The notes beneath the pieces are model-generated. The model made no database searches, was not told the DNA's origin, and saw only the letters and a program-made list of their open reading frames with translations. A stretch of 64,000 bases of DNA, taken from positions 2,948 to 66,947 of the IMG/VR virus record IMGVR_UViG_3300021979_000001; one strand, given 5' to 3'. Numbering within the stretch: position 1 is the stretch's first letter; each line of letters begins with the position of its first letter. Positions 1 through 64,000 of this stretch are shown here, one piece after another. The position numbers and the translations under genes are program-made. Source of the DNA: a virus (lineage: Duplodnaviria; Heunggongvirae; Uroviricota; Caudoviricetes).

Positions 1-27
1 ATAATATAAATTATAAATTGCAATCAT
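1..27 (-). CDS. Gly-X repeat peptide minigene, 5' end only
   Basis: An ATG at 27 follows the conserved 20-nt spacer. The leader reads MIAIYNLYY and the gene runs off the left edge. Confidence 0.4.
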
Positions 28-47
28 AATTGGTAACAGTTTGTTCG

Positions 48-308
48 TTAATTATAATAACCATCCCCTTCCCCAAAACCATAACCGTGCCCATCCCCAA
101 TACCAGTGCCAATACCAGTGCCAATACCAATATCAATAATAAAACCATGACCATGACCATGACCAAAACCATAACCATGACCATCACTATGACCATCACT
201 ATGCCCATTCCCATGCCCCGAATCATCCGAAAAACCATGACCAAACCCATATGTCTCGTTATTGGTTATTAATGGTATTGAATAATATAAATTATAAGTT
301 GCAACCAT
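48..308 (-). CDS. Gly-X repeat peptide minigene
   Basis: AAAGG SD-like box; leader MVATYNLYYSIPLITNNETYG; 86 aa; GxGx core; tail GDGYYN. Confidence 0.65.
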   Translation of the reverse strand: MVATYNLYYSIPLITNNETYGFGHGFSDDSGHGNGHSDGHSDGHGYGFGHGHGHGFIIDIGIGTGIGTGIGDGHGYGFGEGDGYYN

Positions 309-328
309 AATTGGTAACCTTTTGTTCG

Positions 329-547
329 TTAATTATAATAACCATCTTCATCTACATGACCAGACCCAAAACTAGAGCCAAGACCATATCCATGACCATA
401 ACCATCGCCAGGACCATCACCATTCCCCGAGCCATGACCAGACCCAAAACTAGAGCCATAATCATTACCAAAACCACGACCAAACCCATATGTCTCGTTA
501 TTGGTTATTAATGGTATTGAATAATATAAATTATAAGTTGCGACCAT
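329..547 (-). CDS. Gly-X repeat peptide minigene
   Basis: Uses the internal ATG of track ORF 329..763; leader MVATYNLYYSIPLITNNETYG; 72 aa; tail EDGYYN. Confidence 0.65.
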   Translation of the reverse strand: MVATYNLYYSIPLITNNETYGFGRGFGNDYGSSFGSGHGSGNGDGPGDGYGHGYGLGSSFGSGHVDEDGYYN

Positions 548-575
548 AATTGGTAACCTTTTGTCCTTTTGTCCT

Positions 576-809
576 TTAATCATAACCGTGTCCATAGCCA
601 TGACCATTTCCATTCCCAATCCCATTCCCACTCCCAAGCCCATACCCAAAACCATAACCATCGCTATCCCCATAGCCTTCGCCATAACCATTCCCATGAT
701 TTGAGCCATAACCAGAACCAGAACCAGACACCGTTCCACAATCATACCCATATGTCTCGTCATTGGTTATTAATGGCATCAAATAATATAAATTATATAT
801 TGTAACCAT
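576..809 (-). CDS. Gly-X repeat peptide minigene
   Basis: Leader MVTIYNLYYLMPLITNDETYG; 77 aa; tail GHGYD. Confidence 0.65.
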   Translation of the reverse strand: MVTIYNLYYLMPLITNDETYGYDCGTVSGSGSGYGSNHGNGYGEGYGDSDGYGFGYGLGSGNGIGNGNGHGYGHGYD

Positions 810-829
810 AACGGGTAACCTTTCTTTCT

Positions 830-1006
830 TTAACCATAGCCATCCCCATAATCAAACCCACGATCATACTCATGACACGACCTGGCCCGTCCCAAAACTA
901 GAGCCATATTCATTACCATGACCCGAACCATAACCATCATTAGGTGACGCATATTTAATATAATTTAATTTTATTTTATTTTATTTTATTTTATGTATAT
1001 ATTCAT
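830..1006 (-). pseudogene. Decayed Gly-X minigene (MNIYIK leader)
   Basis: ATG AAT ATA TAC ATA AAA TAA. An (ATTTT)5 expansion inside the leader creates the stop, and a frameshift follows before the GY tail. Confidence 0.5.
968..992. repeat. (ATTTT)5 microsatellite
   Basis: Five perfect pentamer units where intact paralogs have one. The extra 20 nt breaks the reading frame. Confidence 0.8.
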
Positions 1007-1087
1007 GATATGTTGTTCGAGTAAAACCAGAATCACTTATATTATAACTCAACTATTACATTATTGGGTAAAATCGTCTCCATCGAT

Positions 1088-1315
1088 TTAACCAAAACCA
1101 TGACCATAACCAAAACCATTTCCGTAACCGTCACCAACCCCATCACCATAACCATCCCCATAACCATAACCGTCACCATCTCCCTGACTATCCCCATAAC
1201 TATTGCCATAACCAAAACCATAACCTTCGCCATCACCATCGCCAGGACCATCACCATACTCGTCGTCATTGGTTATTAATGGTATCGAATAATATAAATT
1301 ATAAATTGTAACCAT
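1088..1315 (-). CDS. Gly-X repeat peptide minigene
   Basis: Leader MVTIYNLYYSIPLITNDDEYG; 75 aa. Confidence 0.65.
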   Translation of the reverse strand: MVTIYNLYYSIPLITNDDEYGDGPGDGDGEGYGFGYGNSYGDSQGDGDGYGYGDGYGDGVGDGYGNGFGYGHGFG

Positions 1316-1335
1316 AACTGGTAACCTTTTGTTCT

Positions 1336-1557
1336 TTAATAATAACCATCCTCTGATCCACCCCCAAGCCCATCTCCATCACTATCCCCATCCCCATACC
1401 CATAGCCATCTCCATCCCCATAACCATGACCATCGCCATCCCCATAACCATAACCATCCCCAGACCCATAACCCAACACCGTTCCACAATCATGCCCATG
1501 CGTCTCGTCATTGGTTATTAATGGTATCGACGAATATAAAATATAAATTATAACCAT
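1336..1557 (-). CDS. Gly-X repeat peptide minigene
   Basis: Uses Met4 of the track ORF; leader MVIIYILYSSIPLITNDETHG; 73 aa. Confidence 0.6.
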   Translation of the reverse strand: MVIIYILYSSIPLITNDETHGHDCGTVLGYGSGDGYGYGDGDGHGYGDGDGYGYGDGDSDGDGLGGGSEDGYY

Positions 1558-1577
1558 AACTGGCAATCGTTTATCCT

Positions 1578-1847
1578 TTAATCATAACCCGCGCCATTCC
1601 CATGACCATTACCAATACCATGCCCACCGCCATAGCCACCACGCCCATTCCCTAAACCATGCCCATCACTATCCCCATAGCCAAACCCATTCCCATAATA
1701 TGAGACATAACCAGAACCAAAACCATTTCCAGAACCAGAACCATCACCATTCCCAATACCATCACCATTCCCCAAGCCATCACTATCATCATCGCCATCA
1801 TTGTATGAACTGGAATTGATATAATTTAATTTTATGGATATATTCAT
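1578..1847 (-). CDS. Gly-X repeat peptide minigene
   Basis: Leader MNISIKLNYINSSSYNDGDDD; 89 aa; tail GAGYD. Confidence 0.65.
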   Translation of the reverse strand: MNISIKLNYINSSSYNDGDDDSDGLGNGDGIGNGDGSGSGNGFGSGYVSYYGNGFGYGDSDGHGLGNGRGGYGGGHGIGNGHGNGAGYD

Positions 1848-1878
1848 AATTCACGCACCTGGTGAAAAATAAGTTGAA

Positions 1879-2190
<312 letters not shown>

Positions 2191-2220
2191 TAGATGTCGC
2201 TCCGGTAAAAATAAGTTAAA

Positions 2221-2442
2221 TCATTTATAACCATAACCATAACCATCGCCAGAACCATCTCCATTCCTCTCCCCAGAACCATCACCATGACCATCACCAT
2301 AACCAATACCAGAACCATTCCCATAGCCATGACTATAACCAGTCCCATGCACCGAACCATCCGCAAAACCATGACCAAACCCATATGTCTCGTCATTGGT
2401 TATTAATGGTATCGAATAATATAAAATATAAATTGTAACCAT
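2221..2442 (-). CDS. Gly-X repeat peptide minigene
   Basis: Uses Met10 of the track ORF; leader MVTIYILYYSIPLITNDETYG; 73 aa. Confidence 0.65.
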   Translation of the reverse strand: MVTIYILYYSIPLITNDETYGFGHGFADGSVHGTGYSHGYGNGSGIGYGDGHGDGSGERNGDGSGDGYGYGYK

Positions 2443-2622
2443 AACTGATAATCTTTCTTTTTTAATCATAACAATCCCAGCCCCAAAACCATGACCGGAA
2501 CTATCATTATAAACAATACCGGAACCAGAATCATAATCATAATCATAATCACAACCAGAGCCATCATAGCGTGACCAGGATTTGATATAATTTAATTTTA
2601 TTTTATAGAGATAATCAGGATA
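2443..2622 (-). pseudogene. Decayed Gly-X minigene lacking a start codon
   Basis: The leader remnant LYKIKLNYIKSWSRYDG has no ATG, and the frame reads through into the next gene. Confidence 0.4.
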
Positions 2623-2675
2623 TGTTGCTCCGGTAAAAACTGAATAAATTATATTATAATTTAATTATTGCTTTA

Positions 2676-2903
2676 TTAGTAAAACTCCGATCCAGAACCA
2701 TGGCCCTTTCCATATTTCTTACCATATCCAGAACCAGAACCATAATCATACCCACACCCTTCACCATCGGCAGAACCATCGCGATTGCCATCCCCAGTGC
2801 CATACTCATTCCCATTGCCATGTCCATAGCTATATCCATATCCATGAACGGTGTCATGATCAGATATATTGATGTAAAATGACTGGGTTATGGATGATTT
2901 CAT
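2676..2903 (-). CDS. Gly-X repeat peptide minigene
   Basis: ATG after a TTTTACAGGTATGACC box; leader MKSSITQSFYINISDHDTVHG; 75 aa; tail GSGSEFY. Confidence 0.65.
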   Translation of the reverse strand: MKSSITQSFYINISDHDTVHGYGYSYGHGNGNEYGTGDGNRDGSADGEGCGYDYGSGSGYGKKYGKGHGSGSEFY

Positions 2904-2959
2904 GAATGGGTCATACCTGTAAAATGAATTATTCATAATGTAATCCAATTGTTGCATCA

Positions 2960-3163
2960 TTAGCTATGATCACGGCCATAACCATGCCCATCCCCATAAC
3001 CATCACCATCAACATGACCACTCGCATAGCCACGACCATAACCAGAATCAAGACCATCACCATAACCGAAATCACGACCAGAACCAGAACCATTCCCATA
3101 GCCATATGTCTCGTGATTGGTTATTAATGGTATCACATAATATAACTCATATATTGTAACCAT
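2960..3163 (-). CDS. Gly-X repeat peptide minigene
   Basis: Leader MVTIYELYYVIPLITNHETYG; 67 aa; tail GRDHS. Confidence 0.65.
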   Translation of the reverse strand: MVTIYELYYVIPLITNHETYGYGNGSGSGRDFGYGDGLDSGYGRGYASGHVDGDGYGDGHGYGRDHS

Positions 3164-3183
3164 AACGGATGATCTTTCTTTTT

Positions 3184-3381
3184 TTAATTATAGTCCGCGC
3201 CATTCTCATGACCATCACCGCAACCATCACCATAAATATGACCATAACCATGACCATAACCATATCCATGACCATCACCATGACCGAAACCACGACCAGA
3301 ACCAGAACCATTCCCATAGCCATATGTCTCGTGATTGGTTATTAATGGTATCACATAATATAACTCATATATTGTAACCAT
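3184..3381 (-). CDS. Gly-X repeat peptide minigene
   Basis: Leader MVTIYELYYVIPLITNHETYG. Three additional in-frame ATGs at 3393, 3405 and 3417 come from a 12-nt tandem repeat. Confidence 0.6.
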   Translation of the reverse strand: MVTIYELYYVIPLITNHETYGYGNGSGSGRGFGHGDGHGYGYGHGYGHIYGDGCGDGHENGADYN

Positions 3382-3420
3382 ACCTGTAACCATACCTGTA
3401 ACCATACCTGTAACCATACC
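3373..3420. repeat. 12-nt tandem repeat x4 (tgtaaccatacc), each unit carrying a start codon
   Basis: Four perfect units. On the minus strand they read ATGGTTACAGGT x3 followed by ATGGTTACAATA. Confidence 0.85.
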
Positions 3421-3437
3421 TGGTAACCTTTTGTTCG

Positions 3438-3641
3438 TTAATCATAACCCGCGCCATAGCCATGACCATTTCCATTCCCAAGCCCATTACCACTCCCAAG
3501 CCCTTTTCCAAAACAATAACCATCACTATCCCCATAGCCATCCCCATGACCATTCCCATGATTTGAACCATTCCCATAGCCATATGTCTCGTGATTGGTT
3601 ATTAATTGTATCGAATAATATAATTTATAAATTGTAACCAT
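3438..3641 (-). CDS. Gly-X repeat peptide minigene
   Basis: Leader MVTIYKLYYSIQLITNHETYG; 67 aa; tail GAGYD. Confidence 0.65.
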   Translation of the reverse strand: MVTIYKLYYSIQLITNHETYGYGNGSNHGNGHGDGYGDSDGYCFGKGLGSGNGLGNGNGHGYGAGYD

Positions 3642-3661
3642 AACTGGTAACCTTTTGTTTT

Positions 3662-3754
3662 TTAATCATAATCCGCGCCATGACCATTTCCATGGCCTGA
3701 ATTCTCATAGATTGCCCAGGATTTGATATAATTTAATTTTATGGATATATTCAT
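3662..3754 (-). CDS. Short Gly-X minigene (30 aa)
   Basis: Hand-translated as MNISIKLNYIKSWAIYENSGHGNGHGADYD. It falls below the ORF-track cutoff. Confidence 0.4.
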   Translation of the reverse strand: MNISIKLNYIKSWAIYENSGHGNGHGADYD

Positions 3755-3810
3755 AATTCACGCACCGGTAAAAACTGAATCACTTATATTATAATTCAAT
3801 TATTGATTGA

Positions 3811-4068
3811 TTAGTAAAACTCCGATCCAGAACCATGACCCTTTCCATATTTCTTACCATATCCAGAACCAAAACCATGTCCATAACCACAACCCTTGTC
3901 GGAACCGGAACCATTGCCATCATCGTATCCATCCCCAAAACCAGAACCAAAACCATCGCCATGACCATAACCATTTCCAGAACCATAACTGGAACCATAA
4001 CCAGAACCATCAAGTCCATTTCCTGGAAGATCGGATTTGTGATAATGTAACGTTATGGATATATTCAT
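3811..4068 (-). CDS. Gly-X repeat peptide minigene
   Basis: Uses Met20 of the track ORF; leader MNISITLHYHKSDLPGNG; 85 aa; tail GSGSEFY. Confidence 0.6.
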   Translation of the reverse strand: MNISITLHYHKSDLPGNGLDGSGYGSSYGSGNGYGHGDGFGSGFGDGYDDGNGSGSDKGCGYGHGFGSGYGKKYGKGHGSGSEFY

Positions 4069-4127
4069 GGTATGCCACCCCCGGTAAAACAAAGTATTCA
4101 TATTATAATTCACGTATTGCATCATTA

Positions 4128-4280
4128 TTAAAAACCATGACCCTTGTCAGAACTATAACCACAGCCATTATAATATATGCCATCACCATAATCAGAACCC
4201 CTTCCCATTCCCGAACCATAATTAGAATCATGTTCGGTCAGATCAGGATTTAGTTGACTTAATTTTATGGATGTATTCAT
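4128..4280 (-). CDS. Gly-X repeat peptide minigene
   Basis: Uses Met17 of the track ORF; leader MNTSIKLSQLNPDLTEHD; 50 aa. Confidence 0.5.
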   Translation of the reverse strand: MNTSIKLSQLNPDLTEHDSNYGSGMGRGSDYGDGIYYNGCGYSSDKGHGF

Positions 4281-4336
4281 AATTATTATCACACCAGATA
4301 AAAAATAAATCACTATACTATAATTCAATTATTACA

Positions 4337-4564
4337 TCATTTGCTATGGCTCGAACCATGACCATCCCCATCCCCATACCCAGCACCAGCACCAGCACCA
4401 TCGTCATGACCACTACCATTGCCATAACCATCACCATCCCCAGAACCATAACCAAAACCATAACCATTACCATAATGATAAGCAGAACTATAAGCAGAAC
4501 CATCACCATAAACATTATAGGTTTGATCAGGTTCTTGGAAATAGGTTTCAATTGATGTATTCAT
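4337..4564 (-). CDS. Gly-X repeat peptide minigene
   Basis: Leader MNTSIETYFQEPDQTYNVYG; 75 aa; tail GSSHSK. Confidence 0.65.
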   Translation of the reverse strand: MNTSIETYFQEPDQTYNVYGDGSAYSSAYHYGNGYGFGYGSGDGDGYGNGSGHDDGAGAGAGYGDGDGHGSSHSK

Positions 4565-4606
4565 AAGTAGCACACCAGGTAAAAACGAATTATTTATATT
4601 ATAGCA

Positions 4607-4882
4607 TCATTTGCTATGGCTCGCACCATTACCAAAACCATAACATGCTCCATGACCACTACCATGACCACGACCATTGCCATAACCATGACCATTGCCA
4701 TAACCATAACCATGACCATAACCATCCCCACAACCAGAGCCATCCCTAGACCCATCCCCGTCGTCATCCCCATCCCCATCGCTATAACCCTCCCCATCGC
4801 CAGGACCAGAGCCATGACCAAAACCATAAATATTATCGGGTTGATCAGGTTCTTGGAAATAGGTTTCAATCGATGTATTCAT
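4607..4882 (-). CDS. Gly-X repeat peptide minigene
   Basis: Leader MNTSIETYFQEPDQPDNIYG; 91 aa; tail GASHSK. Confidence 0.65.
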   Translation of the reverse strand: MNTSIETYFQEPDQPDNIYGFGHGSGPGDGEGYSDGDGDDDGDGSRDGSGCGDGYGHGYGYGNGHGYGNGRGHGSGHGACYGFGNGASHSK

Positions 4883-4924
4883 AAGTAGCACACCAGGTAA
4901 AAACGAATTATTTATATTATAGCA

Positions 4925-5182
4925 TCATTTGCTATGGCTCGCACCATTACCATCACCATCCCCATCACCATTCCCTCTACCATACTCAATACCAAAACCA
5001 GTCCCAAAACCATGACCATTGCCATAACCATCACCATAACCATCCCCATTACCAGCCCCATCACCATAACCATAACCATAACCATAACCCTCCCCATCGC
5101 CATGACCAGAACCATGTCCATAACCATAAATATTATCGGGTTGATCAGGTTCTTGGAAATATGTTTCAATTGATGTATTCAT
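4925..5182 (-). CDS. Gly-X repeat peptide minigene
   Basis: Leader MNTSIETYFQEPDQPDNIYG; 85 aa; tail GASHSK. Confidence 0.65.
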   Translation of the reverse strand: MNTSIETYFQEPDQPDNIYGYGHGSGHGDGEGYGYGYGYGDGAGNGDGYGDGYGNGHGFGTGFGIEYGRGNGDGDGDGNGASHSK

Positions 5183-5234
5183 AGTAGCACACCAGGTAAA
5201 AATGAATTATTTGTATTATAATTCAAGTATTGCA

Positions 5235-5519
5235 TCATTTTCTAATACCACGATTGCTGCCATATCTTCTGCCATATCCAAACGTATTACTAACCCTAAA
5301 CCCATTACCATTGCCATAACCATCACCAAAACCATGACCATAACCATCTCCCTCCCCATCCCCATCGCCAGAACCATCGGCAGAACCATCGCGATTGCCA
5401 TCCCCATAGCCATCCCCAGAACCATCCCCAGAACCATCCCCAGAACCATCACCATACATAAAATCATCGTTCGTTAGATGGGAATTAACGCAATAATACA
5501 ATTCAATCGAAATATTCAT
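5235..5519 (-). CDS. Gly-X repeat peptide minigene
   Basis: Leader MNISIELYYCVNSHLTNDDFMYG; 94 aa. Confidence 0.65.
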   Translation of the reverse strand: MNISIELYYCVNSHLTNDDFMYGDGSGDGSGDGSGDGYGDGNRDGSADGSGDGDGEGDGYGHGFGDGYGNGNGFRVSNTFGYGRRYGSNRGIRK

Positions 5520-5622
5520 AATTAGCACACCGAGTAAAAATAAGTTAAATCATTTCCAACCACTACCACGACCATGACTAGTAGCCAGAGTTAGAGTCAA
5601 ATCCATATCCATATCCATATCA

Positions 5623-5844
5623 CTATCCATCCCCATCCCCAAACCCATGCGCGGAACCATCCCTATAATCATACCCATAATCATACCCATAATCATACCC
5701 ATACCCAAAACCATACCCATACCCCTCACCATCGGCAGAACCATCGCGATTGCCATCCCCAGAGCCATAGTCATAGTCGTATCCATGATAGGTTTCAGGA
5801 ACATATATATTGATGTAAAACGACTGGTTTATGTATGGTTTCAT
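5623..5844 (-). CDS. Gly-X repeat peptide minigene (truncated relative to paralogs)
   Basis: Leader MKPYINQSFYINIYVPETYHG; 73 aa. TAG TGA is followed by more GY-coding sequence at 5550-5622. Confidence 0.6.
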   Translation of the reverse strand: MKPYINQSFYINIYVPETYHGYDYDYGSGDGNRDGSADGEGYGYGFGYGYDYGYDYGYDYRDGSAHGFGDGDG

Positions 5845-5898
5845 TAATAGGTTACACCTGTAAAAAATAAATCACTATACTATAATTAATTTATTGCA

Positions 5899-6147
5899 TC
5901 ATTTGTTATGGCTCTCACCATTACCAAATCCATAACATGTTCCATTCCCACTACCACGACCACGACCATTGCTATAACCATTACCATTGCCATAGCCATC
6001 ACCAAAACCATGACCATAATCATCTCCCTCCCCATCCCCATCGCCAGAACCATCCCCATCGCCAGGACCAGAGTCATGACCATACATAAAATCATCGTTC
6101 GTTAGATGGGAATTAACACAATAATACAATTCAATCGAAGTATTCAT
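5899..6147 (-). CDS. Gly-X repeat peptide minigene
   Basis: Leader MNTSIELYYCVNSHLTNDDFMYG; 82 aa; tail GESHNK. Confidence 0.65.
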   Translation of the reverse strand: MNTSIELYYCVNSHLTNDDFMYGHDSGPGDGDGSGDGDGEGDDYGHGFGDGYGNGNGYSNGRGRGSGNGTCYGFGNGESHNK

Positions 6148-6177
6148 AATTCGCACACCGGGTAAAAATAAGTTAAA

Positions 6178-6417
6178 TTATCCACACCCATGACCACGAC
6201 CATGACTAGAGCCAGAGTCAGAGCCAAATCCAGAGCCATAGCTATGTCCAACACCAAATCCAAAACCAAACCCACCATGATAGTCAGAACCAGACCCATC
6301 CCCGGAACCATCCCCATCCCCATAACCATGACCATTCCCAGAGCCATATTCGTATCCATGATAGGTTTCAGGAGCATATATATTGATGTAAAATGACTGG
6401 TTTATGTATGGTTTCAT
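6178..6417 (-). CDS. Gly-X repeat peptide minigene
   Basis: Leader MKPYINQSFYINIYAPETYHG; 79 aa; tail GRGHGCG. Confidence 0.65.
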   Translation of the reverse strand: MKPYINQSFYINIYAPETYHGYEYGSGNGHGYGDGDGSGDGSGSDYHGGFGFGFGVGHSYGSGFGSDSGSSHGRGHGCG

Positions 6418-6471
6418 TAATAGGTCACATCTGTAAAAAATAAATCACTATACTATAATTCAATTATTGCA

Positions 6472-6780
6472 TCATTTGCTAATACCACGATTGCTGCCAT
6501 ATCCAAAACCTGCTCCATTACCACTACCATGACCACGGCCATTATCATAACCACGGCCATTACCATAACCATGACCAGAACCAATCCCATTACCATCTCC
6601 ATTGCCACCACCATAACCATGCGCAGAACCATCACCATAATCATACCCATACCCCGAACCATCGGCAGAACCATCGCGATTGCCATCCCCAGAGCCATCC
6701 CCAGAACCATCACCATACATAAAATCATCGTTCGTTAGATGGGAATTAACGCAATAATACGGTTCAATCGAAGTATTCAT
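6472..6780 (-). CDS. Gly-X repeat peptide minigene
   Basis: Leader MNTSIEPYYCVNSHLTNDDFMYG; 102 aa. Confidence 0.65.
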   Translation of the reverse strand: MNTSIEPYYCVNSHLTNDDFMYGDGSGDGSGDGNRDGSADGSGYGYDYGDGSAHGYGGGNGDGNGIGSGHGYGNGRGYDNGRGHGSGNGAGFGYGSNRGISK

Positions 6781-6810
6781 AATTAGCATACCGGGTAAAA
6801 ATAAGTTAAA

Positions 6811-7074
6811 TTATTCACACCCATGACCACGACCATAACCATAACCATAACTATCCTCAAACCCATTCCCATTCCCAAGCCCTCTCCCAAAACCATGACC
6901 TTCACCATTCCCCGAACCATACCCATTCCCAGAACCATCGCCATCGCCACCACTATGACCATCACCAGACCCATCCCCATAACCATGACCATCCCCAGAG
7001 CCATAGTCGTATCCATGATAGGTTTCAGGAATATATATATTGATGTAAAACGATTGGTTTATGTATGGTTTCAT
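6811..7074 (-). CDS. Gly-X repeat peptide minigene
   Basis: Leader MKPYINQSFYINIYIPETYHG; 87 aa; tail GRGHGCE. Confidence 0.65.
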   Translation of the reverse strand: MKPYINQSFYINIYIPETYHGYDYGSGDGHGYGDGSGDGHSGGDGDGSGNGYGSGNGEGHGFGRGLGNGNGFEDSYGYGYGRGHGCE

Positions 7075-7127
7075 TAATAGGTTACACCTGTAAAAAATAA
7101 ATCACTTACTATAATTAATTTATTGCA

Positions 7128-7382
7128 TCATTTGTTATGGCTCGCACCATTACCAAATCCATAACATGCTCCATTACCACTACCACGACCACGACCATTG
7201 CTATAACCATCACCATCACCATCGCCATCACCAAACCCATGACCATAACCATCCCCAGAGCCATCCCCATCGCCAAAACCATCACCATACCCGTCATCAT
7301 CACCATAACCATGACCTGATGTATAATAGATTTCATGATCAGATGGATTGATACCAAAATACTGACTTATGTATGGTTTCAT
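7128..7382 (-). CDS. Gly-X repeat peptide minigene
   Basis: Leader MKPYISQYFGINPSDHEIYYTSG; 84 aa; tail GASHNK. Confidence 0.65.
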   Translation of the reverse strand: MKPYISQYFGINPSDHEIYYTSGHGYGDDDGYGDGFGDGDGSGDGYGHGFGDGDGDGDGYSNGRGRGSGNGACYGFGNGASHNK

Positions 7383-7436
7383 TAATAGGTCACACATGTA
7401 AAAAATAAATCACTATACTATAATTCATTTATTGCA

Positions 7437-7691
7437 TCATTTGTTATGGCTCTCACCATTACCAAATCCATAACATGCTCCATTACCACTACCATGACTA
7501 CCACCAGAAACATAACCATAACCATGACCATAACCATCCCCACAACCAGAGCCATCCCTATCCCCATCCCCAAAACCATACCCATAACCATCACCATACC
7601 CGTCATCATCACCATAACCATGACCTGATGTATAATAGATTTCATGATCAGATGGATTGATACCAAAATACTGACTTATGTATGGTTTCAT
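7437..7691 (-). CDS. Gly-X repeat peptide minigene
   Basis: Leader MKPYISQYFGINPSDHEIYYTSG; 84 aa; tail GESHNK. Confidence 0.65.
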   Translation of the reverse strand: MKPYISQYFGINPSDHEIYYTSGHGYGDDDGYGDGYGYGFGDGDRDGSGCGDGYGHGYGYVSGGSHGSGNGACYGFGNGESHNK

Positions 7692-7763
7692 TAATAGGTC
7701 ACTCATGTAAAAAATAAATCACTCATAATATTATTCAATTGTTGCGTTATTAATGAAAAATCA

Positions 7764-7883
7764 TCAATGACCCTTTCTATCCGCATCACCATAACCATTG
7801 CCATAGTTTGAGTCAAAACCAGAAACATTTTCAGATATATCATGATCATGGTAGTGGTAATACAATTCAATCGATATGTTCAT
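7764..7883 (-). CDS. Short Gly-X minigene (39 aa)
   Basis: Hand-translated as MNISIELYYHYHDHDISENVSGFDSNYGNGYGDADRKGH. Confidence 0.4.
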   Translation of the reverse strand: MNISIELYYHYHDHDISENVSGFDSNYGNGYGDADRKGH

Positions 7884-7943
7884 AATAGGCCACTGCCAAT
7901 AATATAATAAAATAAACCATTACTATTTCAATTGGTGGAACCA

Positions 7944-8144
7944 CTAACCTTCGCGACCATGACCTCTGCCTCGGCCCCTTCCAGTTTCATAACCAGGCCC
8001 ATCCCCGGAGCCAAGACCATACTCAAATCCAAGCCAGTTACCATCACCATCGCCATAACCATTGCCCTGCTCGCCACCACTCACGAAATCCACGTTCGTT
8101 AGATGGGAATTAACGCAATAATACAATTCAATTGATGTATTCAT
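7944..8144 (-). CDS. Gly-X repeat peptide minigene
   Basis: Leader MNTSIELYYCVNSHLTNVDFVSG; 66 aa. Confidence 0.6.
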   Translation of the reverse strand: MNTSIELYYCVNSHLTNVDFVSGGEQGNGYGDGDGNWLGFEYGLGSGDGPGYETGRGRGRGHGREG

Positions 8145-8201
8145 AATTAACACACCAGGTAAAAAACAAAGTATTCATCTTATAATTCAATTATTGCCTC
8201 A

Positions 8202-8459
8202 TTAACCATACCCGGAGCCATTTACATACCCATCCCCATATCCCTCGCCAATCCCAAATCCACCCCCCGCACCATCCCCTTCCAAATAGCCGTTTCCATA
8301 ACCGTAACCATAGCCATCGTCATACCTAATAATACCTGAACCATTACCAGAACCATCACCATAACCAGCCTCATAACCATACGTAAAACCGAAACCGGAA
8401 TCATAATCATATTTGTGACAATCTGTTTCGTGATAATTTAATTTTATAGATGAACTCAT
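8202..8459 (-). CDS. Gly-X repeat peptide minigene
   Basis: Uses Met7 of the track ORF; leader MSSSIKLNYHETDCHKYDYDSG; 85 aa. Confidence 0.6.
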   Translation of the reverse strand: MSSSIKLNYHETDCHKYDYDSGFGFTYGYEAGYGDGSGNGSGIIRYDDGYGYGYGNGYLEGDGAGGGFGIGEGYGDGYVNGSGYG

Positions 8460-8520
8460 GATAGGACATACATGCAAAAATAAACCATTACTAATTCAAT
8501 TGTTGTGCTATTAACTACGA

Positions 8521-8763
8521 TCATGCACCCCCCTGACTATATCCATCGCCATACCCATAACCAAAAACTTTACCATCATTATCCCCATACCCATTACCAT
8601 AGCCAGAGCCATCCGCATCATCATCATCATCATTGGTAATATACCAAGCATTATTAATATTATATCCCGAACCATGACCATAACCAAAACCATCCCCTTC
8701 TATATAACCAGTTTTATTATTTTCAGATTCGATATAAAAAGATTGTTTTATCGATACTGGCAT
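8521..8763 (-). CDS. Gly-X repeat peptide minigene
   Basis: Uses Met6 of the track ORF; leader MPVSIKQSFYIESENNKTG; 80 aa. Confidence 0.55.
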   Translation of the reverse strand: MPVSIKQSFYIESENNKTGYIEGDGFGYGHGSGYNINNAWYITNDDDDDADGSGYGNGYGDNDGKVFGYGYGDGYSQGGA

Positions 8764-8813
8764 GCTAAATCCCATCAAGTAATAAAAAAGGTGTTACGTA
8801 ACTACGATTATAT

Positions 8814-8918
8814 TTAAAACACTGCGCCATCGCCATTACCATGACCATCACCGAGTGCATAATCGGGTTTATGATAATCTGTATTAATGTAAAACAACTG
8901 GTTTATGTATATGGTCAT
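8814..8918 (-). CDS. Short Gly-X minigene (34 aa)
   Basis: Hand-translated as MTIYINQLFYINTDYHKPDYALGDGHGNGDGAVF. Confidence 0.4.
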   Translation of the reverse strand: MTIYINQLFYINTDYHKPDYALGDGHGNGDGAVF

Positions 8919-8957
8919 GAATAGGCCACACCTGTGAAAATCAAACCACTAATATTA

Positions 8958-9248
8958 TTATGCACTTAAACCTTCCCCATAAATATTGCTATAACTATTG
9001 CCATTCCAGTTACCGGAACCATCGCCATAACCATCCCCATAACTATTGCAATTCCTGTTACCGTGACCATCTCCCTCACCATAACCATAACCATTCCCAA
9101 AATCATCTCCATCACTCTCCCCAGAGTCATCCCCATAACCGGAACAATAACCATTCACATATCCATAACCAAGACCATGACCATGACCATGATCGGTTTC
9201 ATGATCATCTGCATGTATGCAAAAATACTGATTTATGTATGGGGTCAT
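8958..9248 (-). CDS. Gly-X repeat peptide minigene
   Basis: Leader MTPYINQYFCIHADDHETDHG; 96 aa. Confidence 0.65.
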   Translation of the reverse strand: MTPYINQYFCIHADDHETDHGHGHGLGYGYVNGYCSGYGDDSGESDGDDFGNGYGYGEGDGHGNRNCNSYGDGYGDGSGNWNGNSYSNIYGEGLSA

Positions 9249-9299
9249 AATTGGTCACACCTATAAAAATAAACACTAAACGTTTTTTTGATGGTATCA

Positions 9300-9575
9300 T
9301 TAGTTATAATTACAGCCATCACTATCTCCATAACCAAAACCATAACCAAAACCATCACCATCACCATAACCATAACCATGACTAACACCAGAGCCAGAGC
9401 CATCCCCATCCCCATCTCCCTGCCCATCGCCATCGCCATCGCCCTGTCCATTACCATAACCATGACCAAAACCATTCCCATTCCCATAACCATGACCCGA
9501 GCCATTACCATGACCGGAACCGGTTTCATGATCATCTGCATGTATGCAAAAATACTGATTTATGGGTAGATTCAT
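9300..9575 (-). CDS. Gly-X repeat peptide minigene
   Basis: GGTG box; leader MNLPINQYFCIHADDHETGSG; 91 aa; tail DGCNYN. Confidence 0.65.
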   Translation of the reverse strand: MNLPINQYFCIHADDHETGSGHGNGSGHGYGNGNGFGHGYGNGQGDGDGDGQGDGDGDGSGSGVSHGYGYGDGDGFGYGFGYGDSDGCNYN

Positions 9576-9627
9576 GATCGGTCACACCTGTAAAAATAAA
9601 CACTAAACTTTTTTTTGATGGGTATCA

Positions 9628-9882
9628 TTAGTTATAATTACAGCCATCACCATCTCCATAACCAAAACCATCACCATAACCACCGCCATGACTAACGCCA
9701 GAGCCAGAGCCATCACCATCTTCATAACCAAAACCATAACCAAAACCATCACCATAACTATAACCATGATCCCCATCACCAAAACCATTCCCATAACCAT
9801 GACCCGAGCCATTACCATGACCGGAACCGGTTTCATGATCATCTGCATGTATGCAAAAATACTGATTTATGGGTAGATTCAT
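9628..9882 (-). CDS. Gly-X repeat peptide minigene
   Basis: Leader identical to 9300..9575; 84 aa; tail DGCNYN. Confidence 0.65.
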   Translation of the reverse strand: MNLPINQYFCIHADDHETGSGHGNGSGHGYGNGFGDGDHGYSYGDGFGYGFGYEDGDGSGSGVSHGGGYGDGFGYGDGDGCNYN

Positions 9883-9937
9883 GATCGGTCACGCCTGTAA
9901 AACGAATTATTAATATTGTAATTCAAGTGTTGCATCA

Positions 9938-10153
9938 TTAGTTATAATTACAGCCATAGCCAGCACCATTGCCATTGCCATTGCCATTGCCGTAACCGTC
10001 GCCAGCCCCATCGCCATGACTAACACCAGAGCCAGAGCCATCACCATCCCCATCTCCCTGCCCATCGCCATCACCCGAGCCATTACCATGACCGGAACCG
10101 GTTTCATGATCATCTGCATGTATGCAAAAATACTGATTTATGGGTAGATTCAT
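9938..10153 (-). CDS. Gly-X repeat peptide minigene
   Basis: Leader identical to 9300..9575; 71 aa; tail YGCNYN. Confidence 0.65.
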   Translation of the reverse strand: MNLPINQYFCIHADDHETGSGHGNGSGDGDGQGDGDGDGSGSGVSHGDGAGDGYGNGNGNGNGAGYGCNYN

Positions 10154-10202
10154 GATCGGTCACACCTGTAAAAATAAACCACTAAAATTTTTATTTACTG
10201 TA

Positions 10203-10457
10203 TCATTGGTTATGATCGCGACCATCCCCTTCCCCAAAACCATCCCCATCTCCATTCCCCAAGCCATTGCTTCGACCATAACCATCACCATGACCAGAAC
10301 CAGCATTAATCCCATAACCAGACCCACACCCGGAGCCATAACCCTCCCCGTAACCATAGCCATACGCATTACCATGACCATGACCATAACCGAAACCATA
10401 CTCGGTTTTATGATAATTTGTATTAATGCAAAACATTTGGTTTATATATGTGGTCAT
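10203..10457 (-). CDS. Gly-X repeat peptide minigene
   Basis: Uses Met20 of the track ORF; leader MTTYINQMFCINTNYHKTEYG; 84 aa; tail GRDHNQ. Confidence 0.6.
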   Translation of the reverse strand: MTTYINQMFCINTNYHKTEYGFGYGHGHGNAYGYGYGEGYGSGCGSGYGINAGSGHGDGYGRSNGLGNGDGDGFGEGDGRDHNQ

Positions 10458-10513
10458 GAATAGGTCACGCCTGTAAAACGAATTATTAATATTATAATTC
10501 AAGTGTTGCATCA

Positions 10514-10771
10514 TTAGTTATAATTACAGCCATAGCCAGCACCATTGCCATTGCCATTGCCGTAACCGTCGCCATCCCCATAGCCATTGCCAAAACCATA
10601 ACCATCCCCATAATCATACCCATAACCGGAGCCACTGCCAAATCCATAACCATCCCCATCATTATCCCCATAACCGGAGCCATTACCATGACCATACTCA
10701 TTATCATGACCATACGTGTTTTCATGATAATATGTATTGATGTAAAATGACTGGGTTATGGGTGGGTTCAT
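10514..10771 (-). CDS. Gly-X repeat peptide minigene
   Basis: Leader MNPPITQSFYINTYYHENTYG; 85 aa; tail YGCNYN. Confidence 0.65.
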   Translation of the reverse strand: MNPPITQSFYINTYYHENTYGHDNEYGHGNGSGYGDNDGDGYGFGSGSGYGYDYGDGYGFGNGYGDGDGYGNGNGNGAGYGCNYN

Positions 10772-10819
10772 GATCGGTCACGCCTGTAGAAATAAACCAC
10801 TAAATTTTTATTGACTGTA

Positions 10820-11086
10820 TCATTGGCTATGATCGCGACCATTCCCATAACCATTCCCAGAGCCATAATTATTTCCATTCCCAGAGCAAGAGCCATACCC
10901 AGAGCCATAATTATTCCCGTAACCATTACCATGCCCCGTAGCATAACCGAAACCATCGCTCGAACCATCTCCAAAACCATCCCCAGTGCCATACTCATTC
11001 CCATTGCCATGTCCATAGCCATATCCATGAACGGTGTCATGATCAGATGTATTGATGTAAAATGACTGGGTTATGGATGATTTCAT
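10820..11086 (-). CDS. Gly-X repeat peptide minigene
   Basis: Uses Met20 of the track ORF; leader MKSSITQSFYINTSDHDTVHG; 88 aa; tail GRDHSQ. Confidence 0.6.
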   Translation of the reverse strand: MKSSITQSFYINTSDHDTVHGYGYGHGNGNEYGTGDGFGDGSSDGFGYATGHGNGYGNNYGSGYGSCSGNGNNYGSGNGYGNGRDHSQ

Positions 11087-11142
11087 GAATGGGTCACACC
11101 TGTAAAATGAATTATTCATAATGTAATCCAATTGTTGCATCA

Positions 11143-11388
11143 TTAGCTATGATCACGGCCATAACCATGACCACTCTCATAGCCATAACCATCAACATGA
11201 CCACTCGCATAGCCACGACCATAACCAGAATCAAGACCATCACCATGACCATAACCACGACCAGAGCCAAGACCAGAGCCACGACCAGAGCCAAGACCAG
11301 AGCCAAGACCATAACCATTACCATGACCGGAACCGGTTTTATGTGTATCGGCATTGATGTAAAACGACTGGTCTATAGATTGATTCAT
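11143..11388 (-). CDS. Gly-X repeat peptide minigene
   Basis: Leader MNQSIDQSFYINADTHKTGSG; 81 aa; tail GRDHS. Confidence 0.65.
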   Translation of the reverse strand: MNQSIDQSFYINADTHKTGSGHGNGYGLGSGLGSGRGSGLGSGRGYGHGDGLDSGYGRGYASGHVDGYGYESGHGYGRDHS

Positions 11389-11446
11389 GAAACGGTCTTA
11401 CCTGTAAAAATGAAATCACTTATATTGTAATTCAATTGTTGCATTA

Positions 11447-11698
11447 TTAGCTATTATCATGACCATTCCCATTGCCATAACCATCCCCCGCACTATCCCC
11501 ATAGCTGCCGCCATAACCATAACCACGACCATTACCATAACCATAGCCGCCGCCATAACCATAACCATGATCGGTGCCAACACCATAACCAGAACCATAG
11601 CCATGCTCATTGCCATGACCATAATCAACGCCGGGTCCATTATCGATTTCATGATCATGTGTGTTGATGTAAAACGACTGGTGTATGGATTGGTTCAT
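11447..11698 (-). CDS. Gly-X repeat peptide minigene
   Basis: Leader MNQSIHQSFYINTHDHEIDNG; 83 aa; tail GHDNS. Confidence 0.65.
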   Translation of the reverse strand: MNQSIHQSFYINTHDHEIDNGPGVDYGHGNEHGYGSGYGVGTDHGYGYGGGYGYGNGRGYGYGGSYGDSAGDGYGNGNGHDNS

Positions 11699-11756
11699 GA
11701 AACGGTCTTACCTGTAAAAATGAAATCACTTATATTGTAATTCAATTGTTGCATTA

Positions 11757-12026
11757 TTAGCTATTATCATGACCATTCCCATTCCCATTCCCATTGCCAT
11801 CCCCATCCCCCGCCCCCGCACTATCCCCATAGCCGCCGCCATAACCATAACAATGCGCGTCCCCAAATCCAGAGCCAAGACCATAACCATAACCATGATT
11901 GGTGCCAACACCATAACCAGAACCATAGCCATGCTCATTGCCATGACCATAATCAACGCCGGGTCCATTATCGATTTCATGATCATGTGTGTTGATGTAA
12001 AACGACTGGTGTATGGATTGGTTCAT
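11757..12026 (-). CDS. Gly-X repeat peptide minigene
   Basis: About 150 nt of 5'UTR, leader and early core are identical to 11447..11698; 89 aa. Confidence 0.65.
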   Translation of the reverse strand: MNQSIHQSFYINTHDHEIDNGPGVDYGHGNEHGYGSGYGVGTNHGYGYGLGSGFGDAHCYGYGGGYGDSAGAGDGDGNGNGNGNGHDNS

Positions 12027-12084
12027 GAAACGGTCTTACCTGTAAAAACGAAACCACTTATGTCGTAATTCAATTGTTGCATTA

Positions 12085-12204
12085 TTAGCTATTATCATGA
12101 CCATTCCCATTGCCATGCCCATTACAATAACCAAAACAATATTCATTGTCATTTTGGTTTAGATTAGTATTGATGTAAAAAATGTTGGATTATGGTGTGT
12201 TCAC
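12085..12204 (-). pseudogene. Decayed Gly-X minigene
   Basis: GTG replaces the ATG and there is an in-frame TAA at codon 5 (GTG AAC ACA CCA TAA). The remainder reads SNIFYINTNLNQ...GHGNGNGHDNS. Confidence 0.5.
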
Positions 12205-12270
12205 AGTAATTCGTTCAATCATGTATAAAATAACTAAATTATGCCTATTATAACTTAAATTGTTGCATCA

Positions 12271-12513
12271 TTAACCATACCCCGATCCATTACTATGATC
12301 TGTCAGATAACCATCACCATCACCAAACGCGGAACCATCACCACTTCCATCGCCATGGCCGTAACCATGACCACGTGCAGACCCAAACCGATCACCTAGA
12401 CTATACTTTTTATCATCATTATACTCATTGCCAGCACCATAACCAAAACCATAACCAGAAAACTTTTCGGATTGATCATATTGGGTATAATTTAATTTTA
12501 TGGATGTATTCAT
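12271..12513 (-). CDS. Gly-X repeat peptide minigene
   Basis: Leader MNTSIKLNYTQYDQSEKFSG; 80 aa. Confidence 0.6.
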   Translation of the reverse strand: MNTSIKLNYTQYDQSEKFSGYGFGYGAGNEYNDDKKYSLGDRFGSARGHGYGHGDGSGDGSAFGDGDGYLTDHSNGSGYG

Positions 12514-12616
12514 GATATGTTCTAGTAAATAATGAACGAAAAAATTAATTTACATTTCAATGTCAGTATTATCCATCACCATCACATATTCATGACCTGG
12601 CCTGTTTGTTGTATCA

Positions 12617-12907
12617 TTAATTATGATCACTGCCATTCCCATTACCATAACCAAAACCATGACCATTCCCAAGCCCTCTCCCAAAACCATGACCTTCACC
12701 ATTCCCCGAACCATACCCATTCCCAATACCATCGCCATCGCCATCACTATGACCATCACCAGACCCATCGCCAAAACCATAACCATTACTATCGCCATAA
12801 CCCAAAACGCCCCTAATACCACCACCATGCTTAGATGTTAATCTTTTGTAATATACATGTTTGGAAAGATCAGATGTATGGTAATTTAATTTTATGGATA
12901 GTTTCAT
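12617..12907 (-). CDS. Gly-X repeat peptide minigene
   Basis: Leader MKLSIKLNYHTSDLSKH; 96 aa; tail GSDHN. Confidence 0.6.
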   Translation of the reverse strand: MKLSIKLNYHTSDLSKHVYYKRLTSKHGGGIRGVLGYGDSNGYGFGDGSGDGHSDGDGDGIGNGYGSGNGEGHGFGRGLGNGHGFGYGNGNGSDHN

Positions 12908-12969
12908 GATAGGACCATCCCTGGTAATAAAAAATCACTAATATTTCAATTGGCAGTATCAATTAATCA

Positions 12970-13185
12970 TTAACTACAGTCATGCCCTGGACTCTCACCA
13001 TAACCATAACCATTCCCAACACCATTGCCATCCCCATCACCATAACCAGAACCGAAACCGTCCCCCTCATTATAACCATTCCCATTACCAGAACCGAAAC
13101 CATCGCCATTAGCAAAAATAGAACCATAAAGATTTCTCTTTAGGTCCGCATTGTATAAATAAAACAAATTAATTGGTGTATTCAT
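12970..13185 (-). CDS. Gly-X repeat peptide minigene
   Basis: Leader MNTPINLFYLYNADLKRN; 71 aa. Confidence 0.6.
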   Translation of the reverse strand: MNTPINLFYLYNADLKRNLYGSIFANGDGFGSGNGNGYNEGDGFGSGYGDGDGNGVGNGYGYGESPGHDCS

Positions 13186-13243
13186 GATCTGCTTCCTAGG
13201 TAATAAAATTGCTCATTCATGTTATACTTCAATTAATGCATCA

Positions 13244-13465
13244 TTAGTCAAAAAAACTAACGGAACCATTCCCATAGCCATAACTAGAACCATTGTCCAA
13301 ACCCTCGTTATAATCTTTTCCAGAACTATAACCATTTCCATAATCATAACCAAACCCGGCCCCATAGCCAAAACACCTGTAACTGGTATCTGCACCGGAA
13401 CCGAAACCAGAATCATTTATGGATAGATCAGACTCTTGATGATTTAATTTTACGAATATAGTCAT
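13244..13465 (-). CDS. Gly-X repeat peptide minigene
   Basis: Leader MTIFVKLNHQESDLSINDSG; 73 aa. Confidence 0.55.
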   Translation of the reverse strand: MTIFVKLNHQESDLSINDSGFGSGADTSYRCFGYGAGFGYDYGNGYSSGKDYNEGLDNGSSYGYGNGSVSFFD

Positions 13466-13517
13466 TATATGCCATATAAGGTAATAAGTTTAATAAATCA
13501 TATTATAATTGGTTGCA

Positions 13518-13745
13518 TCAATCACCATGACCCTTACCATCTCCAAAACCATACCCGAAACTATAACCAAACACCGAACCAATACCCTCGCCAACACCAA
13601 TACGGAAATCATTACCATCCCCATTCCCATAACCAAAACCATAACTTTCCCCAGTATAATAACCCGAACTCGGTTCATTACCCAACCACCCATCGGGTGT
13701 TAGGTCGGTGTTATAACAATAATACATTTTTATTGGCGTATTCAT
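13518..13745 (-). CDS. Gly-X repeat peptide minigene
   Basis: Uses Met8 of the track ORF; leader MNTPIKMYYCYNTDLTPDG; 75 aa. Confidence 0.55.
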   Translation of the reverse strand: MNTPIKMYYCYNTDLTPDGWLGNEPSSGYYTGESYGFGYGNGDGNDFRIGVGEGIGSVFGYSFGYGFGDGKGHGD

Positions 13746-13812
13746 AATTATTTTACCGAGTGACAAAAATAAGTTAACTAAATTGCATTACAACTTAGTG
13801 GTATCATTAATA

Positions 13813-14043
13813 TTACGTATCCCCATAATCATAACCAAATCCAGAACCCTTACCATAACCATTTCCCTGCTCGCCACCATACCCCGCACCAACCCCAGAA
13901 CCGTAACTATCTCCATTATTATAACCAGCACTGGCCCCCATCCCATAACTCAAACCATTACCAAAACCCAAACCAGACCCATCCCAGGAGACATCTTTTT
14001 TTAGATAGGGTTCGTGATAACACCAGTCGATAGCGGTATTCAT
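13813..14043 (-). CDS. Gly-X repeat peptide minigene
   Basis: Uses Met4 of the track ORF; leader MNTAIDWCYHEPYLKKD; 76 aa. Confidence 0.55.
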   Translation of the reverse strand: MNTAIDWCYHEPYLKKDVSWDGSGLGFGNGLSYGMGASAGYNNGDSYGSGVGAGYGGEQGNGYGKGSGFGYDYGDT

Positions 14044-14091
14044 AATTATCATCTCGGTAAAAAATGAAAGTTCAAATCACATATATTTCAA

Positions 14092-14287
14092 TTATTCGGA
14101 ATTACACCCCAGAGTGCCATACCTAAACCCAAAACCAAAACCATATTCATTCTCACCACCATATCCCTGACCGGAACACGAGCCATAACTATGACCATGA
14201 CTATGACCGGAACTATCGGTATGATCCGGTTCATCACCTGTTTCATTAGTGTGGTCATCGACAAAACAATAACATGTTTATATTCAT
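14092..14287 (-). pseudogene. Frameshifted Gly-X minigene
   Basis: ATG AAT ATA AAC, then a 1-nt shift before CYCFVDDHTNETGDEPD...GY core. The length of 196 nt is not a multiple of 3. Confidence 0.45.
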
Positions 14288-14313
14288 GTTATAATAAGAG
14301 CCATTTGAATAAT

Positions 14314-14550
14314 TTACGATATACGTCCATGACCATGACCATTGCCCGCCCCAAAACCATAATTATAACCATGCTCATTACCGGCGCTATCCCCAGCACC
14401 ATCCCCCATGCCATAACCTGCATGATACTCATTCCCATGACCCAACCCCGGACTATGATCATCCCCATAATCATCCCCGGCACCGGAACCAGAATTATCA
14501 GTTTTTAGATCGGGGTTATCGCAGTAATGAAACATAATCGATGGTTTCAT
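14314..14550 (-). CDS. Gly-X repeat peptide minigene
   Basis: Uses Met15 of the track ORF; leader MKPSIMFHYCDNPDLKTDNSG; 78 aa. Confidence 0.6.
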   Translation of the reverse strand: MKPSIMFHYCDNPDLKTDNSGSGAGDDYGDDHSPGLGHGNEYHAGYGMGDGAGDSAGNEHGYNYGFGAGNGHGHGRIS

Positions 14551-14581
14551 AATTGTTTCACCAAGTAAAAAATAAGTTAAA

Positions 14582-14824
14582 TTATTCACCATCTACGTTG
14601 CCATGACCATTGCCCGTCCCAAAACCATAACTATAACCATACCCATCATCCACACCATACCAGGCACCATCACCATTGCCATAACCCACGTCATATTGAT
14701 TCCCATAACCTTTCCCCGGACTATAATCATCCCCAGGATCATACCCGGCACATGAACCAGAGCCAGAACCATCGGTTATTGGATCGGGTTCATAGCAATA
14801 ATTAAATGCAATCGGTAGATTCAT
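14582..14824 (-). CDS. Gly-X repeat peptide minigene
   Basis: Leader MNLPIAFNYCYEPDPITDGSG; 80 aa. Confidence 0.6.
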   Translation of the reverse strand: MNLPIAFNYCYEPDPITDGSGSGSCAGYDPGDDYSPGKGYGNQYDVGYGNGDGAWYGVDDGYGYSYGFGTGNGHGNVDGE

Positions 14825-14877
14825 AATTGGTTCACCAATGAGAAAAAATAAGTTAAATCATTCACATTATATTTCAA

Positions 14878-15183
14878 TTATTCATAATTACGCCCAGTGC
14901 CATGCCCATCCCCATACCCAAAACCATCACCATCACTAGACACATAACCATCACCATCAACATAACCAATACCATTGCCAGCCCCATCACCATCACCATC
15001 AACATAACCAATACCATTGCCAGCCCCATCACCCATGCCATAACCTTCGTCATAATCATTCCCATAACCCTGCCCCGGATTATGATAATCCCCAGAATCA
15101 TAACCGGCACCGGAAACGGAACCATCACCATCACTTACTAGATCGGGGTTATTGCAATAATTAAATGTAATTGATGGTTTCAT
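14878..15183 (-). CDS. Gly-X repeat peptide minigene
   Basis: Leader MKPSITFNYCNNPDLVSDGDG; 101 aa. Confidence 0.6.
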   Translation of the reverse strand: MKPSITFNYCNNPDLVSDGDGSVSGAGYDSGDYHNPGQGYGNDYDEGYGMGDGAGNGIGYVDGDGDGAGNGIGYVDGDGYVSSDGDGFGYGDGHGTGRNYE

Positions 15184-15243
15184 AATTATTTCACTAAATG
15201 GTTAAACCACGTCAAATCGCACAGTTAGATTACAGGTATTGCA

Positions 15244-15444
15244 TCATTCACCCCTATTCCCATCACCACGACCATAACCCTCACCAGAAACAAAACCTTT
15301 ACCTGAACCATTCCCAAATCCATACACATTACCATAAGATATACCAAAACCATCCTCGGTGCCATGATCAGAGCCATGACCAAAACCATAAACATTGTTG
15401 GGTATATCATGGTTTTGGAAATATGATTCAATCGATATATTCAT
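15244..15444 (-). CDS. Gly-X repeat peptide minigene
   Basis: Uses Met6 of the track ORF; leader MNISIESYFQNHDIPNNVYG; 66 aa. Confidence 0.6.
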   Translation of the reverse strand: MNISIESYFQNHDIPNNVYGFGHGSDHGTEDGFGISYGNVYGFGNGSGKGFVSGEGYGRGDGNRGE

Positions 15445-15512
15445 AATTAAATCATTCATTTATTACATCATCAACTGTTACCAGGTCCATTGTCATACCC
15501 GCTTATCGGCAT

Positions 15513-15770
15513 CTATTCAGGTTCACCACTTGATCCATCCCAGTTTCCACGACTCGAACCATTACCAAATCCAAAAGCCGAACAATAACCATTTTTGTGA
15601 ATAAAAATATGTTCATACGTTTTGCCATCACCATAACCATAACCATAACCAGAACCATATCCATAACCATTACCAAATCCAAAAACCGAACCATTATCTG
15701 AAACAATTTCCGAAACAATTTCATTTGGGCTGCTATCATCGCAATATAATAAATTTATCAGTTCATACAT
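15513..15770 (-). CDS. Gly-X repeat peptide minigene (divergent)
   Basis: Leader MYELINLLYCDDSSPNE; 85 aa. Confidence 0.5.
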   Translation of the reverse strand: MYELINLLYCDDSSPNEIVSEIVSDNGSVFGFGNGYGYGSGYGYGYGDGKTYEHIFIHKNGYCSAFGFGNGSSRGNWDGSSGEPE

Positions 15771-15772
15771 AA

Positions 15773-15930
15773 TTAATACTGACCATCCATCGAACCCTCA
15801 CCAAACCCATGACCATATCCATAAATGTCACCAACATCATCACATTCGCCGCCCCATTTGTATGACAGTAGTTCGTTAGGACGTCATAATTAAAATAATA
15901 AAACCCGATTAATATATTAATGATACGGAC
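15773..15930 (-). pseudogene. Possible decayed Gly-X minigene
   Basis: A tail frame WGGECDDVGDIYGYGHGFGEGSMDGQY follows a stop. The leader-like INILIGFYYFNYD is in another frame and there is no ATG. Confidence 0.3.
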
Positions 15931-15989
15931 ACCCCAAGTGATAAAAAATGATTTAAATCACTACAACTATAATTCAACTGTTAAGTTCG

Positions 15990-16238
15990 TTAATCCGATC
16001 CATGACCGAAACCAGCACCATATCCAGTCCCAAAACCATCCCCATCACTAGAGCCATGACCATGACCATGACCATCTTTATAGTCTTGACCAGACCCGAC
16101 ACCATTGCCATCCCCATCACCTAGACCATAACCTTTGCCATCCCCTTTACCATAGCCTTCACCATCGCCATCATCATAACTGATTTCCTTTTGATCGGCG
16201 GTATTTATGTAAAAAGATAGGATTACGTATGTGTTCAT
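15990..16238 (-). CDS. Gly-X repeat peptide minigene
   Basis: Leader MNTYVILSFYINTADQKE; 82 aa. Confidence 0.55.
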   Translation of the reverse strand: MNTYVILSFYINTADQKEISYDDGDGEGYGKGDGKGYGLGDGDGNGVGSGQDYKDGHGHGHGSSDGDGFGTGYGAGFGHGSD

Positions 16239-16290
16239 AATATGTCACTCCAAACACAACAATAATAATTCAAAATACACATATTATATT

Positions 16291-16530
16291 TCAATAAGCA
16301 CCGTCACCATAACCATGCCCCCAATGCCCAGTCATATTTGTATCCCCAATATCAAACCCATTCCCATTCCCATTCCCTTTTCCAAAACCAAAACCATAAC
16401 CATCACTATCCCCATTATGATGGACATAACTAAGACTATAACCTTTCCAATTGTCATACCCATCATACCCATCACTATCATCATATTCACAGATATGGAC
16501 ATAATAATACAATATTATGTTAATGTGCAT
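16291..16530 (-). CDS. Gly-X repeat peptide minigene (divergent)
   Basis: Uses Met6 of the track ORF; leader MHINIILYYYVHICEYDDSDG; 79 aa. Confidence 0.5.
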   Translation of the reverse strand: MHINIILYYYVHICEYDDSDGYDGYDNWKGYSLSYVHHNGDSDGYGFGFGKGNGNGNGFDIGDTNMTGHWGHGYGDGAY

Positions 16531-16578
16531 TACGAGTTCCCACATGTAAATAACATAATCAAACAGTTAATATAATAT

Positions 16579-16839
16579 CTATTTCATGGTCATATAAAAA
16601 TGATCTGTTTCATTACCATCATTGGCACCAGCCCCATGTCCAACACCGTTACTATCACCTAAATCATCACCCGAAGCAGAATCATCCCCCATACCAGAAT
16701 TATTTGTATGTCCAGAACCACTTCCTCTACCATATCCAAACACATGTCCTTTTTTATGTCCATGCGCAAACCCACGACCATAGTGATACCAATTACTATA
16801 TACATCGACACAATAAATTACTTTTATGGGCAATTTCAT
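16579..16839 (-). CDS. Gly-X repeat peptide minigene (divergent)
   Basis: Uses Met4 of the track ORF; leader MKLPIKVIYCVDVYSNW; 86 aa. Confidence 0.5.
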   Translation of the reverse strand: MKLPIKVIYCVDVYSNWYHYGRGFAHGHKKGHVFGYGRGSGSGHTNNSGMGDDSASGDDLGDSNGVGHGAGANDGNETDHFYMTMK

Positions 16840-16901
16840 TATTAACATCCAATCAATTAAATAGATAAACCGTAATAATTATAATTATTTCTTACACTAA
16901 T

Positions 16902-17180
16902 TCACCATGATTTTCTGACCCATTTATGCGAGCCGTAACCAATATTATAACTTGACCCATATCCATTTCCCTGTCCATCAGCATAACCATAACCATGCCC
17001 TGCCCCTGAAAGATAACTAACCCCTAACGTTGGGCTTGTATCCCCAACATATGCAGAGCCATCCCCCTGCCCGTCACCTTTAACAGAACCATCCTCATAC
17101 TCCGAACCAGTTCTAGTCCCGGAAAAGTTGTTATAAAGATCGGCATTTCGGTAAAAACACGATTTTATGGTGGGTTTCAT
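16902..17180 (-). CDS. Gly-X repeat peptide minigene (divergent)
   Basis: Uses Met4 of the track ORF; leader MKPTIKSCFYRNADLYNN; 92 aa. Confidence 0.5.
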   Translation of the reverse strand: MKPTIKSCFYRNADLYNNFSGTRTGSEYEDGSVKGDGQGDGSAYVGDTSPTLGVSYLSGAGHGYGYADGQGNGYGSSYNIGYGSHKWVRKSW

Positions 17181-17238
17181 ACTTATCACACTTGCAAAAA
17201 GTTGGATTAGTCATAAAATAAACACAATGGTGGCTGCA

Positions 17239-17484
17239 TTACCCGAAACTATCACCGAAATAAAAACCGTAAGCGTGACCACATCCAAGACCCTCACAAT
17301 TACCAGATTTAGCATTTAATCCATAATCCTGACCATGACCGTAAACGGCCCAATATCGAATTACGTAACTTATTTCATAATGAGAACCACTTCCCTGCCC
17401 CTCGCCATAACCACCCCCATTACGAATTAAAGAACCATTACCCGAACGTTTTATGTAATATAAATCTATTGGTATATTTGCCAT
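17239..17484 (-). CDS. Gly-X repeat peptide minigene (divergent)
   Basis: Leader MANIPIDLYYIKRSGNG; 81 aa. Confidence 0.5.
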   Translation of the reverse strand: MANIPIDLYYIKRSGNGSLIRNGGGYGEGQGSGSHYEISYVIRYWAVYGHGQDYGLNAKSGNCEGLGCGHAYGFYFGDSFG

Positions 17485-17533
17485 TTGACTTCGCCAAGTA
17501 AAAATGGATATATGGAGATAATCATTTCATTGT

Positions 17534-17728
17534 TCACTCTGCCATAGCACCATGCCCATAGCCATAACCACCATCAAACACGTTCCCATACCCATTACTA
17601 TCCCCATCCTCATACCCATCGCTAGAGTCAGACCCGTATCCATACCCGGTTCCATCACTATTGCCATATCGATAGCTATTATTATGTTGATCAACTGTGT
17701 AATATAGTAGTGTTATAGGTAGTTTCAT
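17534..17728 (-). CDS. Gly-X repeat peptide minigene
   Basis: Leader MKLPITLLYYTVDQHNN; 64 aa. Confidence 0.55.
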   Translation of the reverse strand: MKLPITLLYYTVDQHNNSYRYGNSDGTGYGYGSDSSDGYEDGDSNGYGNVFDGGYGYGHGAMAE

Positions 17729-17826
17729 TGTTTTATTACCAAGTTGGGTTCAACCGAAATAATACTGGTAAGTATATCAATCATACTCATATATCATTTA
17801 ATAATATAAGGGATAATGTAGTTTGG

Positions 17827-18213
17827 TTAGTCCTGTCCTAACGCATCTGACGAAAACGGATGTGAATTATCCATATGCTGACTGCATAACCATTCAATTC
17901 CAGTAATGGAGTAAACACCATTAACTGCGGGCGCGCCGCAATAATGACATTTTTTGTGTGCCATTTCGGACGTTCCGTCGTGTTTAGCACGTTTTTTACT
18001 GAACTTGGACTTTGTAAAATGCCCCGCTTTCATCTGGGTAACGGATTTACCCATTGCTCGGTAATTTGCCCCATTAATTCCTGTTGTTTTGGTTTGGTGT
18101 TTTGCTTTACACCCTTTACAACAATACTGCGCCCATCCTCGATTGCGATCTGCAATTCTTGCTTCAAAATCAGTTTTACACCATAAGCAAGAAAATGTTC
18201 CAGTGGCCGCCAT
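17827..18213 (-). CDS. Cys-rich zinc-ribbon-like small protein embedded in the array
   Basis: GGAG SD 9 nt upstream of the ATG. Contains CLWC, CCKGC and CHYC...C..H motifs; 128 aa and basic. Confidence 0.6.
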   Translation of the reverse strand: MAATGTFSCLWCKTDFEARIADRNRGWAQYCCKGCKAKHQTKTTGINGANYRAMGKSVTQMKAGHFTKSKFSKKRAKHDGTSEMAHKKCHYCGAPAVNGVYSITGIEWLCSQHMDNSHPFSSDALGQD

Positions 18214-18348
18214 AGGTCAAATCTCCATAATGGGGGGTAAAAATCATAAACAATTGTAGTATTTTTGGTTATATAAAGCAAAGATTAAAATTATTGTTTT
18301 TTGATGATTGGAATGGCATATAACACGGTGTCATCAATAACTTATTTC

Positions 18349-18594
18349 TCAATCAACCAAGTTTGCAATACCAAAACCATAACCGTTACTATCGCCTTCG
18401 GTATTACCTGGACCATCCCCATAACCTTCCCCATTACTTACACTATTACTAAATCCAAAACCATGCCCTGAACCATTACCAAAACTACGACCACAACCAC
18501 CCCCGTATTCTGATATAGCAATATCACCTACGGAATCATCATCACCTGGATAAAAATCGACGATATGATATGATAGTATGACAGTTTTCATCAT
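18349..18594 (-). CDS. Gly-X repeat peptide minigene (first in transcription order, divergent)
   Basis: Leader MMKTVILSYHIVDFYPGDDD; 81 aa. Confidence 0.5.
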   Translation of the reverse strand: MMKTVILSYHIVDFYPGDDDSVGDIAISEYGGGCGRSFGNGSGHGFGFSNSVSNGEGYGDGPGNTEGDSNGYGFGIANLVD

Positions 18595-18661
18595 TTTTTT
18601 TTCGTTAATAACGACCTGGCGTTGACCTGATAGTAAAGATTACATCGTTTTTAAGGGCCTA

Positions 18662-19147
18662 TTACCGATTATTTGAGGTATACGTCATGGTTTTCAAATT
18701 CAATGTAAATTTATTTCCAGTGTGTTGACTGAATTTTAGGTTGAATTTTTGCAATTGACTAAATTCACGCATGAAAGCATATGCATCTTTCCGGCGATGA
18801 AATCCAATTGAATGATCGATGGAACTATTGATATTTAACGGGTTGTCGGTGGACCATCCTGGATTATATGTTTTTTTATCACTAAACCATCGAAGTTGTT
18901 CATATACTGGTTCAACATTTTCTAATAACCAGAAGAAAACGTTAGTGTTTAAAAACGTATATTTTCCATTTAACGTTGAATCAACCGTAAATATTCTATC
19001 AAAATCGATAGATCGGGTATATTTATTTGGTTGATCGGTGGATTTTGTGTCGTCCCAGTATGGAATTGATATAAGATAATTAACATCAAATAGTTCGTTT
19101 CCCCAAATGTCATTCATTAACGAATAATACCCGTGATATAAATTCAT
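18662..19147 (-). CDS. hypothetical protein
   Basis: 161-aa ORF with no recognised motif. It starts just downstream of the terminator at 19169-19201. Confidence 0.55.
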   Translation of the reverse strand: MNLYHGYYSLMNDIWGNELFDVNYLISIPYWDDTKSTDQPNKYTRSIDFDRIFTVDSTLNGKYTFLNTNVFFWLLENVEPVYEQLRWFSDKKTYNPGWSTDNPLNINSSIDHSIGFHRRKDAYAFMREFSQLQKFNLKFSQHTGNKFTLNLKTMTYTSNNR

Positions 19148-19168
19148 TTTTATTTCCTAATTTGGTAT

Positions 19169-19201
19169 AAAAAAACAGCACCGTCCTAACGAACAGTGCT
19201 G
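19169..19201 (-). terminator. Rho-independent terminator
   Basis: On the minus strand: CAGCACTGTTC-GTTA-GGACGGTGCTG (11-bp stem including G-U pairs) followed by T7. Confidence 0.6.
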
Positions 19202-19268
19202 CTAGAACAATCTGATGATTGTTGATATAAATTCCGGTCACTCTAACCGCAACAATGCGGATCGAACC

Positions 19269-19664
19269 TTACGAGGATTGTGCGTGTGGTGTCATGTCCA
19301 GCAAGCTGGCAATTGCCACATCGGTGCAAATGGTCAAAGAGTATTCTTCGACGATCACCTTATACGGTGCCGGATGTGAGATTTTGCTGTCATTTGATGT
19401 GCCATATAGTGCCACGCCTTCATACCACGAGGCTTCTTGCACACTTGGCTTGAAATACCACAGCCGTTGTGCATTCTTTATCACAACACCGGTATGATCG
19501 GCGGAGACAACCAGACCGAAATTCAATCCTTCATTTCGGGTGCGAACAAGGCAGTATTTGCCAATTGCAAAATCGGTGACTGGACTGCCGGTAGTTACGT
19601 TGTTCTGCTTGATATAATCAGGAACATCGGTGTTTGGTCCGGCGGCGGCAACTGCTGTTGACAT
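19269..19664 (-). CDS. hypothetical protein
   Basis: 131-aa ORF with GC content visibly above its flanks. Confidence 0.55.
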   Translation of the reverse strand: MSTAVAAAGPNTDVPDYIKQNNVTTGSPVTDFAIGKYCLVRTRNEGLNFGLVVSADHTGVVIKNAQRLWYFKPSVQEASWYEGVALYGTSNDSKISHPAPYKVIVEEYSLTICTDVAIASLLDMTPHAQSS

Positions 19665-19976
19665 GCGTATAAATTCCTAATGAAATGTCTGTTAGTGCCT
19701 GTTCGGGCAAACTGCTATACAGACCGACCAAAAAGTAAGGAAATATGGTTATGCTACACAGTAATACATCATCGTGGTGGTGATATATAACGTGACAAAT
19801 ACACTGACATTACCATTTTCCGGTGGTTAGAGGCGTTATTTGCCTCCGATGGGTCTCACCTTATTCTCGTTCATTTTTGCCGTCAACATAATTTTTTGAA
19901 GAAATCGCAATTTTACAAAAAAAAATCGGTATCCATATATTTCCCCCCGTGTTCGTGGATTATTCCGTATCGAAAA

Positions 19977-20882
19977 ATGATAAATAAAAATATGCAAGTT
20001 TCAGATTTTATGTCACAACAAGACCTTACCGAAATATTCACGCCCAACATCCGCAAAACCGCTGCGGGTGCGTTGGTTGGTGCCGGTCTGGCAGCATCGT
20101 CAATGATTGGGCTTGGGTATGGTCTATCAAATACAACGGACACCACAACAATCAATGAACCACTACCAATACCCAGGGGCAAACCCGAAATTAAATCAAC
20201 ACCAACCCCCAAAATCTCCTCACAGGCGCAGTCTAGCAATATTCCAGCACCTCGCATGCGACCATCTACCAAAGACCTCTCACCGGTTGAATTAAAGGCC
20301 CAGTTCATTGATAAAATGGTGCCTATGATTAAATCAGTGAACGATGGTATCGATGAAGTTAGAAATAAAGTTGAAGAAATTTCACATAAAAAGGTAAAAA
20401 ACAAATCTGATCTTGCATACATCAGTAAGTTGATGTCAGAATATAATGTTACCGATGGCGATATAACAACGTTGATTGCCAGGTTACAACCGATTCCGGT
20501 TAGCCTAGCATTGGCACAAAGTGCAGTAGAAAGCGGTTGGGGAACATCGCGATTATCACAAGATGGTAATGTTATGTTTGGTCAAAAGAAATGGACGGAT
20601 GACGAAAATACCATCAAGGCATCAGAAGATGGCACAAAATATGCGGCATTTGGTGATCCGAAAGATAGTATTGAAGCATATGCCAGAAATCTCAATTCGC
20701 ATCCCGCATATAAGCATTTACGTGCTGCCCGCTGGTGGCTTAAAACAGAAAAGGGTCGCAATGCAACAGGATTAGACCTTGCACCACACTTGACCAAGTA
20801 TTCCACAAAAGGCGATGAATACACTAAACAAATTGCCCGTGTTATTAGACAGAATGATTTAACCAAATGGGATAATTCGTGA
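19977..20882 (+). CDS. Membrane-anchored glucosaminidase-domain peptidoglycan hydrolase (Bax/FlgJ-like)
   Basis: N-terminal TM segment AAGALVGAGLAASSMIGLGYGL plus the motif LALAQSAVESGWGTSRL..GNVMFGQKKW. The track ORF starts at a TTG at 19896; the first ATG is at 19977. Confidence 0.65.
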   Translation: MINKNMQVSDFMSQQDLTEIFTPNIRKTAAGALVGAGLAASSMIGLGYGLSNTTDTTTINEPLPIPRGKPEIKSTPTPKISSQAQSSNIPAPRMRPSTKDLSPVELKAQFIDKMVPMIKSVNDGIDEVRNKVEEISHKKVKNKSDLAYISKLMSEYNVTDGDITTLIARLQPIPVSLALAQSAVESGWGTSRLSQDGNVMFGQKKWTDDENTIKASEDGTKYAAFGDPKDSIEAYARNLNSHPAYKHLRAARWWLKTEKGRNATGLDLAPHLTKYSTKGDEYTKQIARVIRQNDLTKWDNS

Positions 20883-21577
20883 CCAATATTGCGGTAATCA
20901 GTATGCCACGAACCGGATCATCTATCATTATGGTATTGCTAACTGGCGATAGGGTGAATCTTGGTGAAATAACCAATAAAGATCGTCTTACCCAACATTA
21001 CATTGGATGTAATAATACCAATATCAAAATACCGTTGACGGTAGATGATGTTTTTACTACGTTAAATCAACGACATATCAGTTATATTGCAAAATTTCAT
21101 TTATTACAAAACATCGAGTATGGATTTGATACAAAATTATTTGATGTTCGGGTATTTACGCATAGATTGGATGTTGTTCAATCATGTCTGTCCTTAATGA
21201 TAGCCAGAAAAACGGGTATATATTCATCTACTGATAAGCTATCGGTATTGCCATTTGCAGTTGACATTAAAAAGTTTACTACCGAACTTAATGCACGAAT
21301 GCAGTTTCTACGTCATTTCGTTGATACCAATCTTGATGATATTGATTTTGTTATATCATATGAAAATGATTTGTCTGAATTAAAGCAATATTTTGGTTAT
21401 AGCGATGGTCCAGGACAACTTGTGGAAAATTACCCGGATAAAAATGAAATTATCACAAACTATAACGAATTGATTAATATTGCCGCCCCGTATTCGGGCG
21501 AAATAGACGAAATCAATGATATTATCATGGAAAAGAAAAAGGCCACCTTATTAAATGACCTTTTATCGATAATATGA
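20879..21577 (+). CDS. NodH/Stf0-like carbohydrate sulfotransferase
   Basis: 5'-PSB-like loop VISMPRTGSS and 3'-PB-like motif HRLDVVQSCLSLMIARKTGIY. GTG start overlaps the upstream stop. Confidence 0.55.
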   Translation: MTNIAVISMPRTGSSIIMVLLTGDRVNLGEITNKDRLTQHYIGCNNTNIKIPLTVDDVFTTLNQRHISYIAKFHLLQNIEYGFDTKLFDVRVFTHRLDVVQSCLSLMIARKTGIYSSTDKLSVLPFAVDIKKFTTELNARMQFLRHFVDTNLDDIDFVISYENDLSELKQYFGYSDGPGQLVENYPDKNEIITNYNELINIAAPYSGEIDEINDIIMEKKKATLLNDLLSII

Positions 21578-21578
21578 C

Positions 21579-22667
21579 TTACTTGAACTGATCACCAAAC
21601 GGATCAAAATCTTTTCCGCATGTTTTGGCACATACTTTTAATTTACCTGCGGCACAACTTGGTTTTGACCATGTGCTTTCGATGTAATTGAACATTGGCC
21701 CGGCTAAAATCTTTTCAACTGAAACCATGATACCATTGATTGCATCTTTGCCACCAACATGCTCGATTATTTTCCAAAGAGGCGATGATTTTGGTTCCAA
21801 ATACCATACATAAAGCTGGTTGGCGGTCCAACAGCATGGAAATACCAAACCTTCTGCCGATATATATATTGACCCTTCGGTATCAGTTTTGCAGGTGATC
21901 GGGGTATTATCCAAATAATTTTGCAAGCTACCATGCTTCGCAATTAATGATTGTTCCTGTTGCAAAGCATTGTTTTGGTATTGCGGATCAATTGGTTTTT
22001 CCAGGACGTGTTTTACGGTCCCATCCTTACCCATAACATCTTGCGAATCTTTGCCTTTTAGTTGGTTATTTGAGAAGAACCGCCCGGTTTTTTTAACCTG
22101 GAAGTGAATAAAACCCATTTCTGCGGCAAGGGTGCGGGCATCGTCCACCTGGTGTTCATTGTGTTTGAAAACAATATAATCCCAAATTGCGCGGCCACCA
22201 GATTGAATAAATGATTCCACATTACGCATAATAACATCGAACCGGCATCCTTGACGATACAGATGATTTGTATCATCAAGACCATCAATACCAAACCGAA
22301 CACTGTCACCTTTTTTTGATAACAGTTTACCGAGTTCTCCCCACCATTCGGGATTTTTCGCGCTACCATTGGTATTCATACCAAGGGTAATATTTGGGTT
22401 CATTTCTCGGAAATATTTCATTACGTCCAAGGTATCTTGGGCTGCAATTGGGTCGCCAAAATTACCACACATGTAAATTCGATTAAGACTTAGTAAAAAT
22501 TCCTTTGTGAAGATTTTTTTACAATCATCTAACGTCAATTCGGTAATCGGCAGGGATGGGTTTACCCATGTTCCAAGGACATTTCGTCCACATTGCGGGC
22601 ATGATGCATTGCATCTGGATGTGATTTCCAAATGCACAGTTTTAATACGAGAATATTCAAATGCCAT
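21579..22667 (-). CDS. Radical SAM enzyme with SPASM/twitch-like C-terminal Cys cluster (copy 1)
   Basis: CNASCPQC (CX3CX2C) at residues 19-26. Also CKTDTEGSIYISAEGLVFPC (CX13GX4C) and CAAGKLKVCAKTC. Confidence 0.85.
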   Translation of the reverse strand: MAFEYSRIKTVHLEITSRCNASCPQCGRNVLGTWVNPSLPITELTLDDCKKIFTKEFLLSLNRIYMCGNFGDPIAAQDTLDVMKYFREMNPNITLGMNTNGSAKNPEWWGELGKLLSKKGDSVRFGIDGLDDTNHLYRQGCRFDVIMRNVESFIQSGGRAIWDYIVFKHNEHQVDDARTLAAEMGFIHFQVKKTGRFFSNNQLKGKDSQDVMGKDGTVKHVLEKPIDPQYQNNALQQEQSLIAKHGSLQNYLDNTPITCKTDTEGSIYISAEGLVFPCCWTANQLYVWYLEPKSSPLWKIIEHVGGKDAINGIMVSVEKILAGPMFNYIESTWSKPSCAAGKLKVCAKTCGKDFDPFGDQFK

Positions 22668-22672
22668 GATTT

Positions 22673-22939
22673 TTAATCCCAGGTAAGATAAAACAGAATT
22701 GCGCTATCTATATCATTAAAAAGCCAAAATTGCGGATTGAATTGCTTCGTTATTATATTATTGTCATTGCACCATTTTGTAATTTCATTTTGCACCAAGT
22801 ATGCTTTATCAAAGTCGATTTTAACAACCGTGTTAAATGAAACGTTGCGTAGTATATCACACAAATGGTCATTCACAATATTACCCCCGATAGGACCGTA
22901 AGTATGTGAAAAGTGATCAATCGACATTATTTTATTCAT
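22673..22939 (-). CDS. hypothetical small protein (88 aa) immediately upstream of the rSAM gene
   Basis: ORF with a 4-nt overlap to the upstream gene and a 5-nt gap to the rSAM gene. Confidence 0.5.
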   Translation of the reverse strand: MNKIMSIDHFSHTYGPIGGNIVNDHLCDILRNVSFNTVVKIDFDKAYLVQNEITKWCNDNNIITKQFNPQFWLFNDIDSAILFYLTWD

Positions 22940-23637
22940 TTTATACCAATCATCATAAAACGGGTATAATTGGCGGTGCTAATATATTTGTCTCCTTCGA
23001 ACATAACATTTGTCATTGGGGCCATTGCTTTAAACTCGCCAATACTGTTCACACAATTGATGTGATCGCGTCCACCAAATAGGTTATTTGATTGGATAAC
23101 GCATAGCGTTCCAGACGGAATCATGTTCCACCAGGTAGCAACATCAATATGTTCGCATGATGTATTAACGATCACATCGGGACGTTCATGTAATGTTACA
23201 ACAGACCCATCAGATCGTTTCGTATCATATTTATGTCCCGTATAATCAATATTGAACATATCACCGGTTGATGCCTTGAACCGCCATCCATTTACAACAT
23301 ATGGTATTTTATTTACCGCTTCTGCAATAACGGCGCATTCGGGATCGATGTCAAAACTTCGAATAACTCCTATATCAAGATTTGATCTGAACAGCATTGC
23401 GGGTAGTGTTCCCAGCCATCCCCCCAGAATGAACATAGTGGTCATTTTGGGATTGATTTTTGTTAGTTCCGCAACCAGCCATTTTTTTGATTGGAGTTGC
23501 CCCCATGACAATGCATCGTCCCAATACGCATCTGGATATTGGGATATAGCTTTGCGTAAATTAGATAAAAACTGGTCATCTGTGATATATTCCAGCTTAT
23601 GTAAAATATCATGCGATTGTATCATAAACGTGGTCAC
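22936..23637 (-). CDS. Putative class I SAM-dependent methyltransferase-like protein
   Basis: Gly-rich loop MFILGGWLGTL followed by an acidic strand IRSFDIDPE. The match is weak. Confidence 0.35.
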   Translation of the reverse strand: MTTFMIQSHDILHKLEYITDDQFLSNLRKAISQYPDAYWDDALSWGQLQSKKWLVAELTKINPKMTTMFILGGWLGTLPAMLFRSNLDIGVIRSFDIDPECAVIAEAVNKIPYVVNGWRFKASTGDMFNIDYTGHKYDTKRSDGSVVTLHERPDVIVNTSCEHIDVATWWNMIPSGTLCVIQSNNLFGGRDHINCVNSIGEFKAMAPMTNVMFEGDKYISTANYTRFMMIGIK

Positions 23638-24349
23638 TCTTTTTAAATTGTTCAGTTAGCCAGTTCCAATCATTGATTTTCGCCAACTCGGGTTGATTAT
23701 CGCAATATTTGATACCATATTGTTCGCCCGCTTTTGCACCAGCTATTGAGAACTGACCATATTCACGATCAGTGCCCATCGTTTTCCACGTGGATAATCG
23801 TTGTTCGGTTTCAAAATCCTTTTGGTTTTTTATCGTTTTGCTTGACAACTTAACACATTCACGAAATGCGCTTTTCCAGGTCTCAAATGGTGATGTATTA
23901 TATCGTGTTTCAGAAACCAGTTCATTAACTATATGATATGATGTGGTTACAGATGTCGTCATGTCAATACTAGTGGTATCCACATCTATCAAATGTCTGG
24001 TAGAAAATAGCTTGATTGCACCATATCCATAAACCAAATCATTGACTGCATTTTTACACCGATACACATGGACTCCATTTGGGTCTGGTTCAAATGATGG
24101 GATAAATTCAAATTTATCATAGACCCAATTATCTGCATCAACGGTGAAGAAAAAATCAGTAGTTGATTGCTGCGCACATGCCATATGGGCGGCATGAATG
24201 CCGGTCACACCATGAACACGATCTGCCCATGGTGCAACATCTAACAATCTTGCATAATTCTGTTCGCTATTTGGTTCATTGTAACTTAAAAAGAATATGT
24301 CATACATTGATAAAAATCTTCGTTTTTGTTTATACGTGTCATACGTCAT
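23609..24349 (-). CDS. GT-A-like putative glycosyltransferase, paralog 1
   Basis: Motifs YDIFFLSYNEPN, HGVTGI and FFFTVDADN (DxD-like), shared with 24568..25470 and 25467..26123. Confidence 0.4.
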   Translation of the reverse strand: MTYDTYKQKRRFLSMYDIFFLSYNEPNSEQNYARLLDVAPWADRVHGVTGIHAAHMACAQQSTTDFFFTVDADNWVYDKFEFIPSFEPDPNGVHVYRCKNAVNDLVYGYGAIKLFSTRHLIDVDTTSIDMTTSVTTSYHIVNELVSETRYNTSPFETWKSAFRECVKLSSKTIKNQKDFETEQRLSTWKTMGTDREYGQFSIAGAKAGEQYGIKYCDNQPELAKINDWNWLTEQFKKSDHVYDTIA

Positions 24350-24578
24350 CCCAAGTCACCAGTTCAATATATTGTGCTGGGCCAACCTCACTGGGCAATC
24401 CCCCATATTCATTAACGTAATGACGTATGATCGCTTTGTAAAATCCTTGGCTATCATGATGTGCTTCACGTGTGAAGACGTATAATTCATTATTGCCATA
24501 TTTGTAATGGGCCATCGCAAGACTAGACTCGGTTTGTAACTTCAATAAATCCATGGCATCAAACATATTATAATACAA
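24339..24578 (-). CDS. hypothetical small protein (79 aa)
   Basis: ORF that overlaps both neighbouring genes, suggesting translational coupling. Confidence 0.45.
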   Translation of the reverse strand: MYYNMFDAMDLLKLQTESSLAMAHYKYGNNELYVFTREAHHDSQGFYKAIIRHYVNEYGGLPSEVGPAQYIELVTWDDV

Positions 24579-25470
24579 CCTTATCCATATTAGGGAACAT
24601 CAAACCTGATCGAACCGGGTTAATGTATGTCATCTTTACCCACCGACTAGCATCAGGTCCAAGCATTGGTAAATGAAGTCCCAAATGATGTTCTAATAGT
24701 TTGCCATATTTTTCTGCATTCGTCCAGGCACACTCATTTTTATGGGTAATCCATTCTGAATCAAACCAGTCGTAATTATTGATATTAGATATGGATTTAT
24801 GTAATACCCAAGTATCATAAAGACCTAATCTTGCACCATATATTGCCTCTCGACCATGCGTCACATCACTACCAACACACAACCACATCATTAACCGGGA
24901 AAGATTTGATTTGGCAATACGATCAATATCCCACTTGTTATCATCGGGTTTGATGCCATTAGGTAAACTCAATTTTACGCCTTCTCGATACCCCGCACGA
25001 AAGGCTTGATATGCCGATTGGTTACACATTACTGTTGACCCCAATTGATCAATTTGCATATAACGCAATGACCAACAAAAATCAGTTGTGTCGCGACCAA
25101 CGGTTGCATTTTCATGTGTTTTCATATTGACAATATTAACCGGCCAGCATTTGATTCCACCGTTCCCATATGCCAACCCATTGATGATATTTGTTGCTTT
25201 AAACGAATAAACCACATCTTCTAAATTAGTATCATCAAATTCATATTCGAAAATATTTGGATTGATTTCGTTGTCACCATCAATTGTTACAAATCTGGGC
25301 GTTTTGCTCAATCGTGCCGCCCGTTTATGGGCTTTATCAAAACCTTTAACCCCATGAATTCGATGAACCTGCGGGAAATAACCTTCAATTTTCTCATAAA
25401 AGGAATCTGCATATGGTTCATCGTAACTAATGTAAAAAATATCCAGGTCAGATAATCGATAGGTTGTCAT
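24568..25470 (-). CDS. GT-A-like putative glycosyltransferase, paralog 2
   Basis: Motifs LDIFYISYDEP, HGVKGF, FVTIDGDN, YGNGGIKCW and YREGVKL. Confidence 0.4.
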   Translation of the reverse strand: MTTYRLSDLDIFYISYDEPYADSFYEKIEGYFPQVHRIHGVKGFDKAHKRAARLSKTPRFVTIDGDNEINPNIFEYEFDDTNLEDVVYSFKATNIINGLAYGNGGIKCWPVNIVNMKTHENATVGRDTTDFCWSLRYMQIDQLGSTVMCNQSAYQAFRAGYREGVKLSLPNGIKPDDNKWDIDRIAKSNLSRLMMWLCVGSDVTHGREAIYGARLGLYDTWVLHKSISNINNYDWFDSEWITHKNECAWTNAEKYGKLLEHHLGLHLPMLGPDASRWVKMTYINPVRSGLMFPNMDKVVL

Positions 25471-26123
25471 TTTATATCCTCAAATTTTAATTTTAGCCAA
25501 GCAAAGTCGTTGATTTTTTTCAACGCGGTTATGTTGTGTTTATTGCGTAATCCATACTGTTCTCCGGCAACTGCGCCTTTGACTACCATATTCGCCCCAT
25601 ACCCGGTTCCAGGATGTTTCCATTGTTCAAGGCGATTAGCATTTTCATAATCATCGGAAACTGCAAGTTTTACGCATTCACGAAATGCTGCTCGCCAACA
25701 ATCGAAATCTGATGAATTATAATGTGTGATTGACTTGACTTCGGGGATAATTTTTAGTTCAAAAGAAGTGGTCATGTCTAATGGTTGATCTGACATATTA
25801 AGAACAATTTCTTTTGGAAATAGTTTTATACCACCCCAGCCATATTCTAACCCGTTAACTGGGTTTCGTGCATACCAAAGATGCACATATTTGCGATCCC
25901 ATGCGGAAAGTTTGATGGTGAAATCAAAATCAATAATTTCTGAATCCGCATCAATAACAAAAAAATTTCTGGTTTTGGATAGCTTGGCGCACTCATAATG
26001 TGCATTATGAATTCCGGTTATTCCAGACACATGCGACGAATGCGGTGCATGTCGAACAAGTTTTTTCCAATGTTGTTGTGCCATTGGTTCATTATAACTT
26101 AAGAAAAAAACGTCATACATCAT
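25467..26123 (-). CDS. GT-A-like putative glycosyltransferase, paralog 3
   Basis: Motifs YDVFFLSYNEP, SGITGI, FFVIDADS, YGWGGIKLF and FRECVKL. Confidence 0.4.
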   Translation of the reverse strand: MMYDVFFLSYNEPMAQQHWKKLVRHAPHSSHVSGITGIHNAHYECAKLSKTRNFFVIDADSEIIDFDFTIKLSAWDRKYVHLWYARNPVNGLEYGWGGIKLFPKEIVLNMSDQPLDMTTSFELKIIPEVKSITHYNSSDFDCWRAAFRECVKLAVSDDYENANRLEQWKHPGTGYGANMVVKGAVAGEQYGLRNKHNITALKKINDFAWLKLKFEDIK

Positions 26124-26218
26124 TTAACTTTCGGCTTTATTCCAATGACCATTATAATACCGAAATCGATAGTCAAAATCCATATATTTAAAAAAACTCA
26201 CAAAATGCTATTTTTATG

Positions 26219-26247
26219 TTGACGAAATTTTTTTAGCGTTTAATATA
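26219..26247 (+). promoter_or_regulatory. Sigma70-like promoter candidate for the NYN gene
   Basis: TTGACG, a 16-17 nt spacer, then TAATAT/AATATA, about 50 nt upstream of the ATG at 26298. Confidence 0.4.
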
Positions 26248-26297
26248 CACGTTATCGACAGGGGAAACGGTTTCCCTTAAAAAAAATTCTTTGATGA

Positions 26298-26870
26298 ATG
26301 GAAAAACAAATGTCTAATGCAAATCTTTTTGGTTCTAAACCCAGTGATCGCGTTGCTGTGTTTTTCGACGGGGCGAACCTGTTTGCCAGCACTCGGGCCT
26401 TGGACGTTCACTTGGATTATTCCAAGCTGACCGAAGCCCTGGGCACGGGATGCAACATGATGCGGATGTATTACTACACCGCCCTGCCGGATGGTGATGC
26501 TCAATGCGCGGTTCGTCCGCTTGTGGATTGGCTCGACTATAACGGCTATACCATGGTCACGAAGCCAACCAAGGAATTCACCGACTCCGCAACTGGTTTG
26601 CGGAAAATCAAAGGTAACATGGACATCGAAATTGCAATTGATGTGATGGAAATGGCACCGCACCTTGACCATGTGATCCTGTTTTCCGGTGATGGCGATT
26701 TCCGGCGTCTGGTTGAGGCGGTTCAACGCAAAGGGGTGCGCGTTACTGTTGTATCGACCGTCAAATCGAACCCATCGATGATTGCGGATGAACTTCGTCG
26801 CCAGGCCGACAAATTCGTCGAACTTGCGGACATCATGTCGTATGTCGTGCGGGATGTGCGGGAGAAATAA
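26298..26870 (+). CDS. NYN/LabA-like (DUF88) domain protein
   Basis: VAVFFDGANLF...NMDIEIAIDVM...VILFSGDGDFRRLVEAVQRKGVRVTVVS. GC content is well above the flanks. Confidence 0.75.
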   Translation: MEKQMSNANLFGSKPSDRVAVFFDGANLFASTRALDVHLDYSKLTEALGTGCNMMRMYYYTALPDGDAQCAVRPLVDWLDYNGYTMVTKPTKEFTDSATGLRKIKGNMDIEIAIDVMEMAPHLDHVILFSGDGDFRRLVEAVQRKGVRVTVVSTVKSNPSMIADELRRQADKFVELADIMSYVVRDVREK

Positions 26871-26908
26871 TTCCATCATACCAGCACGGTTAGTTATTAA
26901 TCAAAAAA

Positions 26909-26934
26909 GCGGTCCTTTATGGGCCGCTTTTTTT
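26909..26934 (+). terminator. Rho-independent terminator
   Basis: GCGGTCC-TTTAT-GGGCCGC followed by T7, with an A6 run upstream. Confidence 0.7.
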
Positions 26935-27048
26935 GTAAATAAACTCAATTACCATTGGGTTATAATTACGCGATGGATTGCTGATTTAAAAATAGACTTT
27001 TAAAGTAATCATCAAGTATTATAACTCAAATTATTGAGTTATTTTGTT

Positions 27049-27771
27049 ATGAATACTTTATCGATAAATGAACTAAGAAATGATTTAAAAGAATCAACAA
27101 ATAATATGTCCTGGACCGTAAGTAATATTATCACCGATGATGGTCTTTTACTACCACCAACGTCCGATTCTAAAGAAATATCGAAGTTATTAGAGCGACA
27201 AGCGGAAATACATTTGAGCAAGATTGCGGATAAGTATGGGTATGTTTTTGAAACAAGTAGTAGACAAAATACATACCCGGACGGAACATTAACAAAATAT
27301 GATGCTGGCAGAATACTCCATAGAATAGCAATAGATGCAAAAAGCACGTTTGAAAAACCATCCATGAATTTGACACTTGGTAGCTACACATCATTTTTAT
27401 TGAACGACAATAAAAGCATTACATATCCATATTCGACATATGATGACCATTGGGTTATGATTTTTACATATCGTCGAACAGAGGATGGTTCTTATGATTC
27501 AGTCAGATGGTATTTAACTGAAAAAGCCCGCATCACCGGGTTGGTGGCGGGTAGCGGCAACACAAAAAATATAGGGAGTGTTCGTTTCAGAAAAGTAGAT
27601 GATTTAACATCAATTAATGGGCCATTTGCCCGTTTCAAAAACATGAAAGGGGCTTCTGATCACTATTGGCGCAACTATGATCGTTTGCGCAAAGAAATCA
27701 AAAGCCCTGGCGATTTGATAATGCACCCGGAATTTGTTCAATTCACAAATCTGGAACGTAGTAATTGTTGA
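27049..27771 (+). CDS. EcoRV-family type II restriction endonuclease (PD-(D/E)XK)
   Basis: Matches EcoRV as I recall it along its length: KIADKYGY, QNTYPDGTL, IAIDAKST, LTLGSYTSF, ITYPYSTYDDHWVMIFTYRR, AGSGNTKNIGSV, HYWRNYDR. Confidence 0.75.
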   Translation: MNTLSINELRNDLKESTNNMSWTVSNIITDDGLLLPPTSDSKEISKLLERQAEIHLSKIADKYGYVFETSSRQNTYPDGTLTKYDAGRILHRIAIDAKSTFEKPSMNLTLGSYTSFLLNDNKSITYPYSTYDDHWVMIFTYRRTEDGSYDSVRWYLTEKARITGLVAGSGNTKNIGSVRFRKVDDLTSINGPFARFKNMKGASDHYWRNYDRLRKEIKSPGDLIMHPEFVQFTNLERSNC

Positions 27772-28828
27772 TTTTGTGTTGTAAAGCTGGAATTTTTGAT
27801 GATATTCCTTCGGTGGAAAGAATAATCAATCGATCTGCGGTCACGTAACTTTCGCACTTTGCATTGGTAAATGTCCCTAATTCGTTCCCATATCCGATTA
27901 GGATACCGCAATTAAGATTTAAAATATTGTTTGCGGTTTGTTTCCAGTCAATAACCGTGCGGTTAATGGCAACAGAGATCACACTATCTCCTTTGGCCGT
28001 GAATAAATCTTCTATGATTTCTTCGGTTCCAGGCGCGACCATCGCCCGAACCGCCATTGCTGGATAACTGCGCATGGGACGAATAACCGATGTTGCACCG
28101 GCAGCAATGATACGTTTTCGATTATGATCTGATACGCATTCAGCGATGATGGGAACGGATGGGTTTTGTTCACGAACGTGGTATACCGTGGAGAACGTGA
28201 TTGAGTCATCATCATTGCTGCCACTAGGTGCGATAACAAAGATCGCACGGCATTTGGTCAAACCGACTTGTTCGGACATGCCAGGACTGTTGATGTTTCC
28301 ATGATTGAAAATTGTTCGATTGTCAAAATCGCACAGGTTGGTCGTCCATTGGTCAGTGAGGATATTAATTGCGATTTTATTATATTCTGGAATATCACGA
28401 ATTTCCCGGATGAATTCCTGAAAATATTTTACCGCATTTGGTCCATTCGGTGACCCGATAACTAAAATGTGATCGTTCAATTTCCAGTTCCATTTCCCGG
28501 TTTTTATTGCATTTGATCGAAATTCGCGCATATCTTGATAAATGTCAATCATTCTAGCAAAAATTGCCAATGCTGGAATAAACAATACCATAACGCTTAT
28601 TATTCGACCGATAGGGGTTGATGCGGACAAATCCCCATATCCAATTGTAGTGATACTGGTTGAAGCCAACCATAACGCATCACCGATGGTCATATTTTCA
28701 TATATGACCATCGTTGGAACAAATATCCCGATACATAGTAATAAAATTGCACCTAATTCAAAGAACTCGCGTTTTGTCGTCTTGTTTCGAATTAGTTGAC
28801 GATTGCGCCAAAAAAACAAAAAGTGCAT
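27743..28828 (-). CDS. 2TM potassium channel with C-terminal RCK/TrkA-N-like domain
   Basis: Selectivity filter TSITTIGYGD lies between two TM helices. It is followed by ILVIGSPNGPNAVKYFQEF, which looks Rossmann-like. Confidence 0.8.
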   Translation of the reverse strand: MHFLFFWRNRQLIRNKTTKREFFELGAILLLCIGIFVPTMVIYENMTIGDALWLASTSITTIGYGDLSASTPIGRIISVMVLFIPALAIFARMIDIYQDMREFRSNAIKTGKWNWKLNDHILVIGSPNGPNAVKYFQEFIREIRDIPEYNKIAINILTDQWTTNLCDFDNRTIFNHGNINSPGMSEQVGLTKCRAIFVIAPSGSNDDDSITFSTVYHVREQNPSVPIIAECVSDHNRKRIIAAGATSVIRPMRSYPAMAVRAMVAPGTEEIIEDLFTAKGDSVISVAINRTVIDWKQTANNILNLNCGILIGYGNELGTFTNAKCESYVTADRLIILSTEGISSKIPALQHKINNYYVPDL

Positions 28829-28855
28829 ATCATTCTCAATCGGGGTAAATGATGA

Positions 28856-29215
28856 TCACGCGGTTTTGGTAGCTTTGTCCTTTGCGGACTGCTCTTTCCG
28901 ATGACGGTTCATGATCAAATGATCTGCCAACATACGGGCCTGGGTCCGTTCTTCCATCATGGTGCGAGCAAGCGATGATACCCGCTTCAAATCTCGCTGT
29001 GACAGAACTACATGTGCAATCATGTCATTCCGGGCACATGTCGCAATACAGTTTTTAAGCCACCGACTTTTTTCTGAAATTTGACGATATTTTAACCGCC
29101 AAATAACAATAAAATCATGGTATGATTTTTTATCGGTAATGATCGTTTTGATGTTAAAATCAACAACATTGATTTCGGGTTCGTTTACTTTAATCTGTTG
29201 CTGCATTTTCGTCAC
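28856..29215 (-). CDS. hypothetical protein
   Basis: 119-aa ORF with a basic C-terminus. Confidence 0.5.
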   Translation of the reverse strand: MTKMQQQIKVNEPEINVVDFNIKTIITDKKSYHDFIVIWRLKYRQISEKSRWLKNCIATCARNDMIAHVVLSQRDLKRVSSLARTMMEERTQARMLADHLIMNRHRKEQSAKDKATKTA

Positions 29216-29684
29216 CTTCTTGGCTAAGTTTGATGATTTCTTTTAGACGCCGTTCAACTTCGGAGTGTATCATCACGTTGATTTTATGCGGAAGTTTCGT
29301 TTCTACTGTTTTTGTTACGACATCCATTAATTGTTGCTCAAAGTCACACAACAACGCTGCAACTTTAAATTGCACCGACGCAATTAAATCATGGTCTGTG
29401 ATGAATGTTTCACATGCGGTTTCGATTGTGCGTTGCAATCGAGTCATAAATTGTGAATTTGCAGGTATGGATACACTGCTATGGTCTGCCAATATATCAC
29501 CAAAATGAGATTCAAATATATTTTTGGCAATACTTTCCACGCGGGGCTTTAATTGACTATCCGTCAATATTGACATGTGCTGCGACACCGCAGTCTTAAT
29601 TACTTTTTCGGTGATTGCAATCTCACAATCTGGGTTTTGTTCCAGAATTTGTTGCAATTGATCCGATCCTAAATAAATTTTCAT
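29190..29684 (-). CDS. hypothetical protein
   Basis: ORF 29190..29699; the first ATG is at 29684. Confidence 0.5.
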   Translation of the reverse strand: MKIYLGSDQLQQILEQNPDCEIAITEKVIKTAVSQHMSILTDSQLKPRVESIAKNIFESHFGDILADHSSVSIPANSQFMTRLQRTIETACETFITDHDLIASVQFKVAALLCDFEQQLMDVVTKTVETKLPHKINVMIHSEVERRLKEIIKLSQEGDENAATD

Positions 29685-29717
29685 AACAACAATCACCAAC
29701 TATATTACATAAGATAT

Positions 29718-29778
29718 AAAAACAATAGCACGATATTTTATCATACACAAGCATGAATATTATCGTGCTATTGTTTTT
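29718..29778. terminator. 18-bp perfect inverted repeat, possibly a bidirectional terminator or operator
   Basis: AAAAACAATAGCACGATA, 25 nt, TATCGTGCTATTGTTTTT, located between two minus-strand genes. Confidence 0.5.
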
Positions 29779-29784
29779 ATTTAA

Positions 29785-30141
29785 TTATTTCACGATTTGG
29801 TAATCGATGGTATTAGCCTCGGCAAGACTAATCCAAAAACGTTGTTTGATGATATGTTCCAATGGGGATGACATAACTCGGAATGTCACGGAATCATATT
29901 TTGGTAGATTATTCCGAATATAGATTCGATCAATCGTCAACGCGGTTTCTTGTGGTATAACCACATTCATGAAGGACGGGGTTTTCCTGTTTTCATAATA
30001 ATCATCCAGGATGTCCTCATATTTTGTTCCTGCAATTTTCGCGGAAAATTTCGCATTTCGGCTATCGACAAAATTAATTGAGCATGATAGCGGTTTAAGT
30101 AATAGTAACGTTGTGCGCAAAGGTGGGATGAATAGTTTCAT
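29785..30141 (-). CDS. hypothetical protein
   Basis: ORF 29785..30177; the internal ATG giving MKLFIPPL is preferred. Confidence 0.45.
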   Translation of the reverse strand: MKLFIPPLRTTLLLLKPLSCSINFVDSRNAKFSAKIAGTKYEDILDDYYENRKTPSFMNVVIPQETALTIDRIYIRNNLPKYDSVTFRVMSSPLEHIIKQRFWISLAEANTIDYQIVK

Positions 30142-30571
30142 ATGCCATCTCCATTGGTTTAAACAAGGATACACCAATCATCAACGATAATAGTGTAATA
30201 ATCGCCAAAATAAGGAATACAACAAAAATCAGACTGGAATTATCCCCGTGTGTTGCAAAATTTTCTTTCATAAACCCAAGGGAATACATAATAACTTCAT
30301 ATAAGAAGAACAGGCATAGCGCCCCAATAGCATATCGAACTGCCTGCAAAATCATCGGAGATAATGCGAGATTAACAATCAATATCCACTGAATTGCGGA
30401 ACCTAGTTGTGAGTCAATCATGTTCTCTATTGGAATATTCTGTTCTTTTGCTACATCAGTTAAAATTTGATTTATCTGATTAGACAATGTATCCGCATGT
30501 GCGATATTTGTTATTGCAAAAACACAAGCGGCAATTAGCAGAACCGACCCTATCGTATTTTTGAATGTCAT
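30095..30571 (-). CDS. Secreted or membrane protein with multiple TM segments
   Basis: Signal-like MTFKNTIGSVLLIAACVFAITNIAHA plus about 3 hydrophobic helices. Confidence 0.55.
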   Translation of the reverse strand: MTFKNTIGSVLLIAACVFAITNIAHADTLSNQINQILTDVAKEQNIPIENMIDSQLGSAIQWILIVNLALSPMILQAVRYAIGALCLFFLYEVIMYSLGFMKENFATHGDNSSLIFVVFLILAIITLLSLMIGVSLFKPMEMAYETIHPTFAHNVTIT

Positions 30572-30576
30572 TTCAC

Positions 30577-31209
30577 TTACGCCCAATACATAGCTGAAAT
30601 AGGGCGCAATTCATTTACACCTTCATCAGTCATCAATCCAATCTTTGTCATCCACCAACGAATGGCACCTGGAACGGCGGGTAACGTATTTGCTAAAAAG
30701 TCAGGGTCATTATAATCAAATATGACCGGTTTGTAATTTTTATCCGTTCGTGAAAGATTATAATAGGAAAACCCATGATCATGAACCCGACAAAACGAGT
30801 TGAAGTTATCATATTGTTTTGTGGTATTATCATATACCAGCATAGTATAATCTAGATCATTCGCATATCTAGTCCATTCTTTTTTTTCATTAGGATCGCT
30901 ATAAAATAAAATGTAGTCATCCCCAAAGACGTTCGATTCATCGCAAATGTAGTGAAATAAATCATCTCCGCTTTGTATTGTTCCTTTAAAGAAAATATGT
31001 TGATTATGTTGTTTCCTTATTTTTAAATGTTCTTCTTTGGTTATTTTGAACTCATGTTTGTAATATTTTATTTTGTTACAGACTTCGGAATGTAAATCAT
31101 AATAGTCGCTGTCTGATGCTACACAATCAGGAAAATTCAAATCCGCCAATCCCTTGAACTTAGTTACAGGCATTCCCCATCCTTGCACCACATGTAATCT
31201 ACTGCCCAT
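30577..31209 (-). CDS. hypothetical protein
   Basis: 210-aa ORF. Confidence 0.5.
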   Translation of the reverse strand: MGSRLHVVQGWGMPVTKFKGLADLNFPDCVASDSDYYDLHSEVCNKIKYYKHEFKITKEEHLKIRKQHNQHIFFKGTIQSGDDLFHYICDESNVFGDDYILFYSDPNEKKEWTRYANDLDYTMLVYDNTTKQYDNFNSFCRVHDHGFSYYNLSRTDKNYKPVIFDYNDPDFLANTLPAVPGAIRWWMTKIGLMTDEGVNELRPISAMYWA

Positions 31210-31235
31210 GATACTACTCCGTTATATATTGCTAT

Positions 31236-31273
31236 AAAAACACCCACCACATACATTATAATATGGTGGATGT
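31236..31273 (-). terminator. Rho-independent terminator after the SPFH gene
   Basis: On the minus strand: ACATCCACCAT..ATGTGGTGGGTGT followed by TTTTTAT. Confidence 0.5.
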
Positions 31274-31289
31274 TTAATTCCAATGATTT

Positions 31290-32687
31290 TTATTCGCCGG
31301 TGAATGGTTTCGACGAGTGACGGGTTGTCAGCTTATCGAGTGCCCCAAGGCTGGTTACAATGTCCAACGACGTTGGTGCCGCAACGGATGAACCACCACC
31401 ATAATAAATATCCGGCATCGACACTGTAATGTCTTTTAGATTTGGATAAATAATTTGGGCGGTATCGCGTGCCAATTCTGCCATATAAATATCTTTGGCA
31501 TCTTGTAACGCCTTGTATTTGGCACGGGCAACGTCGGCTTCGGCCAGGCCAGTTTCACGAATAGATTCTGCCTTGAATTTTGCGGCCTGGGCCGTCGCAT
31601 TTTGAATATCTTTATCCGCAACTGCCATTTCAAGTTCCTTCTGTTTTTTCAGAAGGGCAATTTGCTTTTCCTTGTTTTGTCGAACTTTTTCCAGTTCCGC
31701 AGTTTGCCGTTCCACTTCCACCTGCTGAACAGCCCGGATAATAGCCAATTCTTTTTCTTTTTGTGCTTTTTGCACATCCCGCGCCTTCTCAATTTCCATA
31801 TTGAGAGCGATGGTTTTTGCTTCGGTGCGAGCGGTATCTTGTTCCTGCAACGAAGTGATACGTTTTGCGACCAACAGCTTTTTATCCCGCAGCAACGTTG
31901 TCAACTGGGGATCGGGTTCGGGACGACCGATAGTAACCTGCCGAACTGAAATCCCATACAGTTCAAGCGGGTTTGAAATCCGCAATTCGGCCCCGGCAGC
32001 ATTTGTGGTGATCACGTTTTTCCAAACTAGTTGGTTTCGGCTTTCCAACTTGTTTGCATCGGAATTCTCCGAATTAACGGCAGCAAAGTCGGTTTGCTGG
32101 ACTTCAACTTGTTTCCGTGTGGTTTGATACAAACCATAGGTTAACTGATTTTCAAGTTTTACCTTGAAATCGTTTAGGCCCCCTTGGAAAAATTCTTCCC
32201 CGGTATATTGCGTCCCTGTGACCACCGTGACGTTCTTGGCATTTTTAACCATCAAAGAATCAATGAGGTTGTCTTTGCCACGAAACTCCGAATGCATCAG
32301 AAGAATTTTCTGAACATCAGATGACAATTTAAACCGGAAGGTGGCCGGAATATCTGCAATATAAGTATCAGCAAATTGCACTGATACTGGGTCAAGCTGC
32401 CGCGTTGACGACGCTTCTTCACTGGCATCTTGATTGCCGAATGATATGACCACTGCTTGTGGATATTCGTAGATGGTAGTAAAGAATGGGATTTTAGCAT
32501 GAACCCCAGGCTCGGTATATACGATCAACCGGCCCAAAAGGGTATCTTGCAGGACATAAGTGATGCCTGCTGCGGTGGTGAAAAATGATGAAAACCCGAT
32601 GATTAAGGCAAAAATGGCAAAAATGCCGCCAATAATCCACCGTTTGATAGATTGTAAAATCATGTCATGTTCTTCTGTTTGGTCCAT
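31290..32687 (-). CDS. SPFH/band-7 (prohibitin/flotillin-like) membrane protein
   Basis: N-terminal TM segment, PGVHAKIPFFTTIYEYP, and a long charged coiled-coil region. Confidence 0.6.
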   Translation of the reverse strand: MDQTEEHDMILQSIKRWIIGGIFAIFALIIGFSSFFTTAAGITYVLQDTLLGRLIVYTEPGVHAKIPFFTTIYEYPQAVVISFGNQDASEEASSTRQLDPVSVQFADTYIADIPATFRFKLSSDVQKILLMHSEFRGKDNLIDSLMVKNAKNVTVVTGTQYTGEEFFQGGLNDFKVKLENQLTYGLYQTTRKQVEVQQTDFAAVNSENSDANKLESRNQLVWKNVITTNAAGAELRISNPLELYGISVRQVTIGRPEPDPQLTTLLRDKKLLVAKRITSLQEQDTARTEAKTIALNMEIEKARDVQKAQKEKELAIIRAVQQVEVERQTAELEKVRQNKEKQIALLKKQKELEMAVADKDIQNATAQAAKFKAESIRETGLAEADVARAKYKALQDAKDIYMAELARDTAQIIYPNLKDITVSMPDIYYGGGSSVAAPTSLDIVTSLGALDKLTTRHSSKPFTGE

Positions 32688-32765
32688 CGCTCGATCTTCC
32701 TTATTTAATTATAAAAATCATGTCTGCTTGCGTATATCAAGTAACATACTAACTGTAAACAAAAA

Positions 32766-33560
32766 TTATCGTTCGTCATTAATAATTTTTGTCGCTTGAT
32801 TTTTCAAGGTGGTTCCGTCTTCGGCCAAGTTACCAAGTTTCTCGGTAGAACACGGATTGGTCAGGATATTCAGCAAACTGCCAGCACCGGCCCAGTTAAC
32901 CAGATCACTAACTGCACCATTGATGTAGTTTGAAATTTTATTGGTTATATCATTTATTTTATTGGAAATTTCAGATAGCGCATCCCCAATTGATTGTCCG
33001 AGTTCTGAAATAACTTCGGAAAATTTATTTGCAACGGTTGCCAGCATAGCTACGATTGCGGCCAGACCTTGCGCAACTGCATTTGCAACCTGTTCCAAAA
33101 TATTTTCAATAAATTCGCCGATATGCGCCAGGGTTGATGTGATTTTACTGGCAATATCATTTAAATCATCTAAAAACTCATTAAATGCCGAACATGGATC
33201 AAAACCACTTGTCGTTGCCGATTTCACCGAAGCATGGCTATTCATAATCGATAAATTCTTTGGTAATTCTGAAAAAACATTTACTTGTTGCATTTCCGCC
33301 GCATTAATAGATGATTGTATATTGGACACATCTAATTCAACCCCTTCGGCAATTGCAATATCTTCTGGTGTTGCTAATGGATCATTTTTAACCGCACTGA
33401 TCGCATCAGTAAGGCCACCACCTGTGGTGGGCAGCAATCTGTTAAAACTATATGTTAACGATTTCATTTGGTTTACGGGTGAAAATGCGGTTCCTGATTG
33501 AATATCAGAAAATACCCCAGCAATATCGGTTGTTGTTGGAACAAAATCGACAATACTCAT
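32766..33560 (-). CDS. hypothetical protein
   Basis: 264-aa ORF, predicted helical and rich in A, I and N. Confidence 0.5.
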   Translation of the reverse strand: MSIVDFVPTTTDIAGVFSDIQSGTAFSPVNQMKSLTYSFNRLLPTTGGGLTDAISAVKNDPLATPEDIAIAEGVELDVSNIQSSINAAEMQQVNVFSELPKNLSIMNSHASVKSATTSGFDPCSAFNEFLDDLNDIASKITSTLAHIGEFIENILEQVANAVAQGLAAIVAMLATVANKFSEVISELGQSIGDALSEISNKINDITNKISNYINGAVSDLVNWAGAGSLLNILTNPCSTEKLGNLAEDGTTLKNQATKIINDER

Positions 33561-33570
33561 AAAAAATCCT

Positions 33571-33840
33571 TTAACTACGATTTACGTTTGGTGATCCCGT
33601 TAAAATTACCGCACCACATGCACAAACTGCCGCCACGTGGGCTGTTTCTTGTCCTTCGACACTTACATTGGGATGCACCGCAATAATTTGATTAATGCCG
33701 TGATAGGGAATCGGACATGAGACCAGATCACCGACACGGGCAGTTGAAATACCATTTGTGGTATGTTTGACCGCGCCGGTGATAATGGTTGCGCCATGGT
33801 CGCTGGTATCCCCTATGCGTGATACCGAAAACCCTGCCAT
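33571..33840 (-). CDS. PAAR-domain protein (spike tip)
   Basis: MAGFSVSRIGDTSDHGATIITGAVKHTTNGISTARVGDLVSCPIPYHG. Uses the internal ATG of track ORF 33571..33972. Confidence 0.6.
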   Translation of the reverse strand: MAGFSVSRIGDTSDHGATIITGAVKHTTNGISTARVGDLVSCPIPYHGINQIIAVHPNVSVEGQETAHVAAVCACGAVILTGSPNVNRS

Positions 33841-33844
33841 TTTT

Positions 33845-34150
33845 TTATGCCAGGCGCAGACTTGATGTCTGCTCCGAATAAAAATGGGACATATTGGTAT
33901 TTGCCTGCACTGGCATAATTGCAATACCTGTTTTGTTAATTTCAATAGATGATGATGGGTCACATCCCACAAGAACAGGCTCTAACTGAATGCTTTGCTG
34001 GTTATCGATGATGACGCGAACGAGCGAAAACGGTTTCTGCAATGTAATGGAATCAGTCGAGGTTTTTAATAACCGCCCAATGATTTCTTCACCAGAAGTC
34101 AGTTTTGCGATTACTGTTGAATTTATTTCGGGTTTCTTTTCGATAAGCAT
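33845..34150 (-). CDS. hypothetical protein
   Basis: 101-aa ORF ending 4 nt before the PAAR start. Confidence 0.5.
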   Translation of the reverse strand: MLIEKKPEINSTVIAKLTSGEEIIGRLLKTSTDSITLQKPFSLVRVIIDNQQSIQLEPVLVGCDPSSSIEINKTGIAIMPVQANTNMSHFYSEQTSSLRLA

Positions 34151-34213
34151 GGGTTGTCCTTAAAATTTGATTGAACCCCGACTATATCCCATCAATAGAG
34201 AAAGAACCAAAAT

Positions 34214-34438
34214 TTATTTTGGTTGTTGATAATAAAATCGCAACACACGCCCGTTGAGAACCAAAACTTTCTTTTTTATCAGAACCTTCACATCGCGGTT
34301 TTGATTGCCACCATAGTTGTTTACATTACAAAACCCCAAGCCAACCAGACGCATAATCGCCCCACGTCGATACTTGCCAACACTGGTATGAACTATCTTA
34401 AATAAGTTATGGGGTTCATCAGGGTATGATTTGCACAT
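34214..34438 (-). CDS. hypothetical small protein
   Basis: 74-aa ORF only. Confidence 0.3.
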   Translation of the reverse strand: MCKSYPDEPHNLFKIVHTSVGKYRRGAIMRLVGLGFCNVNNYGGNQNRDVKVLIKKKVLVLNGRVLRFYYQQPK

Positions 34439-34440
34439 CG

Positions 34441-34878
34441 CTATAACACCAACCGCGCCATAACGGATTCAGGCTTGCTTTCAAACCAAATACGATAATA
34501 CGTCCGGTTCGTTTTGTGTTGCGCGACTTCTTTACATAAAAATTTATACTGACATAGATTGTGCAATTTAGTGTTTAATTCATTCATCGTATATGTATCG
34601 TGGTTTTCATTAATCGTTACCGAATGACACAACCAACGTGGTTTTATGTAGTTTTTATTGATCACCGCAAAGATCATAGAACATAACAAATATCCGGTGA
34701 AATAACCTACCGTCATTACAAACCAGATTATATCAATATAATCTAAAAACCATACGATTCCAGTCATTCCTGCAAAAAGACCAATACTGATTACACTCAA
34801 TTCAGGAATAATCCGCTGGATTTTAATTACATCTATAATCAAAACATAACTCCTTATTGCGCCATTGATAAAAATCAA
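34441..34878 (-). CDS. 2-TM membrane protein, paralog family member 5
   Basis: Two N-terminal TM helices, PRWLCH, and C-terminal YRIWFESKPESVMARL. Confidence 0.5.
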   Translation of the reverse strand: MIFINGAIRSYVLIIDVIKIQRIIPELSVISIGLFAGMTGIVWFLDYIDIIWFVMTVGYFTGYLLCSMIFAVINKNYIKPRWLCHSVTINENHDTYTMNELNTKLHNLCQYKFLCKEVAQHKTNRTYYRIWFESKPESVMARLVL

Positions 34879-35371
34879 TGGGTTGTGGTAATTGATGATC
34901 GCATATTAGCGAACATAGTAAAGCATCCTCGTATTTCATAAAAATCACATTAATGTGTTTATAATACAGCATAATTATCTCACGGGTATTACTGTCTATT
35001 TCGCATATGTGTTCCCAGCGTGCCATAACTCGATATTTAGATGAATATTCTAGTTGACAAATTCTAGAAATCAATTGATGTGTTTCATTATAATTAACGT
35101 TGCCAATATTAATCAAATATGCAGTGCGTGGTAACCAATGTTTATGGTATTTTGTATTATGAACTTTGCGTAAAATCAATATTTGCACATAGAATAATGA
35201 ACACAAGGAAATGAATAATATTAATGCCCCGGTTGATATATCCGGGCTTTCTGGTAAAATTGAAATTGACAAATATACACATGCAACCACGCCATATATT
35301 ATATACATGGCGGCGAAAAATAACCCACTACGATTTGGGAAATATATTTCTTGAAACTGTTGTATCGTCAT
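34823..35371 (-). CDS. 2-TM membrane protein, paralog family member 4
   Basis: QQFQEIYFP, two TM helices, KHWLPRTAY, and FMKYEDALLCSL. Confidence 0.55.
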   Translation of the reverse strand: MTIQQFQEIYFPNRSGLFFAAMYIIYGVVACVYLSISILPESPDISTGALILFISLCSLFYVQILILRKVHNTKYHKHWLPRTAYLINIGNVNYNETHQLISRICQLEYSSKYRVMARWEHICEIDSNTREIIMLYYKHINVIFMKYEDALLCSLICDHQLPQPIDFYQWRNKELCFDYRCN

Positions 35372-35373
35372 TA

Positions 35374-35946
35374 TTATGCAGTCATATCCAGTATAGTTAA
35401 ATGCCGTTGGTTATGTTTAATTTTACGTATATCCCCATTCCACGTCAATGCGCATAATGTCGCGTCATTAATCGACGCAAAAAGAACGATGCTTTTACCA
35501 TCTAATGTCGTCAACACCGAATGCATAAAATGACTTCGATAGCAATAATTCATCGTTGAATTGGCAGCAAGCCAATCTTGACCTTCGGGTGTCAATATTG
35601 GCAATTCCGATATTACCGCATATATGTTCCAGGGCATCCATTGTCGGTATGATAACTGGGTATCCTCCATGGCACTACGGATGGTGATAAACGTAAATGC
35701 GAACACCACGAACCAAACAATACCAGCAAAAATGTTGCTTAATAATATCACTATGTCAATTGTTGCCATACTGATTGCAAACGTGGCGAAATACACGTTG
35801 GGAATCAAAATCTGTAGCCATATAATCAGGGTAGATTTCATGTTTATGTTTTCCACAAATGGTATTTTGCTGGGTTTTAGGGTTTTGGGTGGGGGGATCA
35901 AAAACTGGTTATATTGTTCGATGCCGGATGTATTTTGCGTTCCCAT
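35374..35946 (-). CDS. 2-TM membrane protein, paralog family member 3
   Basis: EQYNQFLIP, two TM helices, RQWMPWNIY, and LFASINDATLCALTWNG. Confidence 0.55.
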   Translation of the reverse strand: MGTQNTSGIEQYNQFLIPPPKTLKPSKIPFVENINMKSTLIIWLQILIPNVYFATFAISMATIDIVILLSNIFAGIVWFVVFAFTFITIRSAMEDTQLSYRQWMPWNIYAVISELPILTPEGQDWLAANSTMNYCYRSHFMHSVLTTLDGKSIVLFASINDATLCALTWNGDIRKIKHNQRHLTILDMTA

Positions 35947-36443
35947 TCAAACTCGAAACCAATTATAACGATGTTTTTGCGTTTTTTATATGTTGCTATT
36001 TGGCCGAATCTTAACGCAAATATGGTAGCATCATTATGGTTTGCAAACTGAACATGAAAATCTTCCCCATTAGCCATCCCTAATTTATAGTTATCAAGGC
36101 ATTCGGCATCACACCATTCATTAATTTCTTTTCTTAATAGATGATTTGGCAAATTAAACACTGCCTCGTAAACGTAATGAGGCAACCAGTTCTTTAACTT
36201 GGTTGATTTGTGTTCAACATTGATCAAAACCCAGATATATGAAAAAATAACGATCAATAGTGAAATGATATTAATCACCAATGAAATCAAGATTGATTTA
36301 TCATTGATGTTGTTATTGTTTTTAAACAACAGATTGCATATTAGTAGACAGTCACCTACCATCAAAAAATAATACAAATATGAAAATTTATTGAATGGAA
36401 AAAATGCCTGGAACCATTGTTTCGTTGTCATGATATTTTTCAC
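35898..36443 (-). CDS. 2-TM membrane protein, paralog family member 2
   Basis: KQWFQAFFP, two TM helices, KNWLPHYVY, and QFANHNDATIFALRFG. Confidence 0.55.
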   Translation of the reverse strand: MKNIMTTKQWFQAFFPFNKFSYLYYFLMVGDCLLICNLLFKNNNNINDKSILISLVINIISLLIVIFSYIWVLINVEHKSTKLKNWLPHYVYEAVFNLPNHLLRKEINEWCDAECLDNYKLGMANGEDFHVQFANHNDATIFALRFGQIATYKKRKNIVIIGFEFEWERKIHPASNNITSF

Positions 36444-36470
36444 TCCGATGAAATTATTACGGGGGTTATA

Positions 36471-36965
36471 TCAACTAAACTGGTATATAATATTATAGTC
36501 AACAATATCTTTTCGCGTAACGGTTTCCATATGGTCGCCGAACGCAGAAGCATATCGGGTAGCATCGTTTGAACTACCAATCATAAAATGCACCTCATAC
36601 CAGTAATCGGAGTCAAAATCATTTAAACTGTTTTTAATCATATTAGCGGTAAACGTTCCATTGCAGAATTCTTCGCACCATTCGAAACGTTGGATCAATG
36701 TGCCATAAATCGTGTCACGGTCACCCCGCAATATCACTTTGAACACATAGAACCGGTGCGGGAGCCAGTGCATCATGCTCTTTCCAAAATTGTCATATTT
36801 TCGGGTTTGGTAGGAAAGAAAGAACATGATTGGCATGAACAACCATACTAAGGTTGTGGTAACGGAGATAATATATCCACCGGCACAAAACAATAAAAGA
36901 TCGGTTACTACCACATTCATTGTTGGGTATGATAACGATAACATTTCACGTAATTTCATGTCCAA
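36471..36965 (-). CDS. 2-TM membrane protein, paralog family member 1
   Basis: Two TM helices, MHWLPHRFY, and IGSSNDATRYASAFG. Confidence 0.55.
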   Translation of the reverse strand: MDMKLREMLSLSYPTMNVVVTDLLLFCAGGYIISVTTTLVWLFMPIMFFLSYQTRKYDNFGKSMMHWLPHRFYVFKVILRGDRDTIYGTLIQRFEWCEEFCNGTFTANMIKNSLNDFDSDYWYEVHFMIGSSNDATRYASAFGDHMETVTRKDIVDYNIIYQFS

Positions 36966-37163
36966 CCCCCAAGTGTATTAAGATACGTGTTATATCACAT
37001 ATCACAGTTTTTTTGATAATTATAGAGAAAAAACCGTTATTCTGAAAAAAATCGACAACGATAATGATAAATAAATATAAGAACAGTGCCCAAGTGGCAC
37101 ATTTTCCGAGAAATCGGAAAGAAGATAAATAAACATACACACCCACTATGTGAGGAAAAAAAT

Positions 37164-37520
37164 ATGGTAGAAAAAGTTAACGGGCACTTTGTCCCAGGTG
37201 AAACACTGTCCAGCGACAATGAATTTTTCGAAATTCGCACTTCGGTTAATATTCTGGTGCATTCCGGTTCGACTGGTAGTGATACAACACAGAAAGCACT
37301 TGATAAACTCGTTGAAGTGATTTCGCTTCGTGGTCAGCCAGTTATTGCTGGTTCCCCTTATCTTGATAGCGAAGACAGCAAATATGTGTTTAAGTTTACA
37401 ACTGAACATGCTGGTTCGTGGGATGCGACACCGACATTGCTTGAAAGCATTGTTGAACATGCTGGTTCACACGGCTTTGCTGCAAACAACACAACTGTTT
37501 CATCTTCTGACCTGATCTAA
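37164..37520 (+). CDS. hypothetical protein
   Basis: GAGGA SD 7 nt upstream of the ATG and a strong terminator downstream; 118 aa. Confidence 0.6.
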   Translation: MVEKVNGHFVPGETLSSDNEFFEIRTSVNILVHSGSTGSDTTQKALDKLVEVISLRGQPVIAGSPYLDSEDSKYVFKFTTEHAGSWDATPTLLESIVEHAGSHGFAANNTTVSSSDLI

Positions 37521-37554
37521 TATTATCTGTTTCAGTGTCAATAAACTAAGTTTA

Positions 37555-37588
37555 AAGTGGTCCGACATAATAGTTGGACCACTTTTTT
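37555..37588 (+). terminator. Rho-independent terminator
   Basis: AAGTGGTCCGAC-ATAATA-GTTGGACCACTT followed by T6. Confidence 0.75.
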
Positions 37589-37632
37589 GTATTTGCATAA
37601 ATAATTAATATTGGTAAACGAGGACAACCATA

Positions 37633-37794
37633 ATGGAATTAGCCGAATTGTTTTTTGAATCCGCATCTAGTCAAAAGACGGTCTGGAAAAAACGTGGTGA
37701 AACTTTAACCAAATCAGTAAAAAAACAGGATAGTGATACTATTGATATTACATCATATGTGAAATTTGATTTACAGGATAACAATAATGAGTAA
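37633..37794 (+). CDS. hypothetical small protein (53 aa)
   Basis: GAGGA SD 8 nt upstream. Hand-translated as MELAELFFESASSQKTVWKKRGE. Its end overlaps the next gene's start. Confidence 0.4.
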   Translation: MELAELFFESASSQKTVWKKRGETLTKSVKKQDSDTIDITSYVKFDLQDNNNE

Positions 37795-38713
37795 AGATTA
37801 TACAAAAGATGAAAATTTTATTAAAACGTTATCAAATATTGTAAATGGCGATGCCGATAAAATTCAAGATGTATTGTCTAAAATGTCAGTTAATAGTCTT
37901 ATGGAACTGATTGATTCAGTGATAGTTAATGATCCAAAATCGGCGCGAGAACTATATCTTGATGCCACAAACAATCTTAAAACCGAAAGTATTAATGTTA
38001 TGCGTAGCAAAAAGCCGATTACTCAAAATAACTCACACAAAAAAACGTCAAAACGTAGCATGAATGAAAGTATTTTAGGCATGTCTAGCATGCCAAATCT
38101 TGATCGTTTGCGCAAATTGTCCGGTATGCGTGAAAGTGATTATGAAACTGATTTAGATGGTGACGTTGGTAATGATTTCGATAGTGACACTATTGATGCC
38201 ACTCCGATCCCAATGTCGGATAATAAACCATCTTTGCCGCCTGTTGATGATTATGAAAATACTGATTTTGATGATATGTTCCCGGTTGAAGAACCAAGTG
38301 CATTTGTGGATACCAGCAATGTCATTAGCGACGTTGAACAACTGATGGATCAACTTGAACAGAAAATTACATCAATTCCAGTTGGTGATTATAAAGCGGT
38401 CGTATCTAGATTGCGAGACATTCTTAATACTGCGGTTAATGTTGGTCGTGATAATCTTGTCGAAAATCGTAAATCACTCAAAGATGCCATGCACGAAAAT
38501 GATGACTCAATGTCAATTGGTAAAACGCGAACGGACGCGGTTAAATCTCTCCAAACGCGCATGGGTGATAAACCAGGTGATCGCCAGAAGGCAGAAAAAG
38601 CATTTGATAAACTGCGCAAAGATGGTGGTATAAGCATGAAAAATGGTGAATTTTCCATGAAAACCATGGGCGATGATGAATTTGACGCAGAAACATATAT
38701 TAACGATAAATAA
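37787..38713 (+). CDS. hypothetical acidic protein
   Basis: ORF 37766..38713; the first ATG gives MSKDYTKDE. Confidence 0.55.
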   Translation: MSKDYTKDENFIKTLSNIVNGDADKIQDVLSKMSVNSLMELIDSVIVNDPKSARELYLDATNNLKTESINVMRSKKPITQNNSHKKTSKRSMNESILGMSSMPNLDRLRKLSGMRESDYETDLDGDVGNDFDSDTIDATPIPMSDNKPSLPPVDDYENTDFDDMFPVEEPSAFVDTSNVISDVEQLMDQLEQKITSIPVGDYKAVVSRLRDILNTAVNVGRDNLVENRKSLKDAMHENDDSMSIGKTRTDAVKSLQTRMGDKPGDRQKAEKAFDKLRKDGGISMKNGEFSMKTMGDDEFDAETYINDK

Positions 38714-38744
38714 ATAAATAAAAAGAATACAATCGAATAAACTT

Positions 38745-38776
38745 AGTGGTGGCCGTTTTGGTCACCACTTTTTTTT
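38745..38776 (+). terminator. Rho-independent terminator
   Basis: AGTGGTGGCC-GTTTT-GGTCACCACT followed by T8. Confidence 0.75.
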
Positions 38777-38860
38777 GTTCTAATATGATTTCATTGATGA
38801 TTTAACCGGCAACTAATCCTGTTGCCCATCTGAATTACTGGGGGACAGACAATAAGTGAC

Positions 38861-39154
38861 TTACCCCGTATAAACACGTTCGCCCGTCTTAAAGTTGGTG
38901 TAGAATGGTTTCGTATTGTCGGCAATCAAGGATTTAACCTGATCCGCACAAAAATCACCAATTGGACGATTTGCAACTGACACCTTACGTAACCCTACCG
39001 CGAACACATCTATAATTGTGCCATCACTAAGGATTTCTACGTTATAACAACGTTCCTTGGATACATGCCCCATCTCACTATAAACCACCGCAAAACCACC
39101 AGTGGCATAAAATTTCGGGCGATATTCGGTGACGATGATATTTGGCGTCTTCAT
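38861..39154 (-). CDS. hypothetical protein
   Basis: ORF 38861..39226; the internal ATG giving MKTPNIIVTEY is preferred. Confidence 0.45.
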   Translation of the reverse strand: MKTPNIIVTEYRPKFYATGGFAVVYSEMGHVSKERCYNVEILSDGTIIDVFAVGLRKVSVANRPIGDFCADQVKSLIADNTKPFYTNFKTGERVYTG

Positions 39155-39405
39155 AATGTTACCCTTTCGTAAATCAGCATTTGTAATATACACCCACAAT
39201 ATAAAATAGTCAACCAAAATATACATAAAAATATATAAACTAACAAAACATAACGCTAAAATAAAAGGTCAAGTAAACATATACACCCTGGTCGCGTATA
39301 TAACTGATATGTGGGGATCAACCATAAAGATATTGCTTTTTATGTGCGGTATGATGGATGATTGTCATTCGATCATAAATAAGTAAACCGTGTAATATTG
39401 GTATT

Positions 39406-39636
39406 ATGACAATGAGATATTTTGAAATCGCTAGTGGTATACGCATTGCGGTATCTAAAGATGAACAAAATTTAATCGATATGGCGTCGAATGGCCCAGT
39501 TCGGGAAGATGATCTTGATGCGCATCAAGTGGAATTGGCACATCGCCTTACATCCCGCGATATTTTGGTTCGTGATGAAACGGACAATGCAACGACATTT
39601 AAACTCAATTCAATGGATGACGTTTGGAGATTTTGA
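39406..39636 (+). CDS. hypothetical protein
   Basis: 76-aa ORF whose stop lies 1 nt before the next ATG. Confidence 0.5.
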   Translation: MTMRYFEIASGIRIAVSKDEQNLIDMASNGPVREDDLDAHQVELAHRLTSRDILVRDETDNATTFKLNSMDDVWRF

Positions 39637-39637
39637 C

Positions 39638-40240
39638 ATGAACGACAATGAAATGGAACGATTCTTGCGGATCATCAATGGGGATATGTCGGTAAATACA
39701 TCCGAGGCAAAACCCACCAACCCCATTGGTGAAAATGATCCCGCATATATGCGTAATGATATGGTGCGTCTCATGTCTGGTCTTCGCGATGGTGTCCAGG
39801 AATTAAAGCAAGACGCGAAAACGGATCGCACCTTGCGCGAAGCCATCATCACGAAGCAAACAGATGCCGGTGTAAAAATTGGCGAATATGAAATCATTGT
39901 GCATGATGACGATGGACAAAAAAGTTTTGATGTCATGGAAAATGACACGTATTCGCTTATTGCGGCAGAAATGTCATTGTATGAAAGTGCCCATGCGATT
40001 GTTCGATTATTGAATTCTGGATTTTCAAAAAACTCGTCCAAAATAAACGAAATTGTATCACTTGATGAACAATATGGCCGGGGCCTGGCAGATGCCGTTA
40101 TTTGTCGGCATCGAGCAAAAAAGTTAAATGAAACCGGCCAATATGACCGAGCGGAAATTATGGAAATCCGATATGACTCCGCCAAAGTCCGGGCTTTAAC
40201 TGCACAAAATACTTTAGCACGATTAATCGAACGCATGTAA
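39638..40240 (+). CDS. hypothetical protein
   Basis: ATG at 39638 gives MNDNEMERFL. The longer track ORF 39491.. overlaps the upstream gene. Confidence 0.5.
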   Translation: MNDNEMERFLRIINGDMSVNTSEAKPTNPIGENDPAYMRNDMVRLMSGLRDGVQELKQDAKTDRTLREAIITKQTDAGVKIGEYEIIVHDDDGQKSFDVMENDTYSLIAAEMSLYESAHAIVRLLNSGFSKNSSKINEIVSLDEQYGRGLADAVICRHRAKKLNETGQYDRAEIMEIRYDSAKVRALTAQNTLARLIERM

Positions 40241-40296
40241 ACACATTTTTTTTCACATCAGTAAAGTAGTTGTATAAATATAGTTAACTAAAACTG

Positions 40297-40575
40297 ATGG
40301 GGCTTGAAATGACACATGCACTGGATATGCTGAATAAGCTACTAGAAACACGTTTTGACATCTGCATTGATTATGATGTAGACGAGTTTTATTTACGTGA
40401 AATGCGGAATCATTATCAAGACAAACGCGAAAAATTGCTATACGAAATTGGCGAACCCGCAATTCTTGATGAAGATTACGCTAAAGCATCTATTGTCGTT
40501 GAAGCCATTAGAGTATACTTACGTGAAATTGCACCGACACGTCGAAACAAAAGACGTTCTCGTAAAAGGAAATAA
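40297..40575 (+). CDS. hypothetical protein with basic tail
   Basis: 92-aa ORF ending RRNKRRSRKRK. Confidence 0.5.
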   Translation: MGLEMTHALDMLNKLLETRFDICIDYDVDEFYLREMRNHYQDKREKLLYEIGEPAILDEDYAKASIVVEAIRVYLREIAPTRRNKRRSRKRK

Positions 40576-40576
40576 T

Positions 40577-41503
40577 ATGTCTAAAAAAATCAAAGAAAGT
40601 GTTCGCTTCTTGATCGAAAGCGATCTTGATAGAGCCGAAGTTGTATTGGCCGCACAAGCGATGACCGATAAATTGCAAGATATGGCCGAAGACTTGGCGA
40701 AGATTGAAGCCAATGATTTGATGCCGATTCTGGACCCAATAAAGGAACAGTTCGGACCAGATGTTGCAACACGGTTCAATGATATTTCAACACAAAAACT
40801 GCGTGATGTAATTGAAATTCTTAAATCAGCAAAAGATTCCATATCAACGGAAATCATGCGAATGGAAGGGTCTATTGATGGCGATCCATTAAATGACATG
40901 AGTTTTGATGATACTGATACTGACAATACCGACAATACCGACAATATGACCGATATGGATGATACTGAAACCGGTGAGTTACCCGACGTTGATGATACCA
41001 GCGGAGAACCGGCACTAGATGGTGAACAGTCTGATGACATCAATGATCTTTTAAATGACATCAATGATGAATTGGATGACAATAATAATTCAGCAGGGCG
41101 GGCAAGAAAAGAAAGCATCGCATCTGGTGCAAACGCATTAATGGAATCAAAAAATCCAGATCGTTTGATTTACAATACCTTTTGCAAAAATATCGGAAAA
41201 GGGCGTTCAACTATTCAGATTATTGAAAGTGTTTCGCGTTATTTTGGTATTGATTCACGAGATGTTGTGCAAATTGTCAAAGAAGAAACAGAAAACAAAA
41301 AAAATGAAGATGGTAGCAACAAACAAAAATTAACATATGAAGATTGGATTTCCCAAGTAAATAAAATTGCAAAGACCAGATATGGGGTTGTCCCAGAAAA
41401 AGGTGAATACGGAATTTCAATGCTAAAATCGTATAATCATTTGATGTCGCCAACAGAATATGTTGACTGGTGGAATAATTTCGAAGACCTTGACCAACTT
41501 TGA
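40577..41503 (+). CDS. hypothetical acidic protein
   Basis: AAGGA SD before the ATG giving MSKKIKESV; contains a D/T/N-rich acidic middle region. Confidence 0.55.
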   Translation: MSKKIKESVRFLIESDLDRAEVVLAAQAMTDKLQDMAEDLAKIEANDLMPILDPIKEQFGPDVATRFNDISTQKLRDVIEILKSAKDSISTEIMRMEGSIDGDPLNDMSFDDTDTDNTDNTDNMTDMDDTETGELPDVDDTSGEPALDGEQSDDINDLLNDINDELDDNNNSAGRARKESIASGANALMESKNPDRLIYNTFCKNIGKGRSTIQIIESVSRYFGIDSRDVVQIVKEETENKKNEDGSNKQKLTYEDWISQVNKIAKTRYGVVPEKGEYGISMLKSYNHLMSPTEYVDWWNNFEDLDQL

Positions 41504-41511
41504 TTTTGGGA

Positions 41512-41538
41512 AATGGGTGGGTTAACAACCCACCCATT
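41512..41538 (+). terminator. Hairpin, a possible terminator with a weak U-tract
   Basis: AATGGGTGGGTT-AAC-AACCCACCCATT, a 12-bp perfect stem. Confidence 0.4.
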
Positions 41539-41547
41539 ATTAATAAT

Positions 41548-41922
41548 ATGAAGTTAACCGATTTATTTGAAGATGATACTCACGATGTGACTGAAAATAT
41601 TATGAATGACCTAATGGATATTTTAACGCCATTGGTTGCACATGATATACCATACATCACAATACAACAGATCATTGATAAAATTGATGATTTAGATAGT
41701 GGCGTTGTCGTTGATCGCAATTTAGTCATGACACTGCTTGATCCTAATTATATCAAACTGATTAAAAAAATAGAAGGGGACAAAATTTATTTGACAACCC
41801 CGATGCCTGCGGCCCGATCTGTATCTGACAAGGATAAGGACAAGGAAACAAAAAAAATGAAGAAAACCGCAAAATCACAGGCGCAAAAATCAATAAAAAA
41901 CAGCGGTCCAGGTAAGCTATAA
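41548..41922 (+). CDS. hypothetical protein
   Basis: ATG gives MKLTDLFEDD; Lys-rich tail. Confidence 0.5.
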   Translation: MKLTDLFEDDTHDVTENIMNDLMDILTPLVAHDIPYITIQQIIDKIDDLDSGVVVDRNLVMTLLDPNYIKLIKKIEGDKIYLTTPMPAARSVSDKDKDKETKKMKKTAKSQAQKSIKNSGPGKL

Positions 41923-42016
41923 TTTTTTCGTGCAAACACACAGTTTAATTTAGGTCTACGTCACCCCCCTATGTTAAATTAATATGGTAAACAAAAATTA
42001 ATTGTGTGGATTGCTC

Positions 42017-42700
42017 ATGTTTCTTAATTATAAGTTTAACTACCCATCTTTGCAAAGAGTTACCCACGCCAGCGGCGAACGGTATTATGTATGTCCATTG
42101 ACCGGTAGTCCATTGACCTCGGTTACAACCATCCTGTCAGCTACCGACGAAAATAAAGAGGCACTTGCTAACTGGCGAAAATTTGTTGGTGATGCAAAAG
42201 CAGATCGGGTCATCACCGAAGCCAGGAATAAGGGTAGTTTGATGCACGAAGACCTTGAACTGTTCGTGCAAGGGAAGCCAAGATCAACCGGCACAAACCT
42301 GATTCACAAAATGGCACGCAATATGGCAAACGGCATCATCAATGATTGTCTTTGTGATGTTGATGAAGTATGGGGATTAGAAGTCCCGTTATATTATCCA
42401 CAACTATATGCAGGGACAACCGATTTGGTTGGTGTTTATAAAGGCAAAGACGCCATTATGGATTACAAAACAACCAAGAAAATGAAGACAAAAAGCCAAA
42501 TCACTAATTATTTTTGCCAGGGTGTGGCTTATGCTATTGCACACAATCTTCATTTTGAAACGAATATATCAACTGTTGCTATCTTCATGGTTGATTCCAA
42601 TAACTTCGCAACAACATTCGAGATTACTGGTAGTGAGTTTGAACATTATGCAGAAATTTTTCTTAAAAAGCTAAATCAGTTTGGTGTTCTGGTAGACTAA
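42017..42700 (+). CDS. PD-(D/E)XK (RecB/Cas4-like) exonuclease
   Basis: GTTDLVG...IMDYKTTKK (D...D-x-K) and QGVAY (QxxxY). Confidence 0.5.
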   Translation: MFLNYKFNYPSLQRVTHASGERYYVCPLTGSPLTSVTTILSATDENKEALANWRKFVGDAKADRVITEARNKGSLMHEDLELFVQGKPRSTGTNLIHKMARNMANGIINDCLCDVDEVWGLEVPLYYPQLYAGTTDLVGVYKGKDAIMDYKTTKKMKTKSQITNYFCQGVAYAIAHNLHFETNISTVAIFMVDSNNFATTFEITGSEFEHYAEIFLKKLNQFGVLVD

Positions 42701-42732
42701 ATAAACAGTAACAATAACAATCGGTTGATCAT

Positions 42733-43434
42733 ATGGCAGAAATAATCATTAGTAAAATTCAGTTGAGGAAAGGATCAGAGTTAGATTTACCTGGTGCCCC
42801 GACTAATATCGATCCAATTGAATTTTCAGATGGCCTTGATGTGGCAGAACTCGCCTTCACGTCAGATAGTGGGAGATTGTTCATTGGGCATGATCCCGAA
42901 CAAGGACAACCTAATTTTGAACGCAATGTTTTTCCTTATCAAAACATTGAAGTATTGACGGAAAACAGTCAACAAACCTTACAAAATATGGTCAATGTGT
43001 TTAATCGCAAAACAACACAGGATTCATTTTATGTCACCGATTTAAGTATTAGTTCTGATCCAGAAAATGGATATATTAATGTTGCATATAATGGTGCCAT
43101 CACGATTTTTGAGGATGCAGATCGGGTATCTGTTATGATAGAATATTTTATCACTACGATGTCTGGCCTACCATTCCGTCATGGTAAATTATCAATCATG
43201 CATGATGGTTCAACCAATGAACCACAAATTCACGATGATTATAATGATTTTCGATCAATGGATGGTGATATTGATGATGGTGTTTTATATGCAGATGAAA
43301 TTTATGGTCATTCCTTTAGATTTCGATCACAATATGATACCAATAGTTCAACGCCGTATGTTACTTTTGAATACCTGAATAATTCGGGCGAACCTCTCAA
43401 AATGGCATATCGTATAACTCATGTAATTTTATAA
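42733..43434 (+). CDS. hypothetical protein, possibly structural
   Basis: N-terminal IQLRKGSELDLPG...AELAFTSDSGRLFIGH resembles the QLRRG...GE...D...IGDG motif of phage fibre and hyaluronidase N-termini. The match is weak. Confidence 0.45.
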   Translation: MAEIIISKIQLRKGSELDLPGAPTNIDPIEFSDGLDVAELAFTSDSGRLFIGHDPEQGQPNFERNVFPYQNIEVLTENSQQTLQNMVNVFNRKTTQDSFYVTDLSISSDPENGYINVAYNGAITIFEDADRVSVMIEYFITTMSGLPFRHGKLSIMHDGSTNEPQIHDDYNDFRSMDGDIDDGVLYADEIYGHSFRFRSQYDTNSSTPYVTFEYLNNSGEPLKMAYRITHVIL

Positions 43435-43456
43435 CTCTTTAGTCTATAGGTGTTCT

Positions 43457-43900
43457 ATGAATCCCTTTTTACTCTCGTCCGCTGCACGCCTGGCGGACTG
43501 GAAACAATTTCGTATTGCCTTATCAAATTTCCCAGAAAATGAACAGCTTGAAAAAGTTGCTGCATATTGGTCTGATGCCCCTTTACTGGTGATAGCATGT
43601 GACCCTGAAACACCCGAAAATTGGTTGACGCCATGGGAAATGATTTCCCAAAATGAATGGTGTCGCAAATCGATTGCAATTGGAATGGAATTCACTTTGC
43701 GCCTTGCTGGGTGGGATTCTAGCCGTATGCAATTGAAAATGATACGAGATTACGAAGTATCCGATTTCTTACTTGTTTTAGAAATTGACGGTAAAGTATG
43801 GTTAAACTATAATTACGGCAACGTGTCGCAAATACCATCATCACATTTTGATGAAGTTACAAAAATTCAGTTTGAAAAGAGAAAATATGTGAAATTGTAA
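43457..43900 (+). CDS. hypothetical protein
   Basis: AGGTG SD; 147-aa ORF. Confidence 0.5.
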   Translation: MNPFLLSSAARLADWKQFRIALSNFPENEQLEKVAAYWSDAPLLVIACDPETPENWLTPWEMISQNEWCRKSIAIGMEFTLRLAGWDSSRMQLKMIRDYEVSDFLLVLEIDGKVWLNYNYGNVSQIPSSHFDEVTKIQFEKRKYVKL

Positions 43901-43954
43901 AGCTAAATAACTGTCCCAAATAATAGAAATAGAATGGTAATTAAGGATATATCT

Positions 43955-45673
43955 ATGCAAGTTAAGAAACGAAATGGTTCAATGGAGCCAGTAAATCTCG
44001 ATAAAATTGTTAAATCCATTGAAGCGGTAGCAACGGGCCTGGACGGGGTTGATGTTTTCCGAATCGCGCAGAAAACCGTTGGTGGACTAGTTCATGGTGT
44101 TACCACACGTGAACTCGATATGTTTTCAATTCGAAACGCGGCTGGGTTGATTATCGAAGACCCCGTATATTCCAAAGTCGCGGCCAGAATCATGCATAAC
44201 GTCATTTCCAAAGAAGTATCAGGACAAGATATTCAATCTTTTTCACAATCAATCAGTCTTGGTTACGAAATGGGGTTGATTGATGAACAAACATATAATC
44301 TGGTTATGAATAATAAACGCAAGTTAAATGCGTCTATTAAAACCGAACGTAGTGATTTATTTGAATTTCACGGAATCATCACTGTTTATGATAGATACCT
44401 GTTGAAGCATCGTGATTTGATGGCTGGCTCTGGGACGGATCGTCGTCGGGCAGTAATTGAAACCCCGCAATATTTCTTCATGCGTGTCGCTTGTGGTTTG
44501 GCGAATGATGCGAAAGAAGCAGTTGAACTGTATAATCTGGTATCATCGCTTGAATATATGACATCAACACCGACATTGTTTAATTCCGGGACATCACATA
44601 CGCAAATGTCGTCCTGCTATCTGCTTGATAGCCCGAACGATGATTTGCAGGATATTTATAAACGATATTCGGATATTGCCTCCCTATCAAAATTTGCGGG
44701 TGGCATTGGTGTGTCTGCTAGTCGCATTCGGTCTAAAGGTTCCCCCATTAAGGGCACAAACGGTCGTTCAAACGGTATCATTCCATGGTTACACACCCTG
44801 TCTGGATCAGTTGGGGCAGTCAACCAGGGCGGCAAGCGCAAAGGTGCTGCATGTGTTTATCTTGAACCACACCATGCTGATGTAATGCAGTTTTTGGAAT
44901 TGCGTGACCAGACGGGTGAAAAAGAACGTCGTGCCTATAACCTTAACATTGCAAATTGGGTATCTGATTTGTTTATGTCACGCGTCAAGAATGATGAAAT
45001 TTGGTCATTGTTTGATCCGGCTGATGTTCCAGAACTGGTTGATCTTTATGGTGATGAATATACCAAACGGTATCTTGAACTTGAAGAACAGGGAAAATTT
45101 GTTGAACAGATTAGCGCACGAAAAATTTATGCGCGAATGATGCGCACCCTGGCAGAAACCGGTAATGGTTGGATGTGCTTTAAAGATACATCCAATAATC
45201 GCGGGAATCAGGTGGGCGAGGGACGCTCGATCAAGCTGTCAAACCTTTGTTTTGCCCCAGATACCATCATTCATGCAAAACTGGGTGATAAGGTAATGGA
45301 CATTGAAATCAAGGCATTAAGTGATTATTTCAGCGTTGGTATTCCGGTTCAGGTTTGGTCGTTCAACGAAGAAACACACGAAATGGAATGGAAAAATGTG
45401 GTGAATGCCGGATTGACCAATCCTGATGCGGAATTGATGGAAATCGAAACACCATCCGGTAAAATAATTCGTTGCACGGAAGATCACCCCATGCTGACTG
45501 AACGCGGGTGGGTTAATGCTGGCGATCTAACCGAAGACGACTCTCTTGTTGAAGTTGATACCACGCAAGAAGTGCATAAATTCGAACATTGGAATAAAGA
45601 TAAACACATGGTAACCGAAATTATCATGGATCATCTTTATTCCAAAAATAAAAAAACCAGCGTCATTATGTAA
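43955..45673 (+). CDS. nrdA: Ribonucleotide reductase class Ia alpha subunit, N-terminal fragment fused to an N-intein
   Basis: GGGIGVSASRIRSKGSPIKGTNGRSNG, then ...KLSNL followed by CFAPDT (intein block A) and TEDH (block B). A stop lies at 45671-45673. The alternative start is at 43934. Confidence 0.85.
   Translation: MQVKKRNGSMEPVNLDKIVKSIEAVATGLDGVDVFRIAQKTVGGLVHGVTTRELDMFSIRNAAGLIIEDPVYSKVAARIMHNVISKEVSGQDIQSFSQSISLGYEMGLIDEQTYNLVMNNKRKLNASIKTERSDLFEFHGIITVYDRYLLKHRDLMAGSGTDRRRAVIETPQYFFMRVACGLANDAKEAVELYNLVSSLEYMTSTPTLFNSGTSHTQMSSCYLLDSPNDDLQDIYKRYSDIASLSKFAGGIGVSASRIRSKGSPIKGTNGRSNGIIPWLHTLSGSVGAVNQGGKRKGAACVYLEPHHADVMQFLELRDQTGEKERRAYNLNIANWVSDLFMSRVKNDEIWSLFDPADVPELVDLYGDEYTKRYLELEEQGKFVEQISARKIYARMMRTLAETGNGWMCFKDTSNNRGNQVGEGRSIKLSNLCFAPDTIIHAKLGDKVMDIEIKALSDYFSVGIPVQVWSFNEETHEMEWKNVVNAGLTNPDAELMEIETPSGKIIRCTEDHPMLTERGWVNAGDLTEDDSLVEVDTTQEVHKFEHWNKDKHMVTEIIMDHLYSKNKKTSVIM
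45248..45670 (+). other. Split intein, N-terminal half (IntN, 141 aa including about 40 aa of tail)
   Basis: It begins at the Cys codon directly after SNL. The extein motif SNLCTEI is interrupted at this point. Confidence 0.75.
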
Positions 45674-45817
45674 GTATTGTGGTAAAAATCCGGTAGGTCG
45701 TAATAAAACATCATATCGAAAATGTTGCGACCTGCCGGAATTTAAATGAAATATACAACTATGAAGTTAAATGTGCAAATGATGTTTCATTTGAACATAT
45801 ATGAAAGGCTAAAATAA

Positions 45818-45919
45818 ATGGCATTAAAAATTCGTCGCACCGGAGAAAGAAGTCCGGTATATGATTTGCATGTTGCAGATAATCACACGTTCGTAGCGGA
45901 TGGTCATATTGTCCATAAT
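45818..45919 (+). other. Split intein, C-terminal half (IntC, 34 aa)
   Basis: MALKIRRTGERSPVYDLHVADNHTFVADGHIVHN followed by the +1 Cys (CTEILEV). It resembles DnaE-type IntC in length and in its VYD..V...H.F.A..G.I..N pattern. Confidence 0.75.
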
Positions 45920-47092
45920 TGCACCGAAATTTTAGAAGTCACATCATCTGGTGACAAGTTAAAAATGAGTCGTGAACAGATTGCGGCCTTAACCAAAGAT
46001 GACATGATTAAGGACAATATCCGTGTTGTTGGCTTTGACCATAAGACTGATCAATTTGAAGTCATTAAGGGAATGGAAACTGCGGTTTGTAATCTTGGCT
46101 CGATTAACCTGTCTCGTGGTTATGTCAAGGCTGGCAAACTCGACAAAGTAAAGTTGCGAAAGAATGTTGCAATTGCGGTTAAATATCTTGATCGCGTTAT
46201 TGATCGTAATTTTTATCCAATCCCGGAAGCAGAATCATCGAATGATCGGTGGCGTCCAATTGGACTTGGATTGATGGGTCTGGCGGATTTCTTCTTTCAG
46301 ATTGGATTACCATTTGGCAGTGATGAAGCAATTAAATTGTCTGGTGAGATTCAGGAAGAAATTTATTATCAGGCATTGGTGACATCTAACGAATTGGCAA
46401 AAGAACATGGCCCACATCGTGATTTCGATTTAACACGGGCGGCCAAAGGAGAATTACAATTCGATTTGGCGGGCGTAGAAGTGGCCGACAAAGAGCGTTG
46501 GGATGATCTTAAGGCATCCATCATGGAACACGGCTTACGCAACTCCTTGGTCATTGCAATCGCTCCCACGGCCACTATTAGTCATATCGTTGGGGCCGAA
46601 GAATGCATTGAACCAATCAAGTTTAATTTGATGAAACGCGAAACCTTGTCCGGTGAATTTATTTCGATCAATAAGTATTTGGTTCGTGATCTGAAAAAAC
46701 TTGGGCTATGGGATGAACGCATGCGATCATTGCTAACACGAGAAAATGGTTCGGTCCAAAACTTGCCGGTTCCTGATGAAATCAAAGAACTCTATAAAAC
46801 AGTTTGGGAAATATCACAGAAAGACATCATCGCCCATGCTGTTGCTCGTGGTGCCTTTATTGATCAAAGCCAGTCTCTCAATCTGTTCCTGGACTTGACC
46901 AAACATGCACCGGATAAGCGCATCGGTGTTGTATCAAAACTTTATATGCATGCATGGGAAATGGGTTGCAAAACAACTTATTATTTGCGCACACGATCAG
47001 GAAGTCAGATTGAAAAGGTGACGATTAACAGTCAGTCATCTGCCCCTGCGGCGGCACCGGAAAATCCAGATATTTGTGAAAGCTGCACCTAA
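45818..47092 (+). CDS. nrdA: C-intein fused to the ribonucleotide reductase class Ia alpha subunit, C-terminal fragment
   Basis: Has its own GAAAGG SD and ATG. CTEILEV completes SNLCTEI, and the C-terminal CESC tail is present. Confidence 0.85.
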   Translation: MALKIRRTGERSPVYDLHVADNHTFVADGHIVHNCTEILEVTSSGDKLKMSREQIAALTKDDMIKDNIRVVGFDHKTDQFEVIKGMETAVCNLGSINLSRGYVKAGKLDKVKLRKNVAIAVKYLDRVIDRNFYPIPEAESSNDRWRPIGLGLMGLADFFFQIGLPFGSDEAIKLSGEIQEEIYYQALVTSNELAKEHGPHRDFDLTRAAKGELQFDLAGVEVADKERWDDLKASIMEHGLRNSLVIAIAPTATISHIVGAEECIEPIKFNLMKRETLSGEFISINKYLVRDLKKLGLWDERMRSLLTRENGSVQNLPVPDEIKELYKTVWEISQKDIIAHAVARGAFIDQSQSLNLFLDLTKHAPDKRIGVVSKLYMHAWEMGCKTTYYLRTRSGSQIEKVTINSQSSAPAAAPENPDICESCT

Positions 47093-47099
47093 TCACGAA

Positions 47100-47134
47100 A
47101 AAGGTGGTCGCCATTGTGCGACCACCTTTGTTTT
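47100..47134 (+). terminator. Rho-independent terminator
   Basis: AAAGGTGGTCGC-CATTGT-GCGACCACCTTT followed by GTTTT. Confidence 0.75.
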
Positions 47135-47147
47135 ATTGGAAAAAAGA

Positions 47148-47768
47148 ATGAATGATTTCACCGAATTTGATGAAAATTATGTAAATAATTTATCACAGCC
47201 GAAACCAGCATTATTTCATATTTTAGGTAAGTATGATACGTATCAAGAATATCGTATTAAAGCAAACGACTATAAATATATCAATATCGAAGCCCCATAT
47301 CGGCAGTATTTTGACAATTTGAACCAATTAAACCATTATTGGAAATTCAGTGGTTCCGAAGATATATCATATCAGCGATCTATTATATTAGTTGGAGAAA
47401 ATCAATTATTTGAGTCATTCATGGACATTTGTGCCGAGTTTGAAATTAGATATTTGGTTATTCTTCAACAAACTATATGTGGGACTACGTTCACATGCCT
47501 TGATGAAGATTTTCAAATCATAAATCCAAAAAACACAATATTGCTCAATCAATTAATAACTGCGCATAACTCATGGTTATTTGCGTATTCTATGAGTTGT
47601 AATTTCATTCATCGGTTATATTTTGCAGGCATATTTGACATAGTTTCGAGAGAAAAAATATACCAGGCATTGCCACATGATCAGACCATTGAATGTGATG
47701 ATATATGCGAAAACATGAAACAAAAACGATATTCTGAAATTCTACAACCATGGTTTACCACAGTATAA
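47148..47768 (+). CDS. hypothetical protein
   Basis: ATG after the terminator gives MNDFTEFDEN. The longer track ORF spans the terminator. Confidence 0.5.
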   Translation: MNDFTEFDENYVNNLSQPKPALFHILGKYDTYQEYRIKANDYKYINIEAPYRQYFDNLNQLNHYWKFSGSEDISYQRSIILVGENQLFESFMDICAEFEIRYLVILQQTICGTTFTCLDEDFQIINPKNTILLNQLITAHNSWLFAYSMSCNFIHRLYFAGIFDIVSREKIYQALPHDQTIECDDICENMKQKRYSEILQPWFTTV

Positions 47769-47805
47769 ATGATAAATAAATGAAATATATTGGATTATTT
47801 ATACT

Positions 47806-49500
47806 ATGTCAGATATTAGAAAATTTATTAATATTGTAAGCGGAAAACCGATTTTATCGGAAAGTAAAGCATCTTTACTACTCACTGAATCATCGGTTTA
47901 TAGCACTATGCTTAATCCGTTATTGTCATATATTGAAAAAAATCCCGATAACGTAAATACGACAGCCGATGCGATTAAGAGAACATTCAATACTGAATTG
48001 AAATGGGCCAAAACATATCTTAAGAAAAATGATCGTGTTATTTGGTTTATGCGACTCGTTCGATATGTTATTGCACAAAAATCATTCCCAGCAGATGTTG
48101 CATCGGCATTTAGTAGTTCCGATGACAAAATACCACTTCAATTAAATAACATTAAAACAAACCTAGTTCACTATTATGGTTTAAATATTAATCAAATCAA
48201 TACGTATCCATTAAGTAAAGAAAGCCCACAAGAATTATTTGGTATCTTTGCAGACTTTGAAGAAGAATGGAAAGAAATGGCTGATCGTTTTATTCCATTT
48301 GATGCTATTACAGATATAAAAATATTATTTGATGCTGGCGATGGTTATTACTGGGTTGATCTTAATCGGGCATCATGTCGTTTAGAAGCCGATTCTATGG
48401 GTCATTGTGGTAATACCGGGGGAAATTATTCTGATCGAATTTACAGTTTGCGTAAAATCCATAATTTTAATGGAGAAAAGTTTTGGGAACCATTCTTAAC
48501 ATTCATTGTGGATGATAAGGGATTTCTTGGTGAAATGAAAGGCCGGGGTAACGACAAACCAGCGGACCGGTATCATCCATATATTATTAAATTACTTGAA
48601 AAGCCTTATATTAAAGGAATCAAGGGTGGTGGATATTTGCCACAAAATAATTTTTCGTTAGATGATTTAACTGAATCCGAAACTGAACGTCTGTATGCAG
48701 TCAAACCAACCCTGGCACCATTTGATATACAATACGAACGTAATGGAATGACACCAGAATTGGCAAAGTTAATCAGCTATAAATTTGATAACGAAATTGA
48801 ATGGTCCGAAGATTACCAATATATAATTTTATACTCATATAATGATATTGCTGATTTAATCGAAAATGTTGGAAATTCAACCGCGAAATACATTATGAAT
48901 GTCATTGACGGTGATGAAATCGTTGAATATTTAGCAGGTGATGATGAAATAAAAACTTTTGTTGACGACTTACCGAATATTGTCATTTCGCAAATAAAGG
49001 AACACACCTTTAATGAATATCCTGAAACATGTCAAGATGAATATAATTGCGATGAAGCCGATGATTTATCAGTATCAGAATGTGTTGAAATTTTATCAAA
49101 TGAAATGGATGACATGTATCACGCCATTAGATCAGCGGTTGAAATGGGTCATCGATATGGCACAGAAAATGAAATGATGGATAATTTGAAAAAGGCTGTT
49201 TTAAATCCAACAATTGAAATGTATGATGATATTGATTTTAGGATTATACTTGATACTGATCAATTTTGGGATAACCCTTGTTATATCGCTGCTCCTATAG
49301 AAAATATATTCACCGAAATGAAAAATGATCCAGATATAATTGATGAACTAATCAACAATACCCACGATGATGAAATACTCAAAGTTAATGTTTCGGAGCC
49401 TCATTATGGATATAATGAGTATGATTTGGATGCCGCGATTGCGGAATTCTATGAGGTGTCGGACATTTCTGATCCAGCACTTGAAAAAAATGCGGCATAA
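47806..49500 (+). CDS. hypothetical protein (564 aa)
   Basis: Long ORF with no recognised motif. Confidence 0.6.
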   Translation: MSDIRKFINIVSGKPILSESKASLLLTESSVYSTMLNPLLSYIEKNPDNVNTTADAIKRTFNTELKWAKTYLKKNDRVIWFMRLVRYVIAQKSFPADVASAFSSSDDKIPLQLNNIKTNLVHYYGLNINQINTYPLSKESPQELFGIFADFEEEWKEMADRFIPFDAITDIKILFDAGDGYYWVDLNRASCRLEADSMGHCGNTGGNYSDRIYSLRKIHNFNGEKFWEPFLTFIVDDKGFLGEMKGRGNDKPADRYHPYIIKLLEKPYIKGIKGGGYLPQNNFSLDDLTESETERLYAVKPTLAPFDIQYERNGMTPELAKLISYKFDNEIEWSEDYQYIILYSYNDIADLIENVGNSTAKYIMNVIDGDEIVEYLAGDDEIKTFVDDLPNIVISQIKEHTFNEYPETCQDEYNCDEADDLSVSECVEILSNEMDDMYHAIRSAVEMGHRYGTENEMMDNLKKAVLNPTIEMYDDIDFRIILDTDQFWDNPCYIAAPIENIFTEMKNDPDIIDELINNTHDDEILKVNVSEPHYGYNEYDLDAAIAEFYEVSDISDPALEKNAA

Positions 49501-50180
49501 TGGATCGTATAAAGCTAAGTAGTAAAGCAAAGAAATATTATGGGTATCAGCGGTGCAAATCACGTCCGCTGACCCATGATGAAACAGAAACATTTGCTTA
49601 TGATTTCCACAAGGGGATTTACGATCAAATCGCCAAGTATATCCCAAATGGTGGTGCCATGATGGATTTCGGATGTGGAATCGGCATTATTAATATTTTT
49701 TGTGCGAAATCATTTGCAACGCTTTATCTCGTTGATGGAACGGTTGATACGGCATCTCTTGATAACACATTTTATGGGTTTCATGGTGCGGGATATGATT
49801 TACACGATGATTACGACCCGGTTCCTGATCGAAAAGTCAATGTTTTCAGTAATTATTGTTTTTATAATGATTTAACTGTTAGTAAAGATACTATTGCACC
49901 ATATCTACCAAACACCAATATTATATGCATGACCCCAGATAATTTGAATATGCCCGATTACAGCCTTGATTTGGTGCAAAGTCATATGTCATGGGGATGG
50001 CATTACCCATTTGACCAATATCGGTCTGCTATCACAAATAAAATCAAACCTGGTGGGACGTTGATTATTGATATTCGTGATAACACATTGCAACCCGGAG
50101 ATTTACAGGATTTTCGTGTGATCGACAAATTGGCTAACCGTGAACAAAACAGCCGAAAGTATATTTTAGAAAAATGTTAA
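49500..50180 (+). CDS. Class I SAM-dependent methyltransferase
   Basis: Motif I GGAMMDFGCGIGI; TAATG overlap with the upstream gene. Confidence 0.55.
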   Translation: MDRIKLSSKAKKYYGYQRCKSRPLTHDETETFAYDFHKGIYDQIAKYIPNGGAMMDFGCGIGIINIFCAKSFATLYLVDGTVDTASLDNTFYGFHGAGYDLHDDYDPVPDRKVNVFSNYCFYNDLTVSKDTIAPYLPNTNIICMTPDNLNMPDYSLDLVQSHMSWGWHYPFDQYRSAITNKIKPGGTLIIDIRDNTLQPGDLQDFRVIDKLANREQNSRKYILEKC

Positions 50181-50860
50181 TCCTTGAACAAATCATGATG
50201 GCGGTTCGTAACGCAACTGTTTTTATTGATCCATTTCCACATATGGTTATTGATAACTTGGTAACATATGAAACATATAAACAATTGTTACCGTTATATC
50301 CGATGCATAAAGACTATGTATCTGCAAAAGAAATGCTGGGGGGAGAAGAAACAATTTGGCGTGATTATATCGCCGCGTTAAATACAGTTGAGTTTCATCA
50401 ATTATGTTTGCAGAAATTTGGATCACATATTGTTTTAACTCGTGATAACACTGGTTTGCGAAAAGTTGATGACAAAACACCTTATGTAACTGAAAGCTAT
50501 ACCATTATTCGTTATCCGAGTGAAGAATGGGTATTAAAGCCGCATATTGATAGTGAATATGCCAGGATTAGTTCTGTTCATATGTTTAAAGATTTTTCGG
50601 ATACTGGAACCGGTGGAGAATACTGCACATTGGTAAGAAATTCAGATGCGTTACGTGTTGTGTCTGATAACAATGTTATTGATTATGCGGAACCAGATGG
50701 TTTTACCATCGCAAAAAAGGTTCCGTATTCACCAAATGCGGCGGTAATCATGTTTAAAACATCAACACAGTGGCACGGGATAATGCCGAGTTCATATGCC
50801 AAACGTCGAACAGTTAATTTCAGTCTAGAAACACAAAACTCGGGTATTCGTAAAAAATAG
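50174..50860 (+). CDS. 2OG-Fe(II) dioxygenase
   Basis: FPHMVIDN N-terminus, HxD in KPHIDSE, distal His in TQWHGIMP, and Arg in RRTVNFS. Confidence 0.55.
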   Translation: MLILEQIMMAVRNATVFIDPFPHMVIDNLVTYETYKQLLPLYPMHKDYVSAKEMLGGEETIWRDYIAALNTVEFHQLCLQKFGSHIVLTRDNTGLRKVDDKTPYVTESYTIIRYPSEEWVLKPHIDSEYARISSVHMFKDFSDTGTGGEYCTLVRNSDALRVVSDNNVIDYAEPDGFTIAKKVPYSPNAAVIMFKTSTQWHGIMPSSYAKRRTVNFSLETQNSGIRKK

Positions 50861-50878
50861 CCCGACAATCCGGGCTAT
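50857..50878. terminator. Hairpin between convergent genes
   Basis: ATAGCCCG-ACAATC-CGGGCTAT flanked by A and T runs. Confidence 0.55.
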
Positions 50879-50880
50879 TT

Positions 50881-51966
50881 TTACATTTCGCGATGTAACG
50901 TTATTTTATGTTGTCCAAGAGGACGTTTTGCTTTTGCCGTTTTCCCACACGTTGTCGCGCATTTAACCATTTTTCCACATTTCCCGGTGCCAAATGATTG
51001 AGAAAAGCTAGACACAATATGTTTGGTATAAAAATCATGTGCCAGGACATCACTAACTGAATGAATATCTAGCCTGTTCCAATCGGGATCATCCGCAAAC
51101 ATAATGTGATCGATTTGTCGCCAAGTATGGCTTGTTTTGTTGAACTCGGTGTTACGGATAAAACAGCACGGCCATAATCTCGATTCGAAATCAATGAAAT
51201 ACATTCCTTCTGACCCGAAATAGCAATCTATCGGTTCGTCTTCAATATCTCGATTGGCGTCAAACATAGTTCTAATAGGACTCGAACTGGAATTATTATT
51301 GCCTTGATGATTTTTCATCTTAATCGCCGCAATATCATCATACGTCCAGTTATTTTGGGAAATCGTGCTGCGATCATTTCGTGCAACAAATCGCCAAAAC
51401 CCCATATCCTTGCTTTTTTGGCAAGCATCATCAATTTGATGATTATTCCATGGGAACACCAAAAATTGCCAAGTGGCCTTTCCCCCGGCATCGATGAATG
51501 ATTTGGCATTCTCCATAATAGCATCGAACCGGGTATTTTGGCGATACATGTGGTTGGTGTCAGACAGACCATCTATTGAAAACTTAATTTCGTGTTTATG
51601 GAACCGGGACAAAATGGATGCGGTTTCGGTCCAATATTCGGGAAGTCTGATAGCGCCATTGGTGTGTATAACAATATGATCAATGTTGGATTGCATGCTG
51701 GCAATACCCAGCAATTCGTTGAATTGTGGATGCATGAACGGTTCGTCTATCGAACCACAAAATTCTAGCTTTGATATGGATGCAAAACCCGGATCGGCTA
51801 ACAATTTCCGAAACGTGTCTGGTTTGATCATCGTCTTATCAGGAATAGTAGACCGTTTTTGATTGAAGTTGTGTGGGTCAGTTCGGTTGCATCCAGGACA
51901 TAACGCATTACACATACTGCTAATTTCTAGCTGCAATGTGGTTGGGTCTAATAGGTAGTGTTGCAC
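50881..51966 (-). CDS. Radical SAM enzyme with SPASM/twitch-like C-terminal Cys cluster (copy 2, paralog of 21579..22667)
   Basis: CNALCPGC. Shares blocks with copy 1 (FSIDGLSDTNHMYRQNTRFDAIMENAKSFIDAGGKATW). Also WPCCF and CGKMVKCATTCGK. Confidence 0.85.
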   Translation of the reverse strand: MQHYLLDPTTLQLEISSMCNALCPGCNRTDPHNFNQKRSTIPDKTMIKPDTFRKLLADPGFASISKLEFCGSIDEPFMHPQFNELLGIASMQSNIDHIVIHTNGAIRLPEYWTETASILSRFHKHEIKFSIDGLSDTNHMYRQNTRFDAIMENAKSFIDAGGKATWQFLVFPWNNHQIDDACQKSKDMGFWRFVARNDRSTISQNNWTYDDIAAIKMKNHQGNNNSSSSPIRTMFDANRDIEDEPIDCYFGSEGMYFIDFESRLWPCCFIRNTEFNKTSHTWRQIDHIMFADDPDWNRLDIHSVSDVLAHDFYTKHIVSSFSQSFGTGKCGKMVKCATTCGKTAKAKRPLGQHKITLHREM

Positions 51967-52128
51967 GTATTCAGCACCTTTGTTTTTTAGATCATACCAT
52001 ATGTCCGACGTAAATCGGTATATATCTTTTTATGAATTTGGTTAACGAAAATATTGCATTGCGACAGGGTATTGTGGCATATTTAGCCCTATCAAATGGA
52101 AACACACCAAATATAGTTTAAGGGAACA

Positions 52129-52590
52129 ATGATAAACGATAAAAATAATAAAACATTCGGTATCTATTCCAAAGTAGTTTATACCGATGCAGATAATCAA
52201 CGCATTGCTGATTATATTAAAAAGCACAATTTTCCCAATCCGGTTGCGACCAATGATATACATACAACATTGGTTTACTCTCGCAAACCGTTTCAGTGGA
52301 AACCAAATCTTGGCAATAGTGATAACACACCAATTGCCACCGCTTCAACATACCAGCTTGAAGTTTTTGAATCGGATACTGGAAATTATTTAGTTGCTCT
52401 TGTTCATAGTGAATACTTGGTAAAACGCTGGGTAGAAGCTATTGATAATGGGGCAACTTGGGACTATCCCGAATATCGCCCACATATTACGCTTGCAACG
52501 GATATTGGCGATTTTGATATTTCGGATATTCCTGATCCGGTGTTTGATCTGCAAATCGTAAAAGAAGTTGTAGAACAACTAAAAGACTAA
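52129..52590 (+). CDS. 2H phosphoesterase superfamily protein (LigT/Acb1-like)
   Basis: Two HxT motifs, DIHTTLVYS (His45) and RPHITLATD (His119); 153 aa. Confidence 0.6.
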   Translation: MINDKNNKTFGIYSKVVYTDADNQRIADYIKKHNFPNPVATNDIHTTLVYSRKPFQWKPNLGNSDNTPIATASTYQLEVFESDTGNYLVALVHSEYLVKRWVEAIDNGATWDYPEYRPHITLATDIGDFDISDIPDPVFDLQIVKEVVEQLKD

Positions 52591-52613
52591 CCTAATTTTT
52601 TGGAGAATTTTTT

Positions 52614-53624
52614 ATGTCATTATTAGACCCTGGCTTCGACCTTACCCTGCGACCAATGAAATACCCGAAATTTTTTGATGCATTTCGTGATGCACAGAAT
52701 AATAACTGGTCCGTTCAGGAAATTTCATTTGCAACGGATTTCACCGACCTTCAAGAAAAACTTACCCCTGCTGAACGGCATGTAGTTTCCCGGTTGGTTG
52801 CATTTTTTGCTACTGGCGATAATATCGTTGCAAACAACGCCGCATTGACCTTGTATCGCCATGTCAATTCACCCGAAGCCAGATTATATTATTCCCGGCA
52901 GATTTTCGAAGAATCGTTGCATGTCGAATTTTACCTTACCCTATTGGACAATTATATCCCCGATCCCGAAGAACGGGCGGAAATGTTCCGGGCAATTGAA
53001 ACCATCCCATCTGTTAAGAAAAAAGCAGATTTTGCAATGAAATGGATGGATCAAATGGATTCAATTGATCGGTTGGAAACAAATGATCAAAAAAAGACAT
53101 TTTTGATGAATTTGTTGGCATTTGCCACCTGCATTGAAGGACTATTTTTCTTTGCGGCATTTGCGTATGTATATTATCTTCGAGATCGTGGTTTGTTACA
53201 TGGCTTGGCATCGGGGACCAACTGGGTGTTTCGCGATGAATCATGGCATATGCGATTTGCATTCGATGTTATTGACGTAGTTCGCAAAGAAAACCCGGAA
53301 TTGTGGGATGACGATCTTGAAACCCGCATTTATGAAATGCTGGATGAAGCAATCGATTGTGAAATGCAATTTGCCGACGATGTTTTGACCATGGGTGTGA
53401 TTGGCCTTTCAAAAGATGATATGCGCGAATATCTGCAATATACTGCCGATAATCATTTGCGTCGTTTGAACATGAAACCATGCTATGACTCTAAATGTCC
53501 ATTTGATTTCATGCTAAAACAAGACGTGCAAGCATTAACCAGCTTTTTCGAACGCACAGTATCAGAATATTCTGTAGGTATTGGCGGAAATGTTGATTTT
53601 GATGATGATGACGTTGATTTTTAA
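52614..53624 (+). CDS. nrdB: Ribonucleotide reductase class Ia beta subunit
   Basis: GGAGA SD; ferritin-like EESLHVEFY, ATCIEGLFFFAAFAY, RDESWHMRF; acidic C-terminal tail. Confidence 0.9.
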   Translation: MSLLDPGFDLTLRPMKYPKFFDAFRDAQNNNWSVQEISFATDFTDLQEKLTPAERHVVSRLVAFFATGDNIVANNAALTLYRHVNSPEARLYYSRQIFEESLHVEFYLTLLDNYIPDPEERAEMFRAIETIPSVKKKADFAMKWMDQMDSIDRLETNDQKKTFLMNLLAFATCIEGLFFFAAFAYVYYLRDRGLLHGLASGTNWVFRDESWHMRFAFDVIDVVRKENPELWDDDLETRIYEMLDEAIDCEMQFADDVLTMGVIGLSKDDMREYLQYTADNHLRRLNMKPCYDSKCPFDFMLKQDVQALTSFFERTVSEYSVGIGGNVDFDDDDVDF

Positions 53625-53637
53625 CTGATGTTTTTTA

Positions 53638-53672
53638 TAGGGGGCAAAAATACTTGCCCCCTAATTTCTTTT
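53638..53672 (+). terminator. Rho-independent terminator
   Basis: TAGGGGGCAA-AAATAC-TTGCCCCCTA followed by a T-rich tract. Confidence 0.65.
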
Positions 53673-53708
53673 ATAAATAATCTCGGAAACAATTTTTCGG
53701 GATTGATT

Positions 53709-54212
53709 ATGACTAATGAGTCACACAGTAAATGGGAACTGGCGTATAAATACGGCAATCGAAGTTGGTTCAATACTAATACCGAAGAATTTATCAAGAT
53801 CACCGGTGCGGGTAACAATCATGCGTTAATGGTTTTTAATAACCCAGAACTGTTCGATGTTTCAGTCGAAGATATAGCACATCTCACGAAGGTCCGTGAT
53901 CGTGATCCATATATAATGTCATTGGTGTGTAATATGGGATGGATCAGAATTGCGGGCCAGGATCGGAATAATCCACAACGTTATATGATCTTTGAAGGCA
54001 ACAATATGGATGATATACATCTTATTGTGCGTCGTTTTTACTCTGATATGGCCCGCAGTTTAGAAAATGTCACGGTTAAAATCAGAACGGGAATCAACAG
54101 TGGGATGGAATATCCGTTCCGTGGTGTTTCTTCGGTCACCGATTTTGTGCGAAATAAAACATTACCAGAACCAAAATCACTGGATTCAAGTGGTAGTTTC
54201 AAAATCAAGTGA
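53709..54212 (+). CDS. hypothetical protein
   Basis: ATG after the terminator gives MTNESHSKWE. Confidence 0.5.
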   Translation: MTNESHSKWELAYKYGNRSWFNTNTEEFIKITGAGNNHALMVFNNPELFDVSVEDIAHLTKVRDRDPYIMSLVCNMGWIRIAGQDRNNPQRYMIFEGNNMDDIHLIVRRFYSDMARSLENVTVKIRTGINSGMEYPFRGVSSVTDFVRNKTLPEPKSLDSSGSFKIK

Positions 54213-54229
54213 TTATCACACGCGGTATT

Positions 54230-54523
54230 TTAATACAAAATGTTGGTGTCCCATAAACGACCTGGTTCCCCGGCATTTAAACCGAGTGCCCGAAGATCGC
54301 TCCGCTGAACAAACAATCGCATACCCGGTTTATAATGATATTGCCAATCATCTGTTACTCGCCACGGGTCTAGCCCGAACTCGTCTCCACCCACATATAT
54401 GTAGATGATGCAGTTAATCAGATGTTGTTCAGCAAATTCTGGTGTTACTTCCTGCCGATGTAACGTATCCGCTACATATTGCGCACGATTATCGCTGGGT
54501 GCATGATATTCATGTTGAATCAA
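54230..54523 (-). CDS. hypothetical protein
   Basis: 97-aa ORF. Confidence 0.45.
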   Translation of the reverse strand: MIQHEYHAPSDNRAQYVADTLHRQEVTPEFAEQHLINCIIYIYVGGDEFGLDPWRVTDDWQYHYKPGMRLFVQRSDLRALGLNAGEPGRLWDTNILY

Positions 54524-54817
54524 ATTTGCCTCCTATGCGTTCATTACTTGTATCATTGATTTCATTTTTCGCAATAAAAAAATAGCTGTTTTAATCCTCG
54601 TTAAATGCCCCCACAACGTCGTTGATTATTTTAGCTACCGCCCATGCTAAAATACTATAGATACTCTGTGTGTGCCAAAAATACCCCACTACGTTGATGT
54701 TTTATTCTGCTGATGCGTTGTGAACAATAACATATTATATTTGAAATACAGTATACATCAATTTTAACGTTTGACTTTCTTTTATAGTATGGATATTTTA
54801 TTACCATATCTATACAA

Positions 54818-55234
54818 ATGAGGAAAGAAATGTCTGATAACAGAATAAGCATTGGGTATGCGGCAGAAATTACAACACATATTGGAAATTGTCGCACTAT
54901 CGAATGGGAAGAATGGGAAGAAAAGCTGTCTGAATACGGGCTTTCCATCAACTATGATGGGACCATAGTATATTCTGTCCTTTTATGTGAAATTTTATAT
55001 GAGTTTAACGCGGAATTTAATGTCGGGACGCCAGAACAACGTCAACAGTTTATCGATGATGTTGCAAAAACAGGGTTAAAAATTACCCAGGATACAGCAT
55101 GTTCGTATGTTTCATGCTGGTATGATGGAACTGATCCCTATATGTCAGATTTATCATTGGATACTTTTCGTGAAAAGAAACAATGCCCATTCATATGTAA
55201 TGGGTTAGCTACAATATCGGAGACAAACAAATGA
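54818..55234 (+). CDS. hypothetical protein
   Basis: GAGGA SD; 138-aa ORF. Confidence 0.55.
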   Translation: MRKEMSDNRISIGYAAEITTHIGNCRTIEWEEWEEKLSEYGLSINYDGTIVYSVLLCEILYEFNAEFNVGTPEQRQQFIDDVAKTGLKITQDTACSYVSCWYDGTDPYMSDLSLDTFREKKQCPFICNGLATISETNK

Positions 55235-55677
55235 CAATTCTTGATCGAATCAAGACTGAATCTCTTGCTGCGAGGAAAAGCGGCGATAAAGTTAAAGCAA
55301 AAATATTGGTTACCCTTATTGGGGAAGCCAACACGAAAGAAAAGAACCTTCAACCGGCACGTGCAATTTCTGATGCCGAAGTGGTTGCCTTGATCAATAC
55401 CATGATCAAAAATAACGACATCACGATTGATGCACTATCCAGCCATGATAACAATGAAAAGGCCATCGACGACCTTGCGACATTAAACCGTGAAAAGGAA
55501 ATTTTGGATTCGTTCCGTCCCAAACAAATGACGGATGACGAATTGGGTAAGGCCATTTACCAATACACCCAGACGGGTGCTGCTGACATGAAATCAATCA
55601 TGGAACGGTTGAAAGCCGATTTTCCCGGTTGTTATGATGGGAAATCTGCTGCACGTATCGCAAAATCCCTCGTGTAA
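55231..55677 (+). CDS. GatB/YqeY-domain protein
   Basis: MTILDRIKTESLAARKSGDKVKAKILVTLIGE...SDAEVVALINTMIKN pattern; ATGA overlap with the upstream gene. Confidence 0.55.
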   Translation: MTILDRIKTESLAARKSGDKVKAKILVTLIGEANTKEKNLQPARAISDAEVVALINTMIKNNDITIDALSSHDNNEKAIDDLATLNREKEILDSFRPKQMTDDELGKAIYQYTQTGAADMKSIMERLKADFPGCYDGKSAARIAKSLV

Positions 55678-55703
55678 AGAGACCCCCTCTTTACACAAAC
55701 TTG

Positions 55704-55731
55704 CCCCGGTTTTAAACAACCGGGGTTTTTT
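55704..55731. terminator. Terminator between convergent genes
   Basis: CCCCGGTT-TTAAAC-AACCGGGG followed by T6. Confidence 0.7.
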
Positions 55732-55915
55732 ATGTCTTATATAATCGCGTTTGATAGTGGTCCTGCTCTGCCATACGAAGCATCACATCTTGAATGTCGT
55801 CCTCGTTATTATATGTGATTTCTACCCCATCATCATATATCGCATCAATATGAGTGATAATATCGTGTATGTTCGTATGTTGATTGATGTTTGTAATAAC
55901 CCCGTCTCTAATCAT
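55730..55915 (-). CDS. hypothetical small protein
   Basis: 61-aa ORF only. Confidence 0.35.
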   Translation of the reverse strand: MIRDGVITNINQHTNIHDIITHIDAIYDDGVEITYNNEDDIQDVMLRMAEQDHYQTRLYKT

Positions 55916-56089
55916 TGAAAATCCTTGTGTTTATGCATTTGGGTCGTGGTTCTTATAGGGTATTTAGACAATGAAAATCCGATTTTATATAAAAAATGTG
56001 CATTTTTATTAAAAAAGTGATTGACGTTATCCAAATAACTGCTAATCTTCATTTTATCGGAACAAAGGAACGTAGAAAGGACTAAAGAA

Positions 56090-56875
56090 GTGAACCGTCC
56101 AACCAAGACATTTATGGCTTTTATGATGGTGGCAACACTGTCCGCGTGTGCCGATGTCAATAAAGTTGATCGGGGAGATTTTGGTTCTTTTGAACGTTCG
56201 CTGAACCATAAAAGTTATGGTTATCAATTGATTGATGATCCGACTGGTTCAGCACCAACTGCACAAGTAGAGCGGTTTGAAGTTCGCGATGGTGATTGTG
56301 CGAATGATTTCACGTGGAGTGATTGCGCAACCCATCGCGAACGGTCCGAGGTTAAACAACCGCCGAAAATGCGGCGGTTATCCGAAGGAACACACCAGTG
56401 GTATAGCTGGTATATATACGTCCCGAAAGGGACACCTTCGATCAATCCGGGAAATAACTGCATGGCGCAGTTTCACAACTCGGGTTCAAATGAAACAGCG
56501 TTTATGTTTCAACATGGTTTAGGTGGGTATTACTTCGACAACCATTTATTCCGCGATGCCAACTATGTTGTTTTGGTCCCAAAAGGTCAATTCGATGGAA
56601 AATGGCATCATATTGAAGTCGAAGTTTTTTGGTCGCGAAACGGCCAGAAAGGTTTTGTTAATGTGTGGGCCAATGGCGACCAAAAAGTCGCGTGGAAGGG
56701 GGTAACCCTTCGGGCTGGGGATGCATACTTTAAGTATGGTATTTATCGGTCGCACCTTGATCGCTTTGACAAGGTGTATCCCGGTAAAAAACATCCAACA
56801 CAAATTGCCATGTATGCCGGGGTGCGTGCCGGTGAAACGCGGGCTGATGTTCAAATACCCGCTTCCAACTTCTGA
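56090..56875 (+). CDS. Lipoprotein with polysaccharide-lyase-like (ConA-like jelly-roll) domain
   Basis: AAGGA SD and GTG start. Lipobox in MAFMMVATLSAC. RERSEV, WYSWYIYVP, GKWHHIEVEVFWS and YFKYGIYRS. GC content is above the flanks. Confidence 0.5.
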   Translation: MNRPTKTFMAFMMVATLSACADVNKVDRGDFGSFERSLNHKSYGYQLIDDPTGSAPTAQVERFEVRDGDCANDFTWSDCATHRERSEVKQPPKMRRLSEGTHQWYSWYIYVPKGTPSINPGNNCMAQFHNSGSNETAFMFQHGLGGYYFDNHLFRDANYVVLVPKGQFDGKWHHIEVEVFWSRNGQKGFVNVWANGDQKVAWKGVTLRAGDAYFKYGIYRSHLDRFDKVYPGKKHPTQIAMYAGVRAGETRADVQIPASNF

Positions 56876-56887
56876 AAGGACGTTCTT

Positions 56888-57343
56888 ATGAACGAAGATT
56901 CCAACAACATTATTACCGTAACAAACAACATCGTGACCGCCTACCTTGCGAACAACAGCATCGACTACGCTGACCTGCCTGACTTTATCATCAACGTGTC
57001 AAACGCGGTCCGGGGCGTTGAAGAAAGCGCGTCGGTCTCTGGCAACATTACCATCAACGACACCCCGGCCCCGGCCCCAACTGAAAAGCCGAAACCTGCG
57101 GTTTCAATCAAGAAATCCATTGGCGACGATTTCATCATCTGTCTGGAAGACGGGAAGAAATTGAAAATGCTGAAACGCCACCTTCGGACCACCTACAACA
57201 TGACCCCGGACGAATACCGGGCCAAATGGGGCCTGCCCGCAGATTACCCGATGGTTTGCCCGAACTACGCCCAACAGCGCTCCGAACTGGCCCGCCAAAA
57301 TGGCCTTGGTCGCAAAGCTGGCTCCAAAAAGGCGGACGCCTAA
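56888..57343 (+). CDS. mucR: Ros/MucR family transcriptional regulator (variant metal site)
   Basis: ICLEDGKKLKMLKRHLRTTYNMTPDEYRAKWGLPADYPMVCPNYAQQRSELARQNGLG. Confidence 0.8.
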   Translation: MNEDSNNIITVTNNIVTAYLANNSIDYADLPDFIINVSNAVRGVEESASVSGNITINDTPAPAPTEKPKPAVSIKKSIGDDFIICLEDGKKLKMLKRHLRTTYNMTPDEYRAKWGLPADYPMVCPNYAQQRSELARQNGLGRKAGSKKADA

Positions 57344-58641
57344 CGCCGGATAACAATCGGCTTATTGGATGCCTTCTTCTTTTTTTCACCTCGATCTGAT
57401 GGGGCGTAAATCCCATAATCCCCATCAGGATCGAACCCAGACCCAAAGGAGCCGGTTAATGGCTTCGAAACACTCGCAATATTCGCCGCAGCGGTCGCCC
57501 CCGCTGTGGCGTTTTCTTTTATAGACCCAGAACCATCATTGATTAAACCAAATAATTTTTTTATGGCATTCGCATTTTCACTGCTACTATATGCAATAAC
57601 ATTAGAAATTGACAGTTTGGTTTTTGCCATTAAAATACGCAATTCACGCATTTGTTTGTCAGATGGTTTATCAATAATATTCCATTCAACTTTCATCGCC
57701 ACATCCTGGATGAAATACCTCAATTCTCGATCAGATTTTCCCAAATATTCCAAATCACGTTTAATAATAGTCCCATACGTATTCCATGATGGTAAAATAG
57801 TTGACGTGATACCATTTTTATATGCATTAAACATGCGGTTTATTTTAGTTATATATTCATTACGGTTTAGTGTAGGGTCCGACGACAATATAACTAAGTT
57901 TGCAAATTTGTTAATATATGATAATATTTCTTTTCCGCGTCTTTCATATTCAGCATTCCCCAATGCTCGAAATTCAACAACGCCATTTTCTCGCATGTTA
58001 ATTGATGTTAATGTCGGAATTGTGTTAATAACGTCTTCACCAAATTTTCTCATATCTTTAATTACAGCATTAACCCCACGTTCACCTGAAAATACGTCAT
58101 CTTTTGGTGAAAATTCTAATGATCTGTTCAGCCTTGGTAAAAGTTGGTCCACATACTGGTTTCCAACCCGGTCAAATTGTTTAAGGGTATATGTTTCATC
58201 ATAAAACAAAGCCATTTTCAGCAAGTCATAATCTGATTTTGATTTTCCCCTGATCGCAATATTAACGTGTAATCCAGTGGTATAATTGGTTATCCACTTG
58301 GCCGATTGAATAAGATCAAACACTTTTTGCATCGTCGAAAGACCATCATTAAACGAAAAGGGTGGAGAAACAATTTCGACGCCATGTTCATCATTCCCCA
58401 TAACCGATATATCTGGTTCAATCATCCAAACATTAGTTGGTTTATTTTTAACCTTATTATTATTAATAACGATTTTATCAGATGTGATTGTTTTTAGTTT
58501 TTTTGCAACATCATTAAATGCATCCGCCATCGTTAGACCATTTACCAAAATCTCAAACTCAAAACCAATAGTCAATAAATCCGATGATATGTAATCCGCC
58601 TTGTTTATTTTAAGTTCGGTGATAATATCATGATACCGCAT
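57340..58641 (-). CDS. Amidoligase-like (glutamine-synthetase-fold) protein
   Basis: TIGFEFEILV, MIEPDISV..GVEIVSPPF and TTGLHVNIA resemble the Amidoligase_2 family blocks. Confidence 0.45.
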   Translation of the reverse strand: MRYHDIITELKINKADYISSDLLTIGFEFEILVNGLTMADAFNDVAKKLKTITSDKIVINNNKVKNKPTNVWMIEPDISVMGNDEHGVEIVSPPFSFNDGLSTMQKVFDLIQSAKWITNYTTGLHVNIAIRGKSKSDYDLLKMALFYDETYTLKQFDRVGNQYVDQLLPRLNRSLEFSPKDDVFSGERGVNAVIKDMRKFGEDVINTIPTLTSINMRENGVVEFRALGNAEYERRGKEILSYINKFANLVILSSDPTLNRNEYITKINRMFNAYKNGITSTILPSWNTYGTIIKRDLEYLGKSDRELRYFIQDVAMKVEWNIIDKPSDKQMRELRILMAKTKLSISNVIAYSSSENANAIKKLFGLINDGSGSIKENATAGATAAANIASVSKPLTGSFGSGFDPDGDYGIYAPSDRGEKKKKASNKPIVIRR

Positions 58642-59388
58642 TCATTTATTCTTTCGGTTGGATATTGCATATGATGCTGCTGCCCCAGCGGCAACTGCGG
58701 CAAGTCCAGACAAAAAACTGGTTTTCAATTTGCTGTTTTTCTTTAGCATAGGTTCCTGGCATCCTTCGCCAGTTTCAGGATTGCACACATCATCCAGTTC
58801 AAGGTCATGTTGTCTTGCAATACGGTTCAGATATGGCAATAATTCAGACCTTGGCGCACGAACACGCAATAACTGCAACAATCGGGTCATGGCTAATTGC
58901 CGGTCAGTTTTCCCCAAATCAGGCCAATCCATCACCAATCTACGAATAGCCCGAAATGATCCGTTCTTAATTTTAAAGGTATAGTCCATTCGGGTGAATA
59001 ATCGTTTGGTAACATCGGACCTGGATTGGTTTAGTGATCCTGCCCGCATCCATCGATACAGATTGTCATAATCAATCACAATGTTATCGCGATATTTGTT
59101 ACTTTCTGCTTCATGTTTAAGCACCACATCCGGGGCATATATTGAATGCAAAATGGAATATAGATCGGTTCCATTAACCCGCCATCTATCAAAATTATCG
59201 AATTGTATTGTTTTTCTAAGATATGGACGTGCCCAGCTTTCCGTTTCATCTTCTGCCAATAAAATACGAATGGCACAAACATAAAGATACAATAATTCCA
59301 CCATATCTTCGGCTGATTTTCTCGTCAACGCGTTTTTTGACGGAAATAAATTGCTTTCTGATAAATTTCCAATAAAATCATATGTCAT
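58642..59388 (-). CDS. hypothetical protein with C-terminal TM segment
   Basis: 248-aa ORF ending LSGLAAVAAGAAASYAI. Confidence 0.5.
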   Translation of the reverse strand: MTYDFIGNLSESNLFPSKNALTRKSAEDMVELLYLYVCAIRILLAEDETESWARPYLRKTIQFDNFDRWRVNGTDLYSILHSIYAPDVVLKHEAESNKYRDNIVIDYDNLYRWMRAGSLNQSRSDVTKRLFTRMDYTFKIKNGSFRAIRRLVMDWPDLGKTDRQLAMTRLLQLLRVRAPRSELLPYLNRIARQHDLELDDVCNPETGEGCQEPMLKKNSKLKTSFLSGLAAVAAGAAASYAISNRKNK

Positions 59389-59411
59389 TATGTTGTGCCA
59401 TCAATAAATTA

Positions 59412-60575
59412 TTATTTCATATTCGCGATAATTGCTGCCAGGACTTTTGATAATCTACCCGAACCAAGTTCACTAATTCGTTTTGAAAAATCTTCCAGAT
59501 TTCCATTGGTTTCATTATATATCTGATTGATTTCATCCCGATACCGGTCAACCCCCAATGATCGTAATGTTTTATCCAGTTTTGATCTATCAATTGTCGA
59601 GCGACTAATACCCGATGCGTAATCATGGCGTTTTAATTTTTCAGATTTTTTAAAGTTTGGTTCTTCTCGGCCATAACTATTACGTCCTGCATTATTGCCA
59701 TTATCAGGAGAATCATTATAATCGTCTTCATTATCATAATTATTTTCCTGGCGGTTCATCAAGATTGTTCGGGCCAGGGCGATCCAAATATTTTCCAATT
59801 CAGAATCAGATAATGGCCTATTTTCGTAAAGCATATTAAATGTTTCTGTGATCGTATCCTTACCCCGAATATTATTCTCAACCAGATACGTTGCGATATT
59901 GATTGCCATTTTTGCTTCTTTAATAGTCATTCTGGACAATTCTGGAATTTTATTAAGGACAACAGGGTTCTTTTTTAATGCTTTCAAAAATGTAATAACA
60001 CGTGCTTTCTCATTACCACCATAATCATTTGCATGATTAATGAGTTCTTTTACAGCACTAAACACTTGTCCTTTATTAACATTATCTGATTTAATTGAGG
60101 ATACGATAGATTTCATCACATCCGTTTGATATTTATTAACGGTTTGGCTGACTTTACTTTGTGGCAATTTTGGATCAGAGACCTTTGCTTGCGGTGTTTT
60201 TTGTCCACGGTTATCCATTGCTGCCTGGGAATTATCAGTAGTAGTGCCTTGGGAATTATCTGATGATGCTGATTGATTATTGTCTTTAGATGTTGCAGAC
60301 ATATCAGATGTGCGTTGTGGATTAATGTTGTATTTTTTTAAAAATTGTGCAACTGAATTTTGATCTTGTTGTAGACCCTGTGCGCCAATAAATTTATTAT
60401 ATTCTTGACTTAGTTTACCGGCCATTTTACGAATCTCTAACCGACCGTCTGCTTTTTTGCTTCCTAATGCACCCAGGGCGGCATCACGGGTAATCGCCCC
60501 GGCACGACCAAGACGCGTTTTAAGCATGTCACCCAACCCGGCTTCAAGAATGATCTTTTCCATTTCTGGCGTCAT
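59412..60575 (-). CDS. hypothetical protein
   Basis: 387-aa ORF. Confidence 0.55.
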   Translation of the reverse strand: MTPEMEKIILEAGLGDMLKTRLGRAGAITRDAALGALGSKKADGRLEIRKMAGKLSQEYNKFIGAQGLQQDQNSVAQFLKKYNINPQRTSDMSATSKDNNQSASSDNSQGTTTDNSQAAMDNRGQKTPQAKVSDPKLPQSKVSQTVNKYQTDVMKSIVSSIKSDNVNKGQVFSAVKELINHANDYGGNEKARVITFLKALKKNPVVLNKIPELSRMTIKEAKMAINIATYLVENNIRGKDTITETFNMLYENRPLSDSELENIWIALARTILMNRQENNYDNEDDYNDSPDNGNNAGRNSYGREEPNFKKSEKLKRHDYASGISRSTIDRSKLDKTLRSLGVDRYRDEINQIYNETNGNLEDFSKRISELGSGRLSKVLAAIIANMK

Positions 60576-60576
60576 A

Positions 60577-60843
60577 TTAATTATCCTCTTTGTTTCTTTT
60601 TGTTTCTTGTATTTTTTTTAATTTACGACCAAATTTATCAGCATCATTGCTTTTGATCGCATGAAACAACCGACGGGTTAAATCTACCGATTCTTCTTCG
60701 GTATAACTTTCTTCGATCAGACGCACCAAATTTGCGACACTGCCAATTACTTGACTAGCACGACTTTCAATGAACAAATCACGGTCCCGTATAGGTGCAT
60801 AATCAGTTAATTCGGATAATATGCTTTTGAATTTTTTATCCAT
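60577..60843 (-). CDS. hypothetical protein
   Basis: 88-aa ORF, tightly packed with its neighbours. Confidence 0.5.
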   Translation of the reverse strand: MDKKFKSILSELTDYAPIRDRDLFIESRASQVIGSVANLVRLIEESYTEEESVDLTRRLFHAIKSNDADKFGRKLKKIQETKRNKEDN

Positions 60844-60844
60844 G

Positions 60845-61144
60845 TTATTCGCGGCCCCGTTTATGACGTTCTATAATTGTTTCTATCATTCCGGCAGCAA
60901 GTGACATCCCAGATTCAACACCAAAGGCGTAATCTCCTTCACTATTTTCATAGTGGGACTTCAATCGAAACACCAAATCGTCAAGATCAATAATAATTTT
61001 TTCAAATGCATCATCACTTTGTTCAATGTCTTCACAAATGTCATCGTCAATATATTCTTCACCAAACACGATATTATTATATCCTTCATTAAGTTTTATG
61101 ATTTCCGACATGTAATCTGATAAATTATCCACTACGCGCACCAA
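60845..61144 (-). CDS. hypothetical acidic protein
   Basis: 99-aa ORF. Confidence 0.5.
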   Translation of the reverse strand: MVRVVDNLSDYMSEIIKLNEGYNNIVFGEEYIDDDICEDIEQSDDAFEKIIIDLDDLVFRLKSHYENSEGDYAFGVESGMSLAAGMIETIIERHKRGRE

Positions 61145-61205
61145 TTAATTTCCACTATTTATTTAGTATTTTCAAATTGATGCTACGATAACTTTTATGT
61201 TTCCC

Positions 61206-61243
61206 AAAAAGCAAGTGCCAGATAATTATTAATTACCTGGCAC
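61206..61243 (-). terminator. Terminator candidate after the helicase gene
   Basis: On the minus strand: GTGCCAG, a 15-nt loop, CTGGCAC, then TTGCTTTTT. Confidence 0.4.
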
Positions 61244-61251
61244 CAGTTTCA

Positions 61252-62637
61252 TTATTTATTATTTGATCGATTGATCAATGCCATAATACTGTCTCTGGGT
61301 GAATTGATCTGCGGTGATGCAACTGCATTAGTAGTTGTCGTGTTACTTTTTTGTAGTGATGAAGTAGGTGTAGTGGATTTTCCACTAAAGCTATTAAGCA
61401 TGGTATCGGGATCATCTGTTATCCGCATCGAATTAACATCATATGCCAGACGTATTTTTTGACCAACCGCAGCGGCAGAACGGGTTTTAAGAAACTGCAA
61501 TTCATATTTTCCAGTTTCGCGCATGGCAGTCGTGGTATAAATACCAAACACGTTATCAGCGGTGTTAATTTTTGAGATGCCGCCCGCAATATGTGAATGG
61601 TCAAATTCCTGCGCTTCAACCGAATTACGGTTCAACTGCGATGCTGTTGCACACAAAACATCATATTCACCAACCAGCGCCCGCAATTCTTCTGATACAT
61701 ATTTGTCTTTAACAAACAAGTCAGATGGATTGATTTTATTACTATTCGGGTGAAGCAAATCAAGATAGTCAACAACAATCGCATCCGGGCGAAACCCCAT
61801 TTCGATTTCAAATTGTTTTAGATATGCCCGCAAATCATTTGCATTGGTCCCTGCTTCTGGGAGTTTTTTAATAAAAATTTTACCATATTTTGCCGCAGTG
61901 GTTTTAATTTGAATCGATGCTTGGTTAATGTTACCCATCACTTGCTTAGTTGACGTGTTTGTTACCATCGCATCCATACGTATAGATACAAGCGTTTCAG
62001 CAAGTTCCAGGGTGAAATAAACAACTGTTTTTCCCTGGGTCGCCCAGTTTAGCGCAATGTTTTGTAAGAATAGTGATTTCCCGGAACCAGAACCCCCCGC
62101 AAAAACGTTTAATGCACCTTTAGTGAAACCACCATACAGCTTATCATCAAGCGCCTGCCATCCGGTTGATACAAAATTGGATTTATCACGTAGCGTTTCC
62201 AATCGTCCTTGTGGATCATCAAAGTAATCGGTGCCAAGATCAGTCGTAATGCTAATCGTCATTGCATCTTTAATGCGTCTTTCTACTTCGGACCCTTGGC
62301 CCGCCCGCAATAAATCAACACCATCAAGGATGATGTTTTCTAGGGCACGATACCGACAAAATTGTTCAATTGTATCCAGATACCATTGTGAATGCTGTTC
62401 AGAAACAACACTCGCATTTGTCAGAACTACATTAGTAGTTGCAGCAACCTGTTCCACCGTAGGAAGGGAGCGATATTTCTCACTGAACCCAAGAATGTAT
62501 TTAACTGCGGGGCGCAATCTGTCATCAAAGTATTCAGGTTGAATTATATTTTGACTCATAGTAAAGGCAGCAGAATCAGACAACATATATCCAATGAGAA
62601 GACGCTGAACGTCTTCTCCGTATTCTTTTAAATCCAT
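61252..62637 (-). CDS. DnaB-family replicative helicase (T4 gp41-like)
   Basis: Walker A GGSGSGKSLF, Walker B IVVDYLDLL, and a DnaB-like N-terminal domain. Confidence 0.85.
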   Translation of the reverse strand: MDLKEYGEDVQRLLIGYMLSDSAAFTMSQNIIQPEYFDDRLRPAVKYILGFSEKYRSLPTVEQVAATTNVVLTNASVVSEQHSQWYLDTIEQFCRYRALENIILDGVDLLRAGQGSEVERRIKDAMTISITTDLGTDYFDDPQGRLETLRDKSNFVSTGWQALDDKLYGGFTKGALNVFAGGSGSGKSLFLQNIALNWATQGKTVVYFTLELAETLVSIRMDAMVTNTSTKQVMGNINQASIQIKTTAAKYGKIFIKKLPEAGTNANDLRAYLKQFEIEMGFRPDAIVVDYLDLLHPNSNKINPSDLFVKDKYVSEELRALVGEYDVLCATASQLNRNSVEAQEFDHSHIAGGISKINTADNVFGIYTTTAMRETGKYELQFLKTRSAAAVGQKIRLAYDVNSMRITDDPDTMLNSFSGKSTTPTSSLQKSNTTTTNAVASPQINSPRDSIMALINRSNNK

Positions 62638-62659
62638 TTTTATAAATTCCTAAAAATAA

Positions 62660-63721
62660 TTAAATTAATGCTTTTTGTTTTACTTTAATCATTGCTTCAT
62701 TATTAGTTGCAGTTTCAATAATTGACCGCAACGTATAGATACGCCCATATCGTTTTACTGCATCATCCACATCTTTTACATCAGAATCCCACCAACCCGT
62801 GCTACGAAGCCGGGGGAATGATACCATCCATTTATATTGTAATGCGGTATCAATCATGCGCTGTCCTTGGGTATCGCGATCAGATACCAAAATTGGAATT
62901 TTACCAGATTGATTGATCCAGGCAGCTTGTTTTTCATTCAGTTTTGCACCAAGAGTAGATATACCATCTATCGCGATGGCATCAAAAATACCTTCCACAA
63001 TAATGACATATTTTCTTGATGCGGTTAAAACCCGACTATTAAACAAAATATCCGAAGGAATATTAGACCAGTATTTGGGACGAATTTTTTCATCACATGA
63101 TCGGGCAGACCAACCAACCAGCATACCTTCATGGTATATCGGAATTATTATACGACGGTTCATCTTGTGTTTTTGATCCGGGGACCAAAAATAGGTAGAC
63201 CCATTTAGAACCGTATCCCCACGATTGATTAAATATTCTGCAACCGCAAGAAAATCTGGATCAGAACAACCAGTCGTGGCGAGTTTTTCTATACTTTTTG
63301 CTTTTGGTGGCAATGATACCCTCTTGAATGAGGGTGTGAAATCAACATTGAAATGGCTCTGCACCTCGACTGAACTGCGTTCAATCATTCTCCGAACCGT
63401 TAGCATATGATGTGATAATCGTTTTACTTCCAATGATGAAATGCCAATTTCAACCATAAAATCCCGTAGATTTCGCGAAATTGTTTCACCTGGAACCCAG
63501 GACGTTTTGAACCCGCAATTGAAGCAATAAATACCAACACCACGAAAGTTTTTCTTGATACCACATCTCATTCTGGTATCACAACTTTCGCCACGGGAAA
63601 CACACATAGGGCAATTAATGTTCACAAAACTAGTCCCGGAACGCTTTCGTTTCCCAGGAATAGCAGCAACAATCGCTGCCCAAAGAAGATCATCCCCGGA
63701 TAATTGATCAATATATGACAT
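62660..63721 (-). CDS. DNA primase (zinc finger + TOPRIM, T4 gp61-like)
   Basis: CPMCVSRGES...CFNCGF zinc motif and IIVEGIFDAIAI..VSDRD TOPRIM. GAAGG SD before the ATG at 63721. Confidence 0.8.
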   Translation of the reverse strand: MSYIDQLSGDDLLWAAIVAAIPGKRKRSGTSFVNINCPMCVSRGESCDTRMRCGIKKNFRGVGIYCFNCGFKTSWVPGETISRNLRDFMVEIGISSLEVKRLSHHMLTVRRMIERSSVEVQSHFNVDFTPSFKRVSLPPKAKSIEKLATTGCSDPDFLAVAEYLINRGDTVLNGSTYFWSPDQKHKMNRRIIIPIYHEGMLVGWSARSCDEKIRPKYWSNIPSDILFNSRVLTASRKYVIIVEGIFDAIAIDGISTLGAKLNEKQAAWINQSGKIPILVSDRDTQGQRMIDTALQYKWMVSFPRLRSTGWWDSDVKDVDDAVKRYGRIYTLRSIIETATNNEAMIKVKQKALI

Positions 63722-63775
63722 TAAAAACCTTCGGTCTTGATTATGACTAATAATACCCAATCCGATAGATTAAAG

Positions 63776-64000
63776 TCAATTTTTAAAAAGAATCTTTGTT
63801 ACTGTCCCTGATGCCGCAACATAAACAAATCTCACCCACCGCAATTGAGCGGTGAACGTTTTTGAAATGGTATCAACTTGATTGTAGACAACAAAAGTTT
63901 CAATTGGAAACCACTCAATATCAGTTGTTGATGGTTGATCTTCTATCGATCCTTCGATAATTACACTACCAGTGAAATCATCAAAATAAAATGCAACCGT
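63776..64000 (-). CDS. hypothetical protein, 3' end only
   Basis: Hand-translated open frame ...EWFPIETFVVYNQVDTISKTFTAQLRWVRFVYVAASGTVTKILFKN ending in a stop. Its start lies beyond the right edge. Confidence 0.4.
   Translation of the reverse strand, partial: TVAFYFDDFTGSVIIEGSIEDQPSTTDIEWFPIETFVVYNQVDTISKTFTAQLRWVRFVYVAASGTVTKILFKN

Follow-up and report, generated by a model that had tools for sequence, protein, structure and literature searches.

Does the seven-gene operon that lies 3 kb from the end of a Gly-X array, on the strand of that array, mature the array's products, or does it belong to carbohydrate or DNA chemistry? The operon was found in a 64-kb stretch of viral DNA (the window, i.e. 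the whole stretch that was analysed), and the initial annotation had proposed it as a tailoring operon for the Gly-X peptides, with a glycan or a DNA modification module as equally acceptable alternatives. It consists of seven minus-strand ORFs at 21579-26123, coordinates that the sequence confirms. With the longest-ORF starts, five junctions overlap, by 4, 11, 11, 29 and 4 nt, and one is a gap of 5 nt, so the tight packing described at the outset is borne out. Six of the seven genes have conserved counterparts elsewhere and are thus real genes rather than chance ORFs. Transmembrane segments are absent from all seven products and from nearly all members of the families conserved in related gene cassettes, which points to a cytoplasmic pathway.

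Three of the genes encode paralogs of one family: paralog A (218 aa, 25467..26123, minus strand), the first gene of the operon; paralog B (300 aa, 24568..25470, minus strand), a long subtype with a C-terminal extension; and paralog C (246 aa, 23609..24349, minus strand). Paralog A is 43% identical to C and 31% identical to B. None of the three matched a Pfam, NCBIfam or PHROG model, a profile search of the family against PDB sequences found nothing, and none of the 1768 homologs of paralog A carries a Pfam domain. The AlphaFold2 model of paralog A (pLDDT 93.8) was compared with PDB and BFVD using Foldseek, and its significant matches were exclusively GT-A glycosyltransferases, in agreement with the GT-A-like character first assigned to the paralogs. 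The top matches include TarP, GtrB, WrtF and PBCV-1 A064R, with SunS and ThuS among the distant ones. Solved GT-A enzymes resemble the model only distantly (TM 0.4-0.48, E about 2e-4), an observation that counts against assigning the operon to glycan synthesis. The two aspartates of the DxD motif in paralog A, D58 and D60, are invariant across 49 sequences; the invariant residues of the family comprise D4, H42, the DxD, YGxGGxK, D116 and FRExxKL, and paralog B keeps those of A. The DxD reads IDAD in A, IDGD in B and VDAD in C, where the family motifs are likewise present. Of the motifs initially listed as common to the paralogs, (Y/L)D(I/V)F(F/Y)(L/I)SY(N/D)EP, (V/I)D(A/G)D and RE(C/G)VKL were seen in all three, whereas HGV.G occurs in B and C but not in A, which has SGITG. 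As judged from the predicted structure, the three paralogs are GT-A-fold, DxD-bearing members of a large family not covered by any Pfam model, and the DxD suggests that they probably require a metal ion and a nucleotide sugar.

The gene behind paralog C encodes a protein of 233 aa from a GTG start (22936..23637, minus strand) or 229 aa from the ATG at 23625. Its AlphaFold2 model (pLDDT 93.2) matched small-molecule O-/N-methyltransferases in PDB, e.g. NodS, COMT-like enzymes and RebM (Foldseek, E about 1e-7), and almost all of the top ones listed among 686 Foldseek matches with E <= 0.001 belong to the class I methyltransferases. Among the homologs, one bears the name class I SAM methyltransferase and a second contains PF13649/PF08241; the conserved motifs are GGW, SFDID, NTSCEH, QSNN and DHINC. 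The modelled fold and its matches substantiate the methyltransferase-like call made from the sequence, and the 233-aa protein is, on this model, a class I SAM-dependent methyltransferase.

The last gene of the operon encodes a radical SAM enzyme of 362 aa with a SPASM/twitch-like C-terminal cysteine domain (21579..22667, minus strand). The three cysteine motifs that had been claimed for it are present: CX3CX2C at residues 19-26, CX13GX4C at 259-278 (CKTDTEGSIYISAEGLVFPC) and a terminal CX7CX3C at 338-350. The protein scores 34.7 bits against the Pfam Radical_SAM model PF04055 (cut-off, 29.5) and has 2377 homologs at E < 1e-10; Cys 19, 23, 26, 67, 259, 278, 279, 346 and 350 are invariant in 32 sequences. 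The Pfam score assigns the protein to the radical SAM superfamily and, with the C-terminal cysteine motifs, agrees with its original description as rSAM/SPASM-like. Matches to the SPASM/twitch models of NCBIfam are weak and far below their cut-offs, PF13186 has no match in the protein, and the canonical CX2CX5CX3C of full SPASM domains is absent from it.

A radical SAM core followed by CX13GX4C and C-terminal cysteines is also the architecture of the radical SAM/SPASM maturases of RiPPs (PqqE/PqqD, sactipeptide and cyclophane synthases), and the CX13GX4C motif typifies radical SAM enzymes that modify peptides. The radical SAM enzyme, perhaps with the 88-aa or the 75-aa small protein of the operon as a peptide-binding partner, could modify the Gly-X array products together with the transferases and the methyltransferase. 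Besides the position of the operon near the array, this scheme draws on SunS and ThuS, the distant matches of paralog A, which are solved glycosin S-glycosyltransferases. SPASM-type radical SAM enzymes mostly act on peptides or proteins, and this, like the distance of merely 3 kb to the array, counts against a glycan product. The enzyme encoded here differs from the RiPP maturases, however, in that it lacks the canonical SPASM motif and an N-terminal recognition domain, its CX3CX2C beginning at residue 19, and in that sequence searches detected no PqqD-like recognition element fused or adjacent to it.

The 88-aa protein (22673..22939, minus strand; 84 aa from the ATG at 22927) fills the space separating the methyltransferase and radical SAM genes. 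It is an ORFan: a search of 1.84 billion representative proteins returned nothing but the protein itself, the best hit among PDB sequences has E = 2, and no family matched at E <= 0.01, a single NCBIfam match (0.033) being at chance level. The other small protein, s79 (79 aa, 24339..24578, minus strand), has its likely start at ATG 24566, giving 75 aa, as in the gene call of the source contig. Homologs of 73-75 aa occur in 10 related loci (HMM E 1e-37 to 1e-49), always directly behind the methyltransferase gene, and locus L205 holds a further copy. Although s79 has no match in Pfam, PHROG, NCBIfam or PADLOC, this conservation indicates that it is a real gene. Neither small protein gave a PqqD match or any other significant match (Pfam and NCBIfam to E 0.1; PDB), and the suggestion that the 88-aa protein is a PqqD-like partner finds no support in these sequence searches.

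We assessed the proposed link to the Gly-X array by co-occurrence in both directions. The related loci comprised a first set of 83 (the Ralstonia phage RsoM2USA, two metagenome loci and 80 IMG/VR loci) and 4 huge-phage loci, 87 in total, and a Gly-X gene was found within 10 kb of the related cassette in none of them, L205 included. The complete RsoM2USA genome (343.8 kb) has the cassette and neither a Gly-X array nor a DUF6948 gene. Conversely, none of the seven operon genes occurs in any of 120 Gly-X-pattern loci, and the complete genomes of PhiPLPE and NK-7, which have Gly-X genes, gave no GT-A, methyltransferase or radical SAM match. The conserved partner of the Gly-X genes is instead a DUF6948 protein, encoded here at 19269-19664 of the window. 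Thus, no precursor gene of this type co-occurs with the modifying enzymes. In addition, two plus-strand genes intervene between the array and the operon, so the two are not one transcript. Either pattern, operon without array or the reverse, had been named in the initial annotation as refuting its proposal, and both were seen. A dedicated Gly-X maturation operon was rejected on these counts, and we regard any RiPP-like action of the operon on the array products as very improbable.

The same survey indicates what the operon does travel with. Every one of the 83 first-set loci has the GT-A family, mostly in 2-3 copies; the radical SAM family occurs in 54 of them, with up to 13 copies per locus, and the methyltransferase in 27. 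In the 80 IMG/VR relatives the order is fibre genes, GT8-like genes, a GT-A pair, the methyltransferase, s79 and radical SAM genes. Orthologs of paralog B (~45% identity) come after an A-type gene in four loci (L002, L204, L205 and L206). L205 reads NYN, A, B, s79, C-methyltransferase fusion and a radical SAM ortholog at 60% identity; the fusion, a single 473-aa ORF, argues that transferase and methyltransferase share one pathway. Related loci also hold nucleotide-sugar epimerase/dehydratase, UDP-glucose/GDP-mannose dehydrogenase and carbamoyltransferase genes, and L206 has a sulfotransferase (PF13469). The methyltransferase and radical SAM proteins match Pelagibacter phage Mosig EXVC030M by tblastn, in which a sugar aminotransferase, a carbamoyltransferase and an epimerase are annotated as deposited. 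The related cassette of pelagimyophages lies in their 'host recognition cluster' (PMC7029224).

Bacterial relatives were found as well. Radical SAM orthologs with 54-56% identity, accompanied by the GT-A family, the methyltransferase and GT2, are carried by a 1.7-Mb metagenome contig and by a second contig, which also encodes a protein labelled Halobacteriovoraceae by NCBI. On a Bacteriovoracaceae chromosome, the radical SAM ortholog adjoins GT2 and PMT_2 genes and lies ~15 kb from a GT-A family gene pair and a methyltransferase homolog. About 55 Streptomyces genomes have, of the cassette, the GT-A gene only, which sits within a glycosyltransferase cluster amid GT4, GT1 and GT2_4 genes. By homology, the cassette is widespread in phages and bacteria, Bdellovibrionota included.

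The published cassettes closest to the operon are those of the host recognition clusters of pelagimyophages and cyanomyophages, e.g. Mosig EXVC030M, which share homologous families with it and have been mentioned in passing but never characterised (PMC7029224). Compared with the pelagimyophage cassettes, the operon is cut down to a single radical SAM gene, comprises three GT-A paralogs plus an additional ORFan, and adjoins an NYN nuclease gene, not fibre genes, in a phage contig of roughly 457 kb. That the enzymes of the cassette are uncharacterised so far is a further point against a glycan assignment.

Given the folds, the motifs, the conserved gene set and its genomic company, we lean, with little more than even confidence, towards reading the operon as a compact version of a widespread cassette whose enzymes assemble and modify a sugar-containing product in the cytoplasm. 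The glycan module named as an alternative at the start fits the evidence better than the tailoring of Gly-X peptides. The three GT-A-fold enzymes would add sugars sequentially, the class I SAM methyltransferase would methylate the glycan, and the radical SAM/SPASM-like enzyme would carry out one radical tailoring step, e.g. epimerisation, C-methylation, dehydration or oxidation; we infer both this order and the nature of the radical step. The conserved 75-aa protein may be an accessory subunit and the 88-aa ORFan a lineage-specific addition.

Besides the Gly-X peptides, three acceptors can be considered for such a glycan, of which we infer, tentatively, a surface or host-recognition protein of the phage, i.e. 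virion glycosylation. The cassette lies downstream of tail-fibre-like genes, on the same strand and at a median distance of 2.7 kb, in 48 of the 83 loci, and in L207 a Peptidase_S74 fibre gene comes after it; the virion is favoured because this same-strand position close behind fibre-like genes is taken to suggest late co-expression. Mycobacteriophages encode glycosyltransferases that glycosylate their own virions. The chlorovirus PBCV-1 enzyme A064R also carries a methyltransferase domain. A064R (PDB 2p72), a GT-A enzyme involved in glycosylation of the major capsid protein, resembles the present system in that virus-encoded soluble GT-A enzymes work with a methyltransferase, the two being fused in L205; it differs in that the identity is only about 13% and in that virion glycosylation is here a proposal from the genes. 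To our knowledge, neither the PBCV-1 nor the mycobacteriophage virion glycosylation system includes a radical SAM enzyme. A more specific proposal, which we put forward as a tentative possibility, is that the cassette specifies an undescribed radical-SAM-tailored glycan on phage host-recognition structures or other proteins, made by a new GT-A family, the NTSCEH/DHINC methyltransferase, the 75-aa protein and SPASM-like radical SAM enzymes. If so, the pathway would be common to abundant marine myophages, to phages of 150-570 kb, to a Ralstonia jumbo phage and to predatory Bdellovibrionota, and would amount to a novel type of virion or protein glycosylation, with radical chemistry diversifying the sugar coat.

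The same chemistry, differing in acceptor only, could be directed at an envelope glycan of the host or its precursor (O-antigen, capsule or a teichoic-acid-like polymer), so that the infected cell stops adsorbing competing phages. Such adsorption-blocking modification has been proposed for the glycosyltransferases of the pelagimyophage host recognition clusters (PMC7029224). TarP, GtrB and WrtF, among the top structural matches of paralog A, act on cell-surface polymers, and GT2 and PMT_2 genes occur in the bacterial homolog clusters. However, no membrane protein, flippase, polymerase or polyprenyl-phosphate transferase is encoded by the operon or by the conserved cassette, and the position of the cassette behind fibre-like genes makes the virion the better fit; an envelope target seems rather unlikely.

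The third potential acceptor is DNA: the GT-A enzymes would glycosylate a hydroxymethylated base, and the methyltransferase and radical SAM enzyme would tailor that glycan. Published work describes phage proteins of the GT-A fold that attach sugars to 5hmC in DNA, with TarP and the PBCV-1 capsid glycosyltransferase as their nearest solved structures, as here; they are accompanied by sequential transferases and sugar epimerases and at times lie close to structural genes, and Bdellovibrio has relatives of the base J glucosyltransferase (bioRxiv 10.1101/2023.12.21.572611). The solubility of all the operon products would also suit a DNA target. Among the scanned ORFs of the window, however, there is no TET/JBP dioxygenase, thymidylate-synthase-like hydroxymethylase or DNA C5-methyltransferase, and hence no enzyme generating a 5-hydroxymethylpyrimidine (TET/5mYOX or thymidylate-synthase-like) beside the transferases. 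The conserved residues also differ, the published active-site pattern R...DDD...EDY/F being absent from the GT-A family described here, and the Streptomyces and Bdellovibrionota relatives sit in a glycan-like context amid GT1, GT2 and GT4 genes, not amid genes of DNA metabolism. The DNA modification module, the other alternative named at the start, stays a weaker rival, and an improbable one.

The flanks of the operon were also inspected. The window yielded neither a gene for nucleotide-sugar synthesis nor a fibre-like gene homologous to those beside the related cassettes, and both absences weigh against a glycan product; the closest structural-looking genes (PAAR and a tape-measure-like protein) lie 7-12 kb from the operon. 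Upstream, the operon promoter is presumed to lie in the divergent intergenic region at 26124..26297, which separates paralog A from the NYN nuclease gene (26298-26870, plus strand). A pattern scan of it detected no promoter-like site on the operon strand and a single one facing the NYN gene, such sites being fewer in the region than expected by chance. A divergent NYN gene next to paralog A is conserved in L002, L204 and L205. Downstream, 15 nt past the stop of the radical SAM gene, a pattern scan found a terminator-like hairpin with a T-run (21537..21564, minus strand), which falls within the 3' end of a convergent plus-strand gene. Its placement is plausible, but terminator-like sites in the region are not above chance (10 found vs 5.9 +/- 2.8 expected). 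Of the two neighbours initially taken to point to carbohydrate chemistry, the supposed sulfotransferase (20879-21577) received no support from Pfam, NCBIfam, PHROG or PDB, and the glucosaminidase was confirmed by a match to PF01832 at 9e-18.

All seven minus-strand ORFs that the initial annotation had placed in an operon at 21579-26123 were present as described. From the 5' end, they encode the GT-A-like paralogs A (26123-25467, 218 aa) and B (25470-24568, 300 aa), a small protein termed s79 (24578-24339, 79 aa), a third GT-A-like paralog C (24349-23609, 246 aa), a methyltransferase-like protein (23637-22936, 233 aa), an 88-aa protein (22939-22673), and a radical SAM enzyme (22667-21579, 362 aa). 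When the longest ORFs are considered, the junctions comprise overlaps of 4, 11, 11, 29, and 4 nt and a single gap of 5 nt. The gene call of the source contig starts s79 at the ATG at 24566, giving a protein of 75 aa, and this well-conserved family is typically ~74 aa long. Six of the seven genes are conserved outside the window, and the operon is therefore not a chance arrangement. The remaining gene, encoding the 88-aa protein, is an ORFan for which a search for relatives returned none whatsoever; since an HMM of the s79 family does not detect it, the two small proteins are not detectable paralogs. No membrane segment is predicted in any of the seven proteins, and five have no match in Pfam, PHROG, NCBIfam, or PADLOC. 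Comparison of the operon with GenBank phages by megablast found nothing, and a scan for sigma-70 promoters returned fewer sites than expected by chance.

The three paralogs share an N-terminus of the YDxFFLSYxEP type, a DxD motif (IDAD, IDGD, and VDAD), and the motif RE(C/G)VKL, as previously noted, whereas HGV.G, also described as common to all three, is found in B and C only. Paralog A has 1768 homologs, none of which carries a Pfam domain; many are encoded on contigs of 200-570 kb, and the contig that holds the window measures 457 kb. An AlphaFold2 model of paralog A, built from 49 sequences, reached a pLDDT of 93.8, and the significant Foldseek matches in PDB and BFVD were exclusively GT-A glycosyltransferases, bearing out the predicted fold for this protein. 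These matches (WrtF, PBCV-1 A064R, TarP, GtrB, SunS/ThuS, and polypeptide GalNAc-transferases) are distant, with TM scores of 0.4-0.48, and the only two close ones in these databases are multidomain proteins of uncultured phages. The invariant residues of paralog A include D58xD60. Searching PDB sequences with the GT-A and radical SAM family profiles gave either nothing or core similarity only, at the level of MoaA/NifB.

The methyltransferase assignment of the 233-aa protein was likewise upheld by its predicted model (pLDDT 93.2), which matches class I SAM methyltransferases acting on small molecules or sugars; its homologs retain the motifs GGW, SFDID, NTSCEH, QSNN, and DHINC. The 362-aa protein passed the Pfam Radical_SAM threshold and matched the SPASM and twitch families weakly. 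Its cysteine motifs lie where they had been reported (CX3CX2C at residues 19-26, CX13GX4C at 259-278, and CX7CX3C at 338-350), and nine cysteines are invariant, including five in the C-terminal part and C67. No solved structure is nearer to it than common-core similarity, at the MoaA/NifB level. A PADLOC match to viperin (1.4e-5) covered the common core alone and was taken as generic. Another member of this radical SAM family is encoded elsewhere in the window (50881-51966, minus strand); it is 32% identical to the operon's enzyme, shares PHROG 21308 with it, and stands alone between the ribonucleotide reductase genes.

A scan of IMG/VR yielded more than 596 loci with related gene sets (cassettes), of which 80 were fetched and combined with two metagenome loci and Ralstonia phage RsoM2USA into a set of 83. 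Every locus of this set carries the GT-A family, mostly in two to three copies; the radical SAM family occurs in 54, reaching 13 copies in a single locus, the methyltransferase in 27, and s79 in 10. The usual order begins with fibre-like genes and a 116-aa gene, continues with two GT8-like genes, a 200-aa gene, and a long and then a short GT-A gene, and ends with the methyltransferase, s79, and several radical SAM genes. Genes for a nucleotide-sugar epimerase/dehydratase, a UDP-glucose/GDP-mannose dehydrogenase, a carbamoyltransferase, Asp/Asn hydroxylases, and 2OG oxygenases also occur in these loci. In the cultured Pelagibacter phage Mosig, the methyltransferase adjoins a carbamoyltransferase, three MoaA-like radical SAM genes, a sugar aminotransferase, and an epimerase, with VrlC next to them.

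Among the closer huge-phage relatives, the order in L002 and L204 is a NYN nuclease gene, A, B, C, and the methyltransferase. The order in L205 is NYN, A, B, s79, a C-methyltransferase fusion, an ortholog of the radical SAM enzyme (60% identity), and three further radical SAM genes. L205 is the closest syntenic relative, and its fusion is a single 473-aa ORF (11797-13218). L206 additionally encodes a true sulfotransferase and hydroxylases, and L207 a carbamoyltransferase, with a Peptidase_S74 fibre gene directly downstream. The NYN gene (window 26298-26870, plus strand) is a conserved divergent neighbor of paralog A in the window and in L002, L204, and L205, which suggests a functional or regulatory link between the two. 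Rows of 7-13 radical SAM genes beside glycosyltransferases, as in L208 (3331-16525), L210, L062, and L083, form unusually dense clusters in bacterial as well as phage loci. RsoM2USA also contains long tandem runs of ~190-210-aa genes, RsoM2USA_274-284 and 301-331 (L297 25363-32072 and 38617-49895; L298 1-6900), which may represent a large paralog array.

The module is not confined to phages. Radical SAM orthologs with 54-56% identity are encoded on a Bacteriovoracaceae chromosome, on a 1.7-Mb contig, and on a contig with a protein labelled Halobacteriovoraceae by NCBI. The clusters that hold them comprise as many as ten radical SAM genes together with GT2 genes and, at one locus, a PMT_2 gene. 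The loci on the 1.7-Mb and Halobacteriovoraceae-labelled contigs also contain the GT-A pair and the methyltransferase. On the Bacteriovoracaceae chromosome, a GT-A pair and a methyltransferase homolog are found ~15 kb away from the cluster of radical SAM genes. In addition, ~55 Streptomyces genomes carry a single GT-A family gene amid GT4, GT1, GT2_4, and AAA_33 kinase genes.

The best-supported interpretation is that the operon encodes a soluble module for the assembly and tailoring of a glycan. The GT-A enzymes would transfer sugars one after another, the methyltransferase would methylate the glycan in a SAM-dependent manner, and the radical SAM enzyme would contribute one radical step. Hypermodification of DNA by a glycan is a serious rival, because phages possess GT-A-fold DNA glycosyltransferases that have the same distant structural neighbors as paralog A. 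However, the conserved residues differ, no enzyme generating 5hmC or 5hmU was found in the window, and the bacterial contexts are glycan-like. For the glycan module, we favor a phage surface or host-recognition protein as the acceptor, since the cassette adjoins fibre-like genes on the same strand, protein hydroxylases share the islands, and the cassette lacks membrane, flippase, and polymerase components. The fibre-like genes lie upstream on the same strand in 48 of the 83 loci, at a median distance of 2.7 kb, the label being based on weak PHROG/Pfam matches and on the 'host recognition cluster' described for pelagimyophages (PMC7029224). The module may instead modify a glycan of the host envelope (PMC7029224).

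The initial annotation had proposed that the operon may tailor the products of the Gly-X array, tandem genes for small Gly-X peptides located ~3 kb away. Gly-X runs were counted in 52 ORFs of the window; the ~52-55 tandem minus-strand genes at 1-18594 each specify a short, conserved N-terminal stretch and then (Gly-X)n. The DNA pattern (GGNNNN)x11GG occurs 80 times in the window vs. 0 in shuffled sequence. GC skew is -0.32 to -0.51 over the first 18 kb and stays close to zero in the rest of the window. The co-occurrence of operon and array fails in both directions. No Gly-X ORF lies within 10 kb of the cassette in any of the 83 related loci or the four huge-phage loci (87 in total), compared with 3 kb in the window, and the whole RsoM2USA genome (343.8 kb) carries the cassette without a Gly-X array or a DUF6948 gene. 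Of the 120 loci retrieved by scanning IMG/VR for the Gly-X pattern, none has a homolog of any operon gene. Two plus-strand genes stand between array and operon, and the radical SAM enzyme lacks a recognition domain at its N-terminus. At the sequence level, neither s79 nor the 88-aa protein, the latter speculatively suggested as a PqqD-like partner, resembles PqqD. Gly-X tailoring is therefore unsupported. The operon is not the exceptional peptide-maturation system proposed, tempting as the link was.

The conserved partner of the array is instead a DUF6948 protein, encoded in the window at 19269-19664 (minus strand, 131 aa; 2e-12). Small polar Gly-X genes, some in tandem, were found in 15 of the 120 Gly-X-pattern loci, and a DUF6948 gene lies directly upstream of them in 8 of the 15, plus L163 (by tblastn). 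In Iodobacter phage PhiPLPE and Ralstonia phage NK-7, whose genomes are complete, DUF6948 is followed by a Gly-X gene, and the GT-A, methyltransferase, and radical SAM proteins have no match. The Gly-X ORF is unannotated in PhiPLPE and annotated as "fibroin-like protein" in NK-7. A DUF6948 (PF22253) gene with one or more small Gly-X genes immediately after it forms a pair conserved across unrelated phages, seen in the window, L136 (12-580), L186, L133, L292 (812-1409), and L293 (1810-2566).

Phage-encoded glycosylation is a known kind of system, as are tailoring clusters combining glycosyltransferases, methyltransferases, and radical SAM enzymes, and related cassettes have received passing mention in the literature. 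However, the GT-A family lacks a curated model, and its gene set has never been characterised; the literature search found no functional study of the cassette or of DUF6948, which the searched papers do not mention. To our knowledge, no phage glycosylation system with radical SAM enzymes has been described. The transferase family comprises >1,700 clusters and the radical SAM family >2,300, and the phage contigs that carry the enzyme set range from tens to hundreds of kb and include SAR11 myophage relatives; predatory bacteria have it as well. If the glycan reading is true, this very common, unnamed set of enzymes would contribute greatly to surface or glycan diversity in phage-host recognition and would offer new radical SAM sugar chemistry.

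The neighboring gene at 20879-21577 (plus strand) had been labelled a sulfotransferase, as suggested only by a P-loop-like SMPRTGSS motif; no database supports this label, and its product has no similarity to the real PF13469 sulfotransferase of L206 or to any PDB chain. The large subunit of ribonucleotide reductase is divided between two consecutive ORFs, 43934-45673 and 45818-47092 (plus strand), which match successive parts of one PHROG; because the end of the first also matches unrelated families, an intein or intron could be involved. Other predicted products of the window, encoded by ORFs at 29785-63760 (scanned together), 57340-58641, 33571-33972, 31290-32687, and 27743-28828, include an Acb1 anti-CBASS protein, a polysaccharide lyase, a ROS/MucR regulator, a YqeY-like protein, an amidoligase, a PAAR protein, a SPFH/flotillin-like protein, and a potassium-channel-like protein.

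What the first reader, a model, noticed from the sequence alone, without database searches (positions are those of the whole stretch)
27049..27771. EcoRV-family restriction endonuclease with no methyltransferase in the window, and apparently no GATATC in 64 kb
Seen: the protein matches EcoRV, as I recall it, in the blocks KIADKYGY, QNTYPDGTL, IAIDAKST (the PD...D-x-K catalytic core), LTLGSYTSF, HWVMIFTYRR, AGSGNTKNIGSV and YWRNYDR. I recognise no N6-adenine methyltransferase (DPPY or NPPY motif) in the window. In a line-by-line manual scan I found no GATATC at all. The one-off neighbours AATATC, CATATC, TATATC, GATATT, GATATG and GATATA each appear dozens of times. My rough base-composition expectation is about 15-25 GATATC sites. 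Inference: the phage may be self-immune by avoiding the site. It could then use the nuclease against host or competitor DNA. Alternatively, the avoidance could reflect a host EcoRV-like system.
Basis: partly seen in the sequence, partly recalled or inferred. Interest (0 to 1): 0.75.

Follow-up and report, generated by a model that had tools for sequence, protein, structure and literature searches.

The report
Unpaired EcoRV-like nuclease in GATATC-free phage
A giant phage carries an intact EcoRV-type restriction enzyme gene with no protective methylase, and its DNA contains not one copy of the enzyme's target GATATC; the same pairing recurs in four other virus lineages, which suggests viruses can keep a DNA-cutting enzyme safely by removing its target from their own genomes.

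Summary
ORF 27049-27771 (+) encodes a 240-aa EcoRV-family nuclease: Pfam 99.7 bits, PDB E 7.5e-30, and a predicted fold matching EcoRV at TM 0.71-0.75. All catalytic and base-reading residues are conserved. GATATC occurs 0 times in 64 kb, or about 75 kb with flanks. Markov models and synonymous-codon shuffles expect 21-33. No DNA methyltransferase is in the window.

So GATATC absence alone is ambiguous.

Comparison across genomes reduces the ambiguity. In 193 homologue loci, 164 have an adjacent Dam-class methyltransferase and normal GATATC counts (518 observed, 491 expected). Viral loci without one have zero. These fall into five independent lineages: this Atu_ph07-like phage, a 517-kb contig, marine phages, an AT-rich group, and the complete genome of archaeal virus HGTV-1. 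GATATC is the only hexamer with a substantial expectation in every lineage that is absent from all five. The nearest cultured relatives lack the gene and carry 23-24 sites per 41 kb.

Best reading: an active, methylase-free GATATC nuclease that is harmless to the phage because its genome has no sites. Use against host or competitor DNA is inferred. It is a new variant of a known kind (PacI is a bacterial precedent).

The parts
27049..27771 (+). Gene for a 240-aa EcoRV-family (PD-(D/E)XK, Type IIP-like) restriction endonuclease with no partner methyltransferase
   Evidence: ORF and translation. Pfam PF09233, 99.7 bits. EcoRV PDB chains, E 7.5e-30. Alignment A1 shows the equivalents of EcoRV D36, K38, E45, Q69, N70, D74, D90, K92, T111/S112, K119 and the recognition loop G182-S-G-N-T-x-N188 are all present. 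AF2 model pLDDT 90.6; the top 39 Foldseek PDB hits are all EcoRV, TM 0.61-0.75 normalised to the query. PADLOC REase_II.
26993..27022 (+). Weak sigma-70-like promoter candidate (TAGACT-18 nt-TATTAT) upstream of the nuclease gene
   Evidence: Consensus scan, 9 of 12 matches. The number of such matches in the region is no higher than in shuffles, so this is only a candidate.
27023..27040 (+). Inverted repeat AACTCAA-ATTA-TTGAGTT between the candidate -10 element and the start codon; a possible operator or 5'-UTR hairpin
   Evidence: Read directly from the sequence. Function not tested.
26903..26941 (+). Intrinsic terminator after the upstream NYN gene, which makes the nuclease gene a separate transcription unit
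   Evidence: Hairpin AGCGGUCC-UUUAU-GGGCCGCU followed by U7; -20.6 kcal/mol, z = -6.7 against shuffles.
26298..26870 (+). Upstream neighbour on the same strand: NYN/LabA-like nuclease gene. Context only; any functional link to the nuclease is speculative.
   Evidence: Pfam NYN, E 4e-36. PADLOC NYN, E 4.7e-23.
1..64000 (.). GATATC-free DNA. The whole window has no recognition site for the encoded enzyme, nor do 8.6 kb beyond the right end and 2.3 kb beyond the left end.
   Evidence: 0 sites against 21-33 expected. Extensions L203 1-8637 and L207 1402-3739 also have 0.

Best explanation
The gene encodes a functional, homodimeric, Mg2+-dependent Type IIP restriction endonuclease that recognises GATATC as EcoRV does. 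The phage carries it without a cognate methyltransferase. The phage genome is immune because it contains no GATATC at all, so any unmethylated GATATC-bearing DNA in the infected cell can be cut while phage DNA is untouched. Possible targets are the host chromosome, plasmids and co-infecting phages. Shown: family membership, intact catalytic and base-reading residues, absence of sites, absence of a methyltransferase in the DNA available, and a strict association between an unpaired nuclease and zero sites across independent viral lineages. Inferred: that the enzyme is active, that its specificity is GATATC, and what it is used for (host DNA breakdown for shut-off and nucleotide supply, and/or exclusion of competing DNA). 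How the state arose is also inferred. Most likely the genome was already purged of GATATC under host restriction pressure, as it was for many other sites, and this allowed the R gene of a bacterial R-M system to be captured and kept without M.
For: (1) Enzyme integrity: Pfam 99.7 bits; PDB E 7.5e-30; every residue known from EcoRV biochemistry to act in catalysis or base and phosphate contacts is conserved and invariant across 23-55 homologues; predicted fold matches EcoRV at TM 0.71-0.75. (2) Site absence beyond codon and protein constraints: 0 observed against 21.3 +/- 4.1 expected; Asp-Ile is never GAT-ATC (16.9 expected); control palindromes CATATG, ATCGAT, TGATCA and AATATT are at expectation. 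(3) No methyltransferase in the window by Pfam, PADLOC, custom HMMs or motif scan. (4) Comparative rule: 77 of 79 cellular loci, 16 of 33 viral loci and 71 of 80 metagenome loci have an adjacent D12-class N6-adenine methyltransferase (Pfam PF02086), with GATATC at 319/264, 43/62 and 156/165 observed/expected. The 17 viral loci without one have 0 against 41.5-55.9, and the 9 metagenome loci without one have 0 against 15-18. (5) Independence: the methyltransferase-less loci fall into four further lineages with no DNA or gene similarity to the window beyond the nuclease. One is the complete 143,855-bp genome of HGTV-1: 0 GATATC against 30-46 expected, no D12 methyltransferase, and its one annotated DNA methyltransferase has C5-cytosine motifs. 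(6) Footprint: of 2,080 hexamer classes only GATATC (expected 8-41 per lineage, 101 in all) and CCCGGG (expected only 0.5 in one lineage) are absent from all five lineages. In the marine lineage only 5 hexamer classes are absent at all. (7) Relatives without the gene: Atu_ph07 and Phosso (helicase 52% identical, shared gene order) have 24 and 23 GATATC per 41 kb. (8) The unpaired gene is maintained by selection where this can be measured: dN/dS 0.02-0.07 at dS up to 0.88 in the marine lineage.
Against: No activity, specificity or expression data exist. Only about 75 kb of a 457-kb genome could be read, so a distant methyltransferase or a DNA hypermodification pathway cannot be excluded. The window does hold radical SAM, 2OG-oxygenase, amidoligase and weak SAM-methyltransferase genes of unknown role. 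The window avoids many other sites just as completely (GTAC 0 of about 139 expected; 26 of 64 palindromic hexamers absent), so GATATC loss here may owe nothing to the phage's own enzyme. All five orphan lineages are broad site avoiders, so the association may mean only that site-poor genomes can tolerate such a gene. All metagenomic copies of this locus are 99.99-100% identical, so selection on this particular gene cannot be measured. The protein lacks a segment of about 20 residues that aligns with roughly residues 142-161 of EcoRV. One cellular homologue (L110) has sites and no nearby D12 methyltransferase, so unpaired does not always mean site-free.
Confidence: 0.6

Rival explanations
1. 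Tolerated passenger. GATATC was purged from this genome by host restriction pressure, like the many other missing sites. The nuclease gene is a leftover of a captured bacterial R-M system that does no harm in a site-free genome, gives the phage no benefit, and may be poorly expressed or inactive.
For: At least 15 other restriction-type words are completely absent although no matching phage nuclease is seen. The closest homologues (37-44% identity) are proteobacterial genes with an adjacent methyltransferase. No strong promoter or Shine-Dalgarno sequence is evident upstream. No polymorphism is available to show selection on this copy.
Against: The same unpaired state occurs in five unrelated viral lineages. 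In the marine lineage the gene is under strong purifying selection, dN/dS 0.02-0.07. All catalytic and recognition residues are intact at only about 35-45% identity to any homologue, which argues for long retention rather than recent capture and decay.
Confidence: 0.2
2. Split or alternatively protected system. A cognate methyltransferase, or another DNA modification that blocks EcoRV-type cleavage, is encoded in the roughly 380 kb of the genome that I could not read, so protection is by modification and site avoidance is incidental.
For: Only about 16% of the genome was examined. Separated R and M genes are documented in prokaryotes (PMC3488263). HGTV-1 carries a Mom-like modification gene and a C5 methyltransferase far from its EcoRV-like gene. 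The window has uncharacterised radical SAM, 2OG-oxygenase, SAM-methyltransferase and amidoligase genes.
Against: With no GATATC in about 75 kb (29 expected) there is nothing for a site-specific methyltransferase to protect. The complete HGTV-1 genome has no D12-class methyltransferase and no sites. A globally hypermodified genome would not need the extreme site avoidance seen here.
Confidence: 0.1
3. Changed function. The protein keeps the EcoRV fold but has a different specificity or role, for example a homing-type or recombination nuclease, and the absence of GATATC is unrelated to it.
For: It is only 35% identical to EcoRV and has a deletion of about 20 residues. Restriction-fold nucleases are reused for recombination and packaging in jumbo phages (PMC7824862).
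Against: The recognition loop GSGNTxN, Q69/N70, and the phosphate-contact and catalytic residues are invariant. GATATC is the one well-expected hexamer missing from every genome that carries an unpaired homologue. The gene is absent from the related phages Atu_ph07 and Phosso, so it is not a core replication or packaging function.
Confidence: 0.1

Closest known systems
R.EcoRV (Type IIP restriction endonuclease of the EcoRV R-M system; PDB 1RVE, 1AZ0 and others)
   Same: Same Pfam family, same predicted fold (TM 0.71-0.75), same catalytic E45/D74/D90/K92 and the same Q-loop and R-loop base-reading residues. The inferred target, GATATC, is the same.
   Different: About 35% identity. Lacks a segment that aligns with roughly EcoRV residues 142-161. 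Encoded by a giant phage of about 457 kb rather than a plasmid or chromosome. No M.EcoRV-type (D12-class) methyltransferase beside it, whereas 164 of 193 homologue loci have one.
PacI of Pseudomonas alcaligenes: a solitary restriction enzyme with no methyltransferase, tolerated because the host genome lacks its 8-bp site (as summarised in PMC3488263, citing Shen et al. 2010)
   Same: The same logic of self-protection, by absence of the target rather than by modification.
   Different: PacI is an HNH enzyme with a rare 8-bp AT-only site in a GC-rich bacterium, where absence is close to the chance expectation. Here it is a 6-bp site with 21-33 copies expected per 64 kb (roughly 175-200 per genome by extrapolation), actively purged at synonymous positions, in viral genomes and repeatedly.
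Halogranum tailed virus 1 (HGTV-1) gene 181, annotated 'Restriction endonuclease EcoRV'
   Same: A viral, unpaired EcoRV homologue. The complete genome has 0 GATATC (30-46 expected) and no D12 methyltransferase. It is also a broad palindrome avoider.
   Different: An archaeal virus. The protein is 197 aa, ends just after the YWR motif, and is 28% identical. The genome also encodes a C5 methyltransferase and a Mom-like enzyme. I found no link between the gene and the missing sites in the papers I searched.
Phage and virus nucleases that attack host DNA while the viral genome is protected: chlorovirus R-M systems, T4 endonucleases II/IV with hydroxymethylcytosine (both from my own knowledge), and Mom-REase fusions of jumbo phages (PMC7824862)
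   Same: The proposed role: degrade or disable host and competitor DNA while the virus's own DNA is spared.
   Different: Those systems protect viral DNA by base modification. Here no modification enzyme is paired with the nuclease, and protection would come from the sequence itself.
Solitary REase genes counted in phage genomes (Oliveira, Touchon and Rocha 2014, PMC4176335)
   Same: That survey found 12 solitary REases in 831 phages, over-represented about two-fold relative to chromosomes.
   Different: In the passages I read, the survey offered no mechanism of self-protection or function for them and did not examine site content. The present case supplies both a mechanism and a comparative test.

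Membership tests
EcoRV restriction endonuclease family (Pfam PF09233) | Sequence match above the curated family threshold | tested here: met
   99.7 bits against a gathering cut-off of 25, E 2.3e-28. phmmer to EcoRV PDB chains, E 7.5e-30.
EcoRV restriction endonuclease family (Pfam PF09233) | EcoRV fold | tested here: met
   AF2 model pLDDT 90.6, pTM 0.87. The top 39 Foldseek PDB hits are all EcoRV chains (TM 0.61-0.75 normalised to the query; 0.71-0.75 for the best). The next family, SwaI, scores TM 0.47.
EcoRV restriction endonuclease family (Pfam PF09233) | Catalytic residues E45, D74, D90, K92 (PD...D-x-K) | tested here: met
   Query E49, D78, D96 and K98 align with them. E49, D96 and K98 are invariant and D78 nearly invariant across homologues.
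EcoRV restriction endonuclease family (Pfam PF09233) | Base-reading elements: R-loop G182-S-G-N185-T186-x-N188 and Q-loop Q69/N70 | tested here: met
   Query 168-GSGNTKN-174 and Q73-N74. The GSGNT.N columns and Q73 are invariant across the family. The roles of these residues are from established EcoRV structural literature (my own knowledge).
EcoRV restriction endonuclease family (Pfam PF09233) | Cleaves GAT^ATC as a Mg2+-dependent homodimer | not testable with these tools
   Indirect evidence only: GATATC is the one well-expected hexamer absent from all five viral lineages with an unpaired homologue.
Complete Type II restriction-modification system | Cognate methyltransferase encoded next to the endonuclease | tested here: not met
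   No DNA methyltransferase within 27 kb upstream or 36 kb downstream by Pfam, PADLOC, HMMs of partner methyltransferases or motif scan. 164 of 193 homologue loci do have one.
Complete Type II restriction-modification system | Cognate methyltransferase anywhere in the genome (separated system) | not testable with these tools
Only about 75 kb was examined.
Solitary restriction enzyme protected by absence of its site (PacI-type situation) | No recognition site in the carrier genome | tested here: met
   0 GATATC in 64 kb plus 10.9 kb of flanks, against about 29 expected. This holds for the readable 16% of the genome only. The analogous complete HGTV-1 genome has 0 in 143.9 kb.
Solitary restriction enzyme protected by absence of its site (PacI-type situation) | The enzyme is expressed and active | not testable with these tools
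   The residues are intact, and purifying selection is seen in the marine orthologues. There are no expression or activity data.
Viral host-DNA-degrading nuclease | Cuts host or competitor DNA during infection | not testable with these tools
   Inference only. Host unknown; an alphaproteobacterium is suggested by the Atu_ph07/Phosso relationship and a Ros/MucR gene.

The most novel reading that the evidence does not exclude
Methyltransferase-free Type II restriction enzymes are a recurrent viral weapon, and self-immunity is written into the genome sequence. Phages and archaeal viruses from megaphages to abundant marine phages keep an active EcoRV-type nuclease and stay unharmed by having no GATATC. 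This lets them cut host or rival DNA without any modification machinery. A bolder extension is that part of the extreme restriction-site avoidance seen in such viruses reflects compatibility with their own, partly unrecognised, nuclease arsenal rather than only escape from host enzymes.
Probability: 0.4. Interest if true: 0.8.

Novelty: new variant of a known kind. Interest (0 to 1): 0.62.

Why it matters
Restriction enzymes are normally viewed as cellular defence that needs a partner methylase. Phage site avoidance is normally viewed as passive escape from host enzymes. This case joins the two. A virus that has purged a site can carry the matching nuclease on its own, which gives it a sequence-specific tool that cannot harm its own DNA and needs no modification pathway.

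If the enzyme is active, this would explain the unexplained solitary REase genes counted in phage genomes. It would also give a way to read the specificity of uncharacterised viral nucleases from the words missing in their genomes, as shown here for GATATC. And it would add a mechanism of host takeover or inter-virus competition to megaphages and to abundant uncultured marine phages.

The idea is directly testable. The protein is small, EcoRV biochemistry is mature, and one carrier (HGTV-1) is in culture.

Tried and rejected
(1) megablast of 24-32 kb against 50,697 phage records found nothing. The phage was placed only by protein similarity of its helicase.

The methyltransferase question for the rest of the genome therefore stays open.

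(3) dN/dS for the window gene is impossible, because all independent copies are 99.99-100% identical.

(4) I looked for other restriction-type nucleases in the window that might match the other missing sites such as GTAC. The only further PD-(D/E)XK protein (42002-42700) is a conserved phage exonuclease (phrog_298) shared with Phosso at 49.5% identity. PADLOC found no other REase. The idea that the phage's own nucleases explain the other avoided sites has no support in the window.

(5) The weak SAM-methyltransferase hit at 49500-50180 (E 2e-4) was considered as a hidden DNA methyltransferase. It matches only generic small-molecule methyltransferase models, has no DPPY/NPPY motif, and sits between a 2OG oxygenase and a radical SAM gene. 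I rejected it as a cognate methyltransferase.

(6) The promoter scan gave no more matches than shuffles, and the terminator scan missed the clear hairpin after the NYN gene, which was then confirmed by folding.

(7) PHROGs and NCBIfam have no model that hits the nuclease.

(8) Six literature searches and seven papers read found no description of unpaired EcoRV-type genes in site-free viral genomes. This does not show that none exists, because subscription journals are largely missing from the library.
Full report
WHAT IS THERE

The ORF at 27049-27771 (+) has its ATG at 27049, with an upstream in-frame TTG at 27034. It matches Pfam PF09233 (Endonuc-EcoRV) at 99.7 bits against a cut-off of 25. 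It matches the EcoRV chains of the PDB at E 7.5e-30 over nearly the full length, and the PADLOC Type II REase model at E 2.5e-32.

I aligned it with EcoRV and 21 homologues, and then with 54 homologues. The equivalents of EcoRV D36, K38, E45, Q69, N70, D74, D90, K92, T111/S112 and K119 are all present in the window protein. So is the recognition loop G182-S-G-N-T-x-N188. Most of these are invariant columns. The roles of these residues come from the established EcoRV structural and biochemical literature (my own knowledge). An AlphaFold2 model built on alignment A2 has mean pLDDT 90.6. Its 39 best PDB matches are all EcoRV chains, with TM 0.71-0.75 for the best, and the next family (SwaI) reaches only TM 0.47. 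The only structural oddity is the absence of a segment of about 20 residues that aligns with roughly EcoRV 142-161.

THE SITE COUNT

GATATC is absent from the 64,000-base window.
- Dinucleotide shuffles expect 25.1 +/- 5.2.
- Markov models of order 0 to 4 expect 20.7-32.9.
- Shuffling synonymous codons within each gene, which keeps all protein sequences and codon usage, expects 21.3 +/- 4.1, and never fewer than 12 in 200 trials.
- Of 82 Asp-Ile dipeptides none is written GAT-ATC, although 16.9 are expected.
- Control palindromes of similar composition (CATATG, ATCGAT, TGATCA, AATATT) sit at expectation.
- Identical metagenomic contigs extend the window by 8.6 kb on the right and 2.3 kb on the left, and neither adds a site.

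NO METHYLTRANSFERASE IN REACH

Pfam scans of about 55 ORFs found no DNA methyltransferase family. PADLOC on 57 ORFs hit REase_II and no methyltransferase model. HMMs that I built from the methyltransferases flanking homologous nucleases found nothing in the six-frame translation, best E > 1. The only [DNS]PP[YFWH] tetrapeptide in a long frame lies inside an amidoligase homologue. A weak generic SAM-methyltransferase match at 49500-50180 lies between a 2OG oxygenase and a radical SAM gene and has no DNA-methyltransferase motif.

GATATC is not alone. GTAC is absent against about 139 expected, or about 100 by synonymous shuffle. 26 of the 64 palindromic hexamers are absent. These include TGGCCA, CGATCG, TCCGGA, GGATCC, AGATCT and CCCGGG, each with 7-21 expected. 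So are asymmetric words such as CTGAAG, CTCCAG, CTCAG, AGCTC and CTCATC. The genome is therefore a broad restriction-site avoider. That is the classic signature of pressure from host restriction enzymes, and taken alone the absence of GATATC would need no special explanation. By the highest-order Markov model it is still the single most significant missing hexamer (p = 2e-11).

WHAT GENOME THIS IS

The exact protein occurs on a contig of 457,165 bp, whose DNA I could not retrieve. The window encodes ribonucleotide reductase, a DnaB-type helicase, a primase, an Acb1 anti-CBASS protein, a PAAR protein and other proteins. The helicase is 52% identical to those of Sinorhizobium phage Phosso (469 kb) and Agrobacterium phage Atu_ph07 (490 kb). 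Primase, helicase and several flanking ORFs are shared with these phages. So this is a giant phage of that group. An alphaproteobacterial host is a reasonable guess, helped by a Ros/MucR regulator gene, but it is only a guess.

THE COMPARATIVE TEST

EcoRV-like genes are almost absent from catalogued phages. tblastn against 50,697 records hit only the haloarchaeal virus HGTV-1, and PHROGs has no family for the protein. In the large protein database the nearest relatives are 37-47% identical.

I fetched 33 viral, 80 genomic and 80 metagenomic loci that encode homologues. I clustered the genes flanking the nuclease. This identified two clusters of D12-class N6-adenine methyltransferases (Pfam PF02086). 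I then scored every locus for a methyltransferase and for GATATC.

Loci with a methyltransferase:
- 77 of 79 cellular loci: 319 sites observed, 264 expected (order 1).
- 16 viral loci: 43 observed, 62 expected.
- 71 metagenome loci: 156 observed, 165 expected.

Loci without a methyltransferase:
- 17 viral loci: 0 observed, 41.5-55.9 expected.
- 9 metagenome loci: 0 observed, 15-18 expected.

These loci are not all independent. They collapse into:
- a marine phage group in which the nuclease lies next to thyX (84-99.9% nucleotide identity among members, contigs up to 86 kb);
- an AT-rich group (L024, L025, L027);
- one 516,805-bp contig (L026).

None of these shares anything with the window except the nuclease.

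The complete genome of HGTV-1 adds a further lineage, the fifth counting the window phage. It is 143,855 bp with 0 GATATC against 30-46 expected, and the EcoRV-like gene 181 has no D12 methyltransferase. Its one annotated DNA methyltransferase carries C5-cytosine motifs.

All five lineages are broad site avoiders, but each avoids a different set:
- the window avoids GTAC;
- the marine group avoids AAGCTT;
- the AT-rich group avoids ACGT;
- L026 avoids TGCA;
- HGTV-1 avoids GATC, CTAG and AGCT.

Across all 2,080 hexamer classes only two are absent from all five. GATATC has 8-41 expected per lineage and 101 in total. CCCGGG has only 0.5 expected in the AT-rich lineage, so its absence there is uninformative. 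In the marine lineage only five hexamer classes are missing at all, and GATATC is one of them. I estimated how often a palindrome of comparable expectation is absent in each lineage: 4/28, 1/45, 7/31, 11/30 and 33/57. The joint probability is about 1.5e-4.

Conversely, the two cultured relatives of the window phage have no EcoRV-like gene. They carry 24 and 23 GATATC in 41 kb each, at or above expectation, and they also carry GTAC.

Where divergence allows a test, the unpaired gene is under strong purifying selection: dN/dS 0.02-0.07 at dS up to 0.88 among the marine orthologues. No GATATC has arisen in any of those diverged genomes.

LOCAL ANATOMY

The upstream gene on the same strand (26298-26870) is a NYN/LabA-like nuclease. 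It ends in a strong intrinsic terminator: a hairpin followed by U7, -20.6 kcal/mol, z = -6.7. The nuclease gene therefore probably has its own promoter. The only candidate is weak (TAGACT-18 nt-TATTAT at 26993-27022). It is followed by an inverted repeat (27023-27040) just before the start codon. The 3' end overlaps by 29 nt the end of a convergent gene for a K+ channel with an RCK domain.

INTERPRETATION

Shown:
- an intact EcoRV-family gene;
- no partner methyltransferase within reach;
- complete, selection-driven absence of GATATC;
- a strict cross-lineage association between an unpaired EcoRV homologue and zero GATATC.

Inferred: the enzyme is active and GATATC-specific, and the phage is protected by having no sites. 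This is the logic proposed for the bacterial orphan enzyme PacI (PMC3488263).

The use of the enzyme is inference by analogy with viruses that attack host DNA while their own DNA is protected by modification (PMC7824862). It could be host chromosome cleavage for shut-off and nucleotide supply, or destruction of co-infecting DNA.

The direction of causality is not settled. Introducing an active nuclease into a genome with about 175 or more sites would be lethal. So the most economical history is that host restriction pressure first removed the sites, as it did for many others, and that this allowed an R gene from a bacterial R-M system to be kept without M. Once the gene is present, it would enforce continued absence of the site.

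The rivals are:
- a neutral passenger gene;
- a distant methyltransferase or another modification in the unread 84% of the genome;
- a changed specificity.

I weigh these in the rival-explanations section. One cellular exception is L110 in Corynebacterium senegalense. It has an intact-looking gene, an IS3-like transposase beside it, no D12 methyltransferase within 10 kb, and three sites. This shows that the rule is not absolute outside viruses.

NOVELTY

The protein is a new member of a well-known family. Solitary REase genes in phages have been counted (12 in 831 phages). In the passages I read, no function or protection mechanism was offered for them (PMC4176335). Protection of an orphan enzyme by absence of sites is known for PacI in a bacterium. 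In six literature searches I found no description of unpaired EcoRV-type nucleases in viral genomes purged of GATATC, or of its recurrence across virus lineages. The library lacks most subscription journals, so this absence is not proof. I therefore rate it a new variant of a known kind, of moderate to high interest, and directly testable.

Noticed in passing
window 1-18,600 (minus strand), continuing beyond the left end (L207 1402-3739): An array of about 40 paralogous small ORFs (64-107 aa). Each has a conserved N-terminus of about 20 aa (e.g. MNTSIELYYCVNSHLTNDDF, MVTIYNLYYSIPLITNDETYG, MKPYINQSFYINIY) followed by a long Gly-X repeat tail rich in D, Y, H, S and N. No family hit is on record for them. 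They might be substrates of the peptide-maturase-like radical SAM enzymes in the same window, but this is untested.
   Followed up: partly
window, whole length: GTAC is completely absent (0 against about 139 expected; about 100 by synonymous shuffle). So are TGGCCA, CGATCG, TCCGGA, GGATCC, AGATCT, CCCGGG, GTGCAC, CTGAAG, CTCCAG, CTCAG, AGCTC, CTCATC and AGATCC. The related phages Atu_ph07 and Phosso do carry GTAC (50 and 102 per 41 kb). No matching nuclease was found in the window.
   Followed up: partly
window 43934-45673 and 45818-47092 (+): The ribonucleotide reductase alpha subunit is split into two ORFs. The first ends in an N-terminal intein half and the second begins with a C-terminal intein half, with a 144-nt gap between them. 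This is either a split intein or an intein whose endonuclease part has decayed.
   Followed up: no
window 21579-22667 (-), 50881-51966 (-), 50174-50860 (+), 49500-50180 (+), 57340-58641 (-): Two paralogous radical SAM proteins match twitch/SPASM peptide-maturase models. A 2OG-Fe(II) oxygenase, a weak SAM-methyltransferase and an amidoligase are also present. Together they could form a peptide- or nucleotide-modification pathway of unknown target.
   Followed up: no
window 52129-52590 (+): A homologue of Acb1, the phage anti-CBASS cyclic-nucleotide phosphodiesterase (Pfam E 3.2e-35), lies between a radical SAM gene and the RNR small subunit.
   Followed up: no
window 27743-28828 (-): A phage-encoded K+ channel (TTIGYGD selectivity filter, Ion_trans_2) is fused to an RCK/TrkA-N domain. 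It converges on the nuclease gene and overlaps it by 29 nt.
   Followed up: no
window 23609-24349, 24568-25470, 25467-26123 (-): Three tandem paralogues share an N-terminal D[VI]F[FY][LI]SY[ND]EP motif. They have no match in Pfam or PHROGs.
   Followed up: no
L007, L009-L014, L016, L018-L022, L157, L159, L166, L173, L184 (marine viral and metagenome contigs, up to 86 kb): A widespread uncultured marine phage lineage carries a short (197-aa) unpaired EcoRV homologue next to thyX. It is under strong purifying selection. Only five hexamer classes are absent from about 65 kb of this lineage, among them GATATC, AAGCTT and TGCGCA.
   Followed up: partly
L110 9875-10792 (Corynebacterium senegalense NZ_LS990887.1): A cellular EcoRV homologue with intact motifs has no D12 methyltransferase within 10 kb and an IS3-like transposase ORF beside it. 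The locus has three GATATC sites, one of them inside the gene itself. This is an unexplained exception to the pairing rule.
   Followed up: partly
L006, L031, L034 (viral contigs with nuclease plus methyltransferase): Three viral loci that do have the partner methyltransferase nevertheless contain no GATATC (4-6 expected each). They also show extreme avoidance of other sites, e.g. TGCA, CGCG and GCGC at 0 in L006 and GTAC at 0 in the giant-virus contig L034.
   Followed up: no

Follow-up and report, generated by a model that had tools for sequence, protein, structure and literature searches.

Results

The channel gene and its product

The window, i.e., the whole stretch of 64,000 nucleotides analyzed here, carries on its minus strand a complete gene for a 361-residue two-TM K+ channel with an RCK domain (Table 1). 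The reading frame extends from an ATG start codon (28828-28826) to a TGA stop codon (27745-27743), and the identical 361-aa product emerged from an independent JGI gene call on another contig and likewise from a Logan contig. TM1, pore helix, filter, TM2, and the Rossmann-like domain, all named in the preliminary description of this DNA, were located within this frame by ORF, Pfam, and AF2 analysis. The AF2 model, a monomer based on an alignment of only 18 sequences, has a mean pLDDT of 80.6, with values of 89-94 across the pore, and shows the succession of outer helix, pore helix, filter, and inner helix (helices 15-44, 48-60, and 72-110). Pore helix and filter are contained in residues 51-66 (ALWLASTSITTIGYGD), residues 73-94 (IGRIISVMVLFIPALAIFARMI) belong to TM2, and the TM2 helix runs on to residue 110 as a linker. 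The filter T61-I-G-Y-G-D66 is canonical, bearing out the assignment made from its TxGYGD motif, and its defining columns are occupied by the same residue in 114-119 of 119 family sequences (T61, 117; G63, 119; Y64, 114 plus 5 F; G65 and D66, 118 each). The first 21 residues are hydrophobic, then basic, with pLDDT values below 50 over residues 1-13; this is similar to the MthK inactivation ball, and by analogy the N-terminus could be a ball-type inactivation peptide.

The RCK domain is present as a single copy of ~240 aa directly after TM2. Strand 1 of its N-lobe (E120-124) opens with 'HILVIGSPNG', followed by alternating beta and alpha elements, and the lobe holds the invariant residues H120, D208, E230, and R239 as well as a family-specific acidic loop, S204-N-D-D-D208. 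Crossover helices and C-lobe are represented in the AF2 model by H256-264, H268-277, E281-294, H295-304, E309-314, E328-339, and H342-355. Pfam matched the pore as Ion_trans_2 (2.6e-11; 43.7 bits versus a cut-off of 22.5) and the RCK region as Slo-like_RCK (4e-6; 26.9 bits versus 24), while TrkA_N, at 22.3 bits, stayed under its cut-off of 23.8 and the sole NCBIfam match was a pore fragment far under the cut-off. The GxGxxG dinucleotide fingerprint was not found after strand 1, where the protein reads V-I-G-S-P-N-G-P-N and the family consensus is N/G-x-P.

Table 1. Coordinates of the channel gene, its predicted protein elements, and the convergent nuclease gene in the window.
Feature	Position	Strand	Basis
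EcoRV-family type II restriction-endonuclease homologue	27034..27771	+	Pfam Endonuc-EcoRV 2.3e-28; PADLOC REase_II 2.7e-32
Tail-to-tail overlap of channel gene and EcoRV-like nuclease gene, 29 nt	27743..27771		coordinates
2TM-RCK K+ channel gene, complete, 361 aa	27743..28828	-	ORF; Pfam; AF2
N-terminus, residues 1-21, MHFLFFWRNRQLIRNKTTKRE, predicted cytoplasmic	28766..28828	-	AF2; positive-inside rule
TM1 (outer helix), residues 22-43, FFELGAILLLCIGIFVPTMVIY	28700..28765	-	within AF2 helix 15-44; Ion_trans_2 residues 29-85
Pore helix, residues 48-60, and filter T61-I-G-Y-G-D66	28631..28687	-	AF2 helix 48-60
TM2 (inner helix), residues 72-94	28547..28615	-	within AF2 helix 72-110
Linker motif G111-x-W113-x-W115 and codon 117 (TTG, Leu), RCK boundary	28478..28498	-	sequence; family columns
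RCK N-lobe, Rossmann-like, residues 118-250	28079..28477	-	Slo-like_RCK residues 117-228; AF2 beta/alpha pattern; MthK alignment
RCK crossover helices ('RPxRxYP...PGxE', residues 251-277) and C-terminal lobe (281-355)	27746..28078	-	AF2; profile alignment

Genomic neighborhood and identity of the phage

The overlap with the convergent endonuclease gene, estimated before at about 29 nt, is exactly that long and recurs in two other assemblies, L001 (7971-7999) and L002; the identical channel protein with identical neighbors was found in two independent samples. No methyltransferase was recognized among the adjacent ORFs tested, and the ORFs at 22936-26123 are without Pfam match. A gene for an NYN protein (LabA-like RNase) lies 870 bp from the channel gene and is compositionally foreign (GC 0.51 versus 0.39). 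PADLOC recognizes the EcoRV-like REase and the NYN nuclease as defense-type proteins; none of its models matches the channel. On its own strand, the channel gene closes a ~9 kb cluster of co-directional genes (36965 to 27743), whose products include a PAAR protein, small multi-TM proteins, a membrane protein of the SPFH/Band_7 type, and a DUF7217 protein that is tape-measure-like. Scans of positions 26000-37500 yielded 46 promoter sites versus 42.6 expected and 13 terminators versus 8.8, no better than with shuffled sequences. Functional links of the channel to PspA, which adjoins the family locus P0248, and to the SPFH/Band_7 gene upstream were considered and dropped, as neither association is conserved across loci.

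Among the window genes are those for RNR, a DnaB helicase, a phage-type primase, an exonuclease, and a virion structural protein; most window ORFs are without Pfam match, and no capsid gene, terminase gene, or tRNA was found within the window. The helicase is matched by 3,255 phage records, its best matches being the jumbo phages Phosso and Atu_ph07 (469-490 kb) at 52% identity, and the exact channel protein is also encoded on a contig of 457,165 bp. Judged by these matches, the source is a jumbo phage of ~457 kb that is distantly related to Atu_ph07 and Phosso, a relatedness that makes a proteobacterium the probable host. In its sequenced relatives, the channel gene was not found (megablast with positions 27000-29500 and tblastn, 50,697 phage records). 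With phage genes in the window, and with Pfam, AF2, Foldseek, and profile evidence agreeing on the protein, the original proposal of a phage-encoded 2TM K+ channel with an RCK domain is supported.

An uncharacterized proteobacterial channel family

By full-length, collinear alignments (phmmer E-values of 1e-30 to 5e-73), the channel is a long-branch member of an uncharacterized family of ~360-aa 2TM-RCK proteins from Alpha- and Gammaproteobacteria. Among 1.84 billion cluster representatives, 102 match it at E<=1e-30, and a scan of 185,579 species genomes with a 5-sequence family alignment found the family in ~32 proteobacterial species. Hits at E<=1e-10 number ~280. Identity to family members is 28-38%: none of the cluster representatives exceeds 38%, the best match in the species genomes has 37%, and relatives between 38% and 100% identity were not found in these searches. 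Despite this distance, the channel keeps 12 of 12 invariant family columns (W53, T61, G63, G65, D66, G74, G111, D208, E230, R239, P256, and G308) and 21 of the 22 nearly invariant ones, the single exception being position 78 (Ser versus Thr in the family). The GxWxW and RPxRxYP motifs are both present; in the linker, G111 is shared by all 119 family sequences, W113 by 105, and W115 by 104. Named members include an 'ion channel' of Microvirga roseola and a 'potassium channel family protein' of Desertibaculum subflavum. The proteobacterial proteins, which are encoded by cells and not by a jumbo phage, differ from the window protein in having Met (ATG) at position 117 in place of Leu (TTG) and a G-G hinge, at the position of MthK G83, in place of P85-A86. 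Some members (P0100, P0102, and P0002; 600-657 aa) contain two RCK domains in tandem, as do GsuK and Slo.

Bacterial contexts were seen for P0251 (Desertibaculum), P0252, P0101 (a Microvirga plasmid), P0102, and P0248; the closest named channel homologue resides on a Microvirga plasmid. In a tree built by neighbor joining on Kimura distances (50 bootstraps), not by maximum likelihood, the channel groups with Microvirga P0101, P0105, and P0103 (~37/50 bootstraps) and far from the huge-phage protein P0253, which implies separate acquisitions.

A putative internal translation start at the RCK boundary

At the nucleotide level, the family carries an internal SD and ATG at the RCK boundary. The ATG is present at 28 of 28 bacterial genome loci, preceded by a GGAG core at 21 of them, and the Arg/Ser codons at the internal SD are AGN in 21 of 21 cases, thereby creating GGAG. 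The family shows selection for the internal SD and ATG, and it appears to make a soluble RCK protein from this start, like MthK. In MthK, soluble RCK domains produced from an internal translation start complete the octameric ring. The signal was not found in the tandem-RCK forms of the family. At the protein level, position 117, three residues before the conserved His, is Met in 92 and Leu in 24 of 119 sequences. The window gene belongs to the Leu group, reading TGGAACTGGAAA-TTG with a weak SD, and the SDs of the phage itself are weak in general. Taken together with the P85-A86 hinge, the TTG codon and weak SD suggest that the assembly of an octameric ring may depart from that of MthK. Speculatively, the gating ring of the window channel might be non-canonical in make-up, or a homologue encoded by the host might lend it soluble RCK subunits. 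M100, which closely follows TM2, was weighed as another internal start and rejected, since no SD-like sequence lies upstream and the position is not conserved.

Comparison with MthK, GsuK, Slo, and Kch

In a Foldseek search against the PDB, MthK chains occupied the first 15 ranks (best E=4.5e-16), with GsuK and Slo1/Slo2 next. The family profile aligns with MthK at E=1e-27 over MthK residues 20-316, spanning pore, RCK N-lobe, and C-lobe, with the alignment ending at MthK residues 316-319. MthK, the Ca2+-gated K+ channel of Methanothermobacter (PDB 1LNQ, 6OLY, 6U68), shares the 2TM pore, the TxGYGD filter, and one RCK domain per subunit that directly follows the pore and consists of a Rossmann N-lobe, crossover helices, and a C-lobe. 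The two proteins are similar in length (336 versus 361 aa), at an identity of ~19-20%; MthK lacks the GxWxW linker and RPxRxYP motifs, whereas the window channel has an acidic insertion of 6-7 residues after strand D, and MthK is archaeal while the channel family is proteobacterial and phage-borne.

The MthK Ca2+ triad D184/E210/E212 aligns with S204-N205/E230/V232, so that only E210 is matched; the D184 counterpart S204/N205 lies at the edge of the insertion, and position 232 (MthK E212) is hydrophobic in at least 105 of 119 family members. The MthK sequence used for this alignment was verified at M107, D184, E210, E212, and G83 and agrees with the HMMER match lines. An equivalence of the invariant D208 with the Ca2+ ligand D184 was rejected on numbering, as the MthK residue opposite D208 in the alignment is D188, an Asp that caps a helix. 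From the residues at these sites, we infer that the ligand of the channel would act neither through the MthK Ca2+ triad nor as a dinucleotide bound at GxGxxG. The label 'MthK/Kch-like' given previously thus needs to be divided: 'MthK-like', on these alignments, is apt for the architecture and not for the ligand, with one of three Ca2+ ligands kept, and 'Kch-like' does not apply, as the E. coli Kch type (NCBIfam PRK10537, >=425 bits) has a voltage-sensor-like N-terminal domain of six TM segments and an RCK domain, compared with two TM segments here, and PRK10537 gave no match to the channel. GsuK and BK/Slo have tandem RCK domains, in contrast to the single RCK domain of the window channel, which also lacks a GsuK-type NAD site and a voltage-sensor domain.

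Other viral and phage K+ channels

The miniature channels of phycodnaviruses, chlorovirus Kcv included, come from eukaryotic viruses, comprise no more than a pore in ~80-125 aa, and reside in an internal virion membrane. As a tailed phage has no such membrane, the channel described here must be synthesized in the host. The preliminary description named chloroviruses as the main known source of viral K+ channels, which is outdated. The catalog of Greiner et al. (2018; PMC6163359) includes K+ channel genes from phages of Mycobacterium, Vibrio, Acinetobacter, Pseudomonas, Streptomyces, and Lactobacillus, with no mention of RCK or TrkA for any of them, and PHROGs contains two K+ channel families, phrog_14690 and phrog_7872. 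Catalogued phage channels, as in Mycobacterium phages Myrna and Phabba, Vibrio phage phi-pp2, and Streptomyces phage BillNye, share a G[Y/F]GD filter, measure 117-259 aa, and match residues 26-90 of the window channel, i.e., the pore, with none matching beyond it; miniature channels of the Kcv or phrog_14690 type (~80-130 aa versus 361 aa) consist of the pore without a cytoplasmic regulatory domain. The novelty here is therefore the RCK domain, and not a phage channel as such; no description of RCK-type phage channels was found in the literature searched.

At least two further phage lineages possess RCK-type channels. One is represented by the huge-phage pair P0253/P0275, whose loci are syntenic (Gp23-like, ClpP, Rnl1, CysRS, class II aaRS, PTH2, and PNK) and whose channels are 42.7% identical, the 16 shared genes ranging from 26 to 77%. 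The other is roseophage DSS3_VP1, a 75-kb, dU-containing phage of the Naomviridae, whose gp108 (QGH74676.1, 'hypothetical protein') is the only deposited phage protein found with a pore plus RCK-like layout. Only a fold search and a probe with MthK uncovered this 328-aa protein: it has an Ion_trans_2 pore, was retrieved from BFVD by Foldseek at E=9.6e-11 over 352 columns, matches the family by hhalign with 98.5% probability (query residues 40-282), and gave a tblastn match to MthK residues 42-251. Its identity to the window channel is ~15-18%, its RCK domain is missed by Pfam, its gene adjoins those for NAMPT and glutathionylspermidine synthase, and the DSS3_VP1 genome paper does not mention it. 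IMG/VR scans with the family alignment, the channel, and P0101 returned only pore-region matches, all from other architectures (Kv-like, GluR0-like, or pore-only); these were short-pattern scans, in which absence is weak evidence.

Discussion

We consider it probable that the jumbo phage encodes a functional RCK-regulated K+ channel. The pore would lie at the center of four subunits in the host inner membrane, each supplying its two TM helices and, between them, the pore helix with the TTIGYGD filter; in the cytoplasm, the RCK domains would make up a gating ring in which binding of a ligand pulls the inner helices open. Such a channel, presumably made during infection, would conduct K+ selectively: on a signal, K+ would flow down its electrochemical gradient, which would bring the membrane potential closer to the K+ equilibrium potential and alter cell K+ and turgor. 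A viral channel that depolarizes its host during infection has a precedent in chlorovirus Kcv. The most likely purpose would be a controlled manipulation of the membrane potential and K+ pool of the infected cell, which may serve takeover, exclusion of competing phages, or the timing of late events; any one specific physiological role, however, has a low probability at best.

Several other explanations have to be weighed against this reading. That the contig is a bacterial chromosome, a plasmid, or a mis-assembly, and the gene an ordinary bacterial channel, might be suspected from the lack of capsid, terminase, and tRNA genes in the window and from the Microvirga plasmid location of the closest named homologue; the phage affinities of the helicase, the primase, exonuclease, RNR, and virion structural genes, the PAAR and tape-measure-like genes in the channel's own cluster, the scarcity of Pfam matches, and the same gene order in independent assemblies make this most improbable. 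A bacterial gene carried along without a role in infection, or already decaying, would be in line with the mainly cellular distribution of the family, with the gene's position in an accessory block beside the compositionally foreign NYN gene, and with its absence from sequenced phage relatives. Yet the composition of the channel gene (GC 0.407, GC3 0.395) matches that of the phage, arguing against recent capture, and together with the ceiling of 38% identity to anything known it contradicts the idea of a recently captured host gene that had been raised as a caveat at the outset. The frame is moreover intact, with every family-invariant residue kept, and another phage lineage (P0253/P0275) has retained its channel in synteny across ~57% sequence divergence, so that we regard a mere passenger as quite unlikely.

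The two remaining alternatives accept a phage function but assign a narrower one. Together with the adjacent nucleases, the channel might be a depolarizing effector that, in the fashion of lambda RexB, excludes superinfecting phages or takes part in an abortive-type response, and would not serve host takeover. Phage DNA entry relies on membrane energization, a gated channel would suit a triggered response, and the tail-to-tail overlap with the REase homologue and the nearby NYN gene, both defense-type in PADLOC, would fit as well. This reading is nonetheless unlikely: PADLOC has no model for the channel, the nucleases lie on the opposite strand and hence are not co-transcribed with it, and the neighbors of the other phage channels differ (aaRS genes in P0253/P0275; NAMPT and glutathionylspermidine synthase in DSS3_VP1), meaning that the association of channel and nuclease is not conserved. 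Alternatively, the RCK domain might sense a late metabolic cue upon which the channel dissipates the potential and the holin fires, holins being triggered by depolarization. The gene content of the ~9 kb cluster that the channel gene terminates does suggest late or virion-associated expression. But a lone K+ channel drives the potential to the K+ equilibrium, which is normally negative inside, without collapsing it; holin and endolysin genes are not adjacent, the only candidate being a muramidase-like gene 7 kb away (19896-20882), and the promoter and terminator scans gave no timing signal. A role in lysis timing is thus distinctly improbable.

Returning to the preferred reading of a regulated K+ channel employed by the phage, its wider meaning lies in the regulatory domain. 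Work on viral K+ channels has so far dealt with minimal pore modules devoid of such a domain, whereas a phage channel with a complete RCK domain could allow a virus to switch K+ conductance on an intracellular cue. The occurrence of RCK-type channels in three unrelated phage lineages, in one case with syntenic retention, indicates that this is not an accident. One may go further and ask whether large phages of proteobacteria have repeatedly and independently acquired RCK-gated K+ channels, in at least three lineages, as a tool to couple a cytoplasmic signal to the host membrane potential, a generalization that we presently view as doubtful. In practical terms, a label can now be given to 'hypothetical proteins' such as DSS3_VP1 gp108, an uncharacterized proteobacterial MthK-like family with a clear internal-start signature for soluble RCK at the nucleotide level has been brought to light, and the 361-aa protein provides a concrete, clonable object for experiments on the use that phages make of host membrane potential and K+. 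If the generalization holds true, these channels would represent a regulated 'bioelectric' switch for takeover or exclusion that responds to a cue such as a metabolite, an ion, or a nucleotide, unlike the miniature channels of algal viruses, which are constitutive.

Results

The reading frame assigned to a K+ channel in the preliminary description is present, and on a separate contig JGI's gene calling independently yielded the same 361-aa product. The TM1, pore helix with filter, TM2 and Rossmann-like domain described there each map onto our AF2 model (mean pLDDT 80.6), and the overlap with a convergent endonuclease gene was confirmed at 29 nt, the neighbour being of the EcoRV family. Pfam Ion_trans_2 (2.6e-11) and Slo-like_RCK (4e-6) scored above their curated cut-offs, TrkA_N slightly below its own, and a GxGxxG fingerprint is absent from the protein sequence. 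The finding is real, and its interpretation was correct in outline.

Features of the window and of the predicted channel protein
Feature	Position	Strand	Remarks
Gly-rich peptide gene array	48-18594	-	at least 43 tandem genes, 66-105 aa
Glucosaminidase-domain protein	19896-20882	+	328 aa; domain C-terminal, muramidase-type, Pfam 9.3e-18
Radical-SAM-like gene	21579-22667	-	phrog_21308; Pfam Radical_SAM, 2.4e-8
NYN/LabA-like nuclease gene	26298-26870	+	Pfam 4e-36; PADLOC NYN
EcoRV-family nuclease gene, convergent	27034-27771	+	Pfam 2.3e-28; PADLOC REase_II
Channel gene	27743-28828	-	ATG start, 361 aa
TM1	residues 22-43		within AF2 helix 15-44
Pore helix	residues 48-60		AF2 model
Selectivity filter	T61-I-G-Y-G-D66		
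TM2	residues 73-94		within AF2 helix 72-110
RCK first lobe	H120 onward		six-stranded alternating beta/alpha, Rossmann-like (AF2 model)
RCK crossover helices (two)	residues 256-277		AF2 model
RCK C-terminal lobe	residues 281-355		AF2 model
SPFH/Band_7 protein	31290-32687	-	465 aa
DUF7217 protein	32766-33560	-	tape-measure-like coiled coil
PAAR-motif protein	33571-33840	-	89 aa
RNR large subunit, first ORF	43934-45673	+	phrog_84 positions 62-497
RNR large subunit, second ORF	45818-47092	+	phrog_84 positions 488-794
Radical-SAM-like paralogue	50881-51966	-	phrog_21308

HMMER, run exhaustively against 1.84 billion cluster representatives, returned 102 clusters at E ≤ 1e-30; almost all of these are 340–390 aa long, collinear with the window protein and 28–38% identical to it. 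Members of this uncharacterised, largely proteobacterial family have in common the filter, the motif G-x-W-x-W in the linker between TM2 and RCK, residues H120, D208, E230 and R239, and a 'RPxRxYP...PGxE' region; all 12 of the family's invariant residues are kept in the window protein. Among 185,579 species genomes scanned, the full-length family occurs in about 32 species, nearly all Alpha- and Gammaproteobacteria (best match 37% identity), and its cellular contexts include a site beside the ISC operon of Desertibaculum subflavum, an RND-efflux neighbourhood, a repABC plasmid of Microvirga roseola and a PspA neighbourhood. In an NJ tree the window protein is long-branched and groups with the family proteins P0101 (Microvirga), P0105 and P0103 in about 37 of 50 bootstraps; the GC content (0.407) and GC3 (0.395) of its gene agree with the phage background. 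The long branch, the best identity of 37–38% and the phage-like composition argue for an old, ameliorated acquisition from the proteobacterial family or an unsampled donor, and contradict the recent capture of a host gene that the preliminary description had envisaged as its counter-scenario.

The family profile matched the full-length Ca2+-gated channel MthK at E = 1e-27 over MthK residues 20–316, spanning pore, RCK N-lobe and C-lobe, with BK RCK1 as second match (~1e-20). When the AF2 model was compared with the PDB by Foldseek, the top 15 hits were all MthK chains (4.5e-16 to 1e-11), followed by GsuK and Slo1/Slo2. Because of these two results, we assign the protein an MthK-type architecture. 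The MthK-like reading proposed earlier thus held for the architecture, with which the Pfam matches agree, but not for the ligand site: opposite MthK D184 the alignment has S204/N205, which border an acidic insertion specific to the family (S-N-D-D-D), and MthK E212 falls on V232, a position hydrophobic across the family; MthK E210 corresponds to the family-invariant E230. The ligand site hence is not of the MthK type. D208 was considered as the D184 equivalent and rejected, as it aligns with MthK D188. The hinge likewise deviates, with P85-A86 in place of the G-G of the family (G83 in MthK).

The octameric gating ring of MthK is completed by soluble RCK subunits produced from an internal start (M107). 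In 92 of 119 aligned family sequences the third residue ahead of H120 is Met (Leu in 24), and several database proteins of ~240 aa start exactly there. At the DNA level, the family-wide signal was read in loci L036–L067 and L026–L034; in the bacterial genome loci counted, the position is ATG in 28/28, and 21 carry a GGAG core 4–10 nt upstream, since W-[R/S]-W of the linker is encoded as TGG-AGN-TGG (GGAG or GGAGG). The Arg codons used here are AGG or AGA (15/15, no CGN) and the Ser codons AGY (6/6, no TCN), although AGG accounts for merely 3–9% of Arg codons in the same genomes. P0102 and P0002, relatives with tandem RCK domains, would have no need of a soluble partner, and both an SD and a start codon are missing from their boundary. 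The ATG in all loci, AGN in 21/21 despite the rarity of AGG, and the tandem-RCK forms devoid of the signal indicate that family nucleotides are selected for an internal ribosome-binding site, which implies that the family would co-express a soluble RCK subunit, as MthK does. The window gene is atypical at this boundary, with TGGAACTGGAAA followed by TTG (28478–28480); SDs of the source phage's genes are weak in general.

The channel gene is the last of a ~9 kb co-directional cluster including the PAAR, DUF7217 and SPFH/Band_7 genes and small membrane proteins, and next to it lies an accessory block whose two nucleases are encoded on the opposite strand; promoter and terminator scans around the cluster did no better than on shuffled sequence. 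Among the adjacent ORFs tested, no methyltransferase for the EcoRV-family homologue was recognisable, and this enzyme may be an orphan REase aimed at host or rival DNA. The NYN gene, with GC 0.51 and GC3 0.58 versus a phage background of ~0.39, looks like a recent foreign acquisition.

The source of the window is a phage, the window encoding a split RNR large subunit, RNR small subunit, DnaB-type helicase, primase, exonuclease, virion structural protein, PAAR protein and tape-measure-like DUF7217 protein. The helicase is best matched by Sinorhizobium phage Phosso (469 kb) and Agrobacterium phage Atu_ph07 (490 kb), at 52% identity each, followed by PA5oct-like phages, and the identical channel protein occurs on a record of 457,165 bp; on these grounds the source is a jumbo phage, probably with a proteobacterial host. 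Identical channel and neighbours were also recovered from one JGI metagenome and one SRA run. A tblastn search with the channel gave no match among 50,697 phage records, and sequenced relatives of the phage therefore are without it.

Several other features of the window deserve mention. The RNR ORFs lie 144 nt apart, and the C-terminus of the first also matches a 'DNA helicase' PHROG; they may represent a split gene, or an intron or intein remnant. The glucosaminidase-domain protein is a candidate endolysin or virion-associated lysin. In the tandem array, each gene is preceded by a conserved AT-rich element and encodes a conserved N-terminal leader (e.g., MVTIYNLYYSIPLITNDETYG or MNTSIELYYCVNSHLTNDDF) and a (Gly-X)n core of 25–36% Gly, rich in D, Y, H, N and S. 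The array, which has higher-order repeats of 300–330 bp, accounts for the extreme GC skew of this region (-0.36 to -0.51) and for its lack of ORFs ≥150 aa, and may constitute a huge set of Gly-rich peptides, either RiPP-precursor-like or structural. One of two paralogous radical-SAM-like genes (21579–22667) lies ~3 kb from its end, suggesting possible peptide modification.

Discussion

K+ channels in phages as such are already known: Greiner et al. 2018 (PMC6163359) listed such channels from phages of Mycobacterium, Vibrio, Acinetobacter, Pseudomonas, Streptomyces and Lactobacillus. Their lengths are 117–259 aa throughout, and RCK or TrkA is nowhere named in the paper. Our tblastn probes matched the same phages in the pore region only, as do the two channel families in PHROGs, and IMG/VR viral contigs yielded Kv-like, GluR0-like and pore-only channels. 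The GluR0-like genes, combining a periplasmic SBP_bac_3 ligand-binding domain with a K+ pore on large viral contigs (L008, L010 and L012; in L008 at 5279–6340 of a 424 kb contig), are a further type of ligand-gated channel carried by phages. RCK-type phage channels were not described in the literature searched.

Channels of the RCK type nevertheless recur in phages. The family members P0253 and P0275 reside in syntenic huge-phage loci (L029, L034) with Gp23-like matches, ClpP, T4-type RNA ligase, R2K, CysRS, class II aaRS, PTH2 and PNK, a translation and RNA-repair island with the K+ channel inside. The loci have 16 genes in common (26–77% identity) and the channels are 42.7% identical over their full length, a pattern in keeping with vertical inheritance under purifying selection. 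In cultured roseophage DSS3_VP1, gp108 (328 aa; locus L035 2881–3867 = MN602266.1 72586–73572), deposited as 'hypothetical protein', combines an Ion_trans_2 pore with a cytoplasmic domain aligned to the family (hhalign probability 98.5%, query residues 40–282) and is the sole strong BFVD fold match of the window protein. We regard it as a predicted 2TM K+ channel with an RCK-like domain; in the genome paper, no mention is made of potassium or of a channel. Genes for nicotinamide phosphoribosyltransferase and glutathionylspermidine synthase flank gp108. Since the window protein lies far from P0253 in the tree, phages have gained RCK-type channels more than once.

From the architecture, family membership, intact conserved residues, phage context, lack of a close donor and recurrence in phages, all of which are observed, we conclude that the window gene would encode a ligand-regulated, K+-selective, MthK-type jumbo-phage channel. 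We infer tetramer and gating-ring assembly, K+ selectivity, expression during infection, a ligand and a role: the phage would make the channel, the protein would insert into the host inner membrane, and membrane potential and K+ content would be altered in a controlled way for takeover or exclusion, which is the most economical reading. The ideas that the channel belongs to a dedicated conflict module, or that it times lysis, are weaker, since its neighbours vary across phage lineages. A full regulatory domain sets the window protein apart from previously described channels of phages and algal viruses. The protein belongs, as a divergent member, to a known superfamily of channels; its viral setting is unusual, though not unique, and a functional test is worthwhile. 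The family-wide internal-start signature and the recurrence in three phage lineages give the finding value beyond a single gene.
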